A program made the translations under genes and the position numbers. 64,000 nucleotides of DNA. It comes from Roseimaritima sp. (GTDB lineage: Bacteria > Planctomycetota > Planctomycetia > Pirellulales > Pirellulaceae). This document shows, piece after piece, positions 1 to 64,000 of the stretch. Under the pieces are notes generated by a model. The model was not told the DNA's origin. It saw nothing but the letters and a program-made list of their open reading frames with translations, and made no database searches. Each line of letters opens with the position of its first letter. Within the stretch, counting starts at the first letter, position 1. The stretch is taken from assembly GCA_048267365.1 (NCBI GenBank), contig JBLWXR010000002.1:44240-108239 (forward strand), given 5' to 3'.

Positions 1-351
1 TTCGTCGGCCGACAAGCGGGTGTCAAAGTACAGCTGGCGGCCGAGTTCGATTTTGGCTCGGGTAATCGGATTGTTTTCGGGCACAAACACATTCTGCTTG
101 GCGGCACTCAGCCCCAGGGGCAGTTCATAGTTCAACGGCTTGTGAACTTCCGGATTCATCAACCAGCGTTCAATTTCCGCCATTTCCAGCGGGCCTTCCC
201 CAGGGATCCCCGCAAATAGACTGTCGTCGCCTAAGGTGACGGTGGGGGAGTCCTGGGAATCCGCGGCGGTCGCCAGCGACGCCGTCGCGAGCAGGGGCAG
301 GGCGATGCTGAGCAGGCCAATGCCTACACATCTACTAGTCTGTGGCTGCAT
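1..351 (-). CDS. di-haem cytochrome c peroxidase (CCP/MauG) family protein, N-terminal part; gene continues past the window start
   Basis: Own minus-strand translation from ATG (351-349): MQPQTSRCVGIGLLSIALPLLATASLA (signal peptide) ... VPENNPITRAKIELGRQLYFDTRLSADE. That segment normally precedes the first CxxCH haem motif in this family. The ORF is open to the window edge, so it is absent from the supplied track. Confidence 0.7.
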   Translation of the reverse strand, partial: MQPQTSRCVGIGLLSIALPLLATASLATAADSQDSPTVTLGDDSLFAGIPGEGPLEMAEIERWLMNPEVHKPLNYELPLGLSAAKQNVFVPENNPITRAKIELGRQLYFDTRLSADE

Positions 352-437
352 ACGATAACGTGCTGCAATCATGGGTTGGCTCGTAATAAAGTTCGTGTTG
401 TAGGACATCGTGGACGACGAACCATGCATTATAAACG

Positions 438-1007
438 ATGGAAACGAAGTGGATGAAGTCTATGCCCCCTGCGACAATTCGAGACGCCACGACGACCGAT
501 CTGCCCGACATCCTGGCAATCCTGAACCAACAAATCACGGAATCCGTGGCCTCCTTTCGCATTGCCCCGTTGGACCACGCCGCCGGTCAGCGATGGTTCG
601 ACGCCCATCGCGATCCCAAGTACCCGGTGATCGTCGCCGTCCCGCCGTCGGCGTCGGTTTCCCCTGCAGAAAACGCTCCACCGCACCCCCAACTGGCCGG
701 CTGGGCGTCGTTGTCCCCCTGGTCGGAATACGAAGCCTACCATCGCACAGCGGAAATCTCCGTTTGGATTCACCCTCAGTGCCAACGCCAAGGCCTGGGC
801 CGACGGTTGATGGAAGAAATCATCACACGAGCCGCCGCGGTGCAGCATCGCGTCATCCTGTCACGCATCGAAGCCGGCAACGTCGGCAGCCTCAAACTGC
901 ACGAGTCGCTGGGCTTCCGCACCATTGGCACGATGCACCGCGTGGGCGAAAAATTCGACCGCCTGCTGGACGTGGTGATGCTGGAACGTTTGCTGGATGA
1001 ACCGTAG
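438..1007 (+). CDS. GNAT family N-acetyltransferase (phosphinothricin/amino-acid acetyltransferase-like)
   Basis: 189-aa ORF with an acetyl-CoA binding region, EISVWIHPQCQRQGLGRRLMEEII, and a PAT-like N-terminus, IRDATTTDLPDILAILNQ. Alternative ATG starts lie at 453 and 462. The TAG stop (1005-1007) lies inside a repeat-A copy. Confidence 0.75.
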   Translation: METKWMKSMPPATIRDATTTDLPDILAILNQQITESVASFRIAPLDHAAGQRWFDAHRDPKYPVIVAVPPSASVSPAENAPPHPQLAGWASLSPWSEYEAYHRTAEISVWIHPQCQRQGLGRRLMEEIITRAAAVQHRVILSRIEAGNVGSLKLHESLGFRTIGTMHRVGEKFDRLLDVVMLERLLDEP

Positions 1008-1070
1008 CCGAAGTCGCCAGACTTTGGACATCTTCGCCGTCCCGATCCAATCTCTGGCGAGATCGGCTAC
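1004..1070. repeat. Repeat family A, copy 1: 67-bp inverted-repeat (REP-like) element
   Basis: The arms gtagccgaagtcgccaga and tctggcgagatcggctac are reverse complements. The whole unit is nearly the reverse complement of the copy at 44492-44557. It lies between convergent genes. Confidence 0.85.
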
Positions 1071-1088
1071 CTGCGAGCGATGCGGTGC

Positions 1089-2090
1089 CTAGTCGCGGGT
1101 CAGCGTCCAACCTTCGGGCGGATCGGGCAGGGCAAAGGCGCGATGATAAGCTCGCTGCTGCGTTTCAATCCAGGCAGCCGTCTGACGATAGTGCTGGCAG
1201 TCACGCATTTGCAAAGCTTCGTGGATCTGTCGTCGAGCTGTGGAGAAGTCCTGCGCGGCTGCGGAAGCGATGGCCAGATTGTGTACCGCGGCGTGTTGCC
1301 GAGGGTGTGAATCCAACACGTCCGCCCAACGACTCGCCGCCGCAGGCCAATCGCCGGCAATCGCCAAGGCGTTGGCCTCGCGCACCAGCCGGCTGCCCGG
1401 TCGTGCCCACGGTCGAGCCAGTTCGACATCGGTGGTTTCGATGGCTGGCGTGACCAATCGCCAAGCCTCACGGCCCGCCGCGGTGGTCAGCGCCACAGGC
1501 GACGATGCGAGTTCAGGATAACGCTGGGCGAGCAAAGCTTTGTCCACAACCACGGCCCGATCAGCGACCGGCTTGGCCACCGAAACATCATACAGTCGCC
1601 ACACCACGGCCAAGCGGTCTGCGGAATCCGGCGGCGTGGAAGCTTGCGAATCCGTCGGCAAGCTCGGGGGCTGCTGCGACCGGCGAGCCTCCGACAGGAT
1701 TTCACCCATCAGCATCCAGTCCACACCAGCTTGCCGAGCCAACGCCAACAGCGTCAAATCGCTCATCGGCTCGGCCGAAGCCTGTTCCACCGCCGAGGCC
1801 AACATCACCGGTCCGTGAGCGGCCGCCTGCAACTGCTGGGGGCTGTACAAACTCAGATGTCGCCCGTCGTCCACCGGTTTTGAGGCATGCACAGCAGCCA
1901 GCACGTCTTCGGCCAACTGCGGCTCGCCCAGCAGCGGAGCGACCAAGATCCCCTGTCCCACAGCGGATTCGATTTGTGGCGGCTTCCACACGTACAACGA
2001 TGCGTCCGTGCGACACCCCAGCGTGACGGCCAACACCGCCAAGCTCAATCCGAATTGCATCTGTAAAAACGAAAATAGACGTGTACCCAT
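1089..2090 (-). CDS. hypothetical secreted protein or lipoprotein with TPR-like C-terminus
   Basis: 333-aa ORF. The hydrophobic N-terminus ends in AVTLGC (possible lipobox). The C-terminus has TPR-like helices (ALAIAGDWPAAASRWADVL ... HNLAIASAAAQDF). No family recognised. Confidence 0.55.
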   Translation of the reverse strand: MGTRLFSFLQMQFGLSLAVLAVTLGCRTDASLYVWKPPQIESAVGQGILVAPLLGEPQLAEDVLAAVHASKPVDDGRHLSLYSPQQLQAAAHGPVMLASAVEQASAEPMSDLTLLALARQAGVDWMLMGEILSEARRSQQPPSLPTDSQASTPPDSADRLAVVWRLYDVSVAKPVADRAVVVDKALLAQRYPELASSPVALTTAAGREAWRLVTPAIETTDVELARPWARPGSRLVREANALAIAGDWPAAASRWADVLDSHPRQHAAVHNLAIASAAAQDFSTARRQIHEALQMRDCQHYRQTAAWIETQQRAYHRAFALPDPPEGWTLTRD

Positions 2091-2260
2091 AGCGCTGCAG
2101 CAGTCCGTACCAAGCCCGTCCGCCGCAAGTCAAGAGAAACCAGCGAATCATTCCATTCCTCTGTCCCCCAGCCCGCCCTCAAGCCCCCGTTTTCAGCGAA
2201 ACATTGAACACCGACCAGGGTTCCTACACCAGAGTCCCCCACGCGAAAGAGCCGAGCACC

Positions 2261-3259
2261 ATGAAGAATCTCTACGACATTCCGTACTGCGCCGTGATCT
2301 GTCTGCTAGCCCTATTGCCCGCTCCGGGCGGCTTCGCGCAGAGTCTAGGCCCGGATCACTCTGGGACTCCAAAGGTCATCGACCTGCCCAACAACCTTGA
2401 CAAAGCCCGCGGCCGCAACATCCCGGTGACCTTCCATATGCCCAGCCTTAAGAGCGCCCAGCCGTTGGTGTTGGTTTCTCACGGGGGCGCGGGCAGTCGC
2501 CATGGGATGTACGCCCTGGCGGCTGAGACGGCGCGGCAGGGCTACGTGGTCATGTGCCTGGAACACGTGACCAGCAACACCGAGGACATTCGCCGCCGGA
2601 TGCGAACCAAAGGACTGGGGTTTCGCGACGCCCTGCGAGATTGCGGCGACGATATCACGGCGCGGAAAAACCGACCGCTGGACGTCCGGTTTGCAATCGA
2701 TCTGGCGGAACAACTGAACCGCGCGGACGCCAGGTTCCAAGGGCGTATCGACCTCTCCCAAATCGCCATCGTCGGGCACTCCTACGGCGCCTACACCGCG
2801 ATGGTCGCCTGCGGAGTGAAACCGGTCGACATCGATGGCGATCTGAGCGAACCGCGGGTCAAGCTGGGCATTGCGCTGAGCCCGCAGAGTTCCAACGGTA
2901 ATTTCTTCGACGAGAATAGTTTTTCCAAAGTCACGGTTCCGTTTGTAGGCATCTCCGGAACGCGCGATTTGTCGGGCGATGGCCACCGAGACTTTTTTGA
3001 ACGGATGCCCAAAGGCGACAAACATCTGCTGTGGTTTCACGATGCCAACCACTTCAGTTTCTCGGATCCCACGGGAAGTCCTTCCCGCACGTTGCTGCGG
3101 CCCGACACCGACGTCACCAAGGCCTTGAAAGTGATCGTGCCCGAGATCCTGGACAGCTACCTCCGCGACGAACCGCCGCTGGATGAAGCCACCCGCAAAC
3201 AACTTGTCGATCGCAGCCTCGGCGGCAAAGTCCGTCGCATCGAGTGGCATGTGAATTGA
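2261..3259 (+). CDS. secreted alpha/beta hydrolase (PAF-acetylhydrolase / dienelactone-hydrolase-like esterase)
   Basis: ORF 2204-3259, with the start moved to ATG 2261 ([28 protein letters not shown] signal peptide). Nucleophile elbow GHSYG ([14 protein letters not shown]) and [11 protein letters not shown]. Confidence 0.7.
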
Positions 3260-3369
3260 TGCCTCTCCCGTAGCCTGACTCCCCGAGGGGCGCATCCTAC
3301 GAGCCGCGGCAACTGACAATGGCGCGGTGGTCAGCGCATCGCAAGCAGCGAAAGCAAGCGGGCGAGCAT

Positions 3370-3417
3370 CAGCCGCGTAGCGGCGGTCGCGTAAAGCCTG
3401 GGGGCGCGAGCCCCAGG
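3370..3417. repeat. Repeat family B, solo 48-bp unit
   Basis: cagccgcgtagcggcggtcgcgtaaagcctgggggcgcgagccccagg matches the terminal units of the composite elements at 10285-10472 and 16695-16884. It contains the hairpin cctgggg(g)cgcgagccccagg. Confidence 0.8.
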
Positions 3418-3508
3418 ATTAGTCTAGGCTTCGCGCCGCGTTGTCATCGTGAACCCATTACACTATGTGGCATTCCCACCCGTTTCCTTGCGTCCCTCCC
3501 AGACCACG

Positions 3509-5257
3509 ATGCCAACTTTCCCCTCCCGTGACTCTCGTCCTACCTATGCTCGCGGCTTAGGACGTCGCCGTTTTCTTGAATTCTGCGGGCTTGGTGCTGC
3601 CTCCGCGTATTATCCCAACATCGCCGCCGCCGTGGCTGCCGATCGCCCTGGTGACGAAATGGCTATCGATGTGGTGATCATCGGTGGAGGCCTGGGTGGC
3701 TGTGCCGCGGCGCTGGCCGCGACGCGGATGGGAAAACGCGTGCTATTGACCGAGCCCACCGACTGGCTGGGCGGACAACTGAGCCAACAGGGCGTACCGC
3801 CAGACGAACACAGCCATATTGAGTCGCATGGTTGCACGGCCAGCTACCGTGAATTCCGTGAACAGGTTCGCAACTTCTATCGCCGTCATTACCCGCTGAC
3901 CGCAGCGGCCAAGTCGAATCCTCGACTCAATCCAGGCAATGGCTCGGTGTCGCGACTTTGTCATGAACCCCGTGTTGCCGTCGCGGTTTTGGACGCCATG
4001 TTGGCCCCTGCGGTCAGCGCTGGCCGCTTAACCGTGTTGCTCAACACCCAGCCCCTGAAAGCGGATATCGATGGGGACCAAATTCGATCGGTTACGTTGA
4101 CCACCAGTGAAGGGCAATCGATTCAAGTCACGGCGCCGTATTTTATTGACGCCAGTGAACAGGGTGATCTGTTACCGCTGACCAACACCGAGTTTGTCAC
4201 GGGAGCCGAATCGCAACAACAAACCGGAGAAGCACACGCGCCGCAGCAAGCCGCTCCGGATAACATCCAATCGTTTACGTGGTGTTTTGCCATCGACCAC
4301 ATCGACGGTGAGGACCACACCATCGACAAACCCGCCCAGTATGATTTCTGGAGCAACCACACCCCTGATTTAACTCCGCCGTGGCCCGGCAAACTGCTAT
4401 CCCTGCAGTACTCCAAACCGAACACGCTCAAACCGCATGATCTGGATTTTGTGCCGCCGACCAAGGGCGGCCCGCCACCCAAAACCAAAGCTTTGAACCT
4501 GTGGCTGTACCGCCGCATCATTGATCCGGCGAATTTTCTCCCCGGCAGCTACGACAGCGGAGTGACGATCGTCAACTGGCCGCAAAACGATTACATGCTG
4601 GGGAACTTGATCACGGGCGACGAACAAGAAATCGCCCGACATCGCGAAGGCGCTCGGCAACTTAGCCTGTCGCTGCTGTACTGGCTGCAGACCGAAGCCC
4701 CTCGGCCGGACGGAGGTGCCGGCTGGCCAGGACTCCGCTTGCGGAAAGACATCATGGACACCGCCGATGGCTTGGCCAAGTATCCCTACATCCGCGAATC
4801 GCGACGGATCAAAGCAGAGTTTACGATCCTGGAGCAACACATCTCTTTGGCCGACCGCAAGGCACTGCTCAAAAACCAAAACGACAAAGCGACCGCGGCT
4901 TCGTTTCACGACTCGGTCGGCATCGGCTACTACCACTTGGATCTTCATCCCAGCAGCGGGGGCGATAACTACATCGACTTTTCCAGCGTCCCCTTTCAAA
5001 TCCCCTTGGGTGCATTGCTCCCGCAGCGAACGCAGAATTTAATTGCCGGCTGCAAAAACATCGGCACCACTCACCTCAGCAACGGCTGTTACCGATTGCA
5101 CCCGGTGGAGTGGAGTATCGGCGAAGCCGCCGGGGCGCTGGCCGCGCATTGCCTCGATCAACGCGACAGCCCCCGTGGAATTCGCAACCGACCCAAGGCG
5201 CTGGACAACTTCCAGAGCGTGCTAGAGGGGCAAGGTTTCGAACTGGCATGGTCGTAG
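3509..5257 (+). CDS. Tat-exported FAD-dependent oxidoreductase (FAD_oxidored-type), substrate unknown
   Basis: ORF 3449-5257. ATG 3509 gives a twin-arginine signal, RGLGRRRFLEFCGLGAASA. Dinucleotide-binding motif VVIIGGGLGGCAAALAATRMGKRVLLTE. Confidence 0.7.
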   Translation: MPTFPSRDSRPTYARGLGRRRFLEFCGLGAASAYYPNIAAAVAADRPGDEMAIDVVIIGGGLGGCAAALAATRMGKRVLLTEPTDWLGGQLSQQGVPPDEHSHIESHGCTASYREFREQVRNFYRRHYPLTAAAKSNPRLNPGNGSVSRLCHEPRVAVAVLDAMLAPAVSAGRLTVLLNTQPLKADIDGDQIRSVTLTTSEGQSIQVTAPYFIDASEQGDLLPLTNTEFVTGAESQQQTGEAHAPQQAAPDNIQSFTWCFAIDHIDGEDHTIDKPAQYDFWSNHTPDLTPPWPGKLLSLQYSKPNTLKPHDLDFVPPTKGGPPPKTKALNLWLYRRIIDPANFLPGSYDSGVTIVNWPQNDYMLGNLITGDEQEIARHREGARQLSLSLLYWLQTEAPRPDGGAGWPGLRLRKDIMDTADGLAKYPYIRESRRIKAEFTILEQHISLADRKALLKNQNDKATAASFHDSVGIGYYHLDLHPSSGGDNYIDFSSVPFQIPLGALLPQRTQNLIAGCKNIGTTHLSNGCYRLHPVEWSIGEAAGALAAHCLDQRDSPRGIRNRPKALDNFQSVLEGQGFELAWS

Positions 5258-5264
5258 TTCGCTC

Positions 5265-5601
5265 GGGACGTGAAAAGAATAAGTGACCGAAGCGTGTCCC
5301 CCCTCCCCCGAAATGGTCGCGGCGAAGTTCTCCATTTCAAGGAGGTGTGACCGCGACCGTTTCGGGGGAGGGGGTTAGGGGGAGGGGCACGCGGGGCCGC
5401 GGATTTGCCGGTTAGCCGTTGTGCTGATTGGTAGTGAGCTTGAAGTAGCCGAGGTGACGCGGGTTGCGCGCATCGGCCCCTCCCCCTAACCCCCTCCCCC
5501 AAATATTTCGCGACCAATTTTGGAGATAATGGATAACGTTATGCGCGAAAGAGTTGGGGGAGGGGGGACCGGAATTGCGTCACTTATCCTTTTCACGTCC
5601 C
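5265..5601. repeat. 337-bp nested-palindrome element bounded by 23-bp terminal inverted repeats (MITE-like; repeat family C)
   Basis: The terminal inverted repeats gggacgtgaaaagaataagtgac (5265-5287) and gtcacttatccttttcacgtccc (5579-5601) are complementary at 22 of 23 positions. Inside are two direct copies of a C/G-rich hairpin module (5301-5372; 5491-5565) and an 18-bp perfect long-range pairing (5371-5388 with 5476-5493). It lies between convergent genes. Confidence 0.85.
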
Positions 5602-5662
5602 CCGCGAACATAACGTTTTTGTCAGTGTCCCTGCGTTGTGTTCGCGGAGCGAACAACGACCA

Positions 5663-7717
5663 TTACAACCCTTCGATCGTTTTGAGCGCTTCGGGGCCGC
5701 TTTGGGGGGCGTCGCAGGTGTAGTTTTTACAGACGTAGACCGTGGCTTGTCCGTCTTGCGGATTTTTGCCGGCGAGCAATTTGGCCAGCGGGCCTTTGTC
5801 CGGAGCTTCGCCGGTCACAATCGCGATCGTGGTGTGCGGCAAAAACTTGCGGAACAACGCGTCCAACAAAGCTTGATTGGCTTCGGCTGTCGGTGCCGAT
5901 ACGACGACTTGCCGATCGCCGTGGTGCCAAAGGTCTAATGCCAACAATAACTTGGCCGCCGCCGCGGCTTGCTTTTCGATGACCTCGGTGCCGGCTACCA
6001 ACGTACGCTCGGCGGCTTGCAAAAACGACTCATTGTCGGTCAGTCGCCCCAGTCGAATCAGGCCGGCTGCCGCCGAACCGTTGGAACTGGGGATGCTGTT
6101 GTCGTGCCAGTCCTTGGTTCGCGAAATCAAGGCTTCGGCATCATCGGCCGTGTAGAAGAAACCACCGGCCTGATCATCCTCGAAATGTTCGATCATCTGC
6201 TCGGCCAGTTTTGTCGCCCGCTCGATCCACCGCGCCCGACCGGTGGCTTCGTACAAAGCCACGAACGCTTCGATCGTGTAAGCGTAGTCGTCCAGATAAG
6301 CCGCTAGATGCGCGTGCCCGTCGCGGAAAGCATGCAGCAACCGACCGTCTTCGCCCCGCATTGTTTCCCACACAAACGACGCCGCTTGTTCAGCCGCCGC
6401 GGCATATTCCGGTTTGCCCAATACGCGACTGCCCAGCGAGAGAGCTTCGATCGCCAAGCCGTTCCAGCTGGTCAGCACCTTGTCATCACGGCCCGGATGG
6501 ATGCGTTTATCGCGATGCAACCTCAGCTTCTCGCGGTCTTCGGCCAACTCTTTCATCACGGTGGGCAAATCCCAGCCGTTGTCTTCAGCCAATTTGGCGA
6601 TCGGCACGGGCAGGTTCAGAATGTTGTGGCCTTCGAAATTGCCGCCCGGCGTGACGTCGTAGATTTGTGTAAACCGGCGGCCCCGCTGCTCCCCCAGCAC
6701 CGACACGACTTCGTCGACGCTCCAGACGTAAAACTTGCCTTCTTCACCTTCGCTATCGGCGTCTTCACTGCTGTGAATTCCGCCCGCCGCATCGGTCATG
6801 TCGCGGACCAGGTACCGCAGCGTTTCATCGGCGACGGTGGCGTAGTTCTCGTCGCCGGTCAGTTGATAAGCGTGCAGGTAGGCGGAGGCCAAGCCGCCGT
6901 TGTCGTACAACATCTTTTCGAAGTGGGGCACCAACCAGCGCTCGTCGACGCTGTAACGCGCAAACCCGCCGCCCAGGTGATCGTAGATACCGCCCGCGGC
7001 CATCTTGTCCAGCGTCGTCCGCACGGCCGCGATCGCTGCCGCATCGGGGCGACGATGGTGACAGCGCAACAGCAACTCGATATCGGTCACATGCGGAAAC
7101 TTAGGAGCCTGCCCGAAGCCGCCCCATTTGTCGTCATGCACTCGGATCAAACGCTGACAGGCTTGATCGATGGTGGCCACCGCTGCCACCGCGGTGGCAG
7201 CCGATGCGGGCCCCGAAGCGATCTGTTTCAGCGATTCGGTAATCTCATCGGCAAACTTATTGGCGTCGGCTTGGCGGTCATTCCAAGCATCAGCAACCGC
7301 GTCGATCACCGTGGGAAACCCCGGCATTCCGGCTCGCGGCGCAGGCGGCCAGTAGGTGCCGGCGTAGAACGGTTTGCGATCCGGAGTCAGGAACACGTTC
7401 AACGGCCAGCCGCCTTGGCCGGTCATCATCTGCGCGGCATTCATATAGATTTGGTCGATGTCGGGACGTTCTTCCCGGTCGACTTTGATGCACACAAAGT
7501 GTTCGTTCAACTTGGCCGCGATGGCTTCGTTTTCGAAACTTTCGTGCTCCATCACATGGCACCAATGACAAGCCGCATAGCCGATCGACAGAAAGATCGG
7601 CTTGTTTTCCTGTTTGGCTTTGTCGAGCGCTTCTTTGCCCCACGGATACCAGTCGACCGGATTGTCCTTGTGCTGCAGCAGGTAAGGACTGCGCGCGTTC
7701 GCTAGTTTGTTGGGCAT
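5663..7717 (-). CDS. thioredoxin-domain (DUF255) protein, YyaL/SSP411 family
   Basis: 684 aa with the signature [52 protein letters not shown], followed by a long alpha-toroid-like C-terminal domain. Confidence 0.85.
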
Positions 7718-7726
7718 CGAAACTTC

Positions 7727-9316
7727 CTAATTGGAGACGTCGGCTTGAGTCCATTGACCGTCAATGTAACGCCACGTGCTGCCGGTGGGATTTTTGTCGG
7801 CCAACCAGCAGGGCAACCGATCGGGCCGCACATTGTCGTAACTGGTCAACTTGGCGAATCGAGAAATCGACGTGGGGATACCGACGGCGGTGAACCCGGG
7901 ATGTCCGGTGGCCGGGTAGGGTCCGCCATGGTTCATGGCGGCGCTGACGGCCACGCCGGTGGGCATTTTGTCGTTCAACAACCGGCCCACGCGGGGCGTC
8001 ATGGCGAAGGCCAACTGTTCGTAAGCCGCTTCGTCGCTGCCGTCGGTGGCCGTGTACAAGCAACCCGTCAGATTACCTTCCAGCGAATCGATGACTTGGG
8101 TGGCCTGGTCCAGATCGTCGGCGATCACGAACAACGATGCATTACCAAAGGCTTCGGTCAGAAACACTTCCGGGTCCTGCAAGAATTGCTGACCGCTGCA
8201 TTGCAGCAAGGTGTTGGAAACCGCACATCGATTGGGTTCCGACGAACCGTCGCCGGCCAACCGCTGGGCGCCGGCGTCGACCAGGGTTTTTACGCTGCTG
8301 CTGAGCGAATCGGCAACCGCCGGGGACAACAGCGTGCCGGCCGGGGCGGATTGAAAACGTTCGCGGACAGCGTTCACAAACGCTTCGCTCTCGGCTCCGG
8401 CAACCAGCACGACCATGCCGGGGTTGGTGCAGAACTGGCCGGTGCCCATCAATGCACTCGTGACAAATTCATTGACGATGTCTTCCGAGCGTTCTTTCAA
8501 CGCGGCCGGTGTGATCACCACCGGGTTGACGCTGGACAGTTCCAAATAGATCGGTTTGCCGGCGGCATCCGCGGCGGCTTTGAGCGCCAAACCGGCGCGG
8601 CGACTGCCCGTGTATCCGGTCGCGCCACAGCGAGGATCGGCCACCAACCGGGCGCCGTCGTCGTGACTGGTGCGGTAGATCAGCTGCACCGTGGCGGCCG
8701 GCAAGCCAGCCGACTCGACAGCCGCAAAGGCTTGCTCGGCCAACAGCCGGGTCGTTTCGGGATGCGACGTGTTGGCTTTGGCGATCACCGGGTTGCCCGC
8801 GGCGATGGCGGCGGCGAAATCACCGCCGGCGACGCTGTTAAAAGCGAAGGGGAAATTGTTGGGACCAAACACACACACCGGGCCCAGGGATTCGTAACAC
8901 GACCGAATCCCGGCTTTGGTATCGATCACCGGCGACACCCAGTCTCCGTTGACCACCGCAGCGGCGGCCAGTTTCAATTGATTGACCGTGCGCGGCAATT
9001 CGACGTCGGCCAGCCGAGGACTTTTGGCCAGGCCGGTTTCGCTGTACGCGGCTTCGACCAAAGCGTCCGCGGCGGATTGCAGATTGTCGGCAAAGGCCAG
9101 CAAGAAGTCGGCGATTTTTTGCCGTGGCAATTTCCGCAGTTCTACCGCGGCGGCGGACGCAGCGGCTAACGCCGCATCGCAGTCCTGCCAGGAACTGACG
9201 GGGAAATGATGGGGCAGCGGTTCGCGAGTGTTCGGATTGGTGGCTTGAAAGCTGCCGGTTGCCGAAGCCGCGCGCCACTGACCATCGATCAATACAGGTT
9301 GAGTTTCAGAATTCAT
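7727..9316 (-). CDS. aldehyde dehydrogenase, alpha-ketoglutarate-semialdehyde (2,5-dioxovalerate) dehydrogenase-like
   Basis: 529 aa of the ALDH superfamily, with the catalytic Cys in GQFCTNPG and the Glu in YLELSSVNP. The N-terminus LIDGQWRAA..FQATNP and the length fit KGSADH-type enzymes. It lies 11 bp downstream of the FAH-family gene. Confidence 0.7.
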   Translation of the reverse strand: MNSETQPVLIDGQWRAASATGSFQATNPNTREPLPHHFPVSSWQDCDAALAAASAAAVELRKLPRQKIADFLLAFADNLQSAADALVEAAYSETGLAKSPRLADVELPRTVNQLKLAAAAVVNGDWVSPVIDTKAGIRSCYESLGPVCVFGPNNFPFAFNSVAGGDFAAAIAAGNPVIAKANTSHPETTRLLAEQAFAAVESAGLPAATVQLIYRTSHDDGARLVADPRCGATGYTGSRRAGLALKAAADAAGKPIYLELSSVNPVVITPAALKERSEDIVNEFVTSALMGTGQFCTNPGMVVLVAGAESEAFVNAVRERFQSAPAGTLLSPAVADSLSSSVKTLVDAGAQRLAGDGSSEPNRCAVSNTLLQCSGQQFLQDPEVFLTEAFGNASLFVIADDLDQATQVIDSLEGNLTGCLYTATDGSDEAAYEQLAFAMTPRVGRLLNDKMPTGVAVSAAMNHGGPYPATGHPGFTAVGIPTSISRFAKLTSYDNVRPDRLPCWLADKNPTGSTWRYIDGQWTQADVSN

Positions 9317-9327
9317 GAATCGCTAAT

Positions 9328-10197
9328 TTACTTGGATGGAGCGTTGTCTTGAAAAATCGAATTGGAAAGCGTGCCGACTCCGTCGATCGTGATGTCGACG
9401 ACGTCGCCAGGCTGCAGCGTGAAGGGGCTGTCCGGAACGATGCCGGTTCCGGTCATTAAAAACACGCCGTTGGGGAAGGGGTTTTCGCGAGCGAGCCAGC
9501 TGACCAGATCCTCAAAGCCGCGAGCCATCTGGTCGGCCGCGGTGCGTTCGTCGTAGATCGTTTCGCCGTCGCGGTGAATCTGCAACCGCACCCCGATTTG
9601 GTCCACCGGCGGCAGCGGCGACGCCAGTGTGATCCAAGGCCCCAACCCGGCACAGGCGTCGTAGCACTTGGCCTGCGGCAGGTACAACGGATTCTCGCCT
9701 TCGATATCGCGCGAGCTCATATCGTTGCCGATCGTGTAGCCGACGATCTTCATCGCGCTGGAGATCACCAGCGTGATTTCCGGTTCCGGCACATTCCATT
9801 TGGAATCGTAGCGGATCCGCAGCGGTTGGCCGTGGCCGCGGACGCGATTCGGCGTGGCTTTGAAAAAGATTTCCGGTCGATCGGCCGTGTAGACGCGGTC
9901 GTAACACGAGGCCGCTGCTTCGGATTCTTCCATCCGAGCGGTCTGGCTGCGGCGATAGGTGACGCCGGCCGCCCACACCTCTTGCTGGTCGATCGGCGGC
10001 AACAGCGTGACACCGCTCAGCGGTATCGCGGCCGCGGTGGGCAACTGTGCGGCGGTCGCCAACGGATCGTCGGCTTCCAGCAAATCGCTTAACCGCTGCA
10101 GGCCTGCCGAGTGCAGGTCCAACGGCAGGATCGAGTCGTCTTCGACGCGGCCAACGGCGACCGCGGATTCACCGTGTAGGAATTTTGCAATTTTCAT
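9328..10197 (-). CDS. fumarylacetoacetate hydrolase (FAH) family protein, 2-keto-3-deoxy-pentonate dehydratase (KdaD/XylX)-like
   Basis: ORF 9328-10527, trimmed to ATG 10197 ([11 protein letters not shown]...) because the upstream 110 codons only translate a repeat-B element. FAH-fold segments are [20 protein letters not shown] and [14 protein letters not shown]. Confidence 0.7.
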
Positions 10198-10284
10198 GGC
10201 CCCAGGATAACGCCCCGCGTCGACTCTTTGCAGCCGTCTGTTGAGTTGCGTTAATTTCTGCCCAGAGTCGCGCAGCGACGGCAT

Positions 10285-10472
10285 CAGCCGCGTAGCGGCG
10301 GCAGCGTAAAGCCTGGGGCGCGAGCCCCAGGTCGGGGTGTGCAATGACACGAAAGCTGCGGAGCAGCGACAGCAAGACCGTTTTCGCTGTCGCTGCTCCT
10401 CAGCTTTTAATGTCTTATCGCCCAATTCCTGGGGCTCGCACCCCAGGCTACATGCGACCGCTGCTCCGCAGC
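10285..10472. repeat. Repeat family B, composite 188-bp element (unit - central hairpin - inverted unit)
   Basis: The forward unit is at 10285-10331. The central hairpin has a 22-bp stem, aaagctgcggagcagcgacagc (10352-10373) paired with gctgtcgctgctcctcagcttt (10386-10407). The inverted unit is at 10428-10472. The architecture matches 16695-16884. Confidence 0.85.
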
Positions 10473-10563
10473 TAAGCGGAATGAAGCGACGTATTGCAAT
10501 GACCGTGTTAATGCCATGTTTTGACAACCCGGCGTTGGAGGAAGGGCCACAACGCTTCCGCGC

Positions 10564-11103
10564 TCAGCCGAATGCATAATCCGCCGCAATCCGCAGCTGG
10601 CAGGTGTCGCAGATTTCCAACGACAGCTCGTTCTCGAACTTGATCGGCTGGTAGCGAGCGTCGGCGTTCAGCCGGTGGGCGAGCAACGTATTGGCCTCGG
10701 GATCGAGGATTAAGTAGTAGGGAACGCGTTGTTCTGCGTACAAATCCAACTTCACGCTCAGGTCACGTTGCCGGGTCGACGGCGAAAGCACTTCGGCCAC
10801 AACGGCGGGCGGGGTTTCGACATGCCGCTGGGGCACCGGTCCGCACAGCACCTGAACATCCGGCCGAACCACGGTATCGGCGGCCACAATCCAATCCATT
10901 TCCGCCAACACCACGGCCTGATACGCCACCGCATCGATGCTGTTTTGTAATGCCACGGCCAATTTGGTTGAAACTTGTTGGTGCCTGCCAAACGGGCTGG
11001 GCGTCATCGCCACGGCAATGCCCTGCCATAGCTCCCAATCACCCTGCCACTGCTGATAGTCAGCAACGGTGTACTTTGGAAGATAGCGGTTTGCGGAACT
11101 CAT
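10564..11103 (-). CDS. Uma2 family (DUF820) PD-(D/E)xK-like endonuclease
   Basis: 179 aa: YTVADYQQW..., VVRPDVQVL and PPAVVAEVLSPSTRQRDLSVKLDLYAEQRVPYYLILDP, typical of Uma2/DUF820. Confidence 0.75.
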   Translation of the reverse strand: MSSANRYLPKYTVADYQQWQGDWELWQGIAVAMTPSPFGRHQQVSTKLAVALQNSIDAVAYQAVVLAEMDWIVAADTVVRPDVQVLCGPVPQRHVETPPAVVAEVLSPSTRQRDLSVKLDLYAEQRVPYYLILDPEANTLLAHRLNADARYQPIKFENELSLEICDTCQLRIAADYAFG

Positions 11104-11253
11104 TTTTATCTGTTGGGAATTGCGACTGGGTGTGGGTTGGGGGACACGGGCCAGGGGCCCATGCTACTTTGATTGTACCCGCCGGGGCGGCCGAGACGCG
11201 ATTCGCCAGCCCCCCGGACAGCGTCACGGCCAGTTACAATGGCTCGTCCCCGA

Positions 11254-11301
11254 GAATCTCAAATCTCAAATCTCAAATTTCAAATCTGAGATCTGAGATC
11301 T
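11254..11301. repeat. octamer microsatellite with hairpin potential (atctcaaa x3 followed by atctgaga x2)
   Basis: gagaatctcaaatctcaaatctcaaatttcaaatctgagatctgagatct lies about 30 bp upstream of the ATG at 11330. The two halves are imperfectly complementary. Confidence 0.8.
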
Positions 11302-11329
11302 ACCTGCCCTCCGAACCGCCGAGTCCGCG

Positions 11330-13513
11330 ATGAATGCTCTCCCTCCCATCCGTTCATGGTTACCCCATCTGTCGTTGGCGATTGCCGCCGCAGTCGTGTT
11401 CAGCGGTCAAGCGTTCGGGCAAGACGCCGCCGCGGGCCGCAGCAGCAAAGCCTTTGAAGCCACCCGTGTGCTGGACTCTGGCACCGTCGCGGAAGACTCG
11501 CGGTCAAAACCTCTGAAGGATCTCAACGGATACTTTCCGTTTTCGCCCCCCGAGGATCTGGCCGCTTGGGAAGCCCGCGCCGAAGCCCTCCGCGAGCGGG
11601 TGCTGGTCGCCACGGGCCTGTGGCCGATGCCCGAGCGGACGCCGCTGAACCCGGTGATTCACGGCAAAGTCCAACGCGACGGGTTTACGGTGGAAAAGGT
11701 GTACTTCGAAAGTGTACCGGGACATTTTGTTACCGGGATGCTGTTTCGACCCGATAAAGTGGAAGGACAGGTCCCTGGGATTTTGTGCCCGCACGGTCAC
11801 GGCGGACGGATGAACCCCATGGACCGTAACACGGTTCGCCGCATGATCGCCGCCGGGCAGGAACGATTCGAAGACTCGGGCAGCAACCCCAAACTGGCTC
11901 GCTGTGCGCAGCTGGCTCGGATGGGCTGTGTAGTGTTCATGTTCGACATGCTGGGCTATGCCGACAGCCAACAGATTTCTTACGACCTTGCCCATCGTTA
12001 TGGCGAGCCTCGTGACCAATACGCTGGCGGCAAAACCAGCCCCGACGGCAAATGGGGCTTTTTTACTGTGCAAGCTGAATCGCGTTTGCAAACCATCATG
12101 GGGCTGCAAACCTGGAACGCCATCCGCTCGCTGGACTTCCTGGAACAGTTGCCCGATACCGATCCGCAGCGGCTGGCCGTGACCGGCAACAGCGGCGGTG
12201 GCACCCAAACGATTCTGCTGGGGGCAATCGACGATCGGCCGATCGCTTCGTTCCCCAATGGCATGGTCAGTGTTTCCATGCAAGGCGGCTGTACCTGCGA
12301 GAATTGCTCGTTGCTGCGCATCGGCACCGGCAACGTCGAATTGGCCGCCCTGATGGCTCCCAAACCTCAAGCCATGACGGCGGCCGACGACTGGACCATC
12401 AAAATGATGACCGACGGCTACCCGCAACTACAACAGATCTACGGCCTGTACGGCAAACGCGATAACGTGCTGTGCCGCGACTTCACGCACTTCCCCCACA
12501 ACTTCAACTACGTGACTCGCGGCATGATGTATTCCTGGTTCAACAAACACATCGGCCTGGGGTTGGAAGAGCCGATCGTGGAAGAAGACTGGCCGCGTTT
12601 GACCGACGAAGAATCCGCGATCTGGACCGACAAACATCCGGCCCCGCCAGGCGGCGACGCTCATGAACAAAGCGTGACCACGTTTTTGGACGAACAAGCC
12701 AATCAACAAATCGACGCTTTGCTAAACGCAAACACTCAGTCCCTGCAGCCCTATCGTGAACTGGTCGGCACGGCTTGGAATACGATCATCGGGCGCACCG
12801 TTCCACAATCCAGCGAGATCGAGCGTCAAACCGTCGACCAGACCGAAGCCGACGGTTATCGAATCGTTAAACAAGTTGTGAAACTGAAACCCCATGACGA
12901 ATCGCTGCCCGTGGTGTCGCTAGTTCCGACCAAACAAAATCGCAGCGGAAAAACCGTGCTGTGGATCGACGGCCGAGGCAAAGCCAGTTTGATGAACGCA
13001 GCCGGTAAACTGGTCGATCGCGCGCAACAATTCATCGATGCCGGCACCGTGATCATCGCCGCCGATTTGTTTGAGCAAGGTGAGTTCACCGAAAGCGGCT
13101 TGCCCAATGAACAGCAACGAGTGGTCAAGAACCCGCGACAGTACGCGGGGTACACCTTCACTTACAACCCCAGCCTGTTCGTACAGCGGGTGCATGACGT
13201 GATGACGCTGTTGGCCCTCACCCAAACCGGTGACGAGAAGGCGGATGAAGTGATTGTCTACGGCCGCGACGGTGGCGAACCCATCGCTGCGGCGGCCCTA
13301 GCGACCTCGGGCGCGCAAGTCGCTCGCCTGGTGTTGCAAGATGCCGACTTCCGCTTCGATTCCGTGCGTTCCTATCGCGACCCGTACTTTGTTCCCGGCA
13401 GCGTCAAATACGGCGACTTGCCGGGCTTGCTGGCCCTGGCCGCACCGACGCCGATCGAACTGGAAAGCGGAACGCTGCCGGACCAAGTAAAATGGGCTCA
13501 AGCTATTAAGTAG
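11330..13513 (+). CDS. secreted alpha/beta hydrolase (acetyl-xylan-esterase / dienelactone-hydrolase-like)
   Basis: 727 aa with a signal peptide (LSLAIAAAVVFSGQAFGQ), CPHGHGG and the nucleophile elbow LAVTGNSGGGTQT. Confidence 0.65.
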   Translation: MNALPPIRSWLPHLSLAIAAAVVFSGQAFGQDAAAGRSSKAFEATRVLDSGTVAEDSRSKPLKDLNGYFPFSPPEDLAAWEARAEALRERVLVATGLWPMPERTPLNPVIHGKVQRDGFTVEKVYFESVPGHFVTGMLFRPDKVEGQVPGILCPHGHGGRMNPMDRNTVRRMIAAGQERFEDSGSNPKLARCAQLARMGCVVFMFDMLGYADSQQISYDLAHRYGEPRDQYAGGKTSPDGKWGFFTVQAESRLQTIMGLQTWNAIRSLDFLEQLPDTDPQRLAVTGNSGGGTQTILLGAIDDRPIASFPNGMVSVSMQGGCTCENCSLLRIGTGNVELAALMAPKPQAMTAADDWTIKMMTDGYPQLQQIYGLYGKRDNVLCRDFTHFPHNFNYVTRGMMYSWFNKHIGLGLEEPIVEEDWPRLTDEESAIWTDKHPAPPGGDAHEQSVTTFLDEQANQQIDALLNANTQSLQPYRELVGTAWNTIIGRTVPQSSEIERQTVDQTEADGYRIVKQVVKLKPHDESLPVVSLVPTKQNRSGKTVLWIDGRGKASLMNAAGKLVDRAQQFIDAGTVIIAADLFEQGEFTESGLPNEQQRVVKNPRQYAGYTFTYNPSLFVQRVHDVMTLLALTQTGDEKADEVIVYGRDGGEPIAAAALATSGAQVARLVLQDADFRFDSVRSYRDPYFVPGSVKYGDLPGLLALAAPTPIELESGTLPDQVKWAQAIK

Positions 13514-13536
13514 AGCTCCCACACAACGCAGGCCCC

Positions 13537-15333
13537 ATGAACTTCCCACGTCGACGGTCCATCGAACCGCTGGAGTCACGGTGCTTGCTGGCCGGCATCA
13601 CGCTGATCACGCATGGCTTTAACAGTGATGCTGACAGTTGGGTGACGGCCATGGCGGAAGAAATCGGAGCCCGCTCCGACGTCGATATCGATCAACCGCT
13701 GTACAAGCTAATGGTCACCGACCCGGGGCACGATGGCGGCCCCTTGCAAGTCACCAGCAGCCCACGCAGCGGGCCGGCCCCGACCGACACGGCCACGCAA
13801 AATCCCGAAATCACGCTGCTGCTGGATTGGTCCGACGTCGCTGGATCGCTGTTTGGATACGCCCGCAGCACCTACGACGTGGCTGCCGCGGTGGCCGAAC
13901 AATTGGTCACCCCTGGCTTTCTGGCCGACTTGCCTACGCCGCTGGCCGAACTGCCGCTCCACTTGCTCGGGCACAGCCGTGGCGGGTCGTTGGTCGGCGA
14001 ACTGGCGCACCAACTGGGACTGCGCGGCGTGTGGGTCGACCAGGTGACCAGCTGGGATCCGCATCCGGTCGACGGCATCCGCGAACCCTCGCTGTTCAAC
14101 TTGGACTACGGCGATGCTCCCATGGTCCGCTACGAAAACGTCGTGTTCTGGGACAACTACTGGCGGACCCAAGGCGACGGCTCGCTGGACTTCACCGGCG
14201 AACCGGTCGCCAACACGGCCAACGTCCAGCTCTCCGAAACCGTGTTGTCCGCTGGCGGCTACAGCAACGAACACTCCGACGTCCACCTGTGGTACCACGG
14301 CACCGTCGACCTGTCCGAAGTGCCCCCGGCCAACGATGGCGCCGAAGATGTGCCGGGCGATTGGTACGGCGGGCCGCATCCCGAACGAAATGCTTCCGGA
14401 TTTGCGTACAGCCGGATCGTGGGCGGCGTGCGTCCCCTGGCTGGAGTTTCGCAAGCGCTGGGCGGCACGGCGGAGGCGGCGGAACTGGATTGGAGCGGCG
14501 GCAACTGGCCGAATCTGTTGAACCTGCAGGTCGAGGGCGAACCAACGTTTGACGCCGGGCAGGCGATCCCGTTGAGCTACTATCACGCGGACGCCGACAG
14601 TGCTGCGACCGTCACCCTGTCATTGGATGTCGATCAAAATCCTTACAACGGCACGCCGCTGGCAGCGATCGAGGAACCGGTCACCGCCTCCACCAGCGTG
14701 CGACGGAACCAGACCCTGCTGCCGACCGCCAGCATGGCCGCCGGCGTGTACTACGTTTCCGCCCAGATCACCGACGCCGGCGGCCGCACCCGCTACGCCT
14801 ATAGCTCCACCCCGGTCACCCTGTTGGCCACGACAACCGGCGGCGATGCCTACGTCGATATCACGGACGGCCAAATGCTAGATGTAACCGCCGCCTCGAT
14901 CCTCCAGTTGCAACCGCAGACCAAACGCTTGTACGTCCACCGCGGCGCCGCCGGGCAGCTGAACACCTTTGAACCGTGGCAGACGTCGGTGCCACAATTC
15001 ATTGGCGGTCAGCTGTACCATCGCGGCGATGCGGAAGCGTCCGGTCAAACAGCGGAATTGTTTGTCTCAACCAACAACGCCTGGTCGAACCCTTTCAGCG
15101 CCGTCGACGTGGACGGTAACGGCTTGGTTGAACCGATCGACGTGCTGTATTTGATCAACGCCTTGAATCGAGCCCGCGTCACCAGCTTTGCCGTGGTGCA
15201 GCCCTTAACCGATAGCCAAGCCCCGTCACATTTTTGGGATGTGGATGACGATCACTTGATCACGCCATCGGATCCGCTGCAGGTAATCAACTGGCTGAAC
15301 TATCAGAATCGCTTGCGCCGCGGTGCGGGCTGA
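13537..15333 (+). CDS. secreted lipase-like alpha/beta hydrolase with C-terminal dockerin-type repeats
   Basis: 598 aa. N-terminal RRRSIEPLESRCLLAG motif. GxSxG region LHLLGHSRGGSLVGELA. C-terminal Ca-binding dockerin-like pair DVDGNGLVEPIDVLYLINALN and WDVDDDHLITPSDPLQVINWLN. Confidence 0.65.
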   Translation: MNFPRRRSIEPLESRCLLAGITLITHGFNSDADSWVTAMAEEIGARSDVDIDQPLYKLMVTDPGHDGGPLQVTSSPRSGPAPTDTATQNPEITLLLDWSDVAGSLFGYARSTYDVAAAVAEQLVTPGFLADLPTPLAELPLHLLGHSRGGSLVGELAHQLGLRGVWVDQVTSWDPHPVDGIREPSLFNLDYGDAPMVRYENVVFWDNYWRTQGDGSLDFTGEPVANTANVQLSETVLSAGGYSNEHSDVHLWYHGTVDLSEVPPANDGAEDVPGDWYGGPHPERNASGFAYSRIVGGVRPLAGVSQALGGTAEAAELDWSGGNWPNLLNLQVEGEPTFDAGQAIPLSYYHADADSAATVTLSLDVDQNPYNGTPLAAIEEPVTASTSVRRNQTLLPTASMAAGVYYVSAQITDAGGRTRYAYSSTPVTLLATTTGGDAYVDITDGQMLDVTAASILQLQPQTKRLYVHRGAAGQLNTFEPWQTSVPQFIGGQLYHRGDAEASGQTAELFVSTNNAWSNPFSAVDVDGNGLVEPIDVLYLINALNRARVTSFAVVQPLTDSQAPSHFWDVDDDHLITPSDPLQVINWLNYQNRLRRGAG

Positions 15334-15365
15334 GTCTGCTTGCGTTGGTGGTGCTCCGCTGAACA

Positions 15366-15962
15366 TCAATTTTGTTCGGCGATGTCTTTGAAGCTGATCA
15401 ATTGCAGCCGTCCCCAAGGGTTGTGCATCGGATGGGATTGGGCATAAGGGTCGGGGGTCATGTGCACTCGATAACACAGCCCGTTTTCATCGGCAATGAT
15501 GTGGCCATCGCGACCCCGCTGTTATCGACAAACACCCCGGCACCGCCGGCGCGGAGCACCACGCTGGCAGCCTCTATCAACTTGGCAGCCGATTCCATCG
15601 ATCCACATCGGCCGGTCAAACACAGCTGCACCTTGTAGTTTTCGACTTGGCGTTTTTCTTCAGCGTTTCTCTTCAGCGGTCGGTTCGCGGCGACACATGG
15701 AAGCAAACAAGCCGGCAAATTGGCTATCCGGATCGCGAAGTTCCATAGCAAATTGGCCGCCGTCGCCGAGGATCAGGCGATCGGGAGTGAAGCGGCAATC
15801 GTCGGGCATCGCATCGAGCATTTCCTGCGGACTTGCCCAGGTCGCAGGAATCCGAACGGTTACGGCTACGTTTGCATCAGACTTCGCATTTACCCCATTA
15901 GTTGACGTCGAAGACATAGATTTCCCATCAGTATGCCACGCCAGACGCTCCGGTGCCATCAA
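15366..15962 (-). pseudogene. frameshifted gene of unknown function, disrupted by a 13-bp tandem duplication
   Basis: Three consecutive minus-strand ORF pieces: 15660-15962, 15458-15751, and a tail to the TGA at 15366-15368. Frame a ends ...TAEEKR*. Frame b reads ...NAEEKRQVENYK... The plus strand carries gcgtttttcttca (15650-15662) followed by gcgtttctcttca (15663-15675). Removing one copy joins frames a and b exactly, which I checked codon by codon. Confidence 0.65.
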
Positions 15963-15981
15963 GGACGGATCGACTGACGCC

Positions 15982-16461
15982 CTAATTTAATTCTTCCACT
16001 TCGGTGATTTGCAGTTCGCTGTAGGCGGCGATCGCACCGGCGTCCATAACATCGACCAAGCTTTGAAGCTTTGCCCGCTGATGGCAGACGATCGCCAGAC
16101 GCATGCCTGCGGCGTTAGGATCAACGGCCTGTTTCAGCTTGGCGGTAACGGCCAGTTTCCCCGTAGTCTGGTGCTCAAAATCCTTGGCAATCACGAGGTA
16201 GCCATTGAACTCGTCAATTTCGACGGTCACTGTTACCAATTCATCCTGAGGCACATCATCCGGTTTTTTGCTCGGCAATTCGGATTGTGCGCGGGGCATT
16301 GGAATCGACTTCTGTAGACTAAAGGAGGCGGTCACCATAAAGAAAATCAACAACAGAAACGTGACATCCACCATCGGAGTCATATCCGGCTCGTGGCCTT
16401 CCTGTTGGGCTCGCGATCGCACACACAGGTCTTGGGTCGAGTTTTCGGAAGGGGCATTCAT
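15982..16461 (-). CDS. exbD: ExbD/TolR family biopolymer transport protein
   Basis: ORF 15982-16578, trimmed to ATG 16461 (MNAPSEN...). It has EPDMTPMVDVTFLLLIFFMVTASF (single TM) plus a periplasmic domain. No exbB or tonB is adjacent. Confidence 0.7.
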   Translation of the reverse strand: MNAPSENSTQDLCVRSRAQQEGHEPDMTPMVDVTFLLLIFFMVTASFSLQKSIPMPRAQSELPSKKPDDVPQDELVTVTVEIDEFNGYLVIAKDFEHQTTGKLAVTAKLKQAVDPNAAGMRLAIVCHQRAKLQSLVDVMDAGAIAAYSELQITEVEELN

Positions 16462-16694
16462 CGCGGCAAAGACCTGAAGAGGTGATGAGTGCTTCGCGTC
16501 CACGCTGCACTTAAAGTCTGTCGAGTGAATAATTCGGCTGCGTAGGAACGGGCGACAGGCCTGAGGTTTTGCGAACATTATTCCTTCGACGAAATCTTGT
16601 TCACTTGTTCCACTCGTCCGAGTATCTTTATTGACCCTCCTTATGAGACGTGCGATTTATGAACGGTGAGAATAGGGCGGGTTGTCCCGCCCTG

Positions 16695-16884
16695 CAGCCG
16701 CGTAGCGGCGGAAGCATAAAGCCTGGGGCGCGAGCCCCAGGAATCTAGCAACGTGTAGATTCAAAGCTGCGGAGCAGCGACAGCGAAACCGGCCTTGCTG
16801 TCGCCGCTACGCGGCTTTTTGCGTGTTGGGAAACCGAGTCTTGGGACTCGCGTCCCAGGCTTTATGCGTCCGCTGCTCCGCAGC
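16695..16884. repeat. Repeat family B, composite 190-bp element, second full copy
   Basis: Forward unit 16695-16741, central hairpin 16763-16818, inverted unit 16840-16884. It sits in a 595-bp gene-free gap between the FHA gene and exbD. Confidence 0.85.
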
Positions 16885-17056
16885 TAAGAATGACTGCCGC
16901 CCACCCCAAAACCTGAGAGCCCGACCCTCCCGCCAGCGGGAGAGTGAAATCCTTGGCGAACCACTCTCACCACTTATACATCGCACGTCCCTCGCGGTCA
17001 TGGGAACTCAACGTGCAGATGCGTTGACTGTCCCGGCTTGCTGTGGAACGGCTGAA

Positions 17057-17920
17057 TTAATTTGGCACTTGGCCGTCGGCGAAAAATCGGAAGCGTTGTT
17101 CACCGAGCTGGAATTCGGCGTGACGGTCTAACCATACGCTGCGGACGCGGACCCAGACTCCGTTCAGGCTGTCGTTGTCTTCGATCTGCCAGCGACCTCG
17201 CTTGTACATCAACCGCGCATGTTCAGAGTTTAAACAGCGGTCGTCGATGACGATGGAACAGCGTTTGGGATTGGCCCCCAACAGTGATCGATGGGACTTC
17301 ACCTGGTACACCTGACTGGTGTCCGCGGTGTTGACCAACCGCAACGGTTGCTGCACCGGCGGGGCTCCCACCGCGGCGCCCAAAAACACTCGCACCTCTT
17401 GATTCGCGGGCTGACCGACCGGGGCGCTGTCGGGATCCTGCAATTCGACTCGGTAACGCTGCAGTCCTAGCAGCAGTTCGCGACCGTCGGTCAATGGCGC
17501 TTTGGCCACCCGGACAAACGTGCCGTTGGTGCTGCCCACGTCGGTCAAACGCCAACGAAAGCGACCCTCGTCCAGCTTGCAATGCAACACGGCATGATTG
17601 CCGGACATTTCCAGATCCGATTCGATCGCCAGATCTCCCTGGGTGCGGCCGATCGTAAACTCGCGTTTGCGGATCCGAATGACTTCGCCTTCGCTTGCGC
17701 TATCGTCGTCCACAACGATCAATTTGGCGTTGGGAAGCCGTCGCTGGGGACGATACAGTTCGGCTTCGAGCACCGAAAAGTCGATCTGCGTGGCGTAGTG
17801 ATTTTGAGAAACCTGGAGGCCCGACTTGAGCGGGTCAAACACGGTCTGCATCATCTCGGACGACAAGCCGTCGTCGTCCTCATCGTCGTGAGCGTCGCGG
17901 TGCGGCGGGCGTGCATTCAT
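17057..17920 (-). CDS. tandem FHA-domain protein
   Basis: 287 aa. FHA1 is FTIGRTQGDLAIESDLEMSGNHAVL...TDVGSTNGTFV, with canonical GR, SxxH and NG. FHA2 is LLGANPKRCSIVIDDRCLNSEHARL...DSLNGVWV, with GR replaced by GA and a degenerate SxxH. It lies 18 bp downstream of the kinase-like gene. Confidence 0.85.
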   Translation of the reverse strand: MNARPPHRDAHDDEDDDGLSSEMMQTVFDPLKSGLQVSQNHYATQIDFSVLEAELYRPQRRLPNAKLIVVDDDSASEGEVIRIRKREFTIGRTQGDLAIESDLEMSGNHAVLHCKLDEGRFRWRLTDVGSTNGTFVRVAKAPLTDGRELLLGLQRYRVELQDPDSAPVGQPANQEVRVFLGAAVGAPPVQQPLRLVNTADTSQVYQVKSHRSLLGANPKRCSIVIDDRCLNSEHARLMYKRGRWQIEDNDSLNGVWVRVRSVWLDRHAEFQLGEQRFRFFADGQVPN

Positions 17921-17938
17921 CGCCTGCGAGGCCCCATG

Positions 17939-20900
17939 TTATTCGACAAATTCCTTGGGAAGCTCATATTTGCCCTCCGCTCCGGCACGAGTCGTAATCA
18001 AAAACGCTTGTTGGTCTGCGTTCGACGGGTCGGGGCCCAGCACCCACACCAACAACTGCTCGGGCTGACTGGCTTTGGTAACCGATTTGTCGATATTGGC
18101 TTTCATCACCAGTTGCGTGAGGATCGAACGCAGCGGTTGATCGTTGGCTTTGAAATCACGAATTTGCTGGTTCTGAGTGATCCCGGCTTTTTCCAAATCG
18201 GAACCCAGCAGGATGTATTTTGGTTGCTCGGAACCGGGCGGAATATTAGCGTTCAACTCGTCCATCACCGCTTGGCCGGCAAACTCCAAGCTCTCCTGAT
18301 CGAAGCTGACCGACAGCGGCATTTCCAACATCTGTTCCAGCGTCATCGGCTTGGCCGCCGGCCCTGGGTTCATATCAGCTGCACTGACCAAGTTGCCGCG
18401 CGGCGTGTTGGCGGCCAACAACGTGGCCAGAGCGATGTTGGGACCGGCTTGGGGAGGCAAATAGACGTTGGCGGTGGCCATGTTTTCTGACACGCCGTAA
18501 CGCGAGTACTTCCGCAGCGCATACATCATCTGCGGATACCGCAGCGCCAAGGCTCGCCATGACGGATCGGGTGACGACTGCAGCAGAAAATCTTCCGCCC
18601 ATGCGGGCAACTGTTGCACGGACTCTTCCAGCTTTTTCGCCAGCGCTGCATCGGTCGTGCCCGGACCGGGCATCATGCGAGTTTCCAGGTACCACTGGGG
18701 TTCCAGCGTACTGCTGATCAGCAGGCCCGCGACGTCGGGTTGCAGAAACGCCCGCAACGGTTCGATGTACTCCGGTGCATACTGCTGCAACATCGTACGG
18801 CCATCGGCAAACAGATAATTGGGCAGCAGCAGGATATTCAGTTCGGCGTCGGCGTCGGCGGCTTTCCAAAGGTTTTCCAATTGCCGCGGCAAGGGGATCG
18901 CGGTGCCTTCCAATTCTGCCACCGCCTTGATCTGCTCGACCGAGCCGACGGCAAATCGATCCACCATGGCGTCGGCCGCAGTGTCGGTGACGTAAAACGC
19001 ATCGTCGCCTTCTCCCGCCAACACGGTGACTCCTTCGGGCGTGCGTTGCGGCTCGACGTCCCAGCGCTGTTGCAGCGTGGCCAAGGACAGGGGTTCGACC
19101 AAATGCACCCCCAAAGCGATCCGAGGGATTCCTCCGCCACGACTGTCGAAAGCGATCGTCAGCCGCTCGATCGCTTCCGGCGGCACGCCCAATCGCGGCT
19201 CCAATTGCCGCCAGGCTTCGCCCAGCTCCTGATCAAAGGCCTTCAACATGTCCTGCCCCGTCGGCGACTGCTGCAGCTTGCGAGGCCGGACGACGACGAT
19301 CATTTGCGGACCGCCGGGAATCATGTCCAACGGCGGCGGATCGGCCGGGGAAGGCGGCATCCACAGCGTGCGTTCGTTTTCGACAACGTCAAACCCCGAG
19401 GGATCAACGGCCGGCGGGTCGACCGGGGGCCTGGTCGTCGGCGTCCGGTCAATCGGTTCGTAGGGTCGCTCCGCAAGCGGCTCGGGCCCGACCCGCTTCT
19501 TTTTCCCTGCCGGTCCCAGCAGCATGACCATCATCAACATCGCGGCAAAGCCCAGCCCGCCGATGACCAACGGCCCCCGCATGTTCTTTTTCTTCTTGCG
19601 ACGCCCCGTGGGCGGACGACGCTTGCCAGCCGCCTGACCCGACTTGGGGGCCTTGCCGGACTTGGAGGTCCGACCAGGTGTGGGAGCCTGATCCGACGCG
19701 ACGGACGCCGGTGTCGCGGCAACCGGCTGGGCGGCTGGCTGGACGACCGGTTCGGAAGTTGCCAAAGGCGGCGCAGCCGGAGCCGGGGAGGACGGCGCAC
19801 GGCTTGGGGCCACCGCCGACGATGCAGCGGCCGGCGTCGGTGCGGCGACCGGCGCTGACTCAACGGGCGGCGCTGACTCAACAGGCGGCGCTGACTCGGT
19901 GGGCGGCGCTGTCTCGGTGGGCATCGGCGGGGCGGCGACCGCAGGCGTCTTGGCTGCGGTGGGCGTCTCGGCTGCGGGGGGCGGGGCCGCCGGTTCCGGC
20001 TTTGGCTTGGTCCCGACCGCAGCTCCGTCGGATTGCGGAGCGGGCGCTGGCGGCGCGGGCGTTTTTGACGCAGGCGTTTTCGCAGCGGGCGCCGCAGCAG
20101 AGACTGATGAGGCCGACGACGAAGCTGCAACACCGCTCGTCGGGCTCGAGTTGCCAGACACCGCGGCGATGGGTTTCGGGGCGATGGGTTTCGGGGTGTC
20201 GGGTGTCGGTGTGTCGGGTGTCGGCGTGGTGGGCGTTGTCTGGACGGCCGTGGCGGGAGTCGACGCGGTGGCGGCTCGGCGGCGGACGGCAGAGGTCTGG
20301 GCGGCGTGCCGTTGGACGGCCGTCAGGGCATCCAGCAGTTTGCGGATATCGGCAAAGCGAGCGTCCGCGTTTTTGGCCATGGCATGGCCCACGATCCGCA
20401 GCAGCGGATGAGCCGTACCTTCTCCGCCCAGCGAGCGTTGCAGGGCTCGGGGGATGCTTTGGGCATGCGCCATCAGCAGGTCGTCCGCCGTCTTGGCGAC
20501 AAACGGGGGCTTGCCGGTCCGCGCGTGCAGCAACAGACAGCCCAGCGCGTACTGGTCGGTGAGGGCATCGGAAGCCTGGCCGGGAATCGTAAACTCGGGC
20601 GCCGCGTACAACGTCGGCTGGGCTGGCGGAGCAAACCAGCGGGAATGATGGCTGAGCGGATGTTCGGGACCGCTGACGGCATCGCGGAGCAACCACGTCG
20701 AATCGTCTTCGCCCATCCAGACGCGATCGGGATGGATGCAGCCGTGGGGCAGCGACGCGGCATGCAGCGCCGACAATGCGTTGGCCAGGGCCACGCCGAT
20801 CCGCAGCGTTTGCTCCGAATCACAAGCGCCGGCCCGCAACCGCTCGCTTAGCGATTGCCCCGGTGGCAGTTCCGAAACCACGTACGACTGCCCGCCCTCG

Positions 20901-21313
20901 TGTTCCAGGCGAATCGGCTGCAGCGTAGGCGCATCGACGTTCAGCTGGGCCGCCAGGGTACGGCGATGGAGATCCGACAGATCGGTTTCCAGCGTCCGCA
21001 CCAGCGCCGGAGCCGGATGCCCTTCATTGGCCGCCCAGTACCAATTCTGCCAAGGCGACGGGGCGGGCTGCAAAATGGTATAGGGTCCGATCCGCAGCGT
21101 ATCGCTGCGATCATCCAGGACACACTCGACCTGGTATGGGGTCAGCGAACGCTGTTCGAGCAGGTGGGCCGAGAGCGACGCCACATCCGCCGGCGGCCGG
21201 CCCTGATGATCCTTGGCATAGGCCACTGCCATTTGTCGACAGCGGTCCGCATTGGCGAGCCCGCTATCGGTGAGACGATTCCAGAATTCGTTGACCGACA
21301 GACTCATGAACAA
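17939..21313 (-). CDS. transmembrane Ser/Thr-kinase-like protein (predicted pseudokinase) with P/A/T-rich linker and large extracytoplasmic domain
   Basis: 1124 aa. The kinase C-lobe is recognisable (YVVSELPPGQSL; YAAPEF; DQYALGCLLLHARTGKPPF). There is no Gly-rich loop. VAIK is ALVRTL (Lys to Arg). HRDLKPxN is HGCIHPDR. DFG is DAV. The low-complexity linker has 15- and 18-bp repeats. A basic stretch plus TM follows (RRKKKKNMRGPLVIGGLGFAAMLMMVMLLG). The C-terminal domain is about 520 aa. Confidence 0.8.
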   Translation of the reverse strand: MFMSLSVNEFWNRLTDSGLANADRCRQMAVAYAKDHQGRPPADVASLSAHLLEQRSLTPYQVECVLDDRSDTLRIGPYTILQPAPSPWQNWYWAANEGHPAPALVRTLETDLSDLHRRTLAAQLNVDAPTLQPIRLEHEGGQSYVVSELPPGQSLSERLRAGACDSEQTLRIGVALANALSALHAASLPHGCIHPDRVWMGEDDSTWLLRDAVSGPEHPLSHHSRWFAPPAQPTLYAAPEFTIPGQASDALTDQYALGCLLLHARTGKPPFVAKTADDLLMAHAQSIPRALQRSLGGEGTAHPLLRIVGHAMAKNADARFADIRKLLDALTAVQRHAAQTSAVRRRAATASTPATAVQTTPTTPTPDTPTPDTPKPIAPKPIAAVSGNSSPTSGVAASSSASSVSAAAPAAKTPASKTPAPPAPAPQSDGAAVGTKPKPEPAAPPPAAETPTAAKTPAVAAPPMPTETAPPTESAPPVESAPPVESAPVAAPTPAAASSAVAPSRAPSSPAPAAPPLATSEPVVQPAAQPVAATPASVASDQAPTPGRTSKSGKAPKSGQAAGKRRPPTGRRKKKKNMRGPLVIGGLGFAAMLMMVMLLGPAGKKKRVGPEPLAERPYEPIDRTPTTRPPVDPPAVDPSGFDVVENERTLWMPPSPADPPPLDMIPGGPQMIVVVRPRKLQQSPTGQDMLKAFDQELGEAWRQLEPRLGVPPEAIERLTIAFDSRGGGIPRIALGVHLVEPLSLATLQQRWDVEPQRTPEGVTVLAGEGDDAFYVTDTAADAMVDRFAVGSVEQIKAVAELEGTAIPLPRQLENLWKAADADAELNILLLPNYLFADGRTMLQQYAPEYIEPLRAFLQPDVAGLLISSTLEPQWYLETRMMPGPGTTDAALAKKLEESVQQLPAWAEDFLLQSSPDPSWRALALRYPQMMYALRKYSRYGVSENMATANVYLPPQAGPNIALATLLAANTPRGNLVSAADMNPGPAAKPMTLEQMLEMPLSVSFDQESLEFAGQAVMDELNANIPPGSEQPKYILLGSDLEKAGITQNQQIRDFKANDQPLRSILTQLVMKANIDKSVTKASQPEQLLVWVLGPDPSNADQQAFLITTRAGAEGKYELPKEFVE

Positions 21314-21476
21314 ACAAAGGGCAAGCGGAAGCGAGTAGGGGACCGGGGAGCAGCTACTATCTTAGTTGATACGCGGCTGCCAGTCTTTGACCTAGTATTG
21401 TCGCATATAGATGCTAGCGGGACTAGAATTCGGTCCATCGCGCGAATCCGTTCGTAAAAATTAATAGGTAGTCCGA

Positions 21477-22973
21477 GTGAATATCGTTTTAATCACCACT
21501 GAAGCCGTGCCGTTTGCCAAAACGGGGGGGTTGGCGGACGTCTGCGGCGCGTTGCCCGTACAGTTGGCCGAACATGGCCACGAGGTCACGGTCCTGATGC
21601 CGGCGTTCCGCCAGATCCACAGCGCCGGACAACCGATCACCGAAACCGATATCACCGTTCGGGTCCCCATCCACGGCCGCCAATGGACCGCTCGCCTGGC
21701 CTCTTCGACACTGCCCGGTTCCGACGTTCGAGTGTACTTCATCGATCAGCCAGAACTGTTCGATCGCCCGCAGCTGTACGGCGACGAACATGGCGATTAC
21801 CAAGACAATTGTTTGCGATTCGCCTTTTTCAGCCAAGCCTGCCTGCATGCCATCAGCCGCCTGGAACTGCCCGTCGACATCGTCCACTGCAATGACTGGC
21901 AAACCGGTTTGGTGCCCGCCTATATCAACACCCAGTTCGGCGATCACCCCTGGATGGACCGCGCTGCCACCGTGATGACGATTCACAACCTGGCCTATCA
22001 GGGCGTGTTTCCCAAATACGAACTACCGCTAACCGGCTTCGGCTGGGAACACTTCCGTGCCGACGAACTGGAGTTCTACGACCAGCTGAACCTGCTGAAA
22101 ACGGGGATCGTGTTTGCCGATGCCGTAACCACCGTCAGCGCTCGTTATGCGGAAGAAATCCAAACCGAACAGCACGGCTGTGGCCTGCAAGGCGTGCTGC
22201 ACCGCCGCGCCGCTTCGCTGACCGGAATCCCCAATGGCATCGACACGTCGATCTGGGACCCCGCCACCGATCCGCACTTGGCCGCCAACTATTCGGTCAG
22301 CAATTGGCAAGAGGGCAAAGCCACCAACAAACGCGACCTGCAGGAAACGTTTGGCTTGAATGCTTCGCAACAGGCCCCACTGGTCGGACTGGTCGGACGA
22401 CTGGCCGAACAAAAAGGCTGGGGCTTGGTGATCGAAGCGATGCGTCACTTCCTGTCGACCGGCAACAAGACGCAGTGGGTTGTGCTGGGCACGGGTGATC
22501 GCCGTTACCACACCGCCCTGTCACGCTTGGCCGACCACTATGGCGATCGCTTGGGACTGCACCTCGGCTTCTCCGATGCATTGGCACATCGCATCGAAGC
22601 CGGCTCGGACATCTTCCTCATGCCCAGCCGCTACGAACCCTGCGGATTGAATCAACTGTATAGCCTGCGCTACGGCAGCGTGCCGGTGGTGAATCCCACC
22701 GGTGGCCTGGCCGACACGGTCGTCGACGCCACCAGCGAACATGTCGCCGATGGCACCGCCACGGGCTTCTACTTGCCCACGTTTGACACCTACGGATTGA
22801 TCGAAGCGCTGTCCGCAGCGTTCTCGATGCGAACAAATTCGCCAGAAAAATGGAACCAAATCATTCAAGCCGGAATGACTCGTGACTGGTCCTGGGGGCG
22901 TAGTGCCGTCCGGTACGAGGGGGTTTACGCAACCATAGCCGCCCGTAGGCCAAACGGGTCGAGGGGGCACTGA
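21477..22973 (+). CDS. glgA: glycogen synthase (ADP-glucose type, GT5)
   Basis: 498 aa with a GTG start: NIVLITTEAVPFAKTGGLADVCGALP, and C-terminal PSRYEPCGLNQLYSLRYGSVPV. Confidence 0.9.
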   Translation: MNIVLITTEAVPFAKTGGLADVCGALPVQLAEHGHEVTVLMPAFRQIHSAGQPITETDITVRVPIHGRQWTARLASSTLPGSDVRVYFIDQPELFDRPQLYGDEHGDYQDNCLRFAFFSQACLHAISRLELPVDIVHCNDWQTGLVPAYINTQFGDHPWMDRAATVMTIHNLAYQGVFPKYELPLTGFGWEHFRADELEFYDQLNLLKTGIVFADAVTTVSARYAEEIQTEQHGCGLQGVLHRRAASLTGIPNGIDTSIWDPATDPHLAANYSVSNWQEGKATNKRDLQETFGLNASQQAPLVGLVGRLAEQKGWGLVIEAMRHFLSTGNKTQWVVLGTGDRRYHTALSRLADHYGDRLGLHLGFSDALAHRIEAGSDIFLMPSRYEPCGLNQLYSLRYGSVPVVNPTGGLADTVVDATSEHVADGTATGFYLPTFDTYGLIEALSAAFSMRTNSPEKWNQIIQAGMTRDWSWGRSAVRYEGVYATIAARRPNGSRGH

Positions 22974-23092
22974 CCCCCTGCGCCATTTGCCGACCCAAAA
23001 AACTGGCAAATAGGGATCGGTTGAGAGCGATTTGCACGCTAGGATGACCCCTCTGTCGCCGCCGTGTCGTCTCGAAAAACGGAGAATCTCTC

Positions 23093-24484
23093 GTGCCCAA
23101 AGACTCCAAAAATATCGCAGACGACACTTTACGTTGTTCGCAGTCAGACCTCGATACGCAGCGGCAAACCGCCGCTGCTCAGCCCCACGCTAACCACAGC
23201 GACAGCTCGACCGGCAACAACAGTGTTGGTGGTAACAGTGTCAGTGGTAACAGTGTCGGCGGCAAAACCGGCCCTGCCCCTCCGCCCGCTTCCCGCTTGG
23301 CCGACGCAACGATTCGCCATCGCGTCGATCGCCCCTCTCGCTTGGCGATGGAACCGGCGGGCAGCGGCAGCGGCAGCGAAGTTCGTTACGACGTGCTGAC
23401 CGGACGACAAACCATCTTCGCCGCCGAGCGCGGTGCGCGGCCGGTCGAATTTGTGCGTGAAGTCAAATCGATCACCGACGTCAAGGCTTGCCCTTTTTGC
23501 CACGGCAACGAATCCTTGACTCCGGACACGCTGTTGTCGATGCAAGACGACGAAGCCGATGAACCGTGGCTGGTACGGGTCGTCAACAATAAATATCCGG
23601 CAGTCTCGTTGCTTGACCCGCAACGACACTGCTGCCATGACCCGACCGCGCACGCCGCCGCCCAAGCCGCCCGCAAACGGCGATTTGCCAAAGCTCGCCG
23701 GACTCCCAACCTCTTCCCCACCGGTCCGATGAGCGGTGGCCACGAGGTCATTATCGAATCGCCGCGACACACCACCAGCGTCTCGGAATTGAACATCAAC
23801 CATTTGACCAAAGTTTATGAAGCGATTGCGTCGCGGATCCGCGTCTGGCGAGAGGTCCCCGAAGTCGAATACATCTCGGTGTTCAAAAACGTCGGCCTCC
23901 GCGCCGGCGCTTCGCTCAGCCACGCTCACAGCCAACTGATTGCCGCCGCCATCCTGCCACCCCGCGTCGGCGACCGCATCTACCGCGCCGGCAAACACTA
24001 CGACCAAACCGGCTGCTGCCTGCAATGCGACTTGGTGCGAGCCGAACGCGAGGCCAATGCACGCATCGTGTTTTCCAGCAAGTATCTAACCGCCTATTGC
24101 CCCTACGCTTCGTCACTCCCCTACCTGACCCGGATCGTCCCCAATCAACACGCAGCCCGGTTCGAAGATTCCAGCTGTGAAGTGCTGGCCGATCTGGCTC
24201 AGATGACCCGCCGGTTGGTGCAGTGTTTCGAAAAATTGTTTCCTGGCGTGGACTACAACCATGTCTTGCATACCCGGCCGCCGGGAGCCGAAAACGAAGA
24301 CATCTACCACTGGTCGATGGAGTGGATGCCGCGGATTACCACTCAGGCTGGTTTCGAACATGCGTCGGACTGCTACATTAATCCGACATTCCCTGAAACC
24401 GCTGCCGCTCAGCTGCGCGATGCCGCGTTGTGCATGAACCCCTTGCGGGTAGCGCAACTGAGATCTGGATATTCCGTCTCATAA
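23093..24484 (+). CDS. GalT-like HIT-superfamily nucleotidyltransferase (galactose-1-phosphate uridylyltransferase / ADP-glucose phosphorylase-like)
   Basis: Zn site CPFCHGNE and active site SHAHSQLIA (HxHxQ). The first 85 or so aa are low complexity and include a 15-bp x3 repeat. ATG 23348 (MEPAGSGSG...) is an alternative start. Confidence 0.7.
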   Translation: MPKDSKNIADDTLRCSQSDLDTQRQTAAAQPHANHSDSSTGNNSVGGNSVSGNSVGGKTGPAPPPASRLADATIRHRVDRPSRLAMEPAGSGSGSEVRYDVLTGRQTIFAAERGARPVEFVREVKSITDVKACPFCHGNESLTPDTLLSMQDDEADEPWLVRVVNNKYPAVSLLDPQRHCCHDPTAHAAAQAARKRRFAKARRTPNLFPTGPMSGGHEVIIESPRHTTSVSELNINHLTKVYEAIASRIRVWREVPEVEYISVFKNVGLRAGASLSHAHSQLIAAAILPPRVGDRIYRAGKHYDQTGCCLQCDLVRAEREANARIVFSSKYLTAYCPYASSLPYLTRIVPNQHAARFEDSSCEVLADLAQMTRRLVQCFEKLFPGVDYNHVLHTRPPGAENEDIYHWSMEWMPRITTQAGFEHASDCYINPTFPETAAAQLRDAALCMNPLRVAQLRSGYSVS

Positions 24485-24561
24485 AGATAAAACGATTGCA
24501 CCCAATTGACCGATAAGTCAGCGGAGGGATCGATCGTACACTCTTATTGCTAGCGTCCATC

Positions 24562-26733
24562 ATGAAGCCTGCTGTTCATCTTTGCTTGGTTTTGCACAAC
24601 CACCAACCCATCGGAAACTTCGATGGCGTCTTCGAAGCCGCTTACCAGGACAGCTACCTGCCGTTCCTGGAAGTCTTCGAGCCGTATGACCAGCTGAACA
24701 TTTCGCTGCACACCAGCGGGCCGCTGATGATCTGGCTGGCCGAGCGGCACCCCGAATACATCGACCGTGTCCGCGCATTGGTGGACGTCGGCCGTATCGA
24801 AATCGTCGGCGGACCGCAGTACGAACCGATCCTGACCATGCTGCCGTCGCGCGACCGCATCGGCCAGATCCAATCCTACGCGTCGTGGTTGCGCCGCACG
24901 CTGGGTACGCATCCGGCCGGAATGTGGACTCCCGAACGCGTATGGGAATCCAACCTGACCGCCTCGGTCGCTCAAGCCGGCATCCAGTACACGGTGCTGG
25001 ACGACTATCACTTCCGAGCTGCCGGCGTCAGCGAACAGGACATGACCGGTTACTTCCTGACCGAAGACGACGGCCATACGTTGCGGATTTTCCCGGGCAG
25101 CGAACGCCTCCGCTACACGATTCCGTTCCAAGCCGCCGCGGACACGATCGCCTATTGCCGCGAAGTCGCCGAACGCTCGCCGGGTGCAGTGCTGACTTTT
25201 GGCGACGATGGTGAAAAGTTTGGCACCTGGCCCGATACCAAAGCCCATGTCTATGAACGCGGCTGGCTGCGAAGCTTCTTCGATGCCTTGACCGAAAACG
25301 CTGAATGGTTGCATACCATCACCTTGGCCCAGGCCGTCCAACAAACTTCGGCCGTGGGCAAGATCTACCTGCCCGATTGCAGTTACCGCGAGATGACCGA
25401 ATGGTCGTTGCCGGTTGAACAACAAACCCAACTGGACGACGCGGTACACGATTTCGAAGCGGACCCGCGTTGGCCAGCACTCCAGCCCTTTGTCCGCGGC
25501 GGTTACTGGCGGAACTTTAAGGTTAAATACGCCGAAGCCAACGAGATGTACGCGCGGATGATGGACATCAGCCGCCGCCTGGCCGAAGCCAAACAAGAAG
25601 GGGTCGACGCCGGCGAATTGGCCTCGGCACTGGACCACCTGTACCGCGGACAATGCAACTGCCCGTACTGGCACGGAGCCTTTGGCGGGATCTACCTGCC
25701 GCACCTGCGGAACGCGGTCTACCAACACTTGATCGAAGCCGACAACCAACTGGAACGCGCCACGCGCGAACCCGCCGCGACTTGGGCGGAAGCCACGGCG
25801 GAAGACTACGACTTTGACGGGCTGCACGAAGTCCGGTTGTCGAGCGACAAACTGGTGGCCATCGTGGCCCCGGGACGCGGCGGTCGGATGACCGAACTGG
25901 ACGTCCGCGATATCGCTCACAACCTGCTGGCCAGCATGCAGCGGCGGCCCGAAGCCTACCATCGCAAAGTCCTGACCGGGCCCAGCGCTGCCGGCGAAGC
26001 GGTCGCCAGCATCCACGACCGCGTGGTGTTCAAACAGGAAGGCCTGGACGAACGCCTGCAGTATGACCGCTATCCTCGCAAGTCGATGATGGATCACTTC
26101 TACGACGAGAACGCTTCGCTGGAAGCGGTGTTCCGCAGCGATGCCCAAGAACGCGGTGATTTTGTCGACCTGCCATTTGAAGCCAAACTGCGTCGCGCGG
26201 TTGATCGCGTGCAACTGCAGATGCGCCGCGACGGCAACGCCTGGGGCATTCCGCTGACGATCACCAAAGCCGTCACCATCGCGGCCGGTTCGGACACTCT
26301 GGAAATCACCTACCTGCTGGAGAATCTGCCGGCAGGAAAGCCACTGCACTTCGGCATCGAATTTAACTTTGCCGGATTGCCCGCCGGTGCCGATGACCGC
26401 TTCTTCTCCGACGCCCAGGGCAACCGCTTGGGACAACTAGGCCAGACCCAAGACCTGCAGGACGTCCAGGGCCTGTCGCTGACCGACCAGTGGCTGGGCA
26501 TCGAAGTTGGCCTGGACATCGATCGTCCCAGCGGCATCTGGGCGTTTCCGGTGGAAACGGTCAGCCAGAGCGAAGGTGGATTCGAACTGGTGCACCAAAG
26601 CGTCTGCGTCCAGCCGCACTGGTTGGTCAGCGGTGATGCGGAAGGTCGCTGGGCGGTCAAAATGTGGCTCCGCAGCAAATCGCTTCGCGAAGCCGCAACC
26701 GCCGAATCGGCCAGCCAAACCGCCTCCGTATAA
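24562..26733 (+). CDS. glycoside hydrolase family 57 protein (alpha-amylase / 4-alpha-glucanotransferase type with DUF1925/1926-like C-terminus)
   Basis: ORF 24547 (TTG), with ATG at 24562. GH57 regions are LVLHNHQPIGNF, GMWTPERVWE (nucleophile Glu region) and FGDDGEKFG (acid/base region). Confidence 0.8.
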   Translation: MKPAVHLCLVLHNHQPIGNFDGVFEAAYQDSYLPFLEVFEPYDQLNISLHTSGPLMIWLAERHPEYIDRVRALVDVGRIEIVGGPQYEPILTMLPSRDRIGQIQSYASWLRRTLGTHPAGMWTPERVWESNLTASVAQAGIQYTVLDDYHFRAAGVSEQDMTGYFLTEDDGHTLRIFPGSERLRYTIPFQAAADTIAYCREVAERSPGAVLTFGDDGEKFGTWPDTKAHVYERGWLRSFFDALTENAEWLHTITLAQAVQQTSAVGKIYLPDCSYREMTEWSLPVEQQTQLDDAVHDFEADPRWPALQPFVRGGYWRNFKVKYAEANEMYARMMDISRRLAEAKQEGVDAGELASALDHLYRGQCNCPYWHGAFGGIYLPHLRNAVYQHLIEADNQLERATREPAATWAEATAEDYDFDGLHEVRLSSDKLVAIVAPGRGGRMTELDVRDIAHNLLASMQRRPEAYHRKVLTGPSAAGEAVASIHDRVVFKQEGLDERLQYDRYPRKSMMDHFYDENASLEAVFRSDAQERGDFVDLPFEAKLRRAVDRVQLQMRRDGNAWGIPLTITKAVTIAAGSDTLEITYLLENLPAGKPLHFGIEFNFAGLPAGADDRFFSDAQGNRLGQLGQTQDLQDVQGLSLTDQWLGIEVGLDIDRPSGIWAFPVETVSQSEGGFELVHQSVCVQPHWLVSGDAEGRWAVKMWLRSKSLREAATAESASQTASV

Positions 26734-26737
26734 GCCC

Positions 26738-26935
26738 CCGTAGCTACGCTCGCCAGAGCGTAGGTGGCTGCCGGCAAACTCGTTTAACCCGTAGCCGCAG
26801 GCGCCGGCGAATACGTTGAGCGCAGCCAGGGACGATTGACCGCACCCTAGACTCTGCCGCGCCCCACCTTCTGGCGAAGGTAGCTACGACTCGCCCGCCG
26901 GAATTCTGGCTCCCAAGCTGGCAGCCTAGGCTACG
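26738..26935. repeat. cluster of degenerate repeat-A arms
   Basis: gtagctacgctcgccagagcgtag (a hairpin), cccgtagccgcagg, ctggcgaaggtagctacgactcgcc and cctaggctacg all resemble the gtagccgaaSTCGCCAGAG arm of family A in both orientations. Boundaries are approximate. Confidence 0.35.
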
Positions 26936-27013
26936 AAGAATGCCCCTGGGCGGTACAATAAGCCACCGCCGTTGCCCCACTCCTCCTAATCTATCTGATC
27001 GCCGGATCTCTCG

Positions 27014-28672
27014 ATGACCGTCTTGGTTTTTGGACACCGCAATCCCGACACGGACGCCATCTGCTCCGCGCTCGCCTACGCTCACCTGCTGCGTGAAACC
27101 ACGCACCCCGATGCCGTGGCGGCCTGCTGTGGCCCCACCAATCGCCGGACGGAATTTGCGCTCAAAAAGTGCAATCTCGAACCGCCGCGGATCATCATGG
27201 ACGTGCGCCCGGAAGTCGAGGACGTGTGCCACCACAACATCATCACGGCCCAAGAGAGTGAAGTCTTCTATGAAGTCTATCGCCGCCTGAAAACGCACGA
27301 ACTGCGCAGCATCCCCGTGCTGGACGACGCCGGCGGCTTGGTCGGGGTACTGAGCCTATTGGATGTACTGGAATTGATTTTTGACGGCGAGAGCGACGCC
27401 AAGGTGGCGCGGGTCGTATCGAGCAGTCTGGAGAAAATCCGCAAGTCGTTTGATGGCCGCTACCTGAACGAGGTCGACACCGATCGGCGGCAGGATCTAA
27501 AAGTCATGGTGGGGGCCATGAGCGCCGGCAAGTTCACCGAAAAGCTGGGCAACCTGCCGCCTGAAGACACGCTGGTGGTCAGCGGCGACCGGCCAACGAT
27601 CCAGCTGCCGGCGCTCGAACGCAACGTCCGCGGCATCGTCGTCACCGGCGGCTTCGAATTGTCACCGGGGTTACTGCAGATCGCCAAAGCCAACGGCGTG
27701 ACGGTGATCGTCAGCCCCTACGACACCGCGACCACGACGATGCGGATCAAATCCGCCCGAGCGATCGCGCCGGCCATCGATCGCGAATACGTCTCGCTGT
27801 CCGCCAAACAGCCGATCGAAGAAGCCCAACAACAGATCTCGCGGACCGCTCAACCGATCTTCCCCGTACTCGACGACGACGGCCGGCTGATTGGGGTGCT
27901 GTCTAAATCCGATCTGGTCAATCCCCCCAAGCCTCGCCTGGTACTGGTGGATCACAACGAACTGGGGCAAGCCGTCGACGGGGCAGAGGGGGCGGAAATT
28001 TTGGAAGTCCTCGACCACCATCGCCTGGGCGGCAGCTTGCGTTCTTCGCAGCCGATTCGCTTTATTATGGAACCGGTCGGTTCGACTTGCACGCTGGTTG
28101 CCCAGCGGTACCGCGCCCTGGGCATCGAGCCCACTGCGGGGATGGCCCTGTGTATGGTTTCGGGGATCATCTCTGACACCCTGTTCCTGCGTTCGCCCAC
28201 GACCACCGACGTCGATCGCGACACGCTGAAATGGCTGGAAACGTACTGTGAAACCGACTTGGAAACGTTCGCCAAAGAGTTCTTTGAAACCGGCTCGGCA
28301 TTGCGAGTCAGCAAAGCGGATCGCGTGGTCCGCGAGGACTGCAAAGAATTCGAAGAGCACGGGCACCGGTTTTCGATTTCGCAAATCGAAGAGATCGGAT
28401 TTGATTTGTTCTGGAATCGCAAAAACGAGCTCCGCGCGGCACTCGAACAAATGACCGCCGAACGCCAGCTCGATTTTTCCGCCCTGATGATCACCGACAT
28501 TGTCTCCAACGGCAGCCTGTTGTTGATGTCGCGAGAGCCGGAATGCTGGGAAGAGATCAACTACCCTCGAGTCGACCTGCGGCTATACAAACTGGACAAC
28601 GTGGTCAGCCGTAAAAAGCAGTTGCTGCCGCTGTTCGCCTCCCTGCTAGAAACCGGTACCCACACCGGCTGA
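27014..28672 (+). CDS. ppaC: CBS-domain-containing family II (DHH) inorganic pyrophosphatase
   Basis: 552 aa: MTVLVFGHRNPDTDAICSALAYAHLL, an inserted CBS/DRTGG-like region (LRSIPVLDDAGGLVGVLS; IFPVLDDDGRLIGVLS), then VLVDHNE and LDHHRLGG. Confidence 0.8.
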   Translation: MTVLVFGHRNPDTDAICSALAYAHLLRETTHPDAVAACCGPTNRRTEFALKKCNLEPPRIIMDVRPEVEDVCHHNIITAQESEVFYEVYRRLKTHELRSIPVLDDAGGLVGVLSLLDVLELIFDGESDAKVARVVSSSLEKIRKSFDGRYLNEVDTDRRQDLKVMVGAMSAGKFTEKLGNLPPEDTLVVSGDRPTIQLPALERNVRGIVVTGGFELSPGLLQIAKANGVTVIVSPYDTATTTMRIKSARAIAPAIDREYVSLSAKQPIEEAQQQISRTAQPIFPVLDDDGRLIGVLSKSDLVNPPKPRLVLVDHNELGQAVDGAEGAEILEVLDHHRLGGSLRSSQPIRFIMEPVGSTCTLVAQRYRALGIEPTAGMALCMVSGIISDTLFLRSPTTTDVDRDTLKWLETYCETDLETFAKEFFETGSALRVSKADRVVREDCKEFEEHGHRFSISQIEEIGFDLFWNRKNELRAALEQMTAERQLDFSALMITDIVSNGSLLLMSREPECWEEINYPRVDLRLYKLDNVVSRKKQLLPLFASLLETGTHTG

Positions 28673-28867
28673 CAGCCCCGGCATGGGGAGCCCACGACGC
28701 CACACACCGCCAGTCCAGCCCGGAGCCGATTTTCACCGCTTGCCGCGATGCCCAACACGCATCACATTGGATGCCTGACCAAATGGGATGCCCGCGATTG
28801 GCGAACGATCGTGCGGCGAGCGTAACTTCGATGAATAAATGACGCGAATTCAGCACAGTGGACATTC

Positions 28868-29827
28868 ATGATGACAACAGCTGACGAAATCGCGTTTGCG
28901 GCTGACAAAATTCGCAAGGGTGAATTGGTCGGATTTCCGACCGAAACGGTCTATGGCTTAGGCGCCAATGCTTTGGACGGAGCCGCCGTCGCTGCGGTCT
29001 TCGCATTAAAAAAGCGACCGAAGTTCGATCCGTTGATCGTTCATATCGCGGACCCTGACGACCTGAGTGCCTTGGTTACCGATGTTCCACAAGCTGCCTT
29101 GGATTTGATCGAGCGATTCTGGCCGGGGCCGCTGTCCCTGGTACTGAACAAGCAAGCGTGTATTCCCGACATTGTCACCGCGGGCCTCTCCAGCGTCGCC
29201 ATCCGCTGCCCCGGTCATGACGTGGCCCGCGGCTTGATTCGCGCTGCGGGCGTCCCCATCGCGGCCCCTAGTGCCAATCGGTTTGGAATGGTCAGCCCGA
29301 CCACGGCGGCTCATGTGAGCGAGCAATTTGGCCAGCAGCTGGCAACGGTGCTGGACGATGGTCCCTGCCGTGTGGGAGTCGAATCCACCGTGATCTCGTT
29401 CGTTGAAACCTCCGACGCACGGCCGACCCTACTGCGTCCCGGTGGAGTATCGCTGGAAGAAATCGAAGCGGTGATCGGCCCGGTTGCCACCCGCACCGCT
29501 CAACCAGCACGGCCTAGTTCTCCTGGTCAATTGACCAGCCACTATGCGCCGGCGACCCCGCTGTGGATTCAGCGCCACGACCTCTCCATCCAGGGCAGCC
29601 AACGCGTTGGTTTGCTGTGCCTGCAGAAGCCGGCAAACCCGGCCCCCTTTGCCGCCATCGAAGTCTTATCCGAACAAGGCTGTCTACGCGAAGCGGCTGT
29701 CAATCTGTTCGCAGCGATTCGGCGACTGGATACGCTCGATCTGGACTGCATCATCGCCCACCCGGTTCCTGAAGTGGACATTGGCCGCGCGATTATGGAT
29801 CGCCTACGTCGCGCGTCAGCCAAATAG
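28868..29827 (+). CDS. tsaC: L-threonylcarbamoyladenylate synthase (YrdC domain plus Sua5 C-terminal domain)
   Basis: 319 aa with GELVGFPTETVYGLGANA, PLIVHI, GPLSLVL and APSANRFG. Confidence 0.85.
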   Translation: MMTTADEIAFAADKIRKGELVGFPTETVYGLGANALDGAAVAAVFALKKRPKFDPLIVHIADPDDLSALVTDVPQAALDLIERFWPGPLSLVLNKQACIPDIVTAGLSSVAIRCPGHDVARGLIRAAGVPIAAPSANRFGMVSPTTAAHVSEQFGQQLATVLDDGPCRVGVESTVISFVETSDARPTLLRPGGVSLEEIEAVIGPVATRTAQPARPSSPGQLTSHYAPATPLWIQRHDLSIQGSQRVGLLCLQKPANPAPFAAIEVLSEQGCLREAAVNLFAAIRRLDTLDLDCIIAHPVPEVDIGRAIMDRLRRASAK

Positions 29828-29905
29828 CCCCCCCCAACGTCCGGTTGATTGTCACACTCGATCTCGAACAACCGACGATACAAACGCAAGCCCCGGAAGT
29901 ACGAA

Positions 29906-30853
29906 ATGGCCAGCGGACTATTAGTGTTACTGGATGATATTGCCACGATCTTGGACGATGTGGCGATGATGACCAAAGTGGCGACCAAGAAGACGGCGGG
30001 AATTCTTGGCGATGACTTGGCATTGAATGCCCAGCAGGTGACGGGCGTTAAGTCTAATCGCGAATTACCTGTGGTCTGGGCGGTAGCCAAGGGTTCACTT
30101 GGGAACAAAGCGATTTTGGTGCCGGCGGCGTTGTTGCTGAGTGCTGTCGCCGCTTGGGCCATTGAACCGCTGATGATTGCTGGCGGAGCGTTCCTGTGCT
30201 TTGAAGGCTGCGAGAAACTAGCTCACAAGTTTTTCCATCCCCAAGAAGAGCAACAACATCGAGAAGAACACGAGGCGAACGTCGCAGACACCACCACGGA
30301 CATCGTTGCCGCCGAGAAAGCGAAAGTTCGCGGCGCCATTCGCACGGACTTCATTTTGTCGGCTGAAATCGTGGTCATCACGCTAGGCTCGGTGGGAACC
30401 GCCACTTTCATGACCCGGGTGGGCGTGCTTGTTTCCATCAGTTTGTTGATGACGGCCGGCGTCTACGGGCTGGTGGCCGGAATCGTCAAGCTGGACGATG
30501 TGGGCTTGAGTTTGATGCGCACGCCTCCGCAGCGATCGCTTGCCGCTGTGCGTGCTCGCACCGGTCGCCTGATCGTCACTGCCGCGCCGTACCTGATGAA
30601 GTTCCTATCGATCGCCGGGACCGCCGCCATGTTCCTGGTCGGGGGCGGCATTCTGGCTCATGGCGTTCCGGCTTTGCATCACTGGATCGAAGCGACGCAG
30701 GCCAACGTTAGTTCGTTCGACGGCATCGGCGGCGTGCTGGCGACGCTGGTGGGGATGGCCGCCAATGGACTGCTGGGGATCCTTGCCGGTACGATCCTTC
30801 TGATGGTGGTCAATCTATTCAAGCACGCCCGCCAAAAATGGAAAGCCGATTAA
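29906..30853 (+). CDS. DUF808 (YedI-like) inner-membrane protein
   Basis: ORF 29849-30853, ATG at 29906: MASGLLVLLDDIATILDDVAMMTKVATKKTAGILGDDLALNAQQV, followed by several TM helices. Confidence 0.75.
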   Translation: MASGLLVLLDDIATILDDVAMMTKVATKKTAGILGDDLALNAQQVTGVKSNRELPVVWAVAKGSLGNKAILVPAALLLSAVAAWAIEPLMIAGGAFLCFEGCEKLAHKFFHPQEEQQHREEHEANVADTTTDIVAAEKAKVRGAIRTDFILSAEIVVITLGSVGTATFMTRVGVLVSISLLMTAGVYGLVAGIVKLDDVGLSLMRTPPQRSLAAVRARTGRLIVTAAPYLMKFLSIAGTAAMFLVGGGILAHGVPALHHWIEATQANVSSFDGIGGVLATLVGMAANGLLGILAGTILLMVVNLFKHARQKWKAD

Positions 30854-30909
30854 ATCGCAGGCGACGGATGTTTGGCAACAAACCAACCGGCTCCCCCCGC
30901 TGAACGGCT

Positions 30910-32883
30910 CTACTCCGCTTCGACAGTTTCGGGCTCGGCTTCTGCTTGAGGTTCGGCTTCTGCTCGAGGTTCGGCTTGCGGTTCCGGTTCCGGTTCGGCT
31001 TCCGGCTCAGGTTCGGCTTCCGGTTCGACGGCTGGCGAGTCGTCTTTCATCTGGGCGTTGTCTTCGTCAGCCGGCGTGTCATCAGCCGGCGTGTCATCAG
31101 CCGGCGTGTCATCAGCCGGCGTGTCATCAGCTGGTTTATCGCCTGCGGGCTCGTTGCTCTCAGGCTTGTCGTTGCTGGCATCGTCCGTTTGTGGGTTCTC
31201 CGGCTGGGCTTTGCCCGTGTCGCCTTCGGAGTTGGATTTCTGGGCTTCGAGCATCATTTCGCGGAAGTCCAGATTCAGCAGACCTTGGGCGCGTTGCTCG
31301 GCGTCCTTCTCCCGCTGTTCTTTAACCAGTTGCTGATAGTGCTCGGGGTCCATGGCTCCGGATTCGCGCATCTCCCAGAATTCTTTCAACGGGAAATCGT
31401 CGGCGAAGGTTTCGCTGTCGATCGCGGTCTGGTAAAGCTTCAGCGTGTCCAGCAGGTCGTCGCTGGAGGTATCGAACATCAGCAGGGGATATTCTTCAAA
31501 CACGGCGGCCCATTTCACCCAGGCCTGATCGTATTTCTCGATCGCTTGATCCAGTTTGGCTTGATCATTTAACTGACCGGCTTCGTAAATCAAACGCCGG
31601 GCTTCGAGCATCTGCGGGGTTTGTTCGGCGTCCGCGCGGGTGGCCCAGTAGTCAAAGTTGACTTGCTGTCGGTAGCCTTCCACCTTTTGCAAACGGCGTT
31701 TGGAGAACGTAATGTCATCGGCCAATTCGATGGCCTGCAACTTCTTCTCTCGAGGCATTTTCCTGGCGACGTCCAGCGGTTGCGGGTTGACCAAGCGTTC
31801 AATCGTGATGGCTTCGGCCGCCTGTTCTGGATTGCGTTGTTCGGCGGGCAGCGAGTAAATCTTCTTTTGGCGATCCGTCAGATTGGCGATCGCTTCGGCG
31901 CGCATCTGTTCCTGGACTTCGCCGGTCAGTTCCGCGAATTCGGCTTCCTGATCCCTGATCTTTCGCTGCAGTTCGTCCAGTTCCCCCAAGCGGATCGTAA
32001 ATTCGGCCGTGGTGGGAATGGTTTGTTCGCTGTATTCGGTCCAGGCATTTCCGGCGTTCTGCCAAGCCCGCTGCGCGGCGTCGGACAGTTCCCCTTCGCG
32101 TTCGATGGCGATCGCATAGTTGAATACCCACTTGGGTCCGGTTTCATAGAAATGCAGCGGAGTTTTACGGCGCAGCGGGATGCCGCCTTCGCGGGTCATC
32201 CGATAGCCGCGGTTCAACCACTGACGACCGACCAACCAATTGTCGGGTTTGCGATCCGGGCCCAGGGTTTCGTTGCTGTCGACGTCGATCCCTTCGTCGC
32301 GGAGCCGTTCATGCAGGGGTTTGTCATCGCGGAATAAGCGGCGGAACTGATCTTTTTCGTCGGACATCCCCAGTTTTTGGCCGTAGTACCAACCGGTATG
32401 CCACACCAGGGCGGGCGATTTACGGTTTTGCCGTACGCCTTTGGACAAATATTCCGTGCCGTCGATGACCCACGCATAACGTTGGCGATAGTCGTCGAAC
32501 TGGGCGGAAATATTGTAGGAGATGTTGTGGGCCTGGAATTCCCAGACCTTATCGAAGTGCGGTTGCAGCAGCGAGATGTTGTTCAGCGTGGCCCGCAGAC
32601 GGTCCCATTCATGGTTGACCTCCTGGGTGTGTTTTTTGTGCCACAGCAAAGTGGTGGCCGGCCCGCGCAGGCCCAGCGTCGACAGTTTCATCGTCTCACT
32701 GGCCGGATTGATTTCTCCCAAATCGGCTTCGGAGATTTCGAAGTCGTCGCGCATTTGCGTCAACTGGCCCCCGGAGGAATCCCCTCCGCCGCTGGGCTGG
32801 CCCAGCAGGAACAGGGGGATCAGCATCAGGATCAGGATCGCCAGATAGACCAGCTTGTTAACTAGACCGTGCGATAAATTCAC
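30910..32883 (-). CDS. conserved hypothetical membrane-anchored protein with acidic repetitive C-terminal tail; third gene of the ABC operon
   Basis: 657 aa. The GTG start overlaps the permease stop (GTGA). N-terminal TM LVYLAILILMLIPLFLLG. The tail has TPADD x4 (a 15-bp repeat) and an EPEAEP-type repeat. Confidence 0.7.
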   Translation of the reverse strand: MNLSHGLVNKLVYLAILILMLIPLFLLGQPSGGGDSSGGQLTQMRDDFEISEADLGEINPASETMKLSTLGLRGPATTLLWHKKHTQEVNHEWDRLRATLNNISLLQPHFDKVWEFQAHNISYNISAQFDDYRQRYAWVIDGTEYLSKGVRQNRKSPALVWHTGWYYGQKLGMSDEKDQFRRLFRDDKPLHERLRDEGIDVDSNETLGPDRKPDNWLVGRQWLNRGYRMTREGGIPLRRKTPLHFYETGPKWVFNYAIAIEREGELSDAAQRAWQNAGNAWTEYSEQTIPTTAEFTIRLGELDELQRKIRDQEAEFAELTGEVQEQMRAEAIANLTDRQKKIYSLPAEQRNPEQAAEAITIERLVNPQPLDVARKMPREKKLQAIELADDITFSKRRLQKVEGYRQQVNFDYWATRADAEQTPQMLEARRLIYEAGQLNDQAKLDQAIEKYDQAWVKWAAVFEEYPLLMFDTSSDDLLDTLKLYQTAIDSETFADDFPLKEFWEMRESGAMDPEHYQQLVKEQREKDAEQRAQGLLNLDFREMMLEAQKSNSEGDTGKAQPENPQTDDASNDKPESNEPAGDKPADDTPADDTPADDTPADDTPADEDNAQMKDDSPAVEPEAEPEPEAEPEPEPQAEPRAEAEPQAEAEPETVEAE

Positions 32884-34784
32884 GCTGCGATCTCCCTTGT
32901 CTTAAGACAGAAATAACTCACAAAGAACGCTAACAAGAAGTACGCCAGGGTGGTGGTTGCGTGGCGAGCCAAGAGGCTGCCAAAAATATCAAACCCACTG
33001 GCCGCGTACTCTGCCGTGCCCACCATTTTGGGCAGATTCGGCAGTGAAGTGGCGATCACATCCATACTGTAAACGATAACCGTATCGACGCCTTTAACGA
33101 TTTTGCCGGTCAGATTGTCCACGTCCAAATCGGTGGTCATGGCGTCCTGTTTGGCAATCCGAATCAAGGACTCCAAAGGCCCCCCACCCATCGGTTTGTT
33201 GATATCGATATGGTGTCGCACGTCGTAGATAAATTCGGCTGAAAAGCCCAACAGCACGCACACCAAGGTCAGCAGCATGGCCACCGAACCGTTCAGGAAG
33301 GTACTGAACATCACGCCGAAGGAGATCACCATCACCATCTGTAACCAGATGGAGATATAGGCCTTGGCGAAGTTCCAGGCGAAGGGATTTTCTTTGGGCT
33401 TGAGAAACACGTCGCCCTGAGTCAGCCCCAAATACTGCCCGCGATCGAGGCAGCGGATTTCGACTTGCAAGCGATGATCGTCGGTGACCAGATCCTCAAA
33501 CACGCTGAGGTCGCGGTTCTTTTCGCCATCGTTGCCGTCCAGAGCCAGGGGGATCAAAAACTCATCCACCTCGTACTCGTTGACCACAAACGTGCGAGCG
33601 TTACTGGCGGCGCCGGTCTCGGGGTTCCGCAGCGTGACGGTGCCCCGCAAGCCGCGTTCGATGTCGCCTTTATAAGCTCGATAGGCACGCAGGTTCAGCT
33701 GCAGCGGCAAGCCATCTTGATAACGGTCGGCGGTCACATTGGAGAACGTCAACACACCGGCACTTAAGTTACCGCCTTCGATATAACCGAATTCGATCCG
33801 CCGGGCCTGCGAGGTACGCCCGATCAGCCGTTCCAGGCCGGCGCTGCCGTAGCCCCCGCTGCGTTTCTCGTTGCCCGTATCGATGCCCTCGGCGGTTTGC
33901 TGCCCGGTGCGATCGAGGAAATACAGTTCACCATAAGACGGCACCCGCGCGGTCAAAGCCCCGATCGGCGGCTGGATCACGTACTCGTCCGAGTCCTTGG
34001 CTTTGGTGATCACATGCTGGTGGCCGCGAGCGAAATCGGTGACGCCTTCCAAGCTGCCGTCTTCCAGCTCGAACAATCGGAAGGTATGGGAATGATTGCG
34101 ATCGTAGGTCGTCTTGCCGACGTAACTGCCGTCGTCTTGCTTGGCGATTTCTTCGATGCCCGCGTGATCGTGATCCAGACCTCGAGTCACAAACACGTAA
34201 CTGGCCACGCCCATGGGCACCAACAAACAGGTTCCCACGGCGACAAACCCCAGCACTCGGCCGAGCACGATCTCGGTGGCTCGCACCGGCTTGGTGACGA
34301 TCGTATAGATCGTCTTGCTTTGAATATCGGCGGGGATACTGAAGCAACTGATAAACAGCGCCAACAGCAGGATCAGATAGTTCGTCGCGGTCAATACAAA
34401 ACTGATGTACAGCCGAGCGGGATCTTCACTGTTGGGGTTCAAATACCAACCGGCGAACAGCAACCCGACCACAAAGATCCCCGCGACCACCAATACGCGA
34501 CGACGAATGGCTTCTTTAAAGGCCAACCGAGCGAGGGCGTACACGCGTCCGAAAGAGGTGCCGGGAAGGTCCGAAACGAACAGGTCGCGGACCACACGAG
34601 CGACGGAGTAAAACCCTTCGCTGGGACCATTGCGCGAAGCGGACAGCAGATACCCCACCACCAAGCCGAACAAAATCGCCAGGATGGTCAGCACGATGCC
34701 TTGCAACAAGGCGCTTTGCAGGAACGCATCGGGTCGCAGCAACCATTCGCCGTACGACCAAAAATCTTCAGGCTGTAACGTCAT
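32880..34784 (-). CDS. ABC-2 type transporter permease with a soluble insertion of about 280 aa
   Basis: 634 aa. Four N-terminal TM helices, a large hydrophilic region (roughly aa 205-485), then three more TM helices. It lies 2 bp after the ATPase gene. Confidence 0.65.
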   Translation of the reverse strand: MTLQPEDFWSYGEWLLRPDAFLQSALLQGIVLTILAILFGLVVGYLLSASRNGPSEGFYSVARVVRDLFVSDLPGTSFGRVYALARLAFKEAIRRRVLVVAGIFVVGLLFAGWYLNPNSEDPARLYISFVLTATNYLILLLALFISCFSIPADIQSKTIYTIVTKPVRATEIVLGRVLGFVAVGTCLLVPMGVASYVFVTRGLDHDHAGIEEIAKQDDGSYVGKTTYDRNHSHTFRLFELEDGSLEGVTDFARGHQHVITKAKDSDEYVIQPPIGALTARVPSYGELYFLDRTGQQTAEGIDTGNEKRSGGYGSAGLERLIGRTSQARRIEFGYIEGGNLSAGVLTFSNVTADRYQDGLPLQLNLRAYRAYKGDIERGLRGTVTLRNPETGAASNARTFVVNEYEVDEFLIPLALDGNDGEKNRDLSVFEDLVTDDHRLQVEIRCLDRGQYLGLTQGDVFLKPKENPFAWNFAKAYISIWLQMVMVISFGVMFSTFLNGSVAMLLTLVCVLLGFSAEFIYDVRHHIDINKPMGGGPLESLIRIAKQDAMTTDLDVDNLTGKIVKGVDTVIVYSMDVIATSLPNLPKMVGTAEYAASGFDIFGSLLARHATTTLAYFLLAFFVSYFCLKTREIAA

Positions 34785-34786
34785 CG

Positions 34787-35776
34787 CTAAGCATCCCCGT
34801 CCTGTTTGCCCGAGCTCTTGCCGGTGTCGGCGGCCGCGTCGCTGGCTGTTGACAACCGTCGTGCTCCGGGACGCGATTCGCTTTCCCGCACAATGTTCAG
34901 GAACAGGTCTTCCATCGTGGCCGTGGGATTGTCGATCGATTCGACTTGACCACCGTGGCGACGAATCACCTCGGCAATCTCGGTCTTGGCTTCTTCGGAC
35001 AGCCCACGAGCGTGCACCTCGGTGACGTCCTGCACCTTCAACAGGTCGCTGACCCGGCCCAGTTCTTTCAATTCGCCCTGGTGCAAAATCGCCACCCGGT
35101 CACAGACGTCTTGGACGTCGGCCAACTGGTGACTGCACAGCAGCACCGTCTTGCCCTGGTCCCGCAGGTTCAGGATCAAGTCCTTCATCTCACGGGTACC
35201 GATGGGGTCCAAGCCCGTGGTCGGCTCGTCCAACATGATCAGGTCGGGATCGTTGATCAGGGCCTGAGCCAATCCGACGCGGCGGGTCATCCCCTTGGAG
35301 TACTCTCGCAACTGGCGATGGCGAGCGTGCTCCAAGCCGACCAACTTGATCAGCTCTTCGACGCGGCGGCGGCGGTCTTCGCCCGACATGTCAAACAGCC
35401 GACCGTAGAAGTCCAGGGTTTCTTCGGCGGTCAGAAATTTGTAGAGGTACGATTCTTCGGGCAAATACCCGATGCGTTCGTTTTTGCGAGTTTCGGTGGC
35501 ATCCTTGTCGAACACCAGGACTCGGCCACTGGTGGGGAACAACAATCCCAGGATCAACTTGATCGTGGTCGATTTGCCGCTGCCGTTGGGGCCCAGCAAA
35601 CCAAAGATTTCACCCTTCTGGACTTCGATATCCAAACTTTTCAGCGCGTGGACCTTCTTCCGGCCCCAAAAGTCGCGGTATATCTTGCTCAGGTTACGTG
35701 TTTCGATCACCACCTCCCGATCCGTGCTGGACGTGGGGGCGGGTTCGGTAGCGACAGCGGTTGGTTTAGTCTCCAC
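34787..35776 (-). CDS. ABC transporter ATP-binding protein
   Basis: Walker [13 protein letters not shown], signature-like [15 protein letters not shown], Walker [14 protein letters not shown] and the H-loop LLCSHQ. Confidence 0.9.
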
Positions 35777-35924
35777 GGCGATTCTTTCCGCGGTGTGCGA
35801 TAGAGAGACAGTAGACGAATAGACTTATGCGGTGTTACGCCCCATCGGCAGGGACGGTTCGGTCGGAACCGTTTTGGCGGAAATTCTCTGCGACGCAAGC
35901 CCGCTTTGACCCGAGGCAACCGAT

Positions 35925-37361
35925 TTGGCAAACGAACAACCACGCGAATCCCACGACCCGGCCTTGGCCCAGGCCATGGATTTTCTGTACGGCCGCATCA
36001 ATTACGAACGTTTACCCGCGCCGACCAAGCAGTTTCCCTTCCGGTTGGCGCGGATGCGCGGCCTGCTCAGCGAACTGGACCATCCCGATCAAGGCCTGGC
36101 CGTGGTGCACATCGGCGGCACCAAGGGCAAGGGCAGCACGTCCACGATGGTCGCCGCCATGCTGTCGGCCGCTGGCTACCGCACCGGGCTATACACCTCC
36201 CCCCACCTGAACCAACTGGGCGAACGGTTTCGAGTCGATGGCGCCGTGTGCAGCGACGCCGATCTGATCCCCCTGATCGCTCAGGTCCGCGACGCCGCCC
36301 AGCGACTCGAACGCGACGGCAAAGGCTCGGCCACCTTCTTCGAACTCACCACGGCCATCGCTTTGCTGCATTTTCGCACACAACAGTGCCAAGCGGCCGT
36401 CCTGGAAGTAGGCCTGGGCGGACGCCTGGACAGCACCAACGTTTGCCACCCCCAGGTCACCGCGATCACCTCGGTAGGCCTGGATCACCAACACATCCTG
36501 GGCCACACGGTCGCCGAAATCGCTGCCGAAAAAGCGGGTATCTTCAAACCCGGCGTGCTGGCGATCAGCGGGGTCGCCGACGGACCGGCCGCCCAAGTCA
36601 TCCAGTCCCAGGCCCGGCAGCGAGGCGCCCCGTTGTGGCAACTGGGCCGCGAATTCAGTGTCGATGTCGACCACCAACAGCCCACCTGGGGGACTTCCTT
36701 CGATTACCACTCCCATATCCAGGATTCCACCGACCGCAGCCACTGGCACGTCCCGCTCGAGGGTGCTCACCAGGGCCGCAACGCCGCGATCGCGTTGGCC
36801 GTGATGGACGCCCTGGCCAGCTGCGGCAGCCTGAACGTTCCACTGGCGGACCAACGCCGCGGGCTCTCACAAGTCGTCTGCCCGGCTCGGATCGAACGTT
36901 TCACGGTCCCCGCATCAGCCGACACCTGCACAGACGACACCTGCACAGACGACCAAGTCAGCGTGCTGTTGGACGCGGCTCACAATGAGGACTCGATCGC
37001 AGCGTTATGCGAGGTCATCCGCCGCCGCGGCCAGGGGAAACGGCTCGCGGTGGTGTTTGGAACCAGCCATGACAAAGACGCCCCAGCCCAGCTGCGGCAA
37101 CTGCTTGAAGTGACCGATTCGTTGTTTTTGACACGATTTCACGAAAATCCCCGCTGGCGTGACCCGGCTTCGCTAGCCGAACTGGCCGCAGCACACAGCG
37201 CAGCGGGGGGCGCGGCGGTCCGGGCATCCGAAATCCGCGTAATCGACCTGCCCGCCGAAGCCTTATCGGCAGCGATTCAAGCGGTGGGAGCGGGCGGCAT
37301 GGCGGTGATTTGTGGTTCGTTTTTCTTGGCCGCCGAGCTGCGCCCGCTGCTGCGGACCTAA
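35925..37361 (+). CDS. folC: bifunctional folylpolyglutamate synthase / dihydrofolate synthase
   Basis: 478 aa with VVHIGGTKGKGST, TSPHL and GLGGRLDSTNV (Mur-ligase family). Confidence 0.85.
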   Translation: MANEQPRESHDPALAQAMDFLYGRINYERLPAPTKQFPFRLARMRGLLSELDHPDQGLAVVHIGGTKGKGSTSTMVAAMLSAAGYRTGLYTSPHLNQLGERFRVDGAVCSDADLIPLIAQVRDAAQRLERDGKGSATFFELTTAIALLHFRTQQCQAAVLEVGLGGRLDSTNVCHPQVTAITSVGLDHQHILGHTVAEIAAEKAGIFKPGVLAISGVADGPAAQVIQSQARQRGAPLWQLGREFSVDVDHQQPTWGTSFDYHSHIQDSTDRSHWHVPLEGAHQGRNAAIALAVMDALASCGSLNVPLADQRRGLSQVVCPARIERFTVPASADTCTDDTCTDDQVSVLLDAAHNEDSIAALCEVIRRRGQGKRLAVVFGTSHDKDAPAQLRQLLEVTDSLFLTRFHENPRWRDPASLAELAAAHSAAGGAAVRASEIRVIDLPAEALSAAIQAVGAGGMAVICGSFFLAAELRPLLRT

Positions 37362-37385
37362 TGCGCCCGCTGCTGCGGACCTAAG
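37340..37385. repeat. 23-bp tandem duplication spanning the folC stop codon
   Basis: gcgcccgctgctgcggacctaat (37340-37362) is followed by gcgcccgctgctgcggacctaag (37363-37385). Confidence 0.9.
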
Positions 37386-37489
37386 GTGTCCGGCAACCGG
37401 CGATATCCCTATCAGCGAAGCACTTCGCAACGCTTCGGCAGCCTACCACAGGCCGCCTGGGACCCTCTCCAATGCCAAGGACCGCCAAC

Positions 37490-37801
37490 ATGCCTAAGTA
37501 CTACATCCAATCGGGAACCGTCCGGACTGTTGTTTCTGCCGAAGACGGTCATCGCGCCGCGTTGTGGGCCGTGCATAAGGTAATGCAGCAGATTGTCCCC
37601 ACCTACGACGATGCGGTCGAGACAGCGGAGGAGAAAGCGGCCCAAGCCCACTGCGGGGGCATGTTCGTGCTGGATTCCACCATCCGGCTTAGCGAGCAAG
37701 GTTTTGACCGCGACGACTGCGACACTTTGACAACCTTCGAAGTGGTCACGGAGTGGAATCAGTTGATGGTAGCCCTCGATCGGCTGCAAAACTGGCTCTA
37801 A
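37490..37801 (+). CDS. hypothetical protein
   Basis: ORF 37472-37801, with MPKYYIQSGTV... from ATG 37490. Preferred over the overlapping minus-strand ORF 37412-37987 on protein-likeness. No family recognised. Confidence 0.45.
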   Translation: MPKYYIQSGTVRTVVSAEDGHRAALWAVHKVMQQIVPTYDDAVETAEEKAAQAHCGGMFVLDSTIRLSEQGFDRDDCDTLTTFEVVTEWNQLMVALDRLQNWL

Positions 37802-37847
37802 ATGGGCTCGAATCGGGCTGGAATCCCCTTTCCTGGTAGTTCTTCCT

Positions 37848-37875
37848 TTGACAGTCGGGCCGCTGGCAATAAAAT
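37848..37875 (+). promoter_or_regulatory. candidate sigma70-type promoter upstream of tatA
   Basis: TTGACA (37848-37853), a 16-nt spacer, then TAAAAT (37870-37875), about 140 nt upstream of the tatA ATG. Pattern only; promoter rules for this lineage are poorly known. Confidence 0.35.
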
Positions 37876-38013
37876 AACAACAGGGTCGCACGCAGCGTGT
37901 GCCCCTGTGGATCGCTAGGGGAAAAATCTCACACCTGCTGACCAGCCCTTCCCGGTGCTGCCCCCACCAGCGGATCCAAAATCCCACCTACCCTCTACTC
38001 GCGAGAGCGTTTC

Positions 38014-38232
38014 ATGAGTCACTTGCTGTTTGCAATCGGCATGCCCGGATTACCCGAGATGCTGATCGTTCTGTTTGTCGCATTGCTGCTGTTTGGAGGC
38101 TCGCGACTGCCTTCGCTGATGCGCAACATGGGACGCAGCATCAATGAATTCAAAGGCGGCATGAACGACAGCCTCGATAACGACGACGTCGCTTCCAAAG
38201 ATGCCGACTCCAAATCCAAGCCCGTGGTTTAG
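38014..38232 (+). CDS. tatA: twin-arginine translocase TatA/E family protein
   Basis: 72 aa: PEMLIVLFVALLLFGGSRLPSLMRNMGRSINEFKGG. Confidence 0.85.
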   Translation: MSHLLFAIGMPGLPEMLIVLFVALLLFGGSRLPSLMRNMGRSINEFKGGMNDSLDNDDVASKDADSKSKPVV

Positions 38233-38320
38233 CCCACCGCCCGCTGTGAGTGCGGACCGCCCGCGTGTTTAGCGGAGCGGTTGTCGCCGAACGACGAGTT
38301 TTGGAACAGAGGAAACGTTT

Positions 38321-38596
38321 GTGTTTGGACTCAGCTTTTTTGAACTGATGGTCATTGGCGTGGTCGCCGTGTTGCTGTTCGGAGCCAAGTTGCCCGAAGT
38401 CGCCCGCACGCTGGGTGGCAGCTACCGCGACCTAAAACGCGGCATGAACGACATTCAAAACCAGTTCCGCCTGGCGGAACTGGAGGTGACTCGGCCCAAA
38501 CCGGTGGTCCGTGAAGAAGAAGAGGAAGGCGACGGGTTCGGACCGACGCCGGTCAGCAGCGCACCGAAATTCTCTCCACCGCCCGCTGAAGACTGA
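38321..38596 (+). CDS. second TatA/TatB family protein
   Basis: 91 aa with a GTG start: FELMVIGVVAVLLFGAKLPEVARTLGGSYRDLKRG. Confidence 0.8.
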   Translation: MFGLSFFELMVIGVVAVLLFGAKLPEVARTLGGSYRDLKRGMNDIQNQFRLAELEVTRPKPVVREEEEEGDGFGPTPVSSAPKFSPPPAED

Positions 38597-38655
38597 TCCC
38601 CGTGGCCCGTGATCCCCGTGGCCCGTGATCCCTGTGGCCCGTGATCACTGTGCCT
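38594..38655. repeat. 16-bp tandem repeat x3.5 (gatccccgtggcccgt)
   Basis: Unit starts at 38594, 38610, 38626 and 38642. It begins at the TGA of the preceding gene and lies between convergent genes. Confidence 0.9.
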
Positions 38656-38668
38656 GGGGCATGCAACC

Positions 38669-39805
38669 CTACAGCACGATCCGCGAGACGATCTCTTGAA
38701 CCAACTTGCGGCCCACCTCGGAATCCAGCTGCCGCGAGAGAATATTGTGCTCGAAGGGCAGCGAGACAAAATCTTGGACGCCGTCGAGCGTAGCGGATTT
38801 GATCGACACACAGCCGTCGCCTTGGCCGGCGATGACTTCCTGGCTGCCAGCCGCCGCCAACAACTGCTCCGCCATCAGCTTCACCACTCGATTGCCATTG
38901 GTTAAGCCCTCGGCCATTCGCGCCAACTCCTCCGCTTCGGCCTTGCTTAACGGCGCGGCGGTGCCGGCGAAAATCGTGTAACGGACGCGAGGATTGCGAG
39001 GCCGGGCGTTGAGCTGGTCGAATAGCGGCGAACCGGGCCGCAGATCGACCTGTGCCGAACCCATCGCGCCATGCAGGGCGCTCTCCACGATCCATCGCAG
39101 GTTTTCACGCTGCACATTGGCCGCCAGTTTGTCGATCTCCAGCCCGATCGGGAACTGTGCCAAGTTCGAACCGTGATTGGGCGGCGCGATCATCATGAAC
39201 TGGTCGACATTGCCCGGATCCAGCTCCGCCGATTCCAGCACATTACGAGTCACCAAACAGCCCATTGAATGCGCGATCACGGTCAGTTTGCGATCGGGAA
39301 ACGCTTGCTTGACCGCCCCCAGCGCCCGCGAGAGCTGCAAGCTGGATTCGCGGATCGGGCCGTCGTTGGGATAGGCAAACCGACGGCAGCGAATACCGGG
39401 CTGGTCGAGCGCTTTCATCAGCGGTTCGGTAGCCGCCGGCCCCGATGCAAACCCGTGCACCAACACCACCCAGCGGTTGGGATCGTCGGCGTCGCCCCAC
39501 TGCTCTTCATCGACCAGCCCCAACCGTTCATGGGAGCGACCGATAACGGTCTGCCGCAACAGCCCCACGGCCCCCCGAATCGCGTCGCGCATCTCGTCCT
39601 CGTCAATCTGGATGGTAATCGGAGCGTGTTGCGCGTCGTCACCGATCACGATGGCGCGGCCGCCGTCGGCGGCTGGGGGCGGGTCGACGGGCGGCTGGTC
39701 GGCAACCGCCCTGGCCAGCATCCCCACCGCAAACGTCACGGCGATTGTCAACGGCAAGCAGCGTGCGAAGACTCGCCGCCGGGCGTCCGGTTTGGTTTCA
39801 TACAT
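38669..39805 (-). CDS. secreted alpha/beta hydrolase (lipase/esterase, PGAP1/DUF676-like)
   Basis: 378 aa with a signal-anchor (LPLTIAVTFAVGMLARAVA), VVLVHGFASGP and the nucleophile elbow VIAHSMGCLV. Confidence 0.7.
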   Translation of the reverse strand: MYETKPDARRRVFARCLPLTIAVTFAVGMLARAVADQPPVDPPPAADGGRAIVIGDDAQHAPITIQIDEDEMRDAIRGAVGLLRQTVIGRSHERLGLVDEEQWGDADDPNRWVVLVHGFASGPAATEPLMKALDQPGIRCRRFAYPNDGPIRESSLQLSRALGAVKQAFPDRKLTVIAHSMGCLVTRNVLESAELDPGNVDQFMMIAPPNHGSNLAQFPIGLEIDKLAANVQRENLRWIVESALHGAMGSAQVDLRPGSPLFDQLNARPRNPRVRYTIFAGTAAPLSKAEAEELARMAEGLTNGNRVVKLMAEQLLAAAGSQEVIAGQGDGCVSIKSATLDGVQDFVSLPFEHNILSRQLDSEVGRKLVQEIVSRIVL

Positions 39806-39971
39806 CGTTCGGTCCTCTGATTTGGTTAGCTACCATTGTCACCCGCCGCCACGCCCCAGGCAACCATCGCTGACACCCCTATGTCACCGCCCAACAGTGA
39901 CCATGCGGTGTGGCGACGGACATACTATGATGGTCCTAGTGGCCCTTATCAGCAGCAAAGGATACGAAATC

Positions 39972-40448
39972 ATGTCCGAGGAAAAGCCTGGCAATCGGGT
40001 AACGATCAACGCCGCGTTCTTGCAAGAAATCAAAGCAGATCACCAACAGTTAAAAGAACTGTTGGACCATCTCCGGCAGCTTTCGTCACAGCCCCAAGCG
40101 ATCCCCAATCACCACCGTGAGTACGTAGAGCTATTGGAACAACTGTGCGACCAACTGGCTTTCCACTTCACGCTTGAAGAGGCCTACGGATATTTTGAGG
40201 ACGCATTGGAATCCTCGCCACGACTGGACAACCAAGCCTGCGCGCTGCGGGCCCAGCACGCCGAACTGTTTGTGCTGGCTCGCGACCTGGCCGACTTGGG
40301 TGGCCAACAAGACCTGCAGTCGGTTCCCCACTGTGAACAACTGGCCGCTCAATTTATGGTCTTCGACAATGCGCTGAAGGCGCATGAATCGGCCGAACTG
40401 AATCTGATCCTGGCCGCTTTGGAAGAAGACCTGGGCTGCGGCGATTAG
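39972..40448 (+). CDS. hypothetical protein, possibly hemerythrin-like (HHE) four-helix protein
   Basis: ORF 39477-40448, trimmed to ATG 39972 because the upstream part overlaps the hydrolase gene on the other strand. It has IKADHQQL, HFTLEE and KAHESAE spaced as in HHE cation-binding domains. Confidence 0.45.
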   Translation: MSEEKPGNRVTINAAFLQEIKADHQQLKELLDHLRQLSSQPQAIPNHHREYVELLEQLCDQLAFHFTLEEAYGYFEDALESSPRLDNQACALRAQHAELFVLARDLADLGGQQDLQSVPHCEQLAAQFMVFDNALKAHESAELNLILAALEEDLGCGD

Positions 40449-40566
40449 CCAGCCCGTCCGTTGTCCTGCACTCCGCCGTCGGCCCCGCAACACAGGTCGC
40501 GGGAGACCACTTCAAACATTTGCAACTTCAAACGTTTGCAACTCCAGACATTCCCAACCCCTGACC

Positions 40567-41580
40567 GTGGCGACCCCTGACATTAACGCTTCCCCCACCA
40601 CGCCCCCGACGATTCGTCTTGCCAACCACGACCAACTGCCCATGGTGGGCTTGGGGATGTGGAAGGTCGACGGTGAACGCTGCGAGTCCCTGATCGACGA
40701 AGCCGTACAAGCTGGCTATCGACACTTTGATTGTGCCTGTGACTATGGCAACGAAGCGGAGGTCGGTCGCGGTCTTCGCCGAGTCCTGGACGCCGGCACC
40801 GTCTCGCGTGACGACCTCTGGATCACGTCCAAACTGTGGAACACCTACCATCGTCGCGAACACGTCCGCAGCGCCGTCGAACGCTCGTTGGCGGATCTGC
40901 AATTGGACTACTTGGATCTGTACTTAATTCACTTCCCCATCGCGCTGCAGTACGTCGACTTTGACGTGCGTTATCCGCCGGGTTGGTTTTACGATCCCGA
41001 CGCCGACTCGCCAGCCATGCAACTGGATCGCGTCCCGCTGGCGGAAACCTGGGCGGCGATGGAAGAGTTGGTGACGGCGGGACTGGTCCGCAACATCGGC
41101 GTCTGCAACTTTGGCACGTCCTTGCTGCGCGACTTGCTGAGCTATGCAAACGTGGCGCCTTCGGTGCTGCAGGTTGAGTCGCATCCTTATCTGGTTCAAG
41201 ACAAACTGTTGCGGTTTTGCCAACAACAGGACATCGCCATGACGGCGTTTTCACCGTTGGGCGCGCTGTCGTACCTGTCGCTAAACATGGCTCAGCCCAG
41301 CGACACAGTGCTTCGCGAACCCTGCGTGGTCGAGATCGCAGCGGCGCATCGCCGCACGCCCGCGCAGGTCGTGATGCGCTGGGGACTGCAGCGGGGCACG
41401 GCCATCATCCCCAAAACCGCTAACACCGCTCGGCTCCGCGAAAACATCTCGCTGTTCGATTTCCAATTAACCGAGGCTCAGATGCAAACCATCACCTCGC
41501 TCGACCAGCACCGCCGGTTCAACGACCCCGGCGTGTTTTGCGAACAAGCGTTCAACACTTTCTGCCCGATCTATGAATGA
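40567..41580 (+). CDS. aldo/keto reductase (xylose-reductase-like AKR)
   Basis: 337 aa with a GTG start: GLGMWKV, YRHFDCACDYGNE, SKLWNTYH and IPKT. Confidence 0.85.
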   Translation: MATPDINASPTTPPTIRLANHDQLPMVGLGMWKVDGERCESLIDEAVQAGYRHFDCACDYGNEAEVGRGLRRVLDAGTVSRDDLWITSKLWNTYHRREHVRSAVERSLADLQLDYLDLYLIHFPIALQYVDFDVRYPPGWFYDPDADSPAMQLDRVPLAETWAAMEELVTAGLVRNIGVCNFGTSLLRDLLSYANVAPSVLQVESHPYLVQDKLLRFCQQQDIAMTAFSPLGALSYLSLNMAQPSDTVLREPCVVEIAAAHRRTPAQVVMRWGLQRGTAIIPKTANTARLRENISLFDFQLTEAQMQTITSLDQHRRFNDPGVFCEQAFNTFCPIYE

Positions 41581-41887
41581 AGCCAACGACGCTCCGGTGC
41601 CAGCGAAACTAGTGCAAGCCAAACTAGTGCAAGCCGCTGAGCCCCAGGGCGAACCGCCCGCCGAGGGCCTGTATCAAAAAGTGCTGCACAGCCGGTTGGC
41701 GATCCTGGCCACGCTGTTTTGCGTGACCGGATTTTTGGGGCTGCCGTTGCTGTGGATGAACCCCCATTTCCGCCCTTGGCAGCGCTGGGTCTGGTCGGTC
41801 GTGGTGACGATCTACACCTGCCTGCTGATCGCGCTAGCGGTGTGGGTAGTGGTCTGGTCCTGGAATTCCGTTTCCGAATCCCTGTAG
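41573..41887 (+). CDS. small membrane protein, unknown function
   Basis: 104 aa. The start overlaps the AKR stop (ATGAATGA). Two TM helices (LAILATLFCVTGFLGLPLLW; VVVTIYTCLLIALAVWVVVW). KLVQA x2 arises from a 15-bp duplication. Confidence 0.55.
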   Translation: MNEANDAPVPAKLVQAKLVQAAEPQGEPPAEGLYQKVLHSRLAILATLFCVTGFLGLPLLWMNPHFRPWQRWVWSVVVTIYTCLLIALAVWVVVWSWNSVSESL

Positions 41888-41892
41888 CCGAC

Positions 41893-42915
41893 TTAGGCGC
41901 CTTCGCTGAACAGGGCGTCGGTAAAGGCATCGGAATCGAATCGGGCCAGGTCGTCGATGCCTTCGCCCAGGCCCACAAATTTGACCGGCAGGGCAAACTG
42001 TTCCAGGATTGGGATGACCACGCCGCCTTTGGCCGACCCATCCAGCTTGGCCAACACGATGCCGGTGCAGTTGGCCGCGCCACTAAACCCACGAGCTTGA
42101 CTGATCGCGTTCTGGCCCGCCGTGGCGTCCAGCACCAGCAACACTTCGTGCGGAGCGTCGGGAACGCGTTTGCCGACAACGCGGCGAATTTTTTCCAACT
42201 GAGCCATCAGGTGAGTCTGGGTTTGCAAGCGGCCCGCGGTATCGATGATGGCTACATCGGCCCCGGTCTCGACAGCCTTTTCGACCGTCTGAAAGGCCAC
42301 GCTGGCCGGGTCGGCTTCCGGTTTGCCGGTGACGATGTCACAGCCGATGCGCCCCGCCCAAACGGTCAACTGTTCGACCGCCGCGGCGCGAAACGTATCG
42401 CCGGCGCCCAGCACCACCTTGTGACCTTCCTGATGCAGGAAGTTGGCCAGTTTGCCGATCGAAGTGGTTTTGCCACTGCCGTTGACGCCGACCACCAGAA
42501 TCACCGTCGGCGATTGTTCGGCCCACTGCAGATCCGAGCGTTCCTGCTGCAGCATCTCGCGGGTTTGCTGGCGGATGGCGTCCAGCACGTCTTCCATCTG
42601 CACACGACGGGCGCGAAACCGGGAAGCGATATCGTCACGAATTTTTCCCGCCGGCCCGGCGCCCATATCGGTGCGGACCAATCGCGCGAACAGGTCTTTC
42701 AAAAACGCTTCGTCGACCAACCGGCCTTCGTCTTTAAACAGGTCGCGGATATCGGTTCCCAGCACCTGCCGGGTCTTTTCCAGGCCCTGACGGAAACGGC
42801 CCAACAGCCCCGCTTCGTGCCCACCGTCGGGTGAGTTTCCGCCATCGGACGCAGCCGAAGCATCGGCGGGCGTGGGGGAGGTCGAGTCGTCTTTTTTGGA
42901 TCGCCAAAACGCCAT
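41893..42915 (-). CDS. ftsY: signal recognition particle receptor FtsY
   Basis: ORF 41893-43620, trimmed to ATG 42915 (MAFWRSKKDD...). NG domain motifs are GVNGSGKTTSIGKLA, DTAGRL and LAKLDGSAKGG. Confidence 0.9.
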   Translation of the reverse strand: MAFWRSKKDDSTSPTPADASAASDGGNSPDGGHEAGLLGRFRQGLEKTRQVLGTDIRDLFKDEGRLVDEAFLKDLFARLVRTDMGAGPAGKIRDDIASRFRARRVQMEDVLDAIRQQTREMLQQERSDLQWAEQSPTVILVVGVNGSGKTTSIGKLANFLHQEGHKVVLGAGDTFRAAAVEQLTVWAGRIGCDIVTGKPEADPASVAFQTVEKAVETGADVAIIDTAGRLQTQTHLMAQLEKIRRVVGKRVPDAPHEVLLVLDATAGQNAISQARGFSGAANCTGIVLAKLDGSAKGGVVIPILEQFALPVKFVGLGEGIDDLARFDSDAFTDALFSEGA

Positions 42916-43403
42916 GGTTGCAACTGCTGGTACGGGAACGAGGAGACAGGGGCCTGAATTGTTTTCGGAATCAGCCGATTCAGCAACCGGCTTGACCCTG
43001 CGAGAGTGGTTTTCTACGCAAGGCCACGGCCAGTGGTTTTCGTTTGAGTCCCGGCGGGAGGGTGAAGGAAATTCGTCACCTATTGGTTTCACGTTCGGCG
43101 GGACGGCGGGCTGGGGGCAGCGGCGCCCGCCCATGCCACGAAAAGTGTCCAGCACCGGGTTGCCACGGCAAATCCGGGCGGCGATGGCCGAAAAGCCGCG
43201 TTTTGTGCGGTTTTGCAAAGTACTTTCCGGCGGGCGCCAAGCTTTCACCAGTTGCCCGCCGCCGCGCGGCCGATAGGATGCCCTGCCGCCACGAGGACGC
43301 TCCTCGGGCAGCCCTTCCGGGAGGGAAGCGAAGCAACGCCAGCCCGTTGCCGCTGCAAGACGCAGTCTGAAAAGGAGATCCATCTGCAGGAAAGGAAAAC
43401 CCC

Positions 43404-44483
43404 ATGTGCCGTCTTCGTTTGTGCCGTCTTCGTTTGCGCAGTGGTTCGCGTCTATTGCCCGTCCCCGCGGCCACATTTTCACTTTGCTTGATCGCCGCCG
43501 CGGTGGCTCAAGCCCAGCCGGCCATTCGCTTCGATCTGGCACCGTTGTCGGTAGCCGAAGCGGTGGAACCCAACGAGTCGGCCAAGCCCTTGCCGGGCCA
43601 GCGGTTGGTGCGGATCCCACTGCGGATCTCCGCGCTCGTCGATTCGCCTCAACCCCCGCGGATCGACCAGGTGATGATTCAGGTGCACTGCATCGATTCG
43701 TCGGCCAGTGTGGCGGACTATGCGCCGCGGACGGAATTGGCCAGCCCCTTCGAAGGCAATTTAGAAATCAACCAAACGGCCGAACGCAACAAACATTTAG
43801 GGTTTACGCTCAACGGCGGCTACGGGCACATGGTCGAAGGCACCCTGGCCGGCGACGCGGCCAAGAAGGACATCGACAATGTCAAGTTCCGTCGAGTCGC
43901 TCCGCTGGAAGTGGTGGCGGCCAGCGGTACGTTGGGACGCGGGCACGGAGTGTATTTCAAGTTGCGTTCGACCGCCCTGCAGGTCCTGGAAGGCGACAAA
44001 CAATTCGAAGTTGTGTTGTCGGTGCCGCAAGCTTGGCAGTCGGGTTTACTGGATGTCCAGATCGCAGCCAACACATCGAAGAAAACGTTTGGCGGTTTGG
44101 ATTCCGAGGTTCGCTGTGTGGGACGAGCCGAGTTTGTCGTCGCCACATTCCTGGACGACAATCCAGCGGTGCGGCAAGCCGCGATGACGTTGGTGAAACG
44201 CGAGGGCGCGCTGCGCGGGGCGGCGGCCAAGTATCAAGCCAACAAGCGTCCGCAAAGCTCCAGCCTGTTTCGACAGGTCGCTCACGTGCTGGACCTGGGC
44301 CAAGATGAAATCCGCCACGACTGGATGTATCAAGTCATGCGCGGCACGGTGGATCCGCACTTGGATGAAAACATCCGCAGCTTGCCCATGCAGGTGCGGA
44401 TCGCGATTTTGGATTATCAAGAGGCTCAGCAGGAATTTTTGCAAGCCGCCACGCCTTACCCAGACACGCTCGCCAGTCAGTGA
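43404..44483 (+). CDS. hypothetical secreted protein
   Basis: 359 aa with a signal peptide, LLPVPAATFSLCLIAAAVAQAQ. No family recognised. Confidence 0.55.
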   Translation: MCRLRLCRLRLRSGSRLLPVPAATFSLCLIAAAVAQAQPAIRFDLAPLSVAEAVEPNESAKPLPGQRLVRIPLRISALVDSPQPPRIDQVMIQVHCIDSSASVADYAPRTELASPFEGNLEINQTAERNKHLGFTLNGGYGHMVEGTLAGDAAKKDIDNVKFRRVAPLEVVAASGTLGRGHGVYFKLRSTALQVLEGDKQFEVVLSVPQAWQSGLLDVQIAANTSKKTFGGLDSEVRCVGRAEFVVATFLDDNPAVRQAAMTLVKREGALRGAAAKYQANKRPQSSSLFRQVAHVLDLGQDEIRHDWMYQVMRGTVDPHLDENIRSLPMQVRIAILDYQEAQQEFLQAATPYPDTLASQ

Positions 44484-44491
44484 ACTTTGGG

Positions 44492-44557
44492 GTAGCCGAT
44501 CTCGCCAGAGATTGGATCGGGACGGCAAACTGTCCCAAGTCTGGCGACTTCGGCTAC
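44492..44557. repeat. Repeat family A, copy 2 (opposite orientation to copy 1)
   Basis: gtagccgatctcgccagagattggatcgggacggc...aagtctggcgacttcggctac. It lies between convergent genes. Confidence 0.85.
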
Positions 44558-44572
44558 GGGAACGGCTACGAT

Positions 44573-44902
44573 TTAGTTGTTGCTGAAGCCTAACACCAGG
44601 GCGGTGTCACGCCCCAGGGGATTGGTTACGAACCGCTGATAACACTCGGGGCACAGATCAAAGTGTTGATGTGAGGCGCAGGGCGCGGGGGCTGGTTGGT
44701 CTTCCAGTTGCCCCAGCAATTCATGCAGTTCCAGCAGGTGGTCGCTGTCCTCTTCAGAAAATTCGATTTCTGGTTGCATGGCTTGCCGCACTTCCAGCAG
44801 CAGTTCGTATCGAGTGTCTTGCCGGCCGTTGAATTCTCGCTTACAGCGATCGCACGTGTATTGGATCATCCGTGTGCAGTCCTCACGAGTTGTCAGCGAC
44901 AA
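44573..44902 (-). CDS. hypothetical zinc-ribbon protein
   Basis: 109 aa with CDRC ... CPEC cysteine pairs flanking an acidic helix. An alternative start is MIQYTCDRC. Confidence 0.5.
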   Translation of the reverse strand: MSLTTREDCTRMIQYTCDRCKREFNGRQDTRYELLLEVRQAMQPEIEFSEEDSDHLLELHELLGQLEDQPAPAPCASHQHFDLCPECYQRFVTNPLGRDTALVLGFSNN

Positions 44903-45014
44903 CGCGGCTCGCTCAATGCGAAGCCAATTACCAGATTATGAAAAGAAGGACGTTGGTCGTGACCACTCTATCGTACTGACAACGCGGACCCGACTGCAAG
45001 ACAATTCAGAAACA

Positions 45015-45560
45015 TCACCAACAAACGGCTACCAGGGTGACCACCAAAATGGCCAGCCCCGCCAAAATTTTTCCCACCGTGCCGAGCAGTCGCCCCCAGA
45101 AAGCGGCATGCCCGACGGGCCAACTTTCCCGCCACGATTTGCCATCGGTCCACTCGCCGAACATGGCTCCGGCCGTAGCGCCCAGGGCGCCAAACAACAC
45201 GGCGGCCACCACCGGACCAACCAGCGGGATGGGCAGTCCCACGACCGCGCCCAGCACGGCGCCCACCATCGACCCTAGAATCGCCAACAGCGTTGCTCGG
45301 CGACTGGCACCGGCCCGCTGAGCCCCCAACGCGGCGGCGGCAAATTCCAGCAATTCCCCGAATAAAGCGCAGCCGAAGACGGCGGCCAACACGCCCCAGC
45401 CCACGGCCGCGCGACCTTCTTCAGGCCCCAGCCAGGCATACAACGCCACCGTCGCCACGGCAAACCAATTGCCCGGCAGGGCGATCAAATTCAGCCCCCA
45501 GGCGACCGTACAGATCAGCAGCAGGCCCAGCGCCCAGGCAATTTCGATGGTTGTCGACAA
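45015..45560 (-). CDS. DUF456 family membrane protein
   Basis: 181 aa, all-TM, with LNLIALPGNWF and glycine-rich helices typical of DUF456. Confidence 0.65.
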   Translation of the reverse strand: MSTTIEIAWALGLLLICTVAWGLNLIALPGNWFAVATVALYAWLGPEEGRAAVGWGVLAAVFGCALFGELLEFAAAALGAQRAGASRRATLLAILGSMVGAVLGAVVGLPIPLVGPVVAAVLFGALGATAGAMFGEWTDGKSWRESWPVGHAAFWGRLLGTVGKILAGLAILVVTLVAVCW

Positions 45561-45812
45561 TGAATCTGCGAACCTTCAGTAGCGATCGGGGTGTCCGGAT
45601 TAGCCAGCGGCGATTGTTAAGCTTAGTCGTTTCCTAGACGTGTTACAGTCGTCCGCTGTTGTTTTCGCGATGGCGGACGGACTAAAATCGTGTAACCGCG
45701 ATTTGACACCTAGATGCCGACCCTACGCCTATGGCTGTCGCATGACGTGGCTGCTTCTGTTCCCTGGCTCCGGCCCCGGCAGAAGGGCTCACCGAGCGAT
45801 GGCGTTCCTGCC

Positions 45813-46430
45813 ATGGAGGACGTGATGTCCGCGAGTGCTCTGGAAAGTAATGTCTTGGTCTTGAACCGTTTCTACATGGCGACTCGCGTCGTCAACGTGC
45901 GACGGGCGCTGACCGTGTTGTATCGTAACTGTGCCGAAGTCATCACGCTGGAATCCGAACAATACGTCAGCTACGACTTTGATTCCTGGTGCGAACTGAG
46001 CCGCTTGGCTTCGCTGGAAAAACAGCCCGGCGAAGAGTACATCCAAGCGGTCAGCTTTGAACTGCAGGTGCCGCGCATCGTGCGACTGACTCGCTTCGAC
46101 AAAGTCCCCGTTAGTGTGGTGCGATTTAATCGCAAAAACTTGTTCGCTCGCGATGGACACCTGTGCCAATACTGCGGACAAGCCAAGCCGACCAGCCAAC
46201 TGAGTTTGGACCACGTCGTGCCACGCTCGCACGGGGGTTTGACGACCTGGGAAAACATCGTGTGCTGTTGCTTGCGATGCAATAGCCGCAAGGGAGGCCG
46301 GACGCCGCAGCAGGCCAAAATGAAACTGCTGACCCAACCCGCGCGACCGCGACACAACCCGCAGCTCACGCAAGCCGCTCAGGATCCCCGCTACGCCTGC
46401 TGGAAAACCTTCCTGCCGGCGGCCAGCTGA
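45813..46430 (+). CDS. HNH endonuclease (McrA/COG1403-like)
   Basis: ORF 45714-46430, with probable starts at ATG 45813 or 45825. HNH motif CQYCGQAKPTSQLSLDHVVPRSHGGLTTWENIVCCCLRCNSRKG. Confidence 0.8.
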   Translation: MEDVMSASALESNVLVLNRFYMATRVVNVRRALTVLYRNCAEVITLESEQYVSYDFDSWCELSRLASLEKQPGEEYIQAVSFELQVPRIVRLTRFDKVPVSVVRFNRKNLFARDGHLCQYCGQAKPTSQLSLDHVVPRSHGGLTTWENIVCCCLRCNSRKGGRTPQQAKMKLLTQPARPRHNPQLTQAAQDPRYACWKTFLPAAS

Positions 46431-46448
46431 GTCAGCGACCGCGCACAG

Positions 46449-46482
46449 AAAAAAGCTCGCCGCGATGGCGGCGAGCTTTTTG
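46449..46482. terminator. bidirectional rho-independent terminator
   Basis: aaaaaagctcgccgc-gatg-gcggcgagcttttt. This is a 10-bp GC-rich stem (46454-46463 with 46468-46477) flanked by an A-run and a T-run, between the convergent HNH and ferredoxin genes. Confidence 0.75.
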
Positions 46483-46524
46483 GGGTTTGATGGTTCGGTC
46501 GCTGAGCCCAACTGTCTCAGACGA

Positions 46525-46803
46525 TCAATCGTCGGCCAGCGGCTCTTTCTTCTCGGTGATCACCTCGGTCTCTTCGGCCTTCTCGGCGTTCATCGCGATG
46601 TACTCTTTCCACTCGTCCGGCACATTGTCTTCGTGGAAGATCGCTTCAACCGGGCACTCGGGCACACAGGCTTCACAGTCAATGCATTCTTCGGGGTGAA
46701 TGTACAGCATTTTCTCGCCCTCGTAGAAACATTCTACCGGGCAAACCACTACACAATCGGTGTATTTGCATCCGAAACATGGTTGCGTCACCACATGCGT
46801 CAT
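46525..46803 (-). CDS. fdxA: ferredoxin, 7Fe (3Fe-4S plus 4Fe-4S) FdxA type
   Basis: 92 aa: [28 protein letters not shown] and [16 protein letters not shown]. Confidence 0.85.
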
Positions 46804-47021
46804 CGTTCTTACCTTTCCGCTGCAAAACTGTGAAAAACGCCAGTCCCAAGAGGGGGGAAGCCGCTCCGTGGGGCTGCTCTGTTGTTAATTTCGGCACCTG
46901 AACACCGAAAGCTTAACTAGTATCAGGCATCATCAAGCCCCGCGCGGCATCCTAGGATCCGCCCCCCAGAGTGTCAACGAGGGGGAAACCTGTCAGTTTA
47001 GGCGATCTAGTGAATTGGGCG

Positions 47022-47049
47022 GGAAAACTTGCGGGCCGACGCTATCGTA
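47022..47049 (+). promoter_or_regulatory. candidate ECF-type promoter upstream of the sigma factor gene
   Basis: GGAAAAC (47022-47028), a 17-nt spacer, then CGTA (47046-47049), about 70 nt upstream of the GTG at 47121. Pattern match only. Confidence 0.25.
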
Positions 47050-47120
47050 CCTAACATGCTATAGGGCGATCCTCTTCATTACCATCGCCATTCGGTACCA
47101 TTTAACCCGTATAGCCGACC

Positions 47121-47672
47121 GTGTCCCTTTCTGAAGTCGATCGCCGTTTACTCGACCAGTGCCTGGAGCAAGCGCCTCGGGCCTGGGAGAATTTTGTGGA
47201 CCGGTTCCTGGGACTGGTCGTGCATGTGGCCAATCATACCGCTCAAACGCGGCAGGTTCCGCTGCGGCCCGAACAGCGAGACGATTTGGTCGCCGACGTG
47301 TTCATGGCGTTGGTCGACAACCAGTTCGCCGTGCTCCGCCGCTTTCGCCGCAATTGCTCCCTGGCCACCTACTTGGCCGTGGTCGCTCGACGGATCATCG
47401 TGCGACGGATGTTGGCCGCCGGGTTTCAGGTGATCGCCGGTGCCGATGCGGTCGATCCGGCCATCGAGGCGACTCATGAGAATCGCATCGCCGATCAGGA
47501 ACAGGTCGAGAAAATGATGGCTCGGCTGGACCCCAAAGAAGCCCACGTGGTCCGCATGTTCCACCTGGAAGGCAAATCGTACGGCGAGATCAGCGCCGCG
47601 GCAGGCTTGCCCGAAAACAGCGTCGGCCCCATGCTCAGCCGCGCGCGTGCCAAACTCCGCAACGACGCCTAG
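47121..47672 (+). CDS. RNA polymerase ECF-type sigma factor
   Basis: 183 aa with a GTG start. Region 2 (DDLVADVFMALV..., FRRNCSLATYLAVVARR) and region 4 (VVRMFHLEGKSYGEISAAAGLPENSVGPMLSRARAKLR). Confidence 0.8.
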   Translation: MSLSEVDRRLLDQCLEQAPRAWENFVDRFLGLVVHVANHTAQTRQVPLRPEQRDDLVADVFMALVDNQFAVLRRFRRNCSLATYLAVVARRIIVRRMLAAGFQVIAGADAVDPAIEATHENRIADQEQVEKMMARLDPKEAHVVRMFHLEGKSYGEISAAAGLPENSVGPMLSRARAKLRNDA

Positions 47673-47711
47673 CGTCGCCGAATCGCCTAATGGCTAGACT
47701 CCGGCGCGGCG

Positions 47712-48881
47712 CTACCGCAGCGTCGTGCCACGCAGCGCGGGCCGGTAAGTGGTCGCCGGGGCGTAGCCCGCACGAGCCGCCTGCAGAACCTTGCCGTCCC
47801 CATCCTGTGGTGGCATCTGCAACACCGATTTGATCTCGTCCGCATCCGGCCAAGCCGTCGACGGCCCGGGGTCTGGAGCGGTGGGCGCCGCGGCACCGGC
47901 AGCCGGTGGCGGCACCAGGTGGGCCGGTGGCGAGCCGGAGAACGCTGGCGGCAGAGGGCCTCCCAGCGTCGCTAGATCGATCTGCTGTGAAGCGTTTTGC
48001 GGCAGCTTAAACAGATCGGGATCGCCGGACAGAATCTGGTTGATCGTGTACTGGCCGATTTCCATTTCCAGCGCCAGAGGCGGCCCTGCGGCGGGCTGCA
48101 GATGGATCTTGACCAGGTGCGGCAGCGAACACTGCTCGGCTTCGTAGTAGCGGTGCTGGGAGGCCAGGGCGCGGGCCACCAGTTGGTTGTCGGGGCCGTA
48201 CAGGTACTGCTCGGTCACCACGCCCGTCTGATCGTTGATCACACACACCCGGCGGTACAGCCCATCGGGCATGGTCAGTTGGCTGCGGACTTCCAATTGG
48301 CCATCGGGGCGTCGCGTGGGCCCCTCGATCACGCTGGCCGGATCCAGGTGCACCAATCCCAGGGCGTCGATCAACCAAGTCGGGTCGACCGGCAGGATCA
48401 TCCGCTGGGCCTGCTGGGCGTAGGCCTCGTGGCGAGCGAAATACAGGGTTTGCCGCACGCCTTCGGGAACCTGCAACCAAAACACTTCCTCGTTGCTGCC
48501 CAGGTCAAACACGGTGACCGGCAGCGGCGAGATTTTGCCTTTCATTCGAAACCGCTTGTCACGCTCCAGCACCAACGTGGAGGACAGCCCTTTGTCGGAC
48601 ATCGAAGGCGCGGTGACGGTCGCTGAGTTGCTTTGCAGTTTGCGAATCGAATCGGTGCGATTGACCACTTCGGCCAACTCTTCCAAAGACGGCACCGACT
48701 CGAACACAATCGGCGGGGCCGCAAAATCAGTCACCCGCTGCTGGCGAAAACAGGCCGCTCCGCCGGCAACCCAGACGACAAACAGCGTTACCAGCAACCG
48801 CAGGATGCGCCGCTGTGCCATCGCGTCCCCTAGTGCCGGTTGCCGCGGAATCTGAGATGGAGCGTTCATTCCGCCTCGCAA
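47712..48881 (-). CDS. hypothetical membrane-anchored protein (possible LolA/DUF4292-like fold); last gene of the ECF operon
   Basis: 389 aa with a TM anchor, ILRLLVTLFVVWVAGGAACF. An alternative start at ATG 48821 removes the 16-bp overlap with the upstream gene. The fold assignment is only an impression. Confidence 0.5.
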   Translation of the reverse strand: MRGGMNAPSQIPRQPALGDAMAQRRILRLLVTLFVVWVAGGAACFRQQRVTDFAAPPIVFESVPSLEELAEVVNRTDSIRKLQSNSATVTAPSMSDKGLSSTLVLERDKRFRMKGKISPLPVTVFDLGSNEEVFWLQVPEGVRQTLYFARHEAYAQQAQRMILPVDPTWLIDALGLVHLDPASVIEGPTRRPDGQLEVRSQLTMPDGLYRRVCVINDQTGVVTEQYLYGPDNQLVARALASQHRYYEAEQCSLPHLVKIHLQPAAGPPLALEMEIGQYTINQILSGDPDLFKLPQNASQQIDLATLGGPLPPAFSGSPPAHLVPPPAAGAAAPTAPDPGPSTAWPDADEIKSVLQMPPQDGDGKVLQAARAGYAPATTYRPALRGTTLR

Positions 48882-49510
48882 TACAGCAGTTCGTTTAATT
48901 CATCGCGCAAGCTCGCCGCCGCAGTGGCTTGGATTTCACATTCGGGCACCTGAATTTGTTCCCCGTCGGCGAGCACTTCGACGGTCAGGTATTTCTGCGG
49001 AGCCGATGGTTTGCCGGCGGGCGTGGGATCCACCAGTTCGTCCGCAACGTCCTCCTCCGGCGGCAGCTCGGCCTCAGGCGCAAGCTCGGCCACAGGTGGG
49101 GCCAGCGGGTTCTCGATTTCCGATTGGTCGACCGGGCGGACGACACGGCGGCGCATCAGCAACAGGGCCAGCAGATAAGCCAATTCGGCGCGTTCTTCGT
49201 TGGTTGCCAGTTGCCGGAGGATTTCGACCAATACGGGATTGGGAGCCAACACCAGTTTTTGCTTACCGGCTTCGGGGATCCGGCCCTTCCACCAGCCCAG
49301 GGCGCCTTCAGGCGGTTCGGTCCAGGCGCGCGCGGAATAGTCGCGCCGCTGCAGTTCGCCGTCTTCGGTGGGCAGGACCACCGAATAAAACGTTTCCCCC
49401 GGTTCCAATGGGCGGTTCTCGGCGTAACACCTGCGTGAGCAGCGGCCAACTTTAAAGTCTGCGAGCACGGTCAATCCATCCAGACAAAGGAATTCAGAGG
49501 ACGTCGTCAT
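48866..49510 (-). CDS. hypothetical protein
   Basis: ORF 48866-49546, with ATG at 49510 (MTTSSEFLCLDG...). No family recognised. The C-terminal half is acidic. Confidence 0.5.
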   Translation of the reverse strand: MTTSSEFLCLDGLTVLADFKVGRCSRRCYAENRPLEPGETFYSVVLPTEDGELQRRDYSARAWTEPPEGALGWWKGRIPEAGKQKLVLAPNPVLVEILRQLATNEERAELAYLLALLLMRRRVVRPVDQSEIENPLAPPVAELAPEAELPPEEDVADELVDPTPAGKPSAPQKYLTVEVLADGEQIQVPECEIQATAAASLRDELNELLYCEAE

Positions 49511-49558
49511 AGCAAACCCCCACCGCGGGACCAATGGCAATCGCAAAAATTGCGTCGT

Positions 49559-49942
49559 TTACTGGGCGCCGAAGAACCGTTTTCCGGTGCCGCCGCTGCC
49601 GATGGGGACGCGCAGCGGTTTGCCGCACCGCGGACACTTGCCCTCGTAGGCCGTCAGGTCGGCGCGGCGGTAGATGCGGGCATACTGGTTGCAACAACGA
49701 AACAGGACGCCCAGAAAGGGCTTCGCAGCCCGGCTGCCACTGGAAGCCGCACCGCTGCCGGCGGTGCCGCCGGCGTCCGCGTTGCTCGGCAAATCCACGG
49801 TGCTGTGCAGGTCTAGCGTGCTGCGCAGATCCCGTGTGCTGTGGCGATCGCGGGAGCCCAACAGGCTTCGAGAGCTTTCGGCATCTCGAGAGCTTTGAGA
49901 ACTGTGAGAGCTTTGGTGATGTTGAGGAGGCGGATCGGCCAT
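49559..49942 (-). CDS. hypothetical small protein with C-terminal Cys-rich zinc-ribbon-like motif
   Basis: 127 aa. The N-terminal half is S/H/R-rich and disordered. The C-terminus is FRCCNQYARIYRRADLTAYEGKCPRCGKPLRVP. It lies 16 bp downstream of the ECF sigma gene. Confidence 0.5.
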   Translation of the reverse strand: MADPPPQHHQSSHSSQSSRDAESSRSLLGSRDRHSTRDLRSTLDLHSTVDLPSNADAGGTAGSGAASSGSRAAKPFLGVLFRCCNQYARIYRRADLTAYEGKCPRCGKPLRVPIGSGGTGKRFFGAQ

Positions 49943-49958
49943 CGCGTTGCTTATACGA

Positions 49959-50534
49959 CTAGGGTTCTTCGCTGGGTTCCTCGGCTTGCCGCATCGCTTC
50001 CAGCGTTTGCCGCAACTGGGTGCGAGCTCGGTTCAGGCGACTGCGGACGGTGCCGATGGAGATTTCCAGAATCTCAGCGATATCCTCATAGGCATGATTC
50101 TCCAATTCCCGCAAGACCATGATGGCTCGATGCTCATCGGACAGCCGGTCGAGTGCCGCTCGCACCATCGCCACCCGTTCGCGTTGCAGCATGCGTTCGT
50201 CGGGGGCATCCACCGAATCGATCGGCTCGCTGCCGGTCACTTCGCGGGTCTGATCGAGCGACAGGGTGGCTCGTTTGCGGCGTCGCCGGGACAGGGCGCT
50301 ATTGAACGCGATGCGGTACAACCAGGTGAAAAAGCGGCTGTTTCGCTGAAAGGTGTGCAGTTTGACGTAGGCCCGCACGAAGGCTTCCTGGACCACATCC
50401 TCGGCCTCTTCGGCTGATCGGGTGACTTGCAGCATGGCCCCAAAGAGACGGTCCTGATGTGTTTGCACCAGCCTGCCAAACGCTTCGGTATCCCCCTGTA
50501 GGGCGGCGTCGATCAATTCCGCCTCTTCGCTCAC
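49959..50534 (-). CDS. RNA polymerase ECF-type sigma factor
   Basis: 191 aa: AFGRLVQTHQDRLFGAMLQVTRSAEEAEDVVQEAFVRAY, FFTWLYRIAFNSAL, and region 4 IMVLRELENHAYEDIAEILEISIGTVRSRLNRAR. Confidence 0.85.
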   Translation of the reverse strand: MSEEAELIDAALQGDTEAFGRLVQTHQDRLFGAMLQVTRSAEEAEDVVQEAFVRAYVKLHTFQRNSRFFTWLYRIAFNSALSRRRRKRATLSLDQTREVTGSEPIDSVDAPDERMLQRERVAMVRAALDRLSDEHRAIMVLRELENHAYEDIAEILEISIGTVRSRLNRARTQLRQTLEAMRQAEEPSEEP

Positions 50535-50615
50535 ACGCTGCCTGCCTTACGATACTCATAAATGGTTAAATTCTTCCTGCCTCGGTGGGACTTCATATTA
50601 GCAGCCCGGCGGACT

Positions 50616-50640
50616 TTCGTAGCCTTCGCCGCTCAGTTCC
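50616..50640 (-). promoter_or_regulatory. candidate autoregulatory ECF promoter
   Basis: The minus strand reads GGAAC (50640-50636), a 16-nt spacer, then CGAA (50619-50616), about 80 nt upstream of the sigma gene start at 50534. Pattern match only. Confidence 0.25.
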
Positions 50641-50800
50641 CTAAAAAAACCGGGGTTGCCCGGCCCCCTGGGCGGCTGACATGCCAAGGGATCGGCCGTT
50701 TCTCCGCCCACCAGCGGCTCTCCCTGTGGTCCTGGCCCCGGCGACGAATTAGGCTGGAGGGATTCCCACCTAATTCCCTCCCCTAAAGTGTTAGAGATCG

Positions 50801-51646
50801 ATGATGCGTTGTTGCGTATTACTGAACCTGACGGTTGCCTGCTGTTTGAGTTTTCCCAGTTTTGGTTTCGCTGACGACCCACCTCGCCTGTTTCCCGATG
50901 CCGGCCTGGAAGCCGCCGTCCGCGCCGAAGTGTTTGCCAAGCGATACAACGAAGAACCGCTTACCAAAGAAGACGTGCAGAACATTTCTCGCGTCGTGGG
51001 ACGCGGCAAAGAGATCAAGAGCCTGGAAGGCCTGCAGCACTGCCCGGCCGTGATGCTGCTGGATTTCGAAGACAACGCGATCACGGATTTAACTCCCATC
51101 GCTAACTTAAAACGATTGCAATCGGTGACTCTGGCGGGAAACCAAATCGAAGACCTGCAGCCGCTGAAAGACCTGACCGGTATCCAGCTGCTGGACGTGT
51201 CGCGCAACAAAGTCAAAGATTTGGCTCCCCTGACCGCGATGACCAACCTGCGGACGCTGTACGTGGCCGACAACCAACTGACCACGCTGCAGCCGATCGC
51301 CGAGCTGTCCAAAATCTGGTCGCTGGACGTCCAGAACAATCAGCTGAGCGATCTGCAGCCGATCGCCAAACTCAACTGGCTCACCACGCTGAACCTTCGC
51401 GGCAACGCCATCCAAGAACTGCAACCGTTGACCGAACTGCGGGAGCTGAATCTGTTGTTGATCAGTAACAACCAGATCAGCAATCTGCAGCCGCTGGTCG
51501 AAATGTGCCAAAAAGATGCCGAGGGTGCCAAACGCTTCGCTCCCTACCTGCGTCTGTACCTGGGCGAAAATCCGCTCAGCGAAGAAGCCAAGACCAAGCA
51601 GATCGAAGCCCTCAAAGCGGTCGGCGTGGACGTCTTCGACGAGTAA
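50801..51646 (+). CDS. secreted leucine-rich repeat (internalin-like) protein
   Basis: 281 aa with a signal peptide and about eight 22-residue LRRs (LxxLxxLxLxxNxIxDLxPL). Confidence 0.8.
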   Translation: MMRCCVLLNLTVACCLSFPSFGFADDPPRLFPDAGLEAAVRAEVFAKRYNEEPLTKEDVQNISRVVGRGKEIKSLEGLQHCPAVMLLDFEDNAITDLTPIANLKRLQSVTLAGNQIEDLQPLKDLTGIQLLDVSRNKVKDLAPLTAMTNLRTLYVADNQLTTLQPIAELSKIWSLDVQNNQLSDLQPIAKLNWLTTLNLRGNAIQELQPLTELRELNLLLISNNQISNLQPLVEMCQKDAEGAKRFAPYLRLYLGENPLSEEAKTKQIEALKAVGVDVFDE

Positions 51647-51710
51647 CCCCGCGGGGTACGGGCTTGCCGGTTCGCCCCATCGAGCAACGGACAAGCTGAA
51701 GGCTCAACGC

Positions 51711-52589
51711 TTAAAACATCCGCCGCAATAAGTCGTGGTTGCGAACCGCTTCGTAGCCGCCCAGGATGGTGCCCGCGGACAAATCGTCCGCGGTCATCTG
51801 CTCCAGCACTCGATCCGCTTGATCGGCTCCGTTCTGCATCCGCTGCAACCACAGTGACTTCATCAACCCGACCGAGTCAAACAGGTCGGGCCGCAAACAC
51901 AGCATCACGGCTTGAGCGACCTGGCGGTTGGCTTCGGGCAGGGCCACGATCGCCGAGGTACGACGCTGCAGGGTGTCGCGCATGGTGACGGCGGCCAGCC
52001 AGTTGGCGGTATCCCGGGCGGCGCCGGCCGGCAGCGAGCGGGCATCGGCGGCGTGTGCGGCCGCGCGGCGCTGATTGATGGCGTATTCCAGCGGTTCGGG
52101 AAACTGCGCCGCCATGGCTCCCAACAGCACGTCGGTCCAGCGTTCGACTTCGGTCCGCAAACGGTTCAGCCGCACCGCTTCGTCGATGCTGCCGCCACGG
52201 CCATAGACCATCAACTGCAACACCCGGTTGCGAGCTTCGATGTGGGTCAGATGGACCGAATGCAACACCGGCTTGATCTCACTCTGGCTGCACTGCCGAT
52301 CCAGCCCGGCTCCCAAAGCCGCGTACACACGCGTCAACATTTCGCTGACCAACACCTCTTCCAGCAACGGAGTGTGTTCGTCCCACCAGCGACGCAGCAA
52401 CACGGCCACGCCCGATTTTTCGATCTGCCGATAGCGTCCGATGGCATGGTGCCATAGATCGAAGCGATGCCGACTGGCGGTCCAGTAGTCGGTCATCGCT
52501 TCGGTTGGCAGCATTTTGCGGTGGTAAAGCAAGCCCGGGCCATAGTGTGCCAGGACAGCGGCCAAATCAGCGGTGTTCACGGAATGCAT
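51711..52589 (-). CDS. hypothetical protein (all-helical)
   Basis: 292-aa ORF with coding-like composition. No family recognised. Confidence 0.5.
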   Translation of the reverse strand: MHSVNTADLAAVLAHYGPGLLYHRKMLPTEAMTDYWTASRHRFDLWHHAIGRYRQIEKSGVAVLLRRWWDEHTPLLEEVLVSEMLTRVYAALGAGLDRQCSQSEIKPVLHSVHLTHIEARNRVLQLMVYGRGGSIDEAVRLNRLRTEVERWTDVLLGAMAAQFPEPLEYAINQRRAAAHAADARSLPAGAARDTANWLAAVTMRDTLQRRTSAIVALPEANRQVAQAVMLCLRPDLFDSVGLMKSLWLQRMQNGADQADRVLEQMTADDLSAGTILGGYEAVRNHDLLRRMF

Positions 52590-52864
52590 GGTTTAGAGAG
52601 CCCAACAACATGGCGAGAGCGGGGATATACGTCGATGCCAGCTATCGCACGCCCCGTGCCGAACGCTCCGGGGACGCCTGCACGGCCCCCTCAAGTCTTT
52701 GCCAGATAGAAACTTAGCGAGATGCCAACCAATTGAGCGTGCGTCCACACGTAGCGATTTCGCCACCACCGGCGTTGCACTCCCGCAACATCTGCCCCGG
52801 GCCCCTCAAAATCCTGTAGTTTGTCTTGACTGCTTGGCTTGGGGGTTGCTAGGGTCCATCCGCT

Positions 52865-54052
52865 ATGCACCCGTTCAGCCTATCGATCTGCCGTGTTTGC
52901 CTGTGGTTCGCCGTTGCCCTTGGGGTGGCCGCGATCGCCGATTCCCGCTGCGCCCGTTTGACAGCACAACAGGCCGCTGAGGCCTCGGGGTATGTGCTGC
53001 TGCGAAATGGCAACGTGTTGCGTGGCGAAGCCAAACAGGATGGCGTCTTTATCAATGTGGAACAGACCAACGTGGCCACCGTCCGCTTGCCGCAATCGGA
53101 AGTGCTGTGTTGGGCGCCGCGCCTGGAAGACCTCTACAGCTACCGGCTGCAACACCGCAAGCCACACAGTCTGACGGCCCGCTTCGAAGACTTGCGTTGG
53201 TGCATCCAACAGGGCCTGCTGGAGATCGCCGAACGGGAGCTGCAGCAATTGCAGGAGTTAGCGCCGAGCGATCGGCGGGTGGTCTCGATGACGGCCTTGC
53301 TGGACAGCGCGCAGCGTCGCCAACAAGCCGCTGCCGCCCCGCAAGCAAGCACCGCTTCCGCTGACCCCGCTTCCGCTAACCCCGCTTCCGCTGATTCTGC
53401 AGCCGATCCCCTGGCCAGCTCGGACGTGCCGGTAGCCCATCAACCGCGGCGTCCGGAATTGCTGGGCTCGCTGTCAGCCGCTCCGCTCGACGGCGGCTCC
53501 CCGGTGGTCATCGACACCGAAGCCGAAGTCGAAGCCCTCCCGCGCGAGCTGCTGGTCACCTACACCAAACGCATTCAGCCACTGCTGATCAATCGCTGTG
53601 GACAAGCCGGTTGTCATGGCGGCGCGTCGACGGCCGTCTGGCAGCTGGAACACTTTGGGTCCTCCTACGGGTTGCCGGCGAATTTCACCCGCCAGAACCT
53701 CGGCAGTCTGTTGCATTGGTTGCACGGCGAGCAAGCCGAAGCCAGCCCGCTGCTGGTCCGTGCGACGCAACCACACGGCGGCCGCGACAGCGCTCCGTTG
53801 GGACCGCGAGAAGCAGACCTGCAGCAGAGTCTGCGAGCCTGGATCACGGCCATGGTCCAGCGTCACGCTTCCGGCGGAGCCCTGGCCAAGACGCCCACCG
53901 GCGACCCCATGTTCGCCTCGCAAGCCTCGCACGAATCGTCCGCTGCCGCTTATCACCCCGGTGCGAGTTCGGCGGGCAAACCCACGCGCTTGCCGCCGGT
54001 TGAGGATCCGTTTGATCCCGCCGACTTCAATCGCATCTATCACGCTCACTGA
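52865..54052 (+). CDS. hypothetical secreted protein
   Basis: 395 aa with a signal peptide, ICRVCLWFAVALGVAAIA. It contains LLINRCGQAGCHGG and a 15-bp-repeat-encoded PASA(D/N) stretch. Confidence 0.5.
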   Translation: MHPFSLSICRVCLWFAVALGVAAIADSRCARLTAQQAAEASGYVLLRNGNVLRGEAKQDGVFINVEQTNVATVRLPQSEVLCWAPRLEDLYSYRLQHRKPHSLTARFEDLRWCIQQGLLEIAERELQQLQELAPSDRRVVSMTALLDSAQRRQQAAAAPQASTASADPASANPASADSAADPLASSDVPVAHQPRRPELLGSLSAAPLDGGSPVVIDTEAEVEALPRELLVTYTKRIQPLLINRCGQAGCHGGASTAVWQLEHFGSSYGLPANFTRQNLGSLLHWLHGEQAEASPLLVRATQPHGGRDSAPLGPREADLQQSLRAWITAMVQRHASGGALAKTPTGDPMFASQASHESSAAAYHPGASSAGKPTRLPPVEDPFDPADFNRIYHAH

Positions 54053-54150
54053 CAGCCTGTCGGTAGAAGCCTTTCGCCCGGATGGTTGATCAGCCGCCGG
54101 GCGTTCTCTTGGGGCCACACCCAGCTGATGGCTGCGGAACGTGAAATCTA

Positions 54151-54744
54151 TTGATGAAACATTGGAACCCACGGTTATTCGCAACCTACGTTTCAGTAGT
54201 TTCTGCGCGGACGATGGTTGCGGCACCCCCTGGCGTGCCGTGCCAACCCGCGCAACCCCTGCAACCCGCCAGGCGCGCGTTGCCAGACCTACCTACCGGA
54301 ACGGTTACTGTGCTGGATTCCTCACGATCGAAACTGCTGCTGGTTGAATCGGAGTCGTTGTTGGCGGATTTAACCAGTTTTCGTCTAGAACTGTTGGGTT
54401 ACCACATTCAATGTCTGACCGCGGGCAGTGAAGTGCTGGCGGCGTTGTCCCGCGAAGTCCCCGACCTATTGATCGTCGGCACCACGCTGCTCGACGGCGA
54501 CAGCATCGAACTGGTCGCGCGGCTCCGCAATCAATACCCCGCCGAACAACTTCCGATCCTGGTTTGTTCCCTCGACCCGTCGTTGGAGACCGTCGAGCGA
54601 GCTTTTGCCGCCGGAGCTCAGGACTACCTAATCACGCCCTTTGACCCGGCGGTGCTGGAGCAGAAGATTCAGTATCTGTTGCACCCCGCGGTCGGTTCCG
54701 GCTGGCGATCCTCCTCTCGATCCACCCGCGGAGCAGCTCGATGA
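54151..54744 (+). CDS. response-regulator receiver-like protein lacking phospho-acceptor residues (pseudo-receiver)
   Basis: The receiver fold is recognisable (KLLLVESES..., PDLLIVGTTLLDGDS, LPILVCS, DYLITPFD). The positions equivalent to CheY D12/D13, D57 and K109 read E/S, G and T. The true start is probably downstream (ATG 54214 or GTG 54310). The stop overlaps the ATPase start. Confidence 0.65.
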   Translation: MMKHWNPRLFATYVSVVSARTMVAAPPGVPCQPAQPLQPARRALPDLPTGTVTVLDSSRSKLLLVESESLLADLTSFRLELLGYHIQCLTAGSEVLAALSREVPDLLIVGTTLLDGDSIELVARLRNQYPAEQLPILVCSLDPSLETVERAFAAGAQDYLITPFDPAVLEQKIQYLLHPAVGSGWRSSSRSTRGAAR

Positions 54745-56477
54745 CGCGACGCTTAGGTGACGTACTGCTGGAACAACAACGGTTGTCAGCCGAGCAGATC
54801 GAAGAAGCGCTGCGGACCAAACCGCGAGGCGTGATGCTGGGCGACTGGATGGTCGAGCAGCAGTTGCTCAACACGGCCGAATTGATCCAAGCCTTGGCGG
54901 AACAGTTTCAGGTCCCAGCGTTGGACATCGATTCCAGTTCCGTCGATCCACAGATCGCGCGGCTGATCCCCGAAGACTTTGCTCGCAGCCACGAATCGGC
55001 CGCGGTGCGAATTTCCGGTCGGCAAATGACTCTGGCCATGGTGGCGCCCGACGATATCGAAACGATCGCCGAAGCGGAATTGATGACGGGTTACGAAATC
55101 GTGCCGGTGGTGGCCTTGGCGGAAGACGTCACCTTGGTCCTGCAGCGAGCCTACGACGACCGCTCGTTGGCCCGGCAAACGATTGTCGACATGAAAATGG
55201 CCGAACTGCGTGAAGCTCGCCAAGCCGGGGAAGACGACGCCACGATGGCCGTGTTGGTCGACTCCGATGACACGCCGGTGGTGCGGTTGGTGCAAGCCAT
55301 CTTGTCGGGAGCCGCCACGGCCAAGGCCAGCGACGTACACCTGGAACCCCACAAGCCCGAAATGCGAGTGCGGTACCGTGTGGACGGGGAACTGCAACAA
55401 ATCATGACCATCCCCAACCATATCGAAGATTCGGTGATCAGCCGCATCAAGGTCATGGCCGACATGGATACGACCGAAAGCCGGCGCCCGCAAGACGGAC
55501 ACCTGGTGGTGTTTGAAAACGGTAAACGCGTGGGCTTCCGCGTCAGCAGTATCCCCACCGTGGACGGTCAAAAACTGGTGTTGCGATTGCTGGACGAAGG
55601 CGGCAAAACCTTTCAACTCGATCGCTTGGGGATGACCGAACGCGATCAGCAACGAGTGCGTGATGTCATCGAAAAACCCTACGGGATGTTTGTGGTGACC
55701 GGTCCCACCGGCAGCGGCAAAAGCACGACGCTGTACGCCGTCCTACAGCATCTGAACAGCGTCGACCGCAATATCGTCACGGTCGAAGACCCGGTCGAAT
55801 TCCGTTTGCCCGGCATCAATCAGGTGCAAAGCGACAATGAGTTTGGTATGGGCTTCGGCAATGCGCTGAAATACATCATGCGGCAGGACCCCGACGTGAT
55901 CATGGTCGGCGAAATCCGCGACCGCGAAACCGCCGGCACCGCCGTCCAAGCAGCATTGACCGGACACCTGATGATCAGCACACTGCACACCAATGACGCC
56001 GTAGGTGCGGTGCAACGATTAAGTGACCTGGGAATCGACAATTTTAAAATCGCCGGCGCCCTGTTGGGCAGTGTTGCCCAACGTTTGCTCCGCTGCATCT
56101 GCGAGAACTGCAAAGAACCGACCACCGCCAACGCCAGTTTACTGCGAGCTCTGGACACGGCCGGACGCGTGCCTGCTGAGGCCACGTTCTATCGCGGCCG
56201 AGGTTGCAAGAAATGCCTCGGCACCGGCTTGGCCGGCCGCTTGCCGATCTTCGAAATCATGCCCATGCAAGCGGAGATGGTGGCCGCCGTGGAAGCCGGC
56301 ATGCCCCATTCGCAGTTGCGTGAACTGGCGATTCAATCCGGCATGGTCGAACTGGCACAAGCCGGACTGGAACAAGCCTTGGCCGGACGCACCACGCTGG
56401 AAGAGGTCTACATCAAAACCATGTCCGATGGTTGGGACCGTCGCCAGGGTAGCGAAGACCGACGCGAGCAGGAATAA
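54741..56477 (+). CDS. GspE/PilB family secretion ATPase with N-terminal T2SSE_N (MshEN-like) domain
   Basis: 578 aa. Walker A GPTGSGKSTT, Walker B DPDVIMVGEIRD, His box GHLMISTLHTND and tetra-Cys CENC...CKKC. The N-terminus has tandem 24-residue LGxxLLxxxxL...AL motifs. Confidence 0.9.
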   Translation: MTRRLGDVLLEQQRLSAEQIEEALRTKPRGVMLGDWMVEQQLLNTAELIQALAEQFQVPALDIDSSSVDPQIARLIPEDFARSHESAAVRISGRQMTLAMVAPDDIETIAEAELMTGYEIVPVVALAEDVTLVLQRAYDDRSLARQTIVDMKMAELREARQAGEDDATMAVLVDSDDTPVVRLVQAILSGAATAKASDVHLEPHKPEMRVRYRVDGELQQIMTIPNHIEDSVISRIKVMADMDTTESRRPQDGHLVVFENGKRVGFRVSSIPTVDGQKLVLRLLDEGGKTFQLDRLGMTERDQQRVRDVIEKPYGMFVVTGPTGSGKSTTLYAVLQHLNSVDRNIVTVEDPVEFRLPGINQVQSDNEFGMGFGNALKYIMRQDPDVIMVGEIRDRETAGTAVQAALTGHLMISTLHTNDAVGAVQRLSDLGIDNFKIAGALLGSVAQRLLRCICENCKEPTTANASLLRALDTAGRVPAEATFYRGRGCKKCLGTGLAGRLPIFEIMPMQAEMVAAVEAGMPHSQLRELAIQSGMVELAQAGLEQALAGRTTLEEVYIKTMSDGWDRRQGSEDRREQE

Positions 56478-56489
56478 GGACTCTCATCG

Positions 56490-57710
56490 ATGCGACTCTC
56501 TCCGTCTCACAGCCGCCCACCGTCCAGCCGCGCACCGTCCAGCCGCCCACCGTCCAGCCGCGCACCGTCCAGCCGCGCGCTGACCGCCGACCTGACCGGC
56601 ACCGTAGGCCGTTGGCTGCGCACGCTGCATCAAATCGAAGTCGGCCCCAGTCGCAAACCCGGCGAAGGCATCCGCATCCCGGCATCGGGTTTGGCGCAAC
56701 TGATGCGGTTGCTGCTGATGCTGTTGGAGAACGGCTTGTCGATGCCACGCGCCCTGGCCGCTTTGGCAGCCGATCGCTCGATGCGCCGCTACCGGCCCGC
56801 ACTGCTGCGGATGCAAGCGGCTGTCGAAGCCGGCAGTACGCTCAGCACCGCCATGGCTCGGATGCCGCGAACCTTCTCCAAAATGCAAACCCAACAGATC
56901 GCCATCGGGGAACAATCGGGTTCTTTGGAACACGCTCTGACACGCGTCTGCGAACAGCTCGAACGCAGCGTGCAAATGCGAAAGCGGATCATCAAAAAAA
57001 TCAGCTATCCAGCCCTGATCCTGTTGGCCGGGATGGGACTGGTGATTTTTATGGTGGTCGAAGTGGTGCCCGAATTCGAAGACATTTTTAACAGTAGCAA
57101 CGTCAAGCTGCCCACCGTGACGCGAGTGGTGACGCGGATCAGCAAATGGACGTTGGTCTACGGTTGGACGGTGCCGTTGCTGGGCGGGCTCGCGTTGGCC
57201 GCCCTCTGGCTGGCTCGTTCACGAGCTCGGTTCGCTCAAGCGATGGACAATGTCCTGCTGTATGTGCCGCTGCTGGGCCCTTGGTTGCGGGATATCGCCG
57301 TGCTGCAATTTGCCGAAACCACGTTGTCGATGGTGGAGTGCGGGTTTGTGCCGGTTGACGCAGTGCAAATGTCAGCGGGCTGTGTTCGCAATCGGGCGGT
57401 ACGAGCCGCCGTGCAAAGCATCAGCAAGGCGGTCAGTCGAGGCGAAAAACTGAGTACGGAACTGGCTCGGCACGGTCGCTTCTTTCCCTCTACGCTTTGC
57501 CAGTTGGTCAGCATCGGAGAACAATCGGGTGACTTCCCCAAAGCCATGCGAGGCACTTGCGTGCACCTGCGTGAACGACTGGAAACTCGCATGGATGCCA
57601 CCATCGGATTGATCGAACCCATCCTGACGATCTCGTTGGCCGTGGTTATCGGCGCGGTGGTGCTGTCGATCTATATGCCGATGTTCCACATGTTCGAAGT
57701 TCTGGAGTAA
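56490..57710 (+). CDS. type II secretion / type IV pilus platform protein (GspF/PilC family)
   Basis: 406 aa with two T2SSF repeats and three TM segments. The N-terminal PPSSRAPSSR repeats arise from a 15-bp x4 tandem repeat. Confidence 0.85.
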   Translation: MRLSPSHSRPPSSRAPSSRPPSSRAPSSRALTADLTGTVGRWLRTLHQIEVGPSRKPGEGIRIPASGLAQLMRLLLMLLENGLSMPRALAALAADRSMRRYRPALLRMQAAVEAGSTLSTAMARMPRTFSKMQTQQIAIGEQSGSLEHALTRVCEQLERSVQMRKRIIKKISYPALILLAGMGLVIFMVVEVVPEFEDIFNSSNVKLPTVTRVVTRISKWTLVYGWTVPLLGGLALAALWLARSRARFAQAMDNVLLYVPLLGPWLRDIAVLQFAETTLSMVECGFVPVDAVQMSAGCVRNRAVRAAVQSISKAVSRGEKLSTELARHGRFFPSTLCQLVSIGEQSGDFPKAMRGTCVHLRERLETRMDATIGLIEPILTISLAVVIGAVVLSIYMPMFHMFEVLE

Positions 57711-57718
57711 CGGTCCTG

Positions 57719-58162
57719 ATGCGAAATCCCCACCCCACACCGTGCGTCGTCGCCGGCTGTGCTGCCTCGCCTGTGAATCGTTGCCGTGTAGCCTTGAAGC
57801 GATTCGCAGCTGACTGCGGGCGACGAAAGCCTGGACTCCGGCGGCGGGGACTTACGTTGCTGGAAGTTATTCTGGCGGTGGTCATTGCGGCCACGGTCGC
57901 AGCCATGGGGCTGCACTTCATGCGGCCTACCGGCGTACACTCGCGACAGCAATCCTGCGACCTGACGCGTCAAACCGTACAGCTGGAAGCCGGTCGCTAC
58001 CGCGATGCAAACGGCGTTTGGCCGAGCAGCGATTTAAGACAGCTGAACGACTCGGCCTATTTTCCCAACGGTGTCCCCAGTTGTCCGGCGCAGGGCGGAG
58101 CCTATCGGCTGACAGGCTCGCAAGTTGTCTGCCCGGTTCACGAAGCGACCCGCCACCCCTAA
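57719..58162 (+). CDS. prepilin-type N-terminal cleavage/methylation domain protein (pilin or pseudopilin)
   Basis: Class III signal ...RRRG|LTLLEVILAVVIAATVAAMGL with Glu at +5. The mature part is about 100 aa with 4 Cys. The annotated leader is long (42 aa), so the real start may be further downstream. Confidence 0.8.
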   Translation: MRNPHPTPCVVAGCAASPVNRCRVALKRFAADCGRRKPGLRRRGLTLLEVILAVVIAATVAAMGLHFMRPTGVHSRQQSCDLTRQTVQLEAGRYRDANGVWPSSDLRQLNDSAYFPNGVPSCPAQGGAYRLTGSQVVCPVHEATRHP

Positions 58163-58641
58163 TCGTGCAGCCCGAACTCGGTGGCTTCGCCCAGTAGCGC
58201 CGCGACTTTTTCCTTGTCGATGTTCGCAGCCGCTTCGAAGCCGGTTTTGGACAGCGAGAAATCGCGATGCAAGTGGTGCAGGATCAAGCCGTTGCGGCAC
58301 AGCTGACAAAAGCCATCAAAAAATCGCACCGTGACCTGCGGGTCTTCGCGATTGCGAAACGCGATCGTGCGGTGTTCGTCGAGCTCGACATAGATCGCTA
58401 GCAAACGCGCGGGGGCTTCGAAAGCCGTTCGCACGCCGCGGACTTCGATCACACCGCGATCTTTCGCCGCGTACAAAATCGCTTCCGCTTCGCCCGACAA
58501 CTCGCCAACTTCCGTCGGTGGATCGACCACCACCCGTGCACACACCGCCGCGAGGGCCGCCAGTGTGGGAGCGCCTTCGCCCAACGCCTCCCAGCTGCTC
58601 TGTAGTTGCCCGTGGAATTCGCTGGATTCGGGAAGCAGCAT
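58159..58641 (-). CDS. hypothetical protein
   Basis: 160-aa ORF, convergent with the pilin gene and overlapping it by 4 nt. No family recognised. Confidence 0.45.
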   Translation of the reverse strand: MLLPESSEFHGQLQSSWEALGEGAPTLAALAAVCARVVVDPPTEVGELSGEAEAILYAAKDRGVIEVRGVRTAFEAPARLLAIYVELDEHRTIAFRNREDPQVTVRFFDGFCQLCRNGLILHHLHRDFSLSKTGFEAAANIDKEKVAALLGEATEFGLHD

Positions 58642-58741
58642 TCACAACACCTTTGATTCAAGCTTGACGGCCATCCGGGATCCCAGGTATAGCCGTATTT
58701 CAACGTAACACTATTTTCCCCCCATTGTATCCGTACCCGTT

Positions 58742-59920
58742 ATGACACGACAGTTGTTCTTTTCGGTAGGCGAACCCAGCGGCGACCAGCACTGCGCGCG
58801 GTTGATCCAAGCGCTCCGTCGTCAACATACGGGTTTGCAGCTGCGCGGCTTTGGGGGCCCGGAAATGCGCCGGGCGGGTTGCCAACTGGACTACGACCTC
58901 ACCCAGATGGCGGTCATGGGACTGGTCGAAGTGGTGCCCAAATTGCGGGACTTCTTTCGTTTGGCCGACCAAGCCGAACAGGTGTTTGCATCCGGTTCCG
59001 TCGATGCCGTGCTGCTGGCCGACTTTCCGGGTTTTAATTGGCACATCGCCAAACGAGCCAAAAAATATAACTTGCCGGTGTACTACTACCTGCCGCCCCA
59101 ACTGTGGGCCTGGGCTCCTTGGCGGATCCGCAAGCTGCGGCGTTCGGTCGACAAGGTCCTGTCCGTGCTGCCGTTCGAATGCGAATGGTATCAACAGCGA
59201 GGCGTGGACGCGGAATACGTGGGGCATCCGTTTTTTGATGCTATCGCCGATCAGCAACTGGACGCGGCCGTCATCGACTCCTTGGCAGCACAAAAGCAAG
59301 CGGGCAATCGCTTGGTGGCCGTCTTGCCCGGATCGCGGCAACACGAAGTCACTCGCAATTGGCCGGTGATGCTGGAAGCGATCCGTCGGCTGTCCAAGCA
59401 ACATCCCGACGTCCGCTTTTTGGTCGCGGCTTTTAAAGACAAACAATGCCTATGGTGTCGCAATCAATTGCGCGCCGAAGACCGGCAGCTACCGATCGAC
59501 TTTTTCGTGGGCAAGTCCAGCGAGATCATCGAGATGTCCGAATGCGGCATGATGGTATCCGGTTCGGTCAGTCTGGAGATGATGGCCCGCGGTACACCGG
59601 CAGCGGTGATCTACCGTGTCGGACGCGTGTTCTACGGAGTCGGACGGATGATGATCCGCGTCTCCAGCATGACGCTGCCCAATTTGATCGCCGGCGAAAC
59701 AATTTTTCCCGAGTACGGTTCCTGCGGCTCGCCCGAGCCCGCGGTGCAGTTCCTCTGCCAACACGTCGACTCGATGCTCAGCGACACGCTGTACCGCCAA
59801 CGCTTAGACTTGCAACTGAGCCGGCTTCGCGCGGATGTCGCCCAGCCGGGTGCCTCGCAGCAGGCTGCCACAACGCTGCTGAACGCCATGGGGCTCAGCC
59901 GCCAAACTGCAGCCGCCTAA
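58742..59920 (+). CDS. lpxB: lipid-A-disaccharide synthase
   Basis: 392 aa: LFFSVGEPSGDQHCARLIQAL, DFPGFN and LPGSR, typical of LpxB (GT19). Confidence 0.85.
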   Translation: MTRQLFFSVGEPSGDQHCARLIQALRRQHTGLQLRGFGGPEMRRAGCQLDYDLTQMAVMGLVEVVPKLRDFFRLADQAEQVFASGSVDAVLLADFPGFNWHIAKRAKKYNLPVYYYLPPQLWAWAPWRIRKLRRSVDKVLSVLPFECEWYQQRGVDAEYVGHPFFDAIADQQLDAAVIDSLAAQKQAGNRLVAVLPGSRQHEVTRNWPVMLEAIRRLSKQHPDVRFLVAAFKDKQCLWCRNQLRAEDRQLPIDFFVGKSSEIIEMSECGMMVSGSVSLEMMARGTPAAVIYRVGRVFYGVGRMMIRVSSMTLPNLIAGETIFPEYGSCGSPEPAVQFLCQHVDSMLSDTLYRQRLDLQLSRLRADVAQPGASQQAATTLLNAMGLSRQTAAA

Positions 59921-59955
59921 GCAGCTCTGGCGTTCCAACCTGCCCGGAAGCCGGC

Positions 59956-60035
59956 GTAGCCGAACTCGCCAGAGCTTGGACGTCTTCGCATTTCCAAAGC
60001 CCTTCGCATTTCCAAACTCTGGCGAGTTCGGCTAC
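59956..60035. repeat. Repeat family A, copy 3 (80 bp, with an internal 18-bp-period duplication)
   Basis: gtagccgaactcgccagag ... ctctggcgagttcggctac are perfect 19-bp arms. The loop contains cttcgcatttccaaa twice. It lies between convergent genes. Confidence 0.9.
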
Positions 60036-60056
60036 GGGGCGGTCAGCCTGGAAAGG

Positions 60057-61718
60057 CTAACGTACTTTGGCGGTTGCCGTGGCTGCGGCCAGTTGCTGGT
60101 CCCATAGCTGGACCAACCGCTGCAGCTGGTCGGGATGCGTTGCCGACAAGTCGCGGGACTCGGCGCGATCCTTAGACAAATCGTACAGCTCCCAAGAACC
60201 ATCCTTGGCCGCCACTGCCTTCCAGTCCCCCACGCGGATGGCTTTGTGCCCATCGTGGAACCACCACAGCCAATCGCGCTGCAGCGGGGCGTCTTGCCGG
60301 AGCACCGAAACCAAGCTTTTTCCGGGGAAGGGCGGGGCGGCAGGATCCGGATTCGCTGGCGGCGTTTCCCCACCGGCCAATTCGATAATTGTCGGCAACA
60401 TATCGATCACATGCCCCACCTGTCGGCGAAAGCCACCGCCCTGGCGAATCCCTTGCGGCCAGCAGGCGATCAACGGTGTGGAGATGCCGCCTTCGTGCGT
60501 CCATGTTTTATGGCGTCGAAAAGGTGTGTTGCCGGTCGTCGACCATCCGGGCCCCAAGCACAGATAGGTGGCGGCCGATCCCGGTGCCGCGCTGGCATCG
60601 TGTCCATCATCGCGGACCATGATTTCGGCGCTGCTGCCATTGTCGGACAAGAACAGCACCAGTGTATTGTCCATCTGGTCCATCGCTCTCAGCTGATCCA
60701 AGACATCGCCGATCACTTGGTCCATGCGATCGATCATGGCAGCATGGATGGCCATTTTGTCGGCCTGAAACCGTTGTTGCTCCGCCGTCAACGTCTCCCA
60801 CGGCACAGGCCGGTTGACCTCACCGGGCCCCAGCATTTCGAGGTGATCGGGAAAGGCATAAGGCGGCCCCAGGTCGCGTTCGACTTCCGACAGCTCTCCA
60901 TCCAATAATCCCAAGCGTTTCATCTTTTCCCACCGCGTCTGCCGAATCTTCTGCCAGCCTTGTTGATATACCGATTGGTATTTCTCGATGTCTTGCGGCA
61001 AGGCGTGCAGAGGGAAATGAGGAGCGGTGAAAGCCAGGTAGTGGAAGAATGGTTGGTCCGCGTACTCCGCTTGGTGTTCTTGAAGACATGTAATGGCGTG
61101 CTGACCAATCGCCTCGGTCGCATAGTAGCCAGCGTCTTTCTCCACCGGCGGCAAACGTTGATCATCCCGCCAATGCACTTTGGGATTAAAAAAACGTCCC
61201 TGATCTTGCAACAAATAAGAACGGTCGAATCCGTTTTCAATGGGCATACCATCGATGTGCCATTTGCCGCTGTGATACGATCGATAGCCCAGCGGTTTCA
61301 GCTGGACCGGCAACAACGTGGCCCAATCCGGACGCACACCCCGGCCTCCGCTGCGAACGCCTGGCACCGTGTCACGACGAACGGTTTGAGCATAGTGGCC
61401 CGTCAGCAGCGCCGCCCGCGTCGGCCAACACCTGGCCGTGTTGTAGAACTGCGTGAACCGCAGCCCTTGCTCCGCCAAGCGATCCAGATTTGGCGTATCG
61501 ATCTCGCTGCCATAGCAGCCCAAATCCGAATACCCCAAGTCATCAGCCAAGATCAACAGCACATTGGGGCGAGCCGGCGATTCGGCATTTCCGGACACCG
61601 GATTCACAACTTGCACCACGACCGTTAATAACGTGCAAAAGCCCAGTGCCAGCCGGCGGGATCTGCCAACGGGCGAGGTGACAAGCAGCGAATACATGGC
61701 AATCAGAATCCTAGGCAT
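60057..61718 (-). CDS. arylsulfatase (formylglycine-dependent sulfatase family)
   Basis: 553 aa with a signal peptide, LLILADDLGYSDLGCYGSEIDTPNLDRLA, and the CxPxR motif in TARCWPTRAALLTGHY. Confidence 0.9.
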   Translation of the reverse strand: MPRILIAMYSLLVTSPVGRSRRLALGFCTLLTVVVQVVNPVSGNAESPARPNVLLILADDLGYSDLGCYGSEIDTPNLDRLAEQGLRFTQFYNTARCWPTRAALLTGHYAQTVRRDTVPGVRSGGRGVRPDWATLLPVQLKPLGYRSYHSGKWHIDGMPIENGFDRSYLLQDQGRFFNPKVHWRDDQRLPPVEKDAGYYATEAIGQHAITCLQEHQAEYADQPFFHYLAFTAPHFPLHALPQDIEKYQSVYQQGWQKIRQTRWEKMKRLGLLDGELSEVERDLGPPYAFPDHLEMLGPGEVNRPVPWETLTAEQQRFQADKMAIHAAMIDRMDQVIGDVLDQLRAMDQMDNTLVLFLSDNGSSAEIMVRDDGHDASAAPGSAATYLCLGPGWSTTGNTPFRRHKTWTHEGGISTPLIACWPQGIRQGGGFRRQVGHVIDMLPTIIELAGGETPPANPDPAAPPFPGKSLVSVLRQDAPLQRDWLWWFHDGHKAIRVGDWKAVAAKDGSWELYDLSKDRAESRDLSATHPDQLQRLVQLWDQQLAAATATAKVR

Positions 61719-61992
61719 CGAGAATACGTCAGGCGGATACGCGAGTACCGCTGGAAAACGCGGCAGCGTGCCGTGGAAACAGTGTCCTCCGAGCCATGGC
61801 GCAAGTCAAACCTTGGCGTCCCGGCCAGTCCCTAGCCGCCGTGCCCGGCGGAAAAATAATCTTCCTAAAAAAACCAAAATTTGATGACCAGATCAGCAGC
61901 TCTTCGGCGCACGCTATTGTGTACCGACAAGCTGCAACGCCGCCCTCCCACCGGTCGTTAAGCCAGCAGGAACGCCCGCTTACTTTACCCCC

Positions 61993-64000
61993 ATGCTCAT
62001 TCGCTCTTTACAGAGTCCCGCACCGATGCTCCCACACGCAGCGTCTGCCGAGCCGACCACAGCCGAGCCGACCACAGCCGAGCAAACTTCCGCTGCGCTG
62101 TTGCGGGAGGTCCAGGAATCGTTGCAGGCGCTCGCCGAACTGGAACCGCACGGCGAGCAACTGGGCGAGCCGACGATACAACGCATGCGAGACACGGTCG
62201 CTGAAATTCGCCAGCGGTTGGCGCGTGAGGAGGTGTTTGTCTGCGTGGTGGGAGAGCAAAAGGCAGGCAAAAGTACGTTCCTGAACGCGATTCTTGGCAT
62301 GCCGTTGCTGGGCACCGCCGTGCGTGAGTGCACCGGCACGGTGACCTATATCCGTCCTGCCAGTCGCCCCGGCTATCGCGCCCGCTTGCAGTCCGGCCAG
62401 TGGGAGGACTTTGCCGAAAAATTTCCCGATCAACAGGAGGCCTTCACCGCCAAGTTGCATGAACTAGACCAGAAACTGCAGCATTGCGATCACGTCGAAG
62501 CCACCTACCCAAGCAAACGTGACCAGCTGACCCAGCGACTGCAGCACTTGCAAAGGACGCTGCAAACCCAAAGCCAAGATCTAGAACGCACCGACCGCAA
62601 CGCCAGGGAACAGGAGGCGTGGCTTGCCCAAATAACTGACGAGACAAGAACGCTGGGCAGCAAGTTAAAAGAGACGGAAAAGGACGTGCCCTGGCGGTAC
62701 CGTCGAGCTACCGGTTGGCAGGCTGCCGGACACCGCATGGGACGGTTTTTGATCCGACGCACATCGGAACCCCACTGGGAGGCGTACCTCGCTGACACGG
62801 CCCGCTGGGAACAACAACAAACCGAAATTGCCAGACTTGCAGCCGACCTACAGACTGCTCGACAGTTGGCTCAGGAAAGCCGGTTGGCGGTGGACCATAC
62901 GCAACAGGAAATCGAAACCACCAAACAACAACTCGCTGAAGTCTGCCAAACTCTGGACGCCCTGCCCGCACTGCGTGCCCACAGTCAACAAGCTCGAGCC
63001 GAACAGGGCAGGGCGTTGCGTGAGTATAGCGAGCAGCGTTTCGAGCAATTCCGTGAAGCGGTCAAACCGTTGACGGACATGAACCACCGCGGGTCCGAGG
63101 TGCAAGAACTGCACTTGTTCGTCCCCACCCAACGCTTGCCCGCCGGCATGGTCTTGATCGATACCCCGGGTGTAAACACAACCACCGAAGAAAACCAACA
63201 ACGGGCCTGGAAAGCCATCCAAGATCACGCCGACGCCTGCCTATTGATTTCCGACCTGACACAAACGGTCAGTGAGTCGACCCGTGAATTCGTTCGACGG
63301 ATTCGTCGCGTCACCCCCCATCTGTTGTTGGTGCTCACCAAGCGGGATGTGGTGCTTCGCAACGCGATGCTGTCCGGCGGGGACGCGGAGGAAGAACTTG
63401 CCGAAGCGATTCAGGTCGGCCGCTCGCGGTTTGCCGCGGAAGTTGGACGTGCCGAAGAAGAAGTGCTGACCTTTGCCGTCGCCGCGCAACCGGCCCTGCA
63501 GGAAAGCCTGTCCCCGCCCCACACGGGCCCTGCCTCGGCGGCCTTCAACGAAGAGTTGTCGCGTATCTATGCCGTGGTGGGGGCGGAACGTTCGATTGCG
63601 ATTACCGCCAAATCGGCCAGCCTGCTGCGCAACGTTCACCACGATTCCGCGGCCAAAATTTCCGCGGCGGACCAAGCCTATCAGCAGCGGATCGAAACGC
63701 TGATGCAACAACGTGTGGACAATCCCGTCGCGTTGGTCAATCAACGCATTACGGACCTGGTCCCCCAGATTCGCCAAACAGGCGAGGAAATATCGAAACT
63801 GGTGCGCGAGCAGCTTCGCGACAAACTGACGGCTCTCCGCGAGGTGACTGTTCAACAGGTGGAAGCCGCCACGGATCTCATGCAATTGTCGAAAGCCGTC
63901 AAAGAATTTCAGGAGTCCGTGCCGACCAAGCTGCAGCATATCTCGATCGAATGCCGGCAACAGGTCGATGCGCAGTTTGCGGATTCCCTGGCAGACTTGG
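61993..64000 (+). CDS. dynamin-family GTPase (bacterial dynamin-like protein) with a large coiled-coil insertion in the G domain; partial, continues past the window end
   Basis: Own codon-by-codon translation from ATG 61993; I found no stop through 63360, the supplied track lists no complete plus-strand ORF in this frame after that, and the reading frame appears open to 64000. G1 is VVGEQKAGKSTFLNAILG (62251-). G2 region TGTVTY. G3 LIDTPG (63160-63171). G4 LTKRD (63337-63348). It is absent from the supplied track because no stop lies within the window. Confidence 0.75.
   Translation, partial: MLIRSLQSPAPMLPHAASAEPTTAEPTTAEQTSAALLREVQESLQALAELEPHGEQLGEPTIQRMRDTVAEIRQRLAREEVFVCVVGEQKAGKSTFLNAILGMPLLGTAVRECTGTVTYIRPASRPGYRARLQSGQWEDFAEKFPDQQEAFTAKLHELDQKLQHCDHVEATYPSKRDQLTQRLQHLQRTLQTQSQDLERTDRNAREQEAWLAQITDETRTLGSKLKETEKDVPWRYRRATGWQAAGHRMGRFLIRRTSEPHWEAYLADTARWEQQQTEIARLAADLQTARQLAQESRLAVDHTQQEIETTKQQLAEVCQTLDALPALRAHSQQARAEQGRALREYSEQRFEQFREAVKPLTDMNHRGSEVQELHLFVPTQRLPAGMVLIDTPGVNTTTEENQQRAWKAIQDHADACLLISDLTQTVSESTREFVRRIRRVTPHLLLVLTKRDVVLRNAMLSGGDAEEELAEAIQVGRSRFAAEVGRAEEEVLTFAVAAQPALQESLSPPHTGPASAAFNEELSRIYAVVGAERSIAITAKSASLLRNVHHDSAAKISAADQAYQQRIETLMQQRVDNPVALVNQRITDLVPQIRQTGEEISKLVREQLRDKLTALREVTVQQVEAATDLMQLSKAVKEFQESVPTKLQHISIECRQQVDAQFADSLADL

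What the first reader, a model, noticed from the sequence alone, without database searches (positions are those of the whole stretch)
61993..64000. Dynamin-like GTPase whose G domain is split by a coiled-coil insertion of about 200 aa (SMC/Rad50-like topology)
G1 (GEQKAGKS, aa 87-94) and a G2-like Thr (aa ~115) are separated from G3 (DTPG, aa 390-393) by about 300 residues. G4 is TKRD at aa 449-452. In the bacterial dynamin-like proteins I know (the Nostoc BDLP, DynA and LeoA types), G1 and G3 are about 100 aa apart. The extra sequence (about 62440-63100) is Q/E/R/L-rich and heptad-like. It is interrupted in the middle by a basic and aromatic patch, VPWRYRRATGWQAAGHRMGRFLIRR (62686-62760), which could be the apex of an antiparallel coiled coil. 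A nucleotide-binding fold interrupted by a long coiled-coil hairpin is the SMC/Rad50 design principle. I do not know of it being described for dynamins. The gene runs off the window, so its partners are unseen. BDLPs often come in pairs, and dynamin-like pairs form the Eleos anti-phage system.
Basis: partly seen in the sequence, partly recalled or inferred. Interest (0 to 1): 0.7.

Follow-up and report, generated by a model that had tools for sequence, protein, structure and literature searches.

The report
Dynamin GTPase with coiled-coil arm
This gene encodes a bacterial dynamin-like GTPase whose nucleotide-binding domain is interrupted by a long two-helix arm (about 12 nm) with a conserved aromatic tip; this layout defines a rare, apparently undescribed family whose relatives sit in operons with two more dynamin-like genes.

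Summary
The ORF (61993 to 64000, running off the window) is the first 669 codons of a dynamin-family protein; an identical database entry is 868 aa. G1 and G3 are 303 residues apart, against 104 in Nostoc BDLP and 98 in IniA. An insert-less family member shows that about 200 residues (nt 62446-63045) replace about 9.

Both arms show heptad periodicity. Arm sequence is poorly conserved, but arm length, two facing prolines and the tip motif are conserved.

The family is rare: 80 clusters among 1.84 billion representatives. Insert lengths fall into classes (none, about 30, 95, 120, 190, 270 and 310 aa). Most long-insert members have a strongly hydrophobic Trp-rich tip; the query's tip is basic.

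Relatives lie in a conserved module with a LeoA-like DLP of about 650 aa, a degenerate DLP, and a Zn-ribbon or M48 protein. I found no description of this in Pfam, NCBIfam, PADLOC or the literature searched.

Most likely it is a membrane-contacting lever arm on a multi-dynamin machine, possibly defensive. The function is inferred, and the query's own partners were not seen.

The parts
61993..64000 (+). 5' part (669 codons) of the dynamin-like GTPase gene. The full product is 868 aa from the annotated start at 62026, or 879 aa from the first in-frame ATG at 61993. The gene runs off the window end.
   Evidence: Open frame. 100% identical to P0001 over 658 aa. Dynamin_N E 4.7e-24. Foldseek best match BDLP, E 1.9e-13.
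62074..62223 (+). N-terminal helices preceding the G domain (P0001 17-66). By position they look like the first neck/BSE helices.
   Evidence: AF2 secondary structure: H17-37, H40-46, H48-66, pLDDT above 90. Assigning them to the neck is an inference from BDLP architecture.
62233..62421 (+). N-terminal half of the G domain: beta1, P-loop G1 GEQKAGKS (62251-62274), alpha1, switch I with the G2 Thr (T114 of the ORF, 62332-62334), and three short strands.
   Evidence: Motifs located. Invariant family columns G76, K82, S83, E101 and T103. Aligns to BDLP 45-114. AF2 strands 70-76, 106-111, 116-121 and 126-128.
62434..62679 (+). Outgoing arm of the coiled-coil hairpin: one 82-residue helix (P0001 137-218) with a conserved Pro (P162, nt 62509-62511) about 25 residues above its base.
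   Evidence: AF2 H137-218, pLDDT 95-98. 3.5-residue periodicity, 0 of 2000 shuffles. P162 conserved in 94% of the 303-spacing class.
62680..62769 (+). Tip (apex) of the hairpin (P0001 219-248). It carries the start of the family motif VP[WY]x[YF]R...W...R...PxWxxHL, which runs to nt 62790. In this protein the segment 221-246 is basic (net charge +7) and aromatic.
   Evidence: AF2 non-helical or short-helix segment, pLDDT 75-80. Conserved columns P222 (100%), Y225, R226, W231, R240, P249, W251, H254. In relatives the equivalent segment is strongly hydrophobic, with Wimley-White scores down to -14 kcal/mol.
62770..63075 (+). Return arm (P0001 249-350): one 102-residue helix with a conserved Leu-Pro (P314, nt 62965-62967) roughly opposite P162. 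Its last 20 or so residues (RFxxEVxxLTDM) are also present in insert-less homologues and so belong to the G domain.
   Evidence: AF2 H249-350. Periodicity 0 of 2000 shuffles, and P314 at 94%, R338, F342, L349, T350, D351 conserved. BLASTP to insert-less P0021 resumes at residue 341.
62446..63045 (+). Net insertion relative to an insert-less family member (P0001 141-340, about 200 aa replacing about 9).
   Evidence: Two colinear BLASTP blocks against P0021. G1-G3 spacing is 303 here and 112 in P0021 and P0033.
63100..63375 (+). C-terminal half of the G domain: strands leading to G3 DTPG (63160-63171), switch II, and G4 TKRD (63337-63348).
   Evidence: Motifs located. Invariant D379, T380, P381, G382 and D441. 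Aligns to IniA 119-205. MMR_HSR1 and GTP_EFTU stretches at aa 385-498.
63385..63999 (+). Start of the helical neck/trunk region (P0001 454-658). The rest, including a Gly-rich hydrophobic segment that may be the membrane paddle (P0001 717-754), lies beyond the window.
   Evidence: AF2 long helices 502-561, 579-613 and 618-650. Foldseek similarity to the BDLP and IniA trunks. Segment 717-754 has pLDDT below 50. Gly-zipper and DUF1269 hits below cutoff in relative P0034.

Best explanation
The gene encodes a BDLP-type dynamin-like GTPase. An antiparallel two-helix coiled-coil hairpin of about 82 residues per arm (about 12 nm if straight) has been grafted into the G domain, between the strands that follow switch I (G2) and the helix and strand that lead into G3.

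Shown here:
- The G-domain motifs are intact and the fold is dynamin-like.
- The insert is a long helical hairpin with a fixed length.
- It has two roughly facing prolines near its base.
- Its tip carries a conserved aromatic motif.
- The same design defines a rare family in which the arm comes in discrete lengths.
- In relatives, the protein is encoded next to a LeoA-like DLP of about 650 aa, a DLP with a degenerate G3, and a Zn-ribbon protein with or without an M48 protease domain.

Inferred:
- The tip is a contact element, most probably for membrane. In most long-insert relatives it is a Trp-rich hydrophobic segment. In this protein it is a +7 aromatic patch that would suit anionic lipid head groups.
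- The protein would then have two membrane contacts: the arm tip and the usual trunk paddle near the C-terminus.
- Because the arm's two ends are anchored about 35 residues after the G2 Thr and about 30-50 residues before the G3 Asp, nucleotide-dependent movements of the switch regions or G-domain dimerisation could swing the arm. It would then act as a lever or spacer that tethers or deforms membrane at a set distance within a hetero-oligomeric multi-dynamin machine.
- The cellular role is either membrane repair or remodelling, or an Eleos-like anti-phage function.
For: Dynamin identity: Dynamin_N at 85.7 bits; PDB sequence hits to IniA and BDLP; Foldseek best matches BDLP, IniA, SynDLP, Cj-DLP and mitofusin; invariant G1, G2, G3 and G4 columns.

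Insert anatomy:
- AF2 pLDDT 87.6, with helices 137-218 and 249-350 at pLDDT 95-98.
- A second model of the long-insert relative P0034 shows the same layout with longer arms.
- Heptad periodicity in both arms.
- Boundaries defined against insert-less P0021.

Selection on geometry and tip, not on arm sequence:
- Pairwise identity is 0.17-0.19 in the arms, 0.30 in the tip and 0.53-0.63 in the G domain.
- Length is exactly 303 in 18 homologues.
- P162 and P314 are 94% conserved.

Family-wide pattern:
- 80 cluster representatives reach E <= 1e-30 out of 1.84e9. Of the 51 with recognisable G1 and G3, 43 have spacing of at least 200 and 29 fall at 294-305.
- A sister subfamily keeps the arm and a hydrophobic tip although its G motifs are degenerate.

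Tip as membrane binder: Wimley-White 19-residue scores of -8 to -14 kcal/mol in most long-insert members. Members with spacing 112-206 have no hydrophobic tip.

Module: seen in loci L081, L082, L084, L086, L088 and L089, and with Hsp70 in place of the Zn-ribbon/M48 protein in L083. The 650-aa partner is also adjacent in genomes L001-L004 and L006. It matches PADLOC LeoA down to 3e-30 and LeoBC down to 2.5e-22.

The gene's GC content (59.6%) equals that of the window (60.3%).
Against: - No coordinates could be inspected. That the two helices pack against each other, and how the arm is oriented relative to the nucleotide pocket, rests on the secondary-structure and pLDDT output, on periodicity and on the topological need for the chain to return.
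- The query's own tip is not hydrophobic (Wimley-White about -0.5). Its short helix is not significantly amphipathic (muH 0.54, reached by 17.7% of shuffles). Membrane binding by this particular protein is therefore extrapolated from relatives, and a +7 patch could equally bind nucleic acid or an acidic partner.
- The query's downstream genes were never seen.
- One relative (P0038, L087) has no DLP neighbour.
- Matches to the Eleos models are only moderate, and the module has three DLPs, not two.
- No experiment exists for any member.
Confidence: 0.55

Rival explanations
1. The arm is a protein-protein assembly element and not a membrane binder. The hairpin tips, or the whole arms, would pair with the arm of a second copy or with the partner DLPs. 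This is analogous to the Rad50 zinc hook, the SMC hinge or the dynamin stalk, so that G-domain engagement closes a ring or builds a lattice.
For: The query clade's tip is polar and basic with conserved Pro, Trp, Tyr and Arg, not hydrophobic. Its helix is not significantly amphipathic. The protein is always encoded with paralogous DLPs that probably form hetero-oligomers. Fixed arm length with free arm sequence is also what SMC and Rad50 arms show (established knowledge).
Against: In most long-insert relatives the tip is a Trp/Phe/Leu-rich segment of about 20 residues with interfacial free energy down to -14 kcal/mol. That is more typical of membrane insertion than of a soluble dimerisation knob. 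There is no CxxC hook or hinge-like globular domain at the apex.
Confidence: 0.2
2. The locus is an Eleos-type anti-phage (abortive or membrane-protective) system. The arm would be a sensor or effector that detects phage-induced membrane damage or a phage component, and membrane remodelling as such is secondary.
For: PADLOC LeoBC hit for the query (7.8e-9). LeoA and LeoBC hits for the 650-aa partner (3e-30 and 2.5e-22). Defence-island-like neighbours in three relatives: CHAT, TIR_2 and a transposase in L082; cysteine desulfurase plus DUF4007 in L084; Prok-JAB, ThiF and HTH in L088. Patchy distribution across Planctomycetota, Myxococcota, Proteobacteria and a cyanobacteria-labelled MAG. Variable domain content (M48, Hsp70 or small TM protein) is typical of conflict systems.
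Against: The window's own neighbourhood is housekeeping: a T2SS/pilus operon, LpxB and a sulfatase. GC content is native. Scores against the Eleos models are modest, and the three-DLP-plus-Zn-ribbon architecture is not the two-gene Eleos. No phage data exist. This rival concerns cellular role and is compatible with the structural mechanism above.
Confidence: 0.2
3. The insert is a tolerated, functionally neutral expansion at a permissive surface loop of the G domain, or an assembly or annotation artefact.
For: The G2-G3 region is a known variable site in dynamin G domains (established knowledge). An unrelated DLP (P0156) carries a different insert of about 230 aa there that does not look like a coiled coil. 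Arm sequence identity is low.
Against: Length is exact (303) across 18 sequences at 27-52% identity. The prolines and tip motif are conserved. The arm is retained even where the GTPase motifs decayed. The same architecture appears in dozens of independent assemblies from NCBI, JGI, ENA and Logan. The frame is open and the sequence is identical to the NCBI protein.
Confidence: 0.04

Closest known systems
Nostoc punctiforme BDLP1 and Mycobacterium IniA (canonical bacterial dynamin-like proteins; PDB 2j68/2j69, 6j72)
   Same: They share G1-G4 motifs, the Dynamin_N domain, an N-terminal helix before the G domain, a helical neck and trunk after it, and a hydrophobic segment near the C-terminal trunk. 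They are the best sequence and fold matches.
   Different: In BDLP and IniA, G1 and G3 are 104 and 98 residues apart and the G domain is compact. Here the spacing is 303, and a coiled-coil hairpin of about 12 nm projects from the G domain.
LeoA/LeoB/LeoC of ETEC and the Eleos (LeoA + LeoBC) anti-phage system
   Same: Several dynamin-like genes sit side by side. The partner of about 650 aa in relatives matches the PADLOC LeoA and LeoBC models, and the query matches LeoBC weakly.
   Different: The matches are only moderate. The module has three DLP paralogues plus a Zn-ribbon or M48 protein (or Hsp70). The papers read on LeoA and the bacterial DLP pair (PMC6104087) describe no coiled-coil arm in the G domain. 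Defence activity is untested.
SMC / Rad50 / MukB ATPases
   Same: They share the design principle. A P-loop NTPase domain is split between its Walker A element and its Walker B element by a long antiparallel coiled-coil hairpin whose length is conserved more than its sequence. The apex is functional, and there is a conserved break (here P162/P314) reminiscent of a joint or elbow.
   Different: The NTPase class differs: TRAFAC GTPase here, ABC-type ATPase there. The arms are much shorter (about 12-20 nm against about 50 nm). There is no hinge or zinc hook. Hits to SMC and JetC models cover only the coiled coil and are far below cutoff. This is convergence, not membership.
SynDLP of Synechocystis (PDB 7zw6), a DLP with an 'enlarged GD'
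   Same: It is a bacterial DLP whose G domain is enlarged by additional alpha-helices (PMC10104851). In the sequence alignment about 115 residues separate the aligned blocks around G2 and G3.
   Different: The SynDLP G domain is described as globular. Here the extra residues form an extended hairpin with a conserved tip and discrete length classes.
Campylobacter jejuni DLP1/DLP2 tethering pair (PDB 5owv) and mitofusins
   Same: They are hetero-oligomeric DLPs proposed to bridge membranes over long range, and they carry an accessory domain (the Cj-DLP1 assembly domain) for partner binding. They are fold matches.
   Different: The Cj-DLP1 assembly domain is an N-terminal globular domain of 119 aa, not an insertion in the G domain (PMC6104087).
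DO-GTPase conflict systems (Kaur, Burroughs, Iyer and Aravind 2020, PMC7159879)
   Same: They have paired TRAFAC GTPases, N-terminal Zn ribbons and occasional Hsp70 partners, and they are enriched in multicellular or complex bacteria.
   Different: The query has no DO-GTPase Pfam hit. Relative P0005 scores 26.0 bits, below the cutoff of 27. The partners are Dynamin_N proteins, and no GAP1 component was seen.

Membership tests
Dynamin superfamily / bacterial dynamin-like proteins (BDLP type) | Dynamin_N-type G domain with G1 (GxxxxGKS), G2 Thr, G3 (DxxG) and G4 motifs | tested here: met
   Dynamin_N 85.7 bits against a cutoff of 27. GEQKAGKS, T114, DTPG and TKRD located. These columns are invariant or nearly so in 54 homologues.
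Dynamin superfamily / bacterial dynamin-like proteins (BDLP type) | G domain followed by helical neck and trunk bundles (BDLP fold) | tested here: met
   AF2 model, pLDDT 87.6. Foldseek best matches are BDLP 2j69 (E 1.9e-13), IniA, SynDLP and Cj-DLP1/2. The leading matches, and all 50 rows shown, are dynamin-superfamily proteins.
Dynamin superfamily / bacterial dynamin-like proteins (BDLP type) | Lipid-binding paddle or hydrophobic segment at the trunk tip | tested here: inconclusive
   A Gly-rich hydrophobic segment at P0001 717-754 lies outside the window and has pLDDT below 50. Its mean Kyte-Doolittle score is 1.5 in the query and 1.4-2.1 across the family. Gly-zipper and DUF1269 hits in relative P0034 are below cutoff.
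Dynamin superfamily / bacterial dynamin-like proteins (BDLP type) | GTP hydrolysis stimulated by G-domain dimerisation; membrane remodelling | not testable with these tools
   Requires biochemistry.
Eleos (LeoA + LeoBC) defence system | Protein matches the LeoBC or LeoA profile | tested here: inconclusive
   The query matches PADLOC LeoBC at E 7.8e-9 and 33 bits, over the region after the insert only. NCBIfam LeoA/HP0731 does not hit the query.
Eleos (LeoA + LeoBC) defence system | Adjacent LeoA-type partner gene | tested here: inconclusive
   Not visible in the window, and the source contig could not be retrieved. In relatives an adjacent DLP of about 650 aa matches LeoA at 3.7e-22 to 3.2e-30.
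Eleos (LeoA + LeoBC) defence system | Two-gene architecture | tested here: not met
   Relatives have three DLP paralogues plus a Zn-ribbon/M48 or Hsp70 gene.
Eleos (LeoA + LeoBC) defence system | Protection against phage | not testable with these tools
   No experimental data.
SMC / Rad50 family | ABC-type ATPase head (Walker A, signature motif, Walker B, D-loop) | tested here: not met
   The NTPase is a TRAFAC GTPase. SMC_prok_B scores 24.9 bits against a cutoff of 567, and JetC scores 23 bits; both cover only the coiled-coil region aa 115-372.
SMC / Rad50 family | [quoted passage not shown] | tested here: met
   This is topology only. Helices 137-218 and 249-350 lie between G1 and G3.
SMC / Rad50 family | Hinge domain or CxxC zinc hook at the apex | tested here: not met
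   The apex is a 30-residue aromatic/basic motif with no Cys pair and no globular domain.
DO-GTPase conflict systems | DO-GTPase1/2 domain and a GAP1 partner | tested here: not met
   No DO-GTPase hit for the query. P0005 scores 26.0 bits, below the cutoff of 27. The partners are Dynamin_N proteins and no GAP1-like gene was seen.

The most novel reading that the evidence does not exclude
This family would be a GTPase counterpart of SMC/Rad50. G-domain dimerisation and hydrolysis, acting through switch I and switch II which flank the arm's two roots, would swing a rigid coiled-coil arm of 12-20 nm. The arm's tip inserts into membrane. Together with the trunk paddle and two partner dynamins (one a pseudo-GTPase with a Zn ribbon), this would form a new kind of membrane-tethering or rupture-sensing machine. 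The discrete arm lengths would set the working distance, and the machine may act in anti-phage defence.
Probability: 0.3. Interest if true: 0.85.

Novelty: new variant of a known kind. Interest (0 to 1): 0.62.

Why it matters
Dynamin-family proteins are understood as a compact G domain that signals through a neck (BSE) to a stalk or trunk carrying the membrane binder. Here a second long rigid element emerges directly from the G domain, rooted next to both switch regions. It would give the nucleotide cycle a direct mechanical output that bypasses the neck.

If the tip binds membrane, the protein has two membrane contacts held apart by defined spacers. That is directly relevant to the open question of how DLPs tether and fuse or repair bilayers.

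The discrete arm-length classes form a natural series for testing ruler or lever models. They run from no insert through about 6, 12 and 18 nm to about 21 nm, estimated from arm residue counts. The versions with degenerate GTPase motifs add a further comparison.

The family also shows that splitting a P-loop NTPase with a coiled-coil hairpin has arisen independently in a GTPase. The conserved three-dynamin operon with shared Zn ribbons is a candidate new membrane-associated system, possibly defensive, in Planctomycetota and Myxococcota.

Tried and rejected
1. Retrieving the query's own downstream genes failed. Exact-product look-ups found nothing for P0001, the neighbouring sulfatase or LpxB. 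The contig of the closest relative, P0002, ends at the gene.

2. The single genome-contig scan used patterns that were too generic. It returned mostly ordinary actinobacterial DLPs. Only L001-L004 and L006 were family members, and the source genome was not among the 80 loci kept.

3. I recalled that the Cj-DLP1 'assembly domain' might be a G-domain insert. The paper shows it is N-terminal, so I rejected it as precedent.

4. DO-GTPase membership was suggested by a faint precomputed hit on P0005. I rejected it because the score is below cutoff and the partners are Dynamin_N proteins.

5. SMC, JetC and LmuB hits in NCBIfam and PADLOC cover only the coiled coil. I treated them as compositional.

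6. I tested whether the query's tip helix is amphipathic. The result was not significant, so membrane binding by the query's tip remains an extrapolation.

7. Six literature searches found no description of a coiled-coil insert in a dynamin G domain or of this operon. The library lacks most subscription journals, so absence is not proof.

8. The promoter and terminator scan of the 5' intergenic region found nothing.

9. I could not inspect model coordinates. Inter-helix packing, arm orientation and true arm length are not measured.
Full report
**Observation**

The frame starting at 61993 on the + strand is open for all 669 codons to the window end. It is identical over 658 residues to a database protein, P0001 (868 aa, NCBI, on a 164-kb contig). 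The annotated start of P0001 is the ORF's Met12 at nt 62026. In what follows, P0001 numbering equals ORF numbering minus 11.

- GEQKAGKS at ORF aa 87-94.
- DTPG at aa 390-393.
- TKRD at aa 449-452.
- The basic/aromatic patch at aa 232-256.

The G2 threonine is T114. It is invariant in the family and aligns to position 103 of Nostoc BDLP. From my own recollection of Low and Löwe 2006, that position is the BDLP switch I Thr.

Pfam Dynamin_N matches at 85.7 bits (cutoff 27), but in two stretches. The first covers only profile positions 1-72. MMR_HSR1 and GTP_EFTU place the G3-G4 half at aa 385-498. Alignments to solved structures give a G1-G3 distance of 104 in BDLP and 98 in IniA, against 303 here.

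**The insertion is real and precisely bounded**

Within the family itself there are members with no insert (P0021 and P0033, spacing 112). BLASTP of P0001 against P0021 gives two colinear blocks, P0001 24 to about 140 and 341-865. About 200 residues (P0001 141-340, nt 62446-63045) therefore replace about 9.

AlphaFold2 with a 54-sequence family alignment gives a confident model (mean pLDDT 87.6, pTM 0.67). The elements follow in this order:
- The P-loop strand, helix alpha1 and three short strands.
- One helix of 82 residues (137-218, pLDDT 95-98).
- A less confident tip (219-248, pLDDT 75-80, containing a short helix at 233-246).
- One helix of 102 residues (249-350).
- The strands that lead into DTPG.

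The last 20 or so residues of the return helix (RFxxEVxxLTDM) are conserved and also present in the insert-less members, so they belong to the G domain. That leaves two arms of about 82 residues. If they are straight and paired, the hairpin is about 12 nm long; this is my estimate at 0.15 nm per residue, not a measurement.

The whole model's best PDB fold matches are BDLP (E 1.9e-13), IniA, SynDLP, the Cj-DLP1/2 pair, Fzo1 and mitofusins. The leading matches, and all 50 rows shown, are dynamin-superfamily proteins. The HMM match is split, no library I searched holds a characterised family with this insert, and the G3/G4 half is modelled as part of one G domain with the P-loop half.

**Coiled-coil character and what is conserved**

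Eighteen homologues at 27-52% identity have exactly the same 303-residue G1-G3 spacing and stack without a single gap (identities). On that stack both arms show a dominant 3.5-residue hydrophobic period that none of 2000 shuffles reached.

Mean pairwise identity by region:

| Region | Mean pairwise identity |
|---|---|
| Arms | 0.17-0.19 |
| Tip | 0.30 |
| Return helix | 0.40 |
| G domain | 0.53-0.63 |

The conserved columns inside the insert are few and telling. P162 (94%) in the outgoing arm and L313-P314 (83% and 94%) in the return arm lie roughly opposite each other, about 25 residues above the base. That suggests a conserved kink or joint. The tip motif is P222 (100%), Y225, R226, W231, R240, P249, W251, H254, L255 and V258. 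Selection therefore acts on arm length, a joint and the apex, not on arm sequence.

**Family-wide picture**

An exhaustive HMMER search of 1.84 billion cluster representatives found 3855 hits at E <= 1e-3 (generic DLPs) but only 80 at E <= 1e-30. The family is rare. Among the 51 of those 80 in which both motifs could be recognised, G1-G3 spacing is distributed as follows:

| G1-G3 spacing | Members |
|---|---|
| 88-159 | 8 |
| 206-251 | 6 |
| 294-305 | 29 |
| 367-384 | 7 |
| 422 | 1 |

Generic DLPs in the same list sit at 88-118. A second AF2 model, of the long-class member P0034 (spacing 384, pLDDT 80.4), shows the same architecture. A segmented outgoing arm (135-289) leads to a tip (290-315) and a 117-residue return helix (316-432).

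A sister subfamily keeps the spacing of about 300 and the tip even though its G2 and G3 motifs, and in many members G1, are degenerate. In those members the arm is better preserved than the GTPase motifs.

The same G2-G3 site carries a different insert of about 230 aa that does not look like a coiled coil in an unrelated DLP, P0156. SynDLP is described as having an 'enlarged', still globular, G domain with extra helices (PMC10104851). The site therefore seems permissive. A long hairpin there is what is unusual.

**The tip**

In most members with inserts of about 190 aa or more, the tip is a Trp/Phe/Leu-rich segment such as APWWAFWVFVLRLLAGWFF or PWWAVWWWLLRALCVAFWW. Its Wimley-White interfacial scores are -8 to -14 kcal/mol over 19 residues, and its mean Kyte-Doolittle hydropathy is 1.2-1.8. 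Both arms must emerge on the same side. Such a segment would therefore be an interfacial or re-entrant membrane anchor and not a transmembrane pass (inference). Members with spacing 112-206 have no hydrophobic tip.

The query's clade is different. Its tip keeps the Pro, Trp, Tyr and Arg landmarks but is polar and strongly basic. Net charge is +7 over 221-246, and +5 to +7 in the tip window for P0001-P0004. Its Wimley-White score is about -0.5, and the short tip helix is not significantly amphipathic (muH 0.54, reached by 17.7% of shuffles). For this particular protein, membrane contact is an extrapolation. Binding to anionic lipid head groups is plausible, but a protein or nucleic-acid ligand is not excluded.

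All family members also carry a Gly-rich hydrophobic segment near the C-terminus. In P0001 it is at 717-754, beyond the window, with pLDDT below 50. It lies in the C-terminal helical region, where BDLPs carry their paddle. In the relative P0034 the equivalent segment gives Gly-zipper and DUF1269 hits below cutoff.

**Genomic context**

In the window the upstream genes are a response regulator, a T2SS-E/F ATPase and platform, a pseudopilin, LpxB and a divergently transcribed sulfatase. None is related to the finding. The gene's GC content equals that of the window. The downstream side is off the window, and I could not retrieve the source contig.

Relatives are informative.

| Locus (relative) | Gene order |
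|---|---|
| L081 (P0004, 49% identity) | Arm-bearing DLP, 241-aa hydrophobic protein with C-terminal Zn ribbon, 539-aa DLP, 650-aa DLP |
| L089 (P0005, 47% identity) | Arm-bearing DLP, 195-aa Zn-ribbon protein, 505-aa DLP, 618-aa DLP |
| L082, L088, L084 | The small protein is replaced by an M48 peptidase carrying the same C-terminal Zn ribbon |
| L086 | M48 fused to the degenerate DLP |
| L083 | Two additional DLP genes and an Hsp70-like protein with a C-terminal Zn ribbon precede the arm-bearing DLP, and the ~650-aa partner follows it |

By tblastn, the partner of about 650 aa is also adjacent in five named genomes or MAGs: a Pirellulaceae MAG, a Proteobacteria MAG, 'Cyanobacteria bacterium RYN_339', a Myxococcaceae MAG and a Myxococcota MAG. 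One relative (P0038) has no DLP neighbour.

Properties of the partners:
- The 650-aa partner is the best-conserved component (33-62% identity between loci). It has Dynamin_N plus the bacterial dynamin-like helical domain. It matches PADLOC LeoA (3.7e-22 to 3.2e-30) and LeoBC (down to 2.5e-22).
- The partner of 505-572 aa keeps its P-loop but usually has a degenerate G3 (DTPP, DTPS or DTPA). It often has an N-terminal Zn ribbon.
- Defence-island-like neighbours occur in three loci: CHAT, TIR_2 and a transposase in L082; cysteine desulfurase plus DUF4007 in L084; and Prok-JAB, ThiF and HTH in L088. None occurs in the window.

**Mechanism**

Shown: this is an intact dynamin-type G domain with a conserved, length-constrained hairpin of two long helices with heptad periodicity rooted between G2 and G3. 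The hairpin has a conserved apex and a proline pair near its base. Relatives are encoded in a conserved module of three DLP paralogues plus a Zn-ribbon protein.

Inferred: the arm is a rigid spacer or lever whose tip contacts membrane, or in the query's clade possibly an anionic surface. Its roots lie about 35 residues after the G2 Thr and about 30-50 residues before the G3 Asp. Nucleotide-dependent switch movements or G-domain dimerisation could therefore reorient it. With the C-terminal paddle, the protein would have two membrane contacts, which suits tethering, bridging or sensing of bilayer geometry within a hetero-oligomeric DLP complex. The discrete arm lengths would set the working distance.

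Whether the cellular role is membrane maintenance or Eleos-like phage defence cannot be decided here. I rate the anatomy at about 0.9 and the membrane-lever mechanism at about 0.45. The reported confidence of 0.55 blends the two.

**Comparison with known families**

It is a member of the dynamin superfamily of the BDLP type: the motif, Pfam and fold criteria were tested and met. It is not an SMC/Rad50 protein. The NTPase class differs, there is no hinge or hook, and the model hits cover only the coiled coil. The resemblance is a convergent topology. It is not a DO-GTPase.

Eleos membership is unresolved. The profile matches are weak to moderate, the partner was not seen for this genome, and the three-DLP architecture is not the two-gene Eleos. 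The Cj-DLP1 assembly domain is N-terminal, not an insert. The SynDLP enlarged G domain is the nearest published precedent for extra helices in a bacterial DLP G domain, but it is globular.

**Novelty**

Pfam gives only generic Dynamin_N. NCBIfam (June 2026) has no family-level hit; all matches are far below cutoff. PADLOC gives only a weak LeoBC hit. Six full-text searches found no description. Source annotations are generic or wrong, for example 'GTP-binding protein EngB', 'gas vesicle protein' and 'dynamin family protein'.

I classify it as a new variant of a known kind. The caveat is that the searchable literature excludes most subscription journals.

**Verdict**

The finding is a real, conserved and apparently undescribed architectural variant of bacterial dynamins. 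The function is inferred, and the query's own operon partners are still unseen. Interest is 0.62.

Noticed in passing
window 62047-62088 (ORF aa ~19-32); start codons at 61993 and 62026: The N-terminus carries a short tandem peptide repeat (AEPTT-AEPTT-AEQT). The NCBI protein starts at the ORF's Met12 (62026), not at the first in-frame ATG (61993). AF2 gives residues 1-9 a pLDDT below 50.
   Followed up: partly
P0074-P0118 (representative search hits, not in the window): A sister subfamily (26-29% identity) keeps the G1-G3 spacing of about 300 and a very hydrophobic PPWWAFWLWL tip. Its G2 and G3 motifs, and in many members G1, are degenerate (for example GKR or GRS P-loops, and DAPG, DVPG or DVPD). 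These are apparent pseudo-GTPase versions in which the arm is better preserved than the GTPase motifs.
   Followed up: partly
P0156 (863 aa): An unrelated dynamin-like protein carries an insert of about 230 aa between G1 and G3 that does not look like a coiled coil and appears strand-rich. This suggests the G2-G3 region is an insertion hotspot in bacterial DLP G domains.
   Followed up: no
L081:10594-11319, L089:2996-3583, L082:10583-11614, L088:11606-12697, L084:2907-4331, L083:6667-7947, and the N-termini of L081:11316-12935, L082:11611-13329 and L084:4328-6031: The same type of short Zn ribbon (CxxC...RFCxxCGAP) recurs on three different module components. It is at the C-terminus of the M48 peptidase or of the small hydrophobic protein that replaces it. 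It is at the C-terminus of the Hsp70-like protein. It is at the N-terminus of the degenerate DLP. This suggests a shared docking or sensing element.
   Followed up: partly
L086:4321-7074: In an Alphaproteobacteria MAG the M48 peptidase and the degenerate DLP are fused into one 917-aa protein. It sits next to a short-insert family member (P0043, spacing 138).
   Followed up: partly
L082 (CHAT 4806-7910; TIR_2 from 18526), L084 (Aminotran_5 13852-14871; DUF4007 14919-15890), L088 (Prok-JAB 3273-4238; ThiF 4183-4977): Several relatives' modules lie next to genes typical of defence islands: CHAT protease, a TIR protein and a transposase; a cysteine desulfurase plus DUF4007 pair that I recall from DNA phosphorothioation systems; and a JAB/E1-like pair. 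The window itself shows no such neighbours.
   Followed up: no
window 54151-58162: There is an operon of a response-regulator receiver protein, a T2SS-E/MshEN ATPase (578 aa), a T2SS-F platform protein (406 aa) and an N-methyl pseudopilin (147 aa). It is followed by LpxB (58742-59920) and a divergent sulfatase (60057-61718, minus strand). The gene content suggests a Planctomycetota-like organism. These genes are unrelated to the finding.
   Followed up: partly
window 52865-54052 (+) and 58159-58641 (-): Two ORFs, of 395 aa and 160 aa, had no Pfam family at E <= 0.001. It is unclear whether they are real genes.
   Followed up: no
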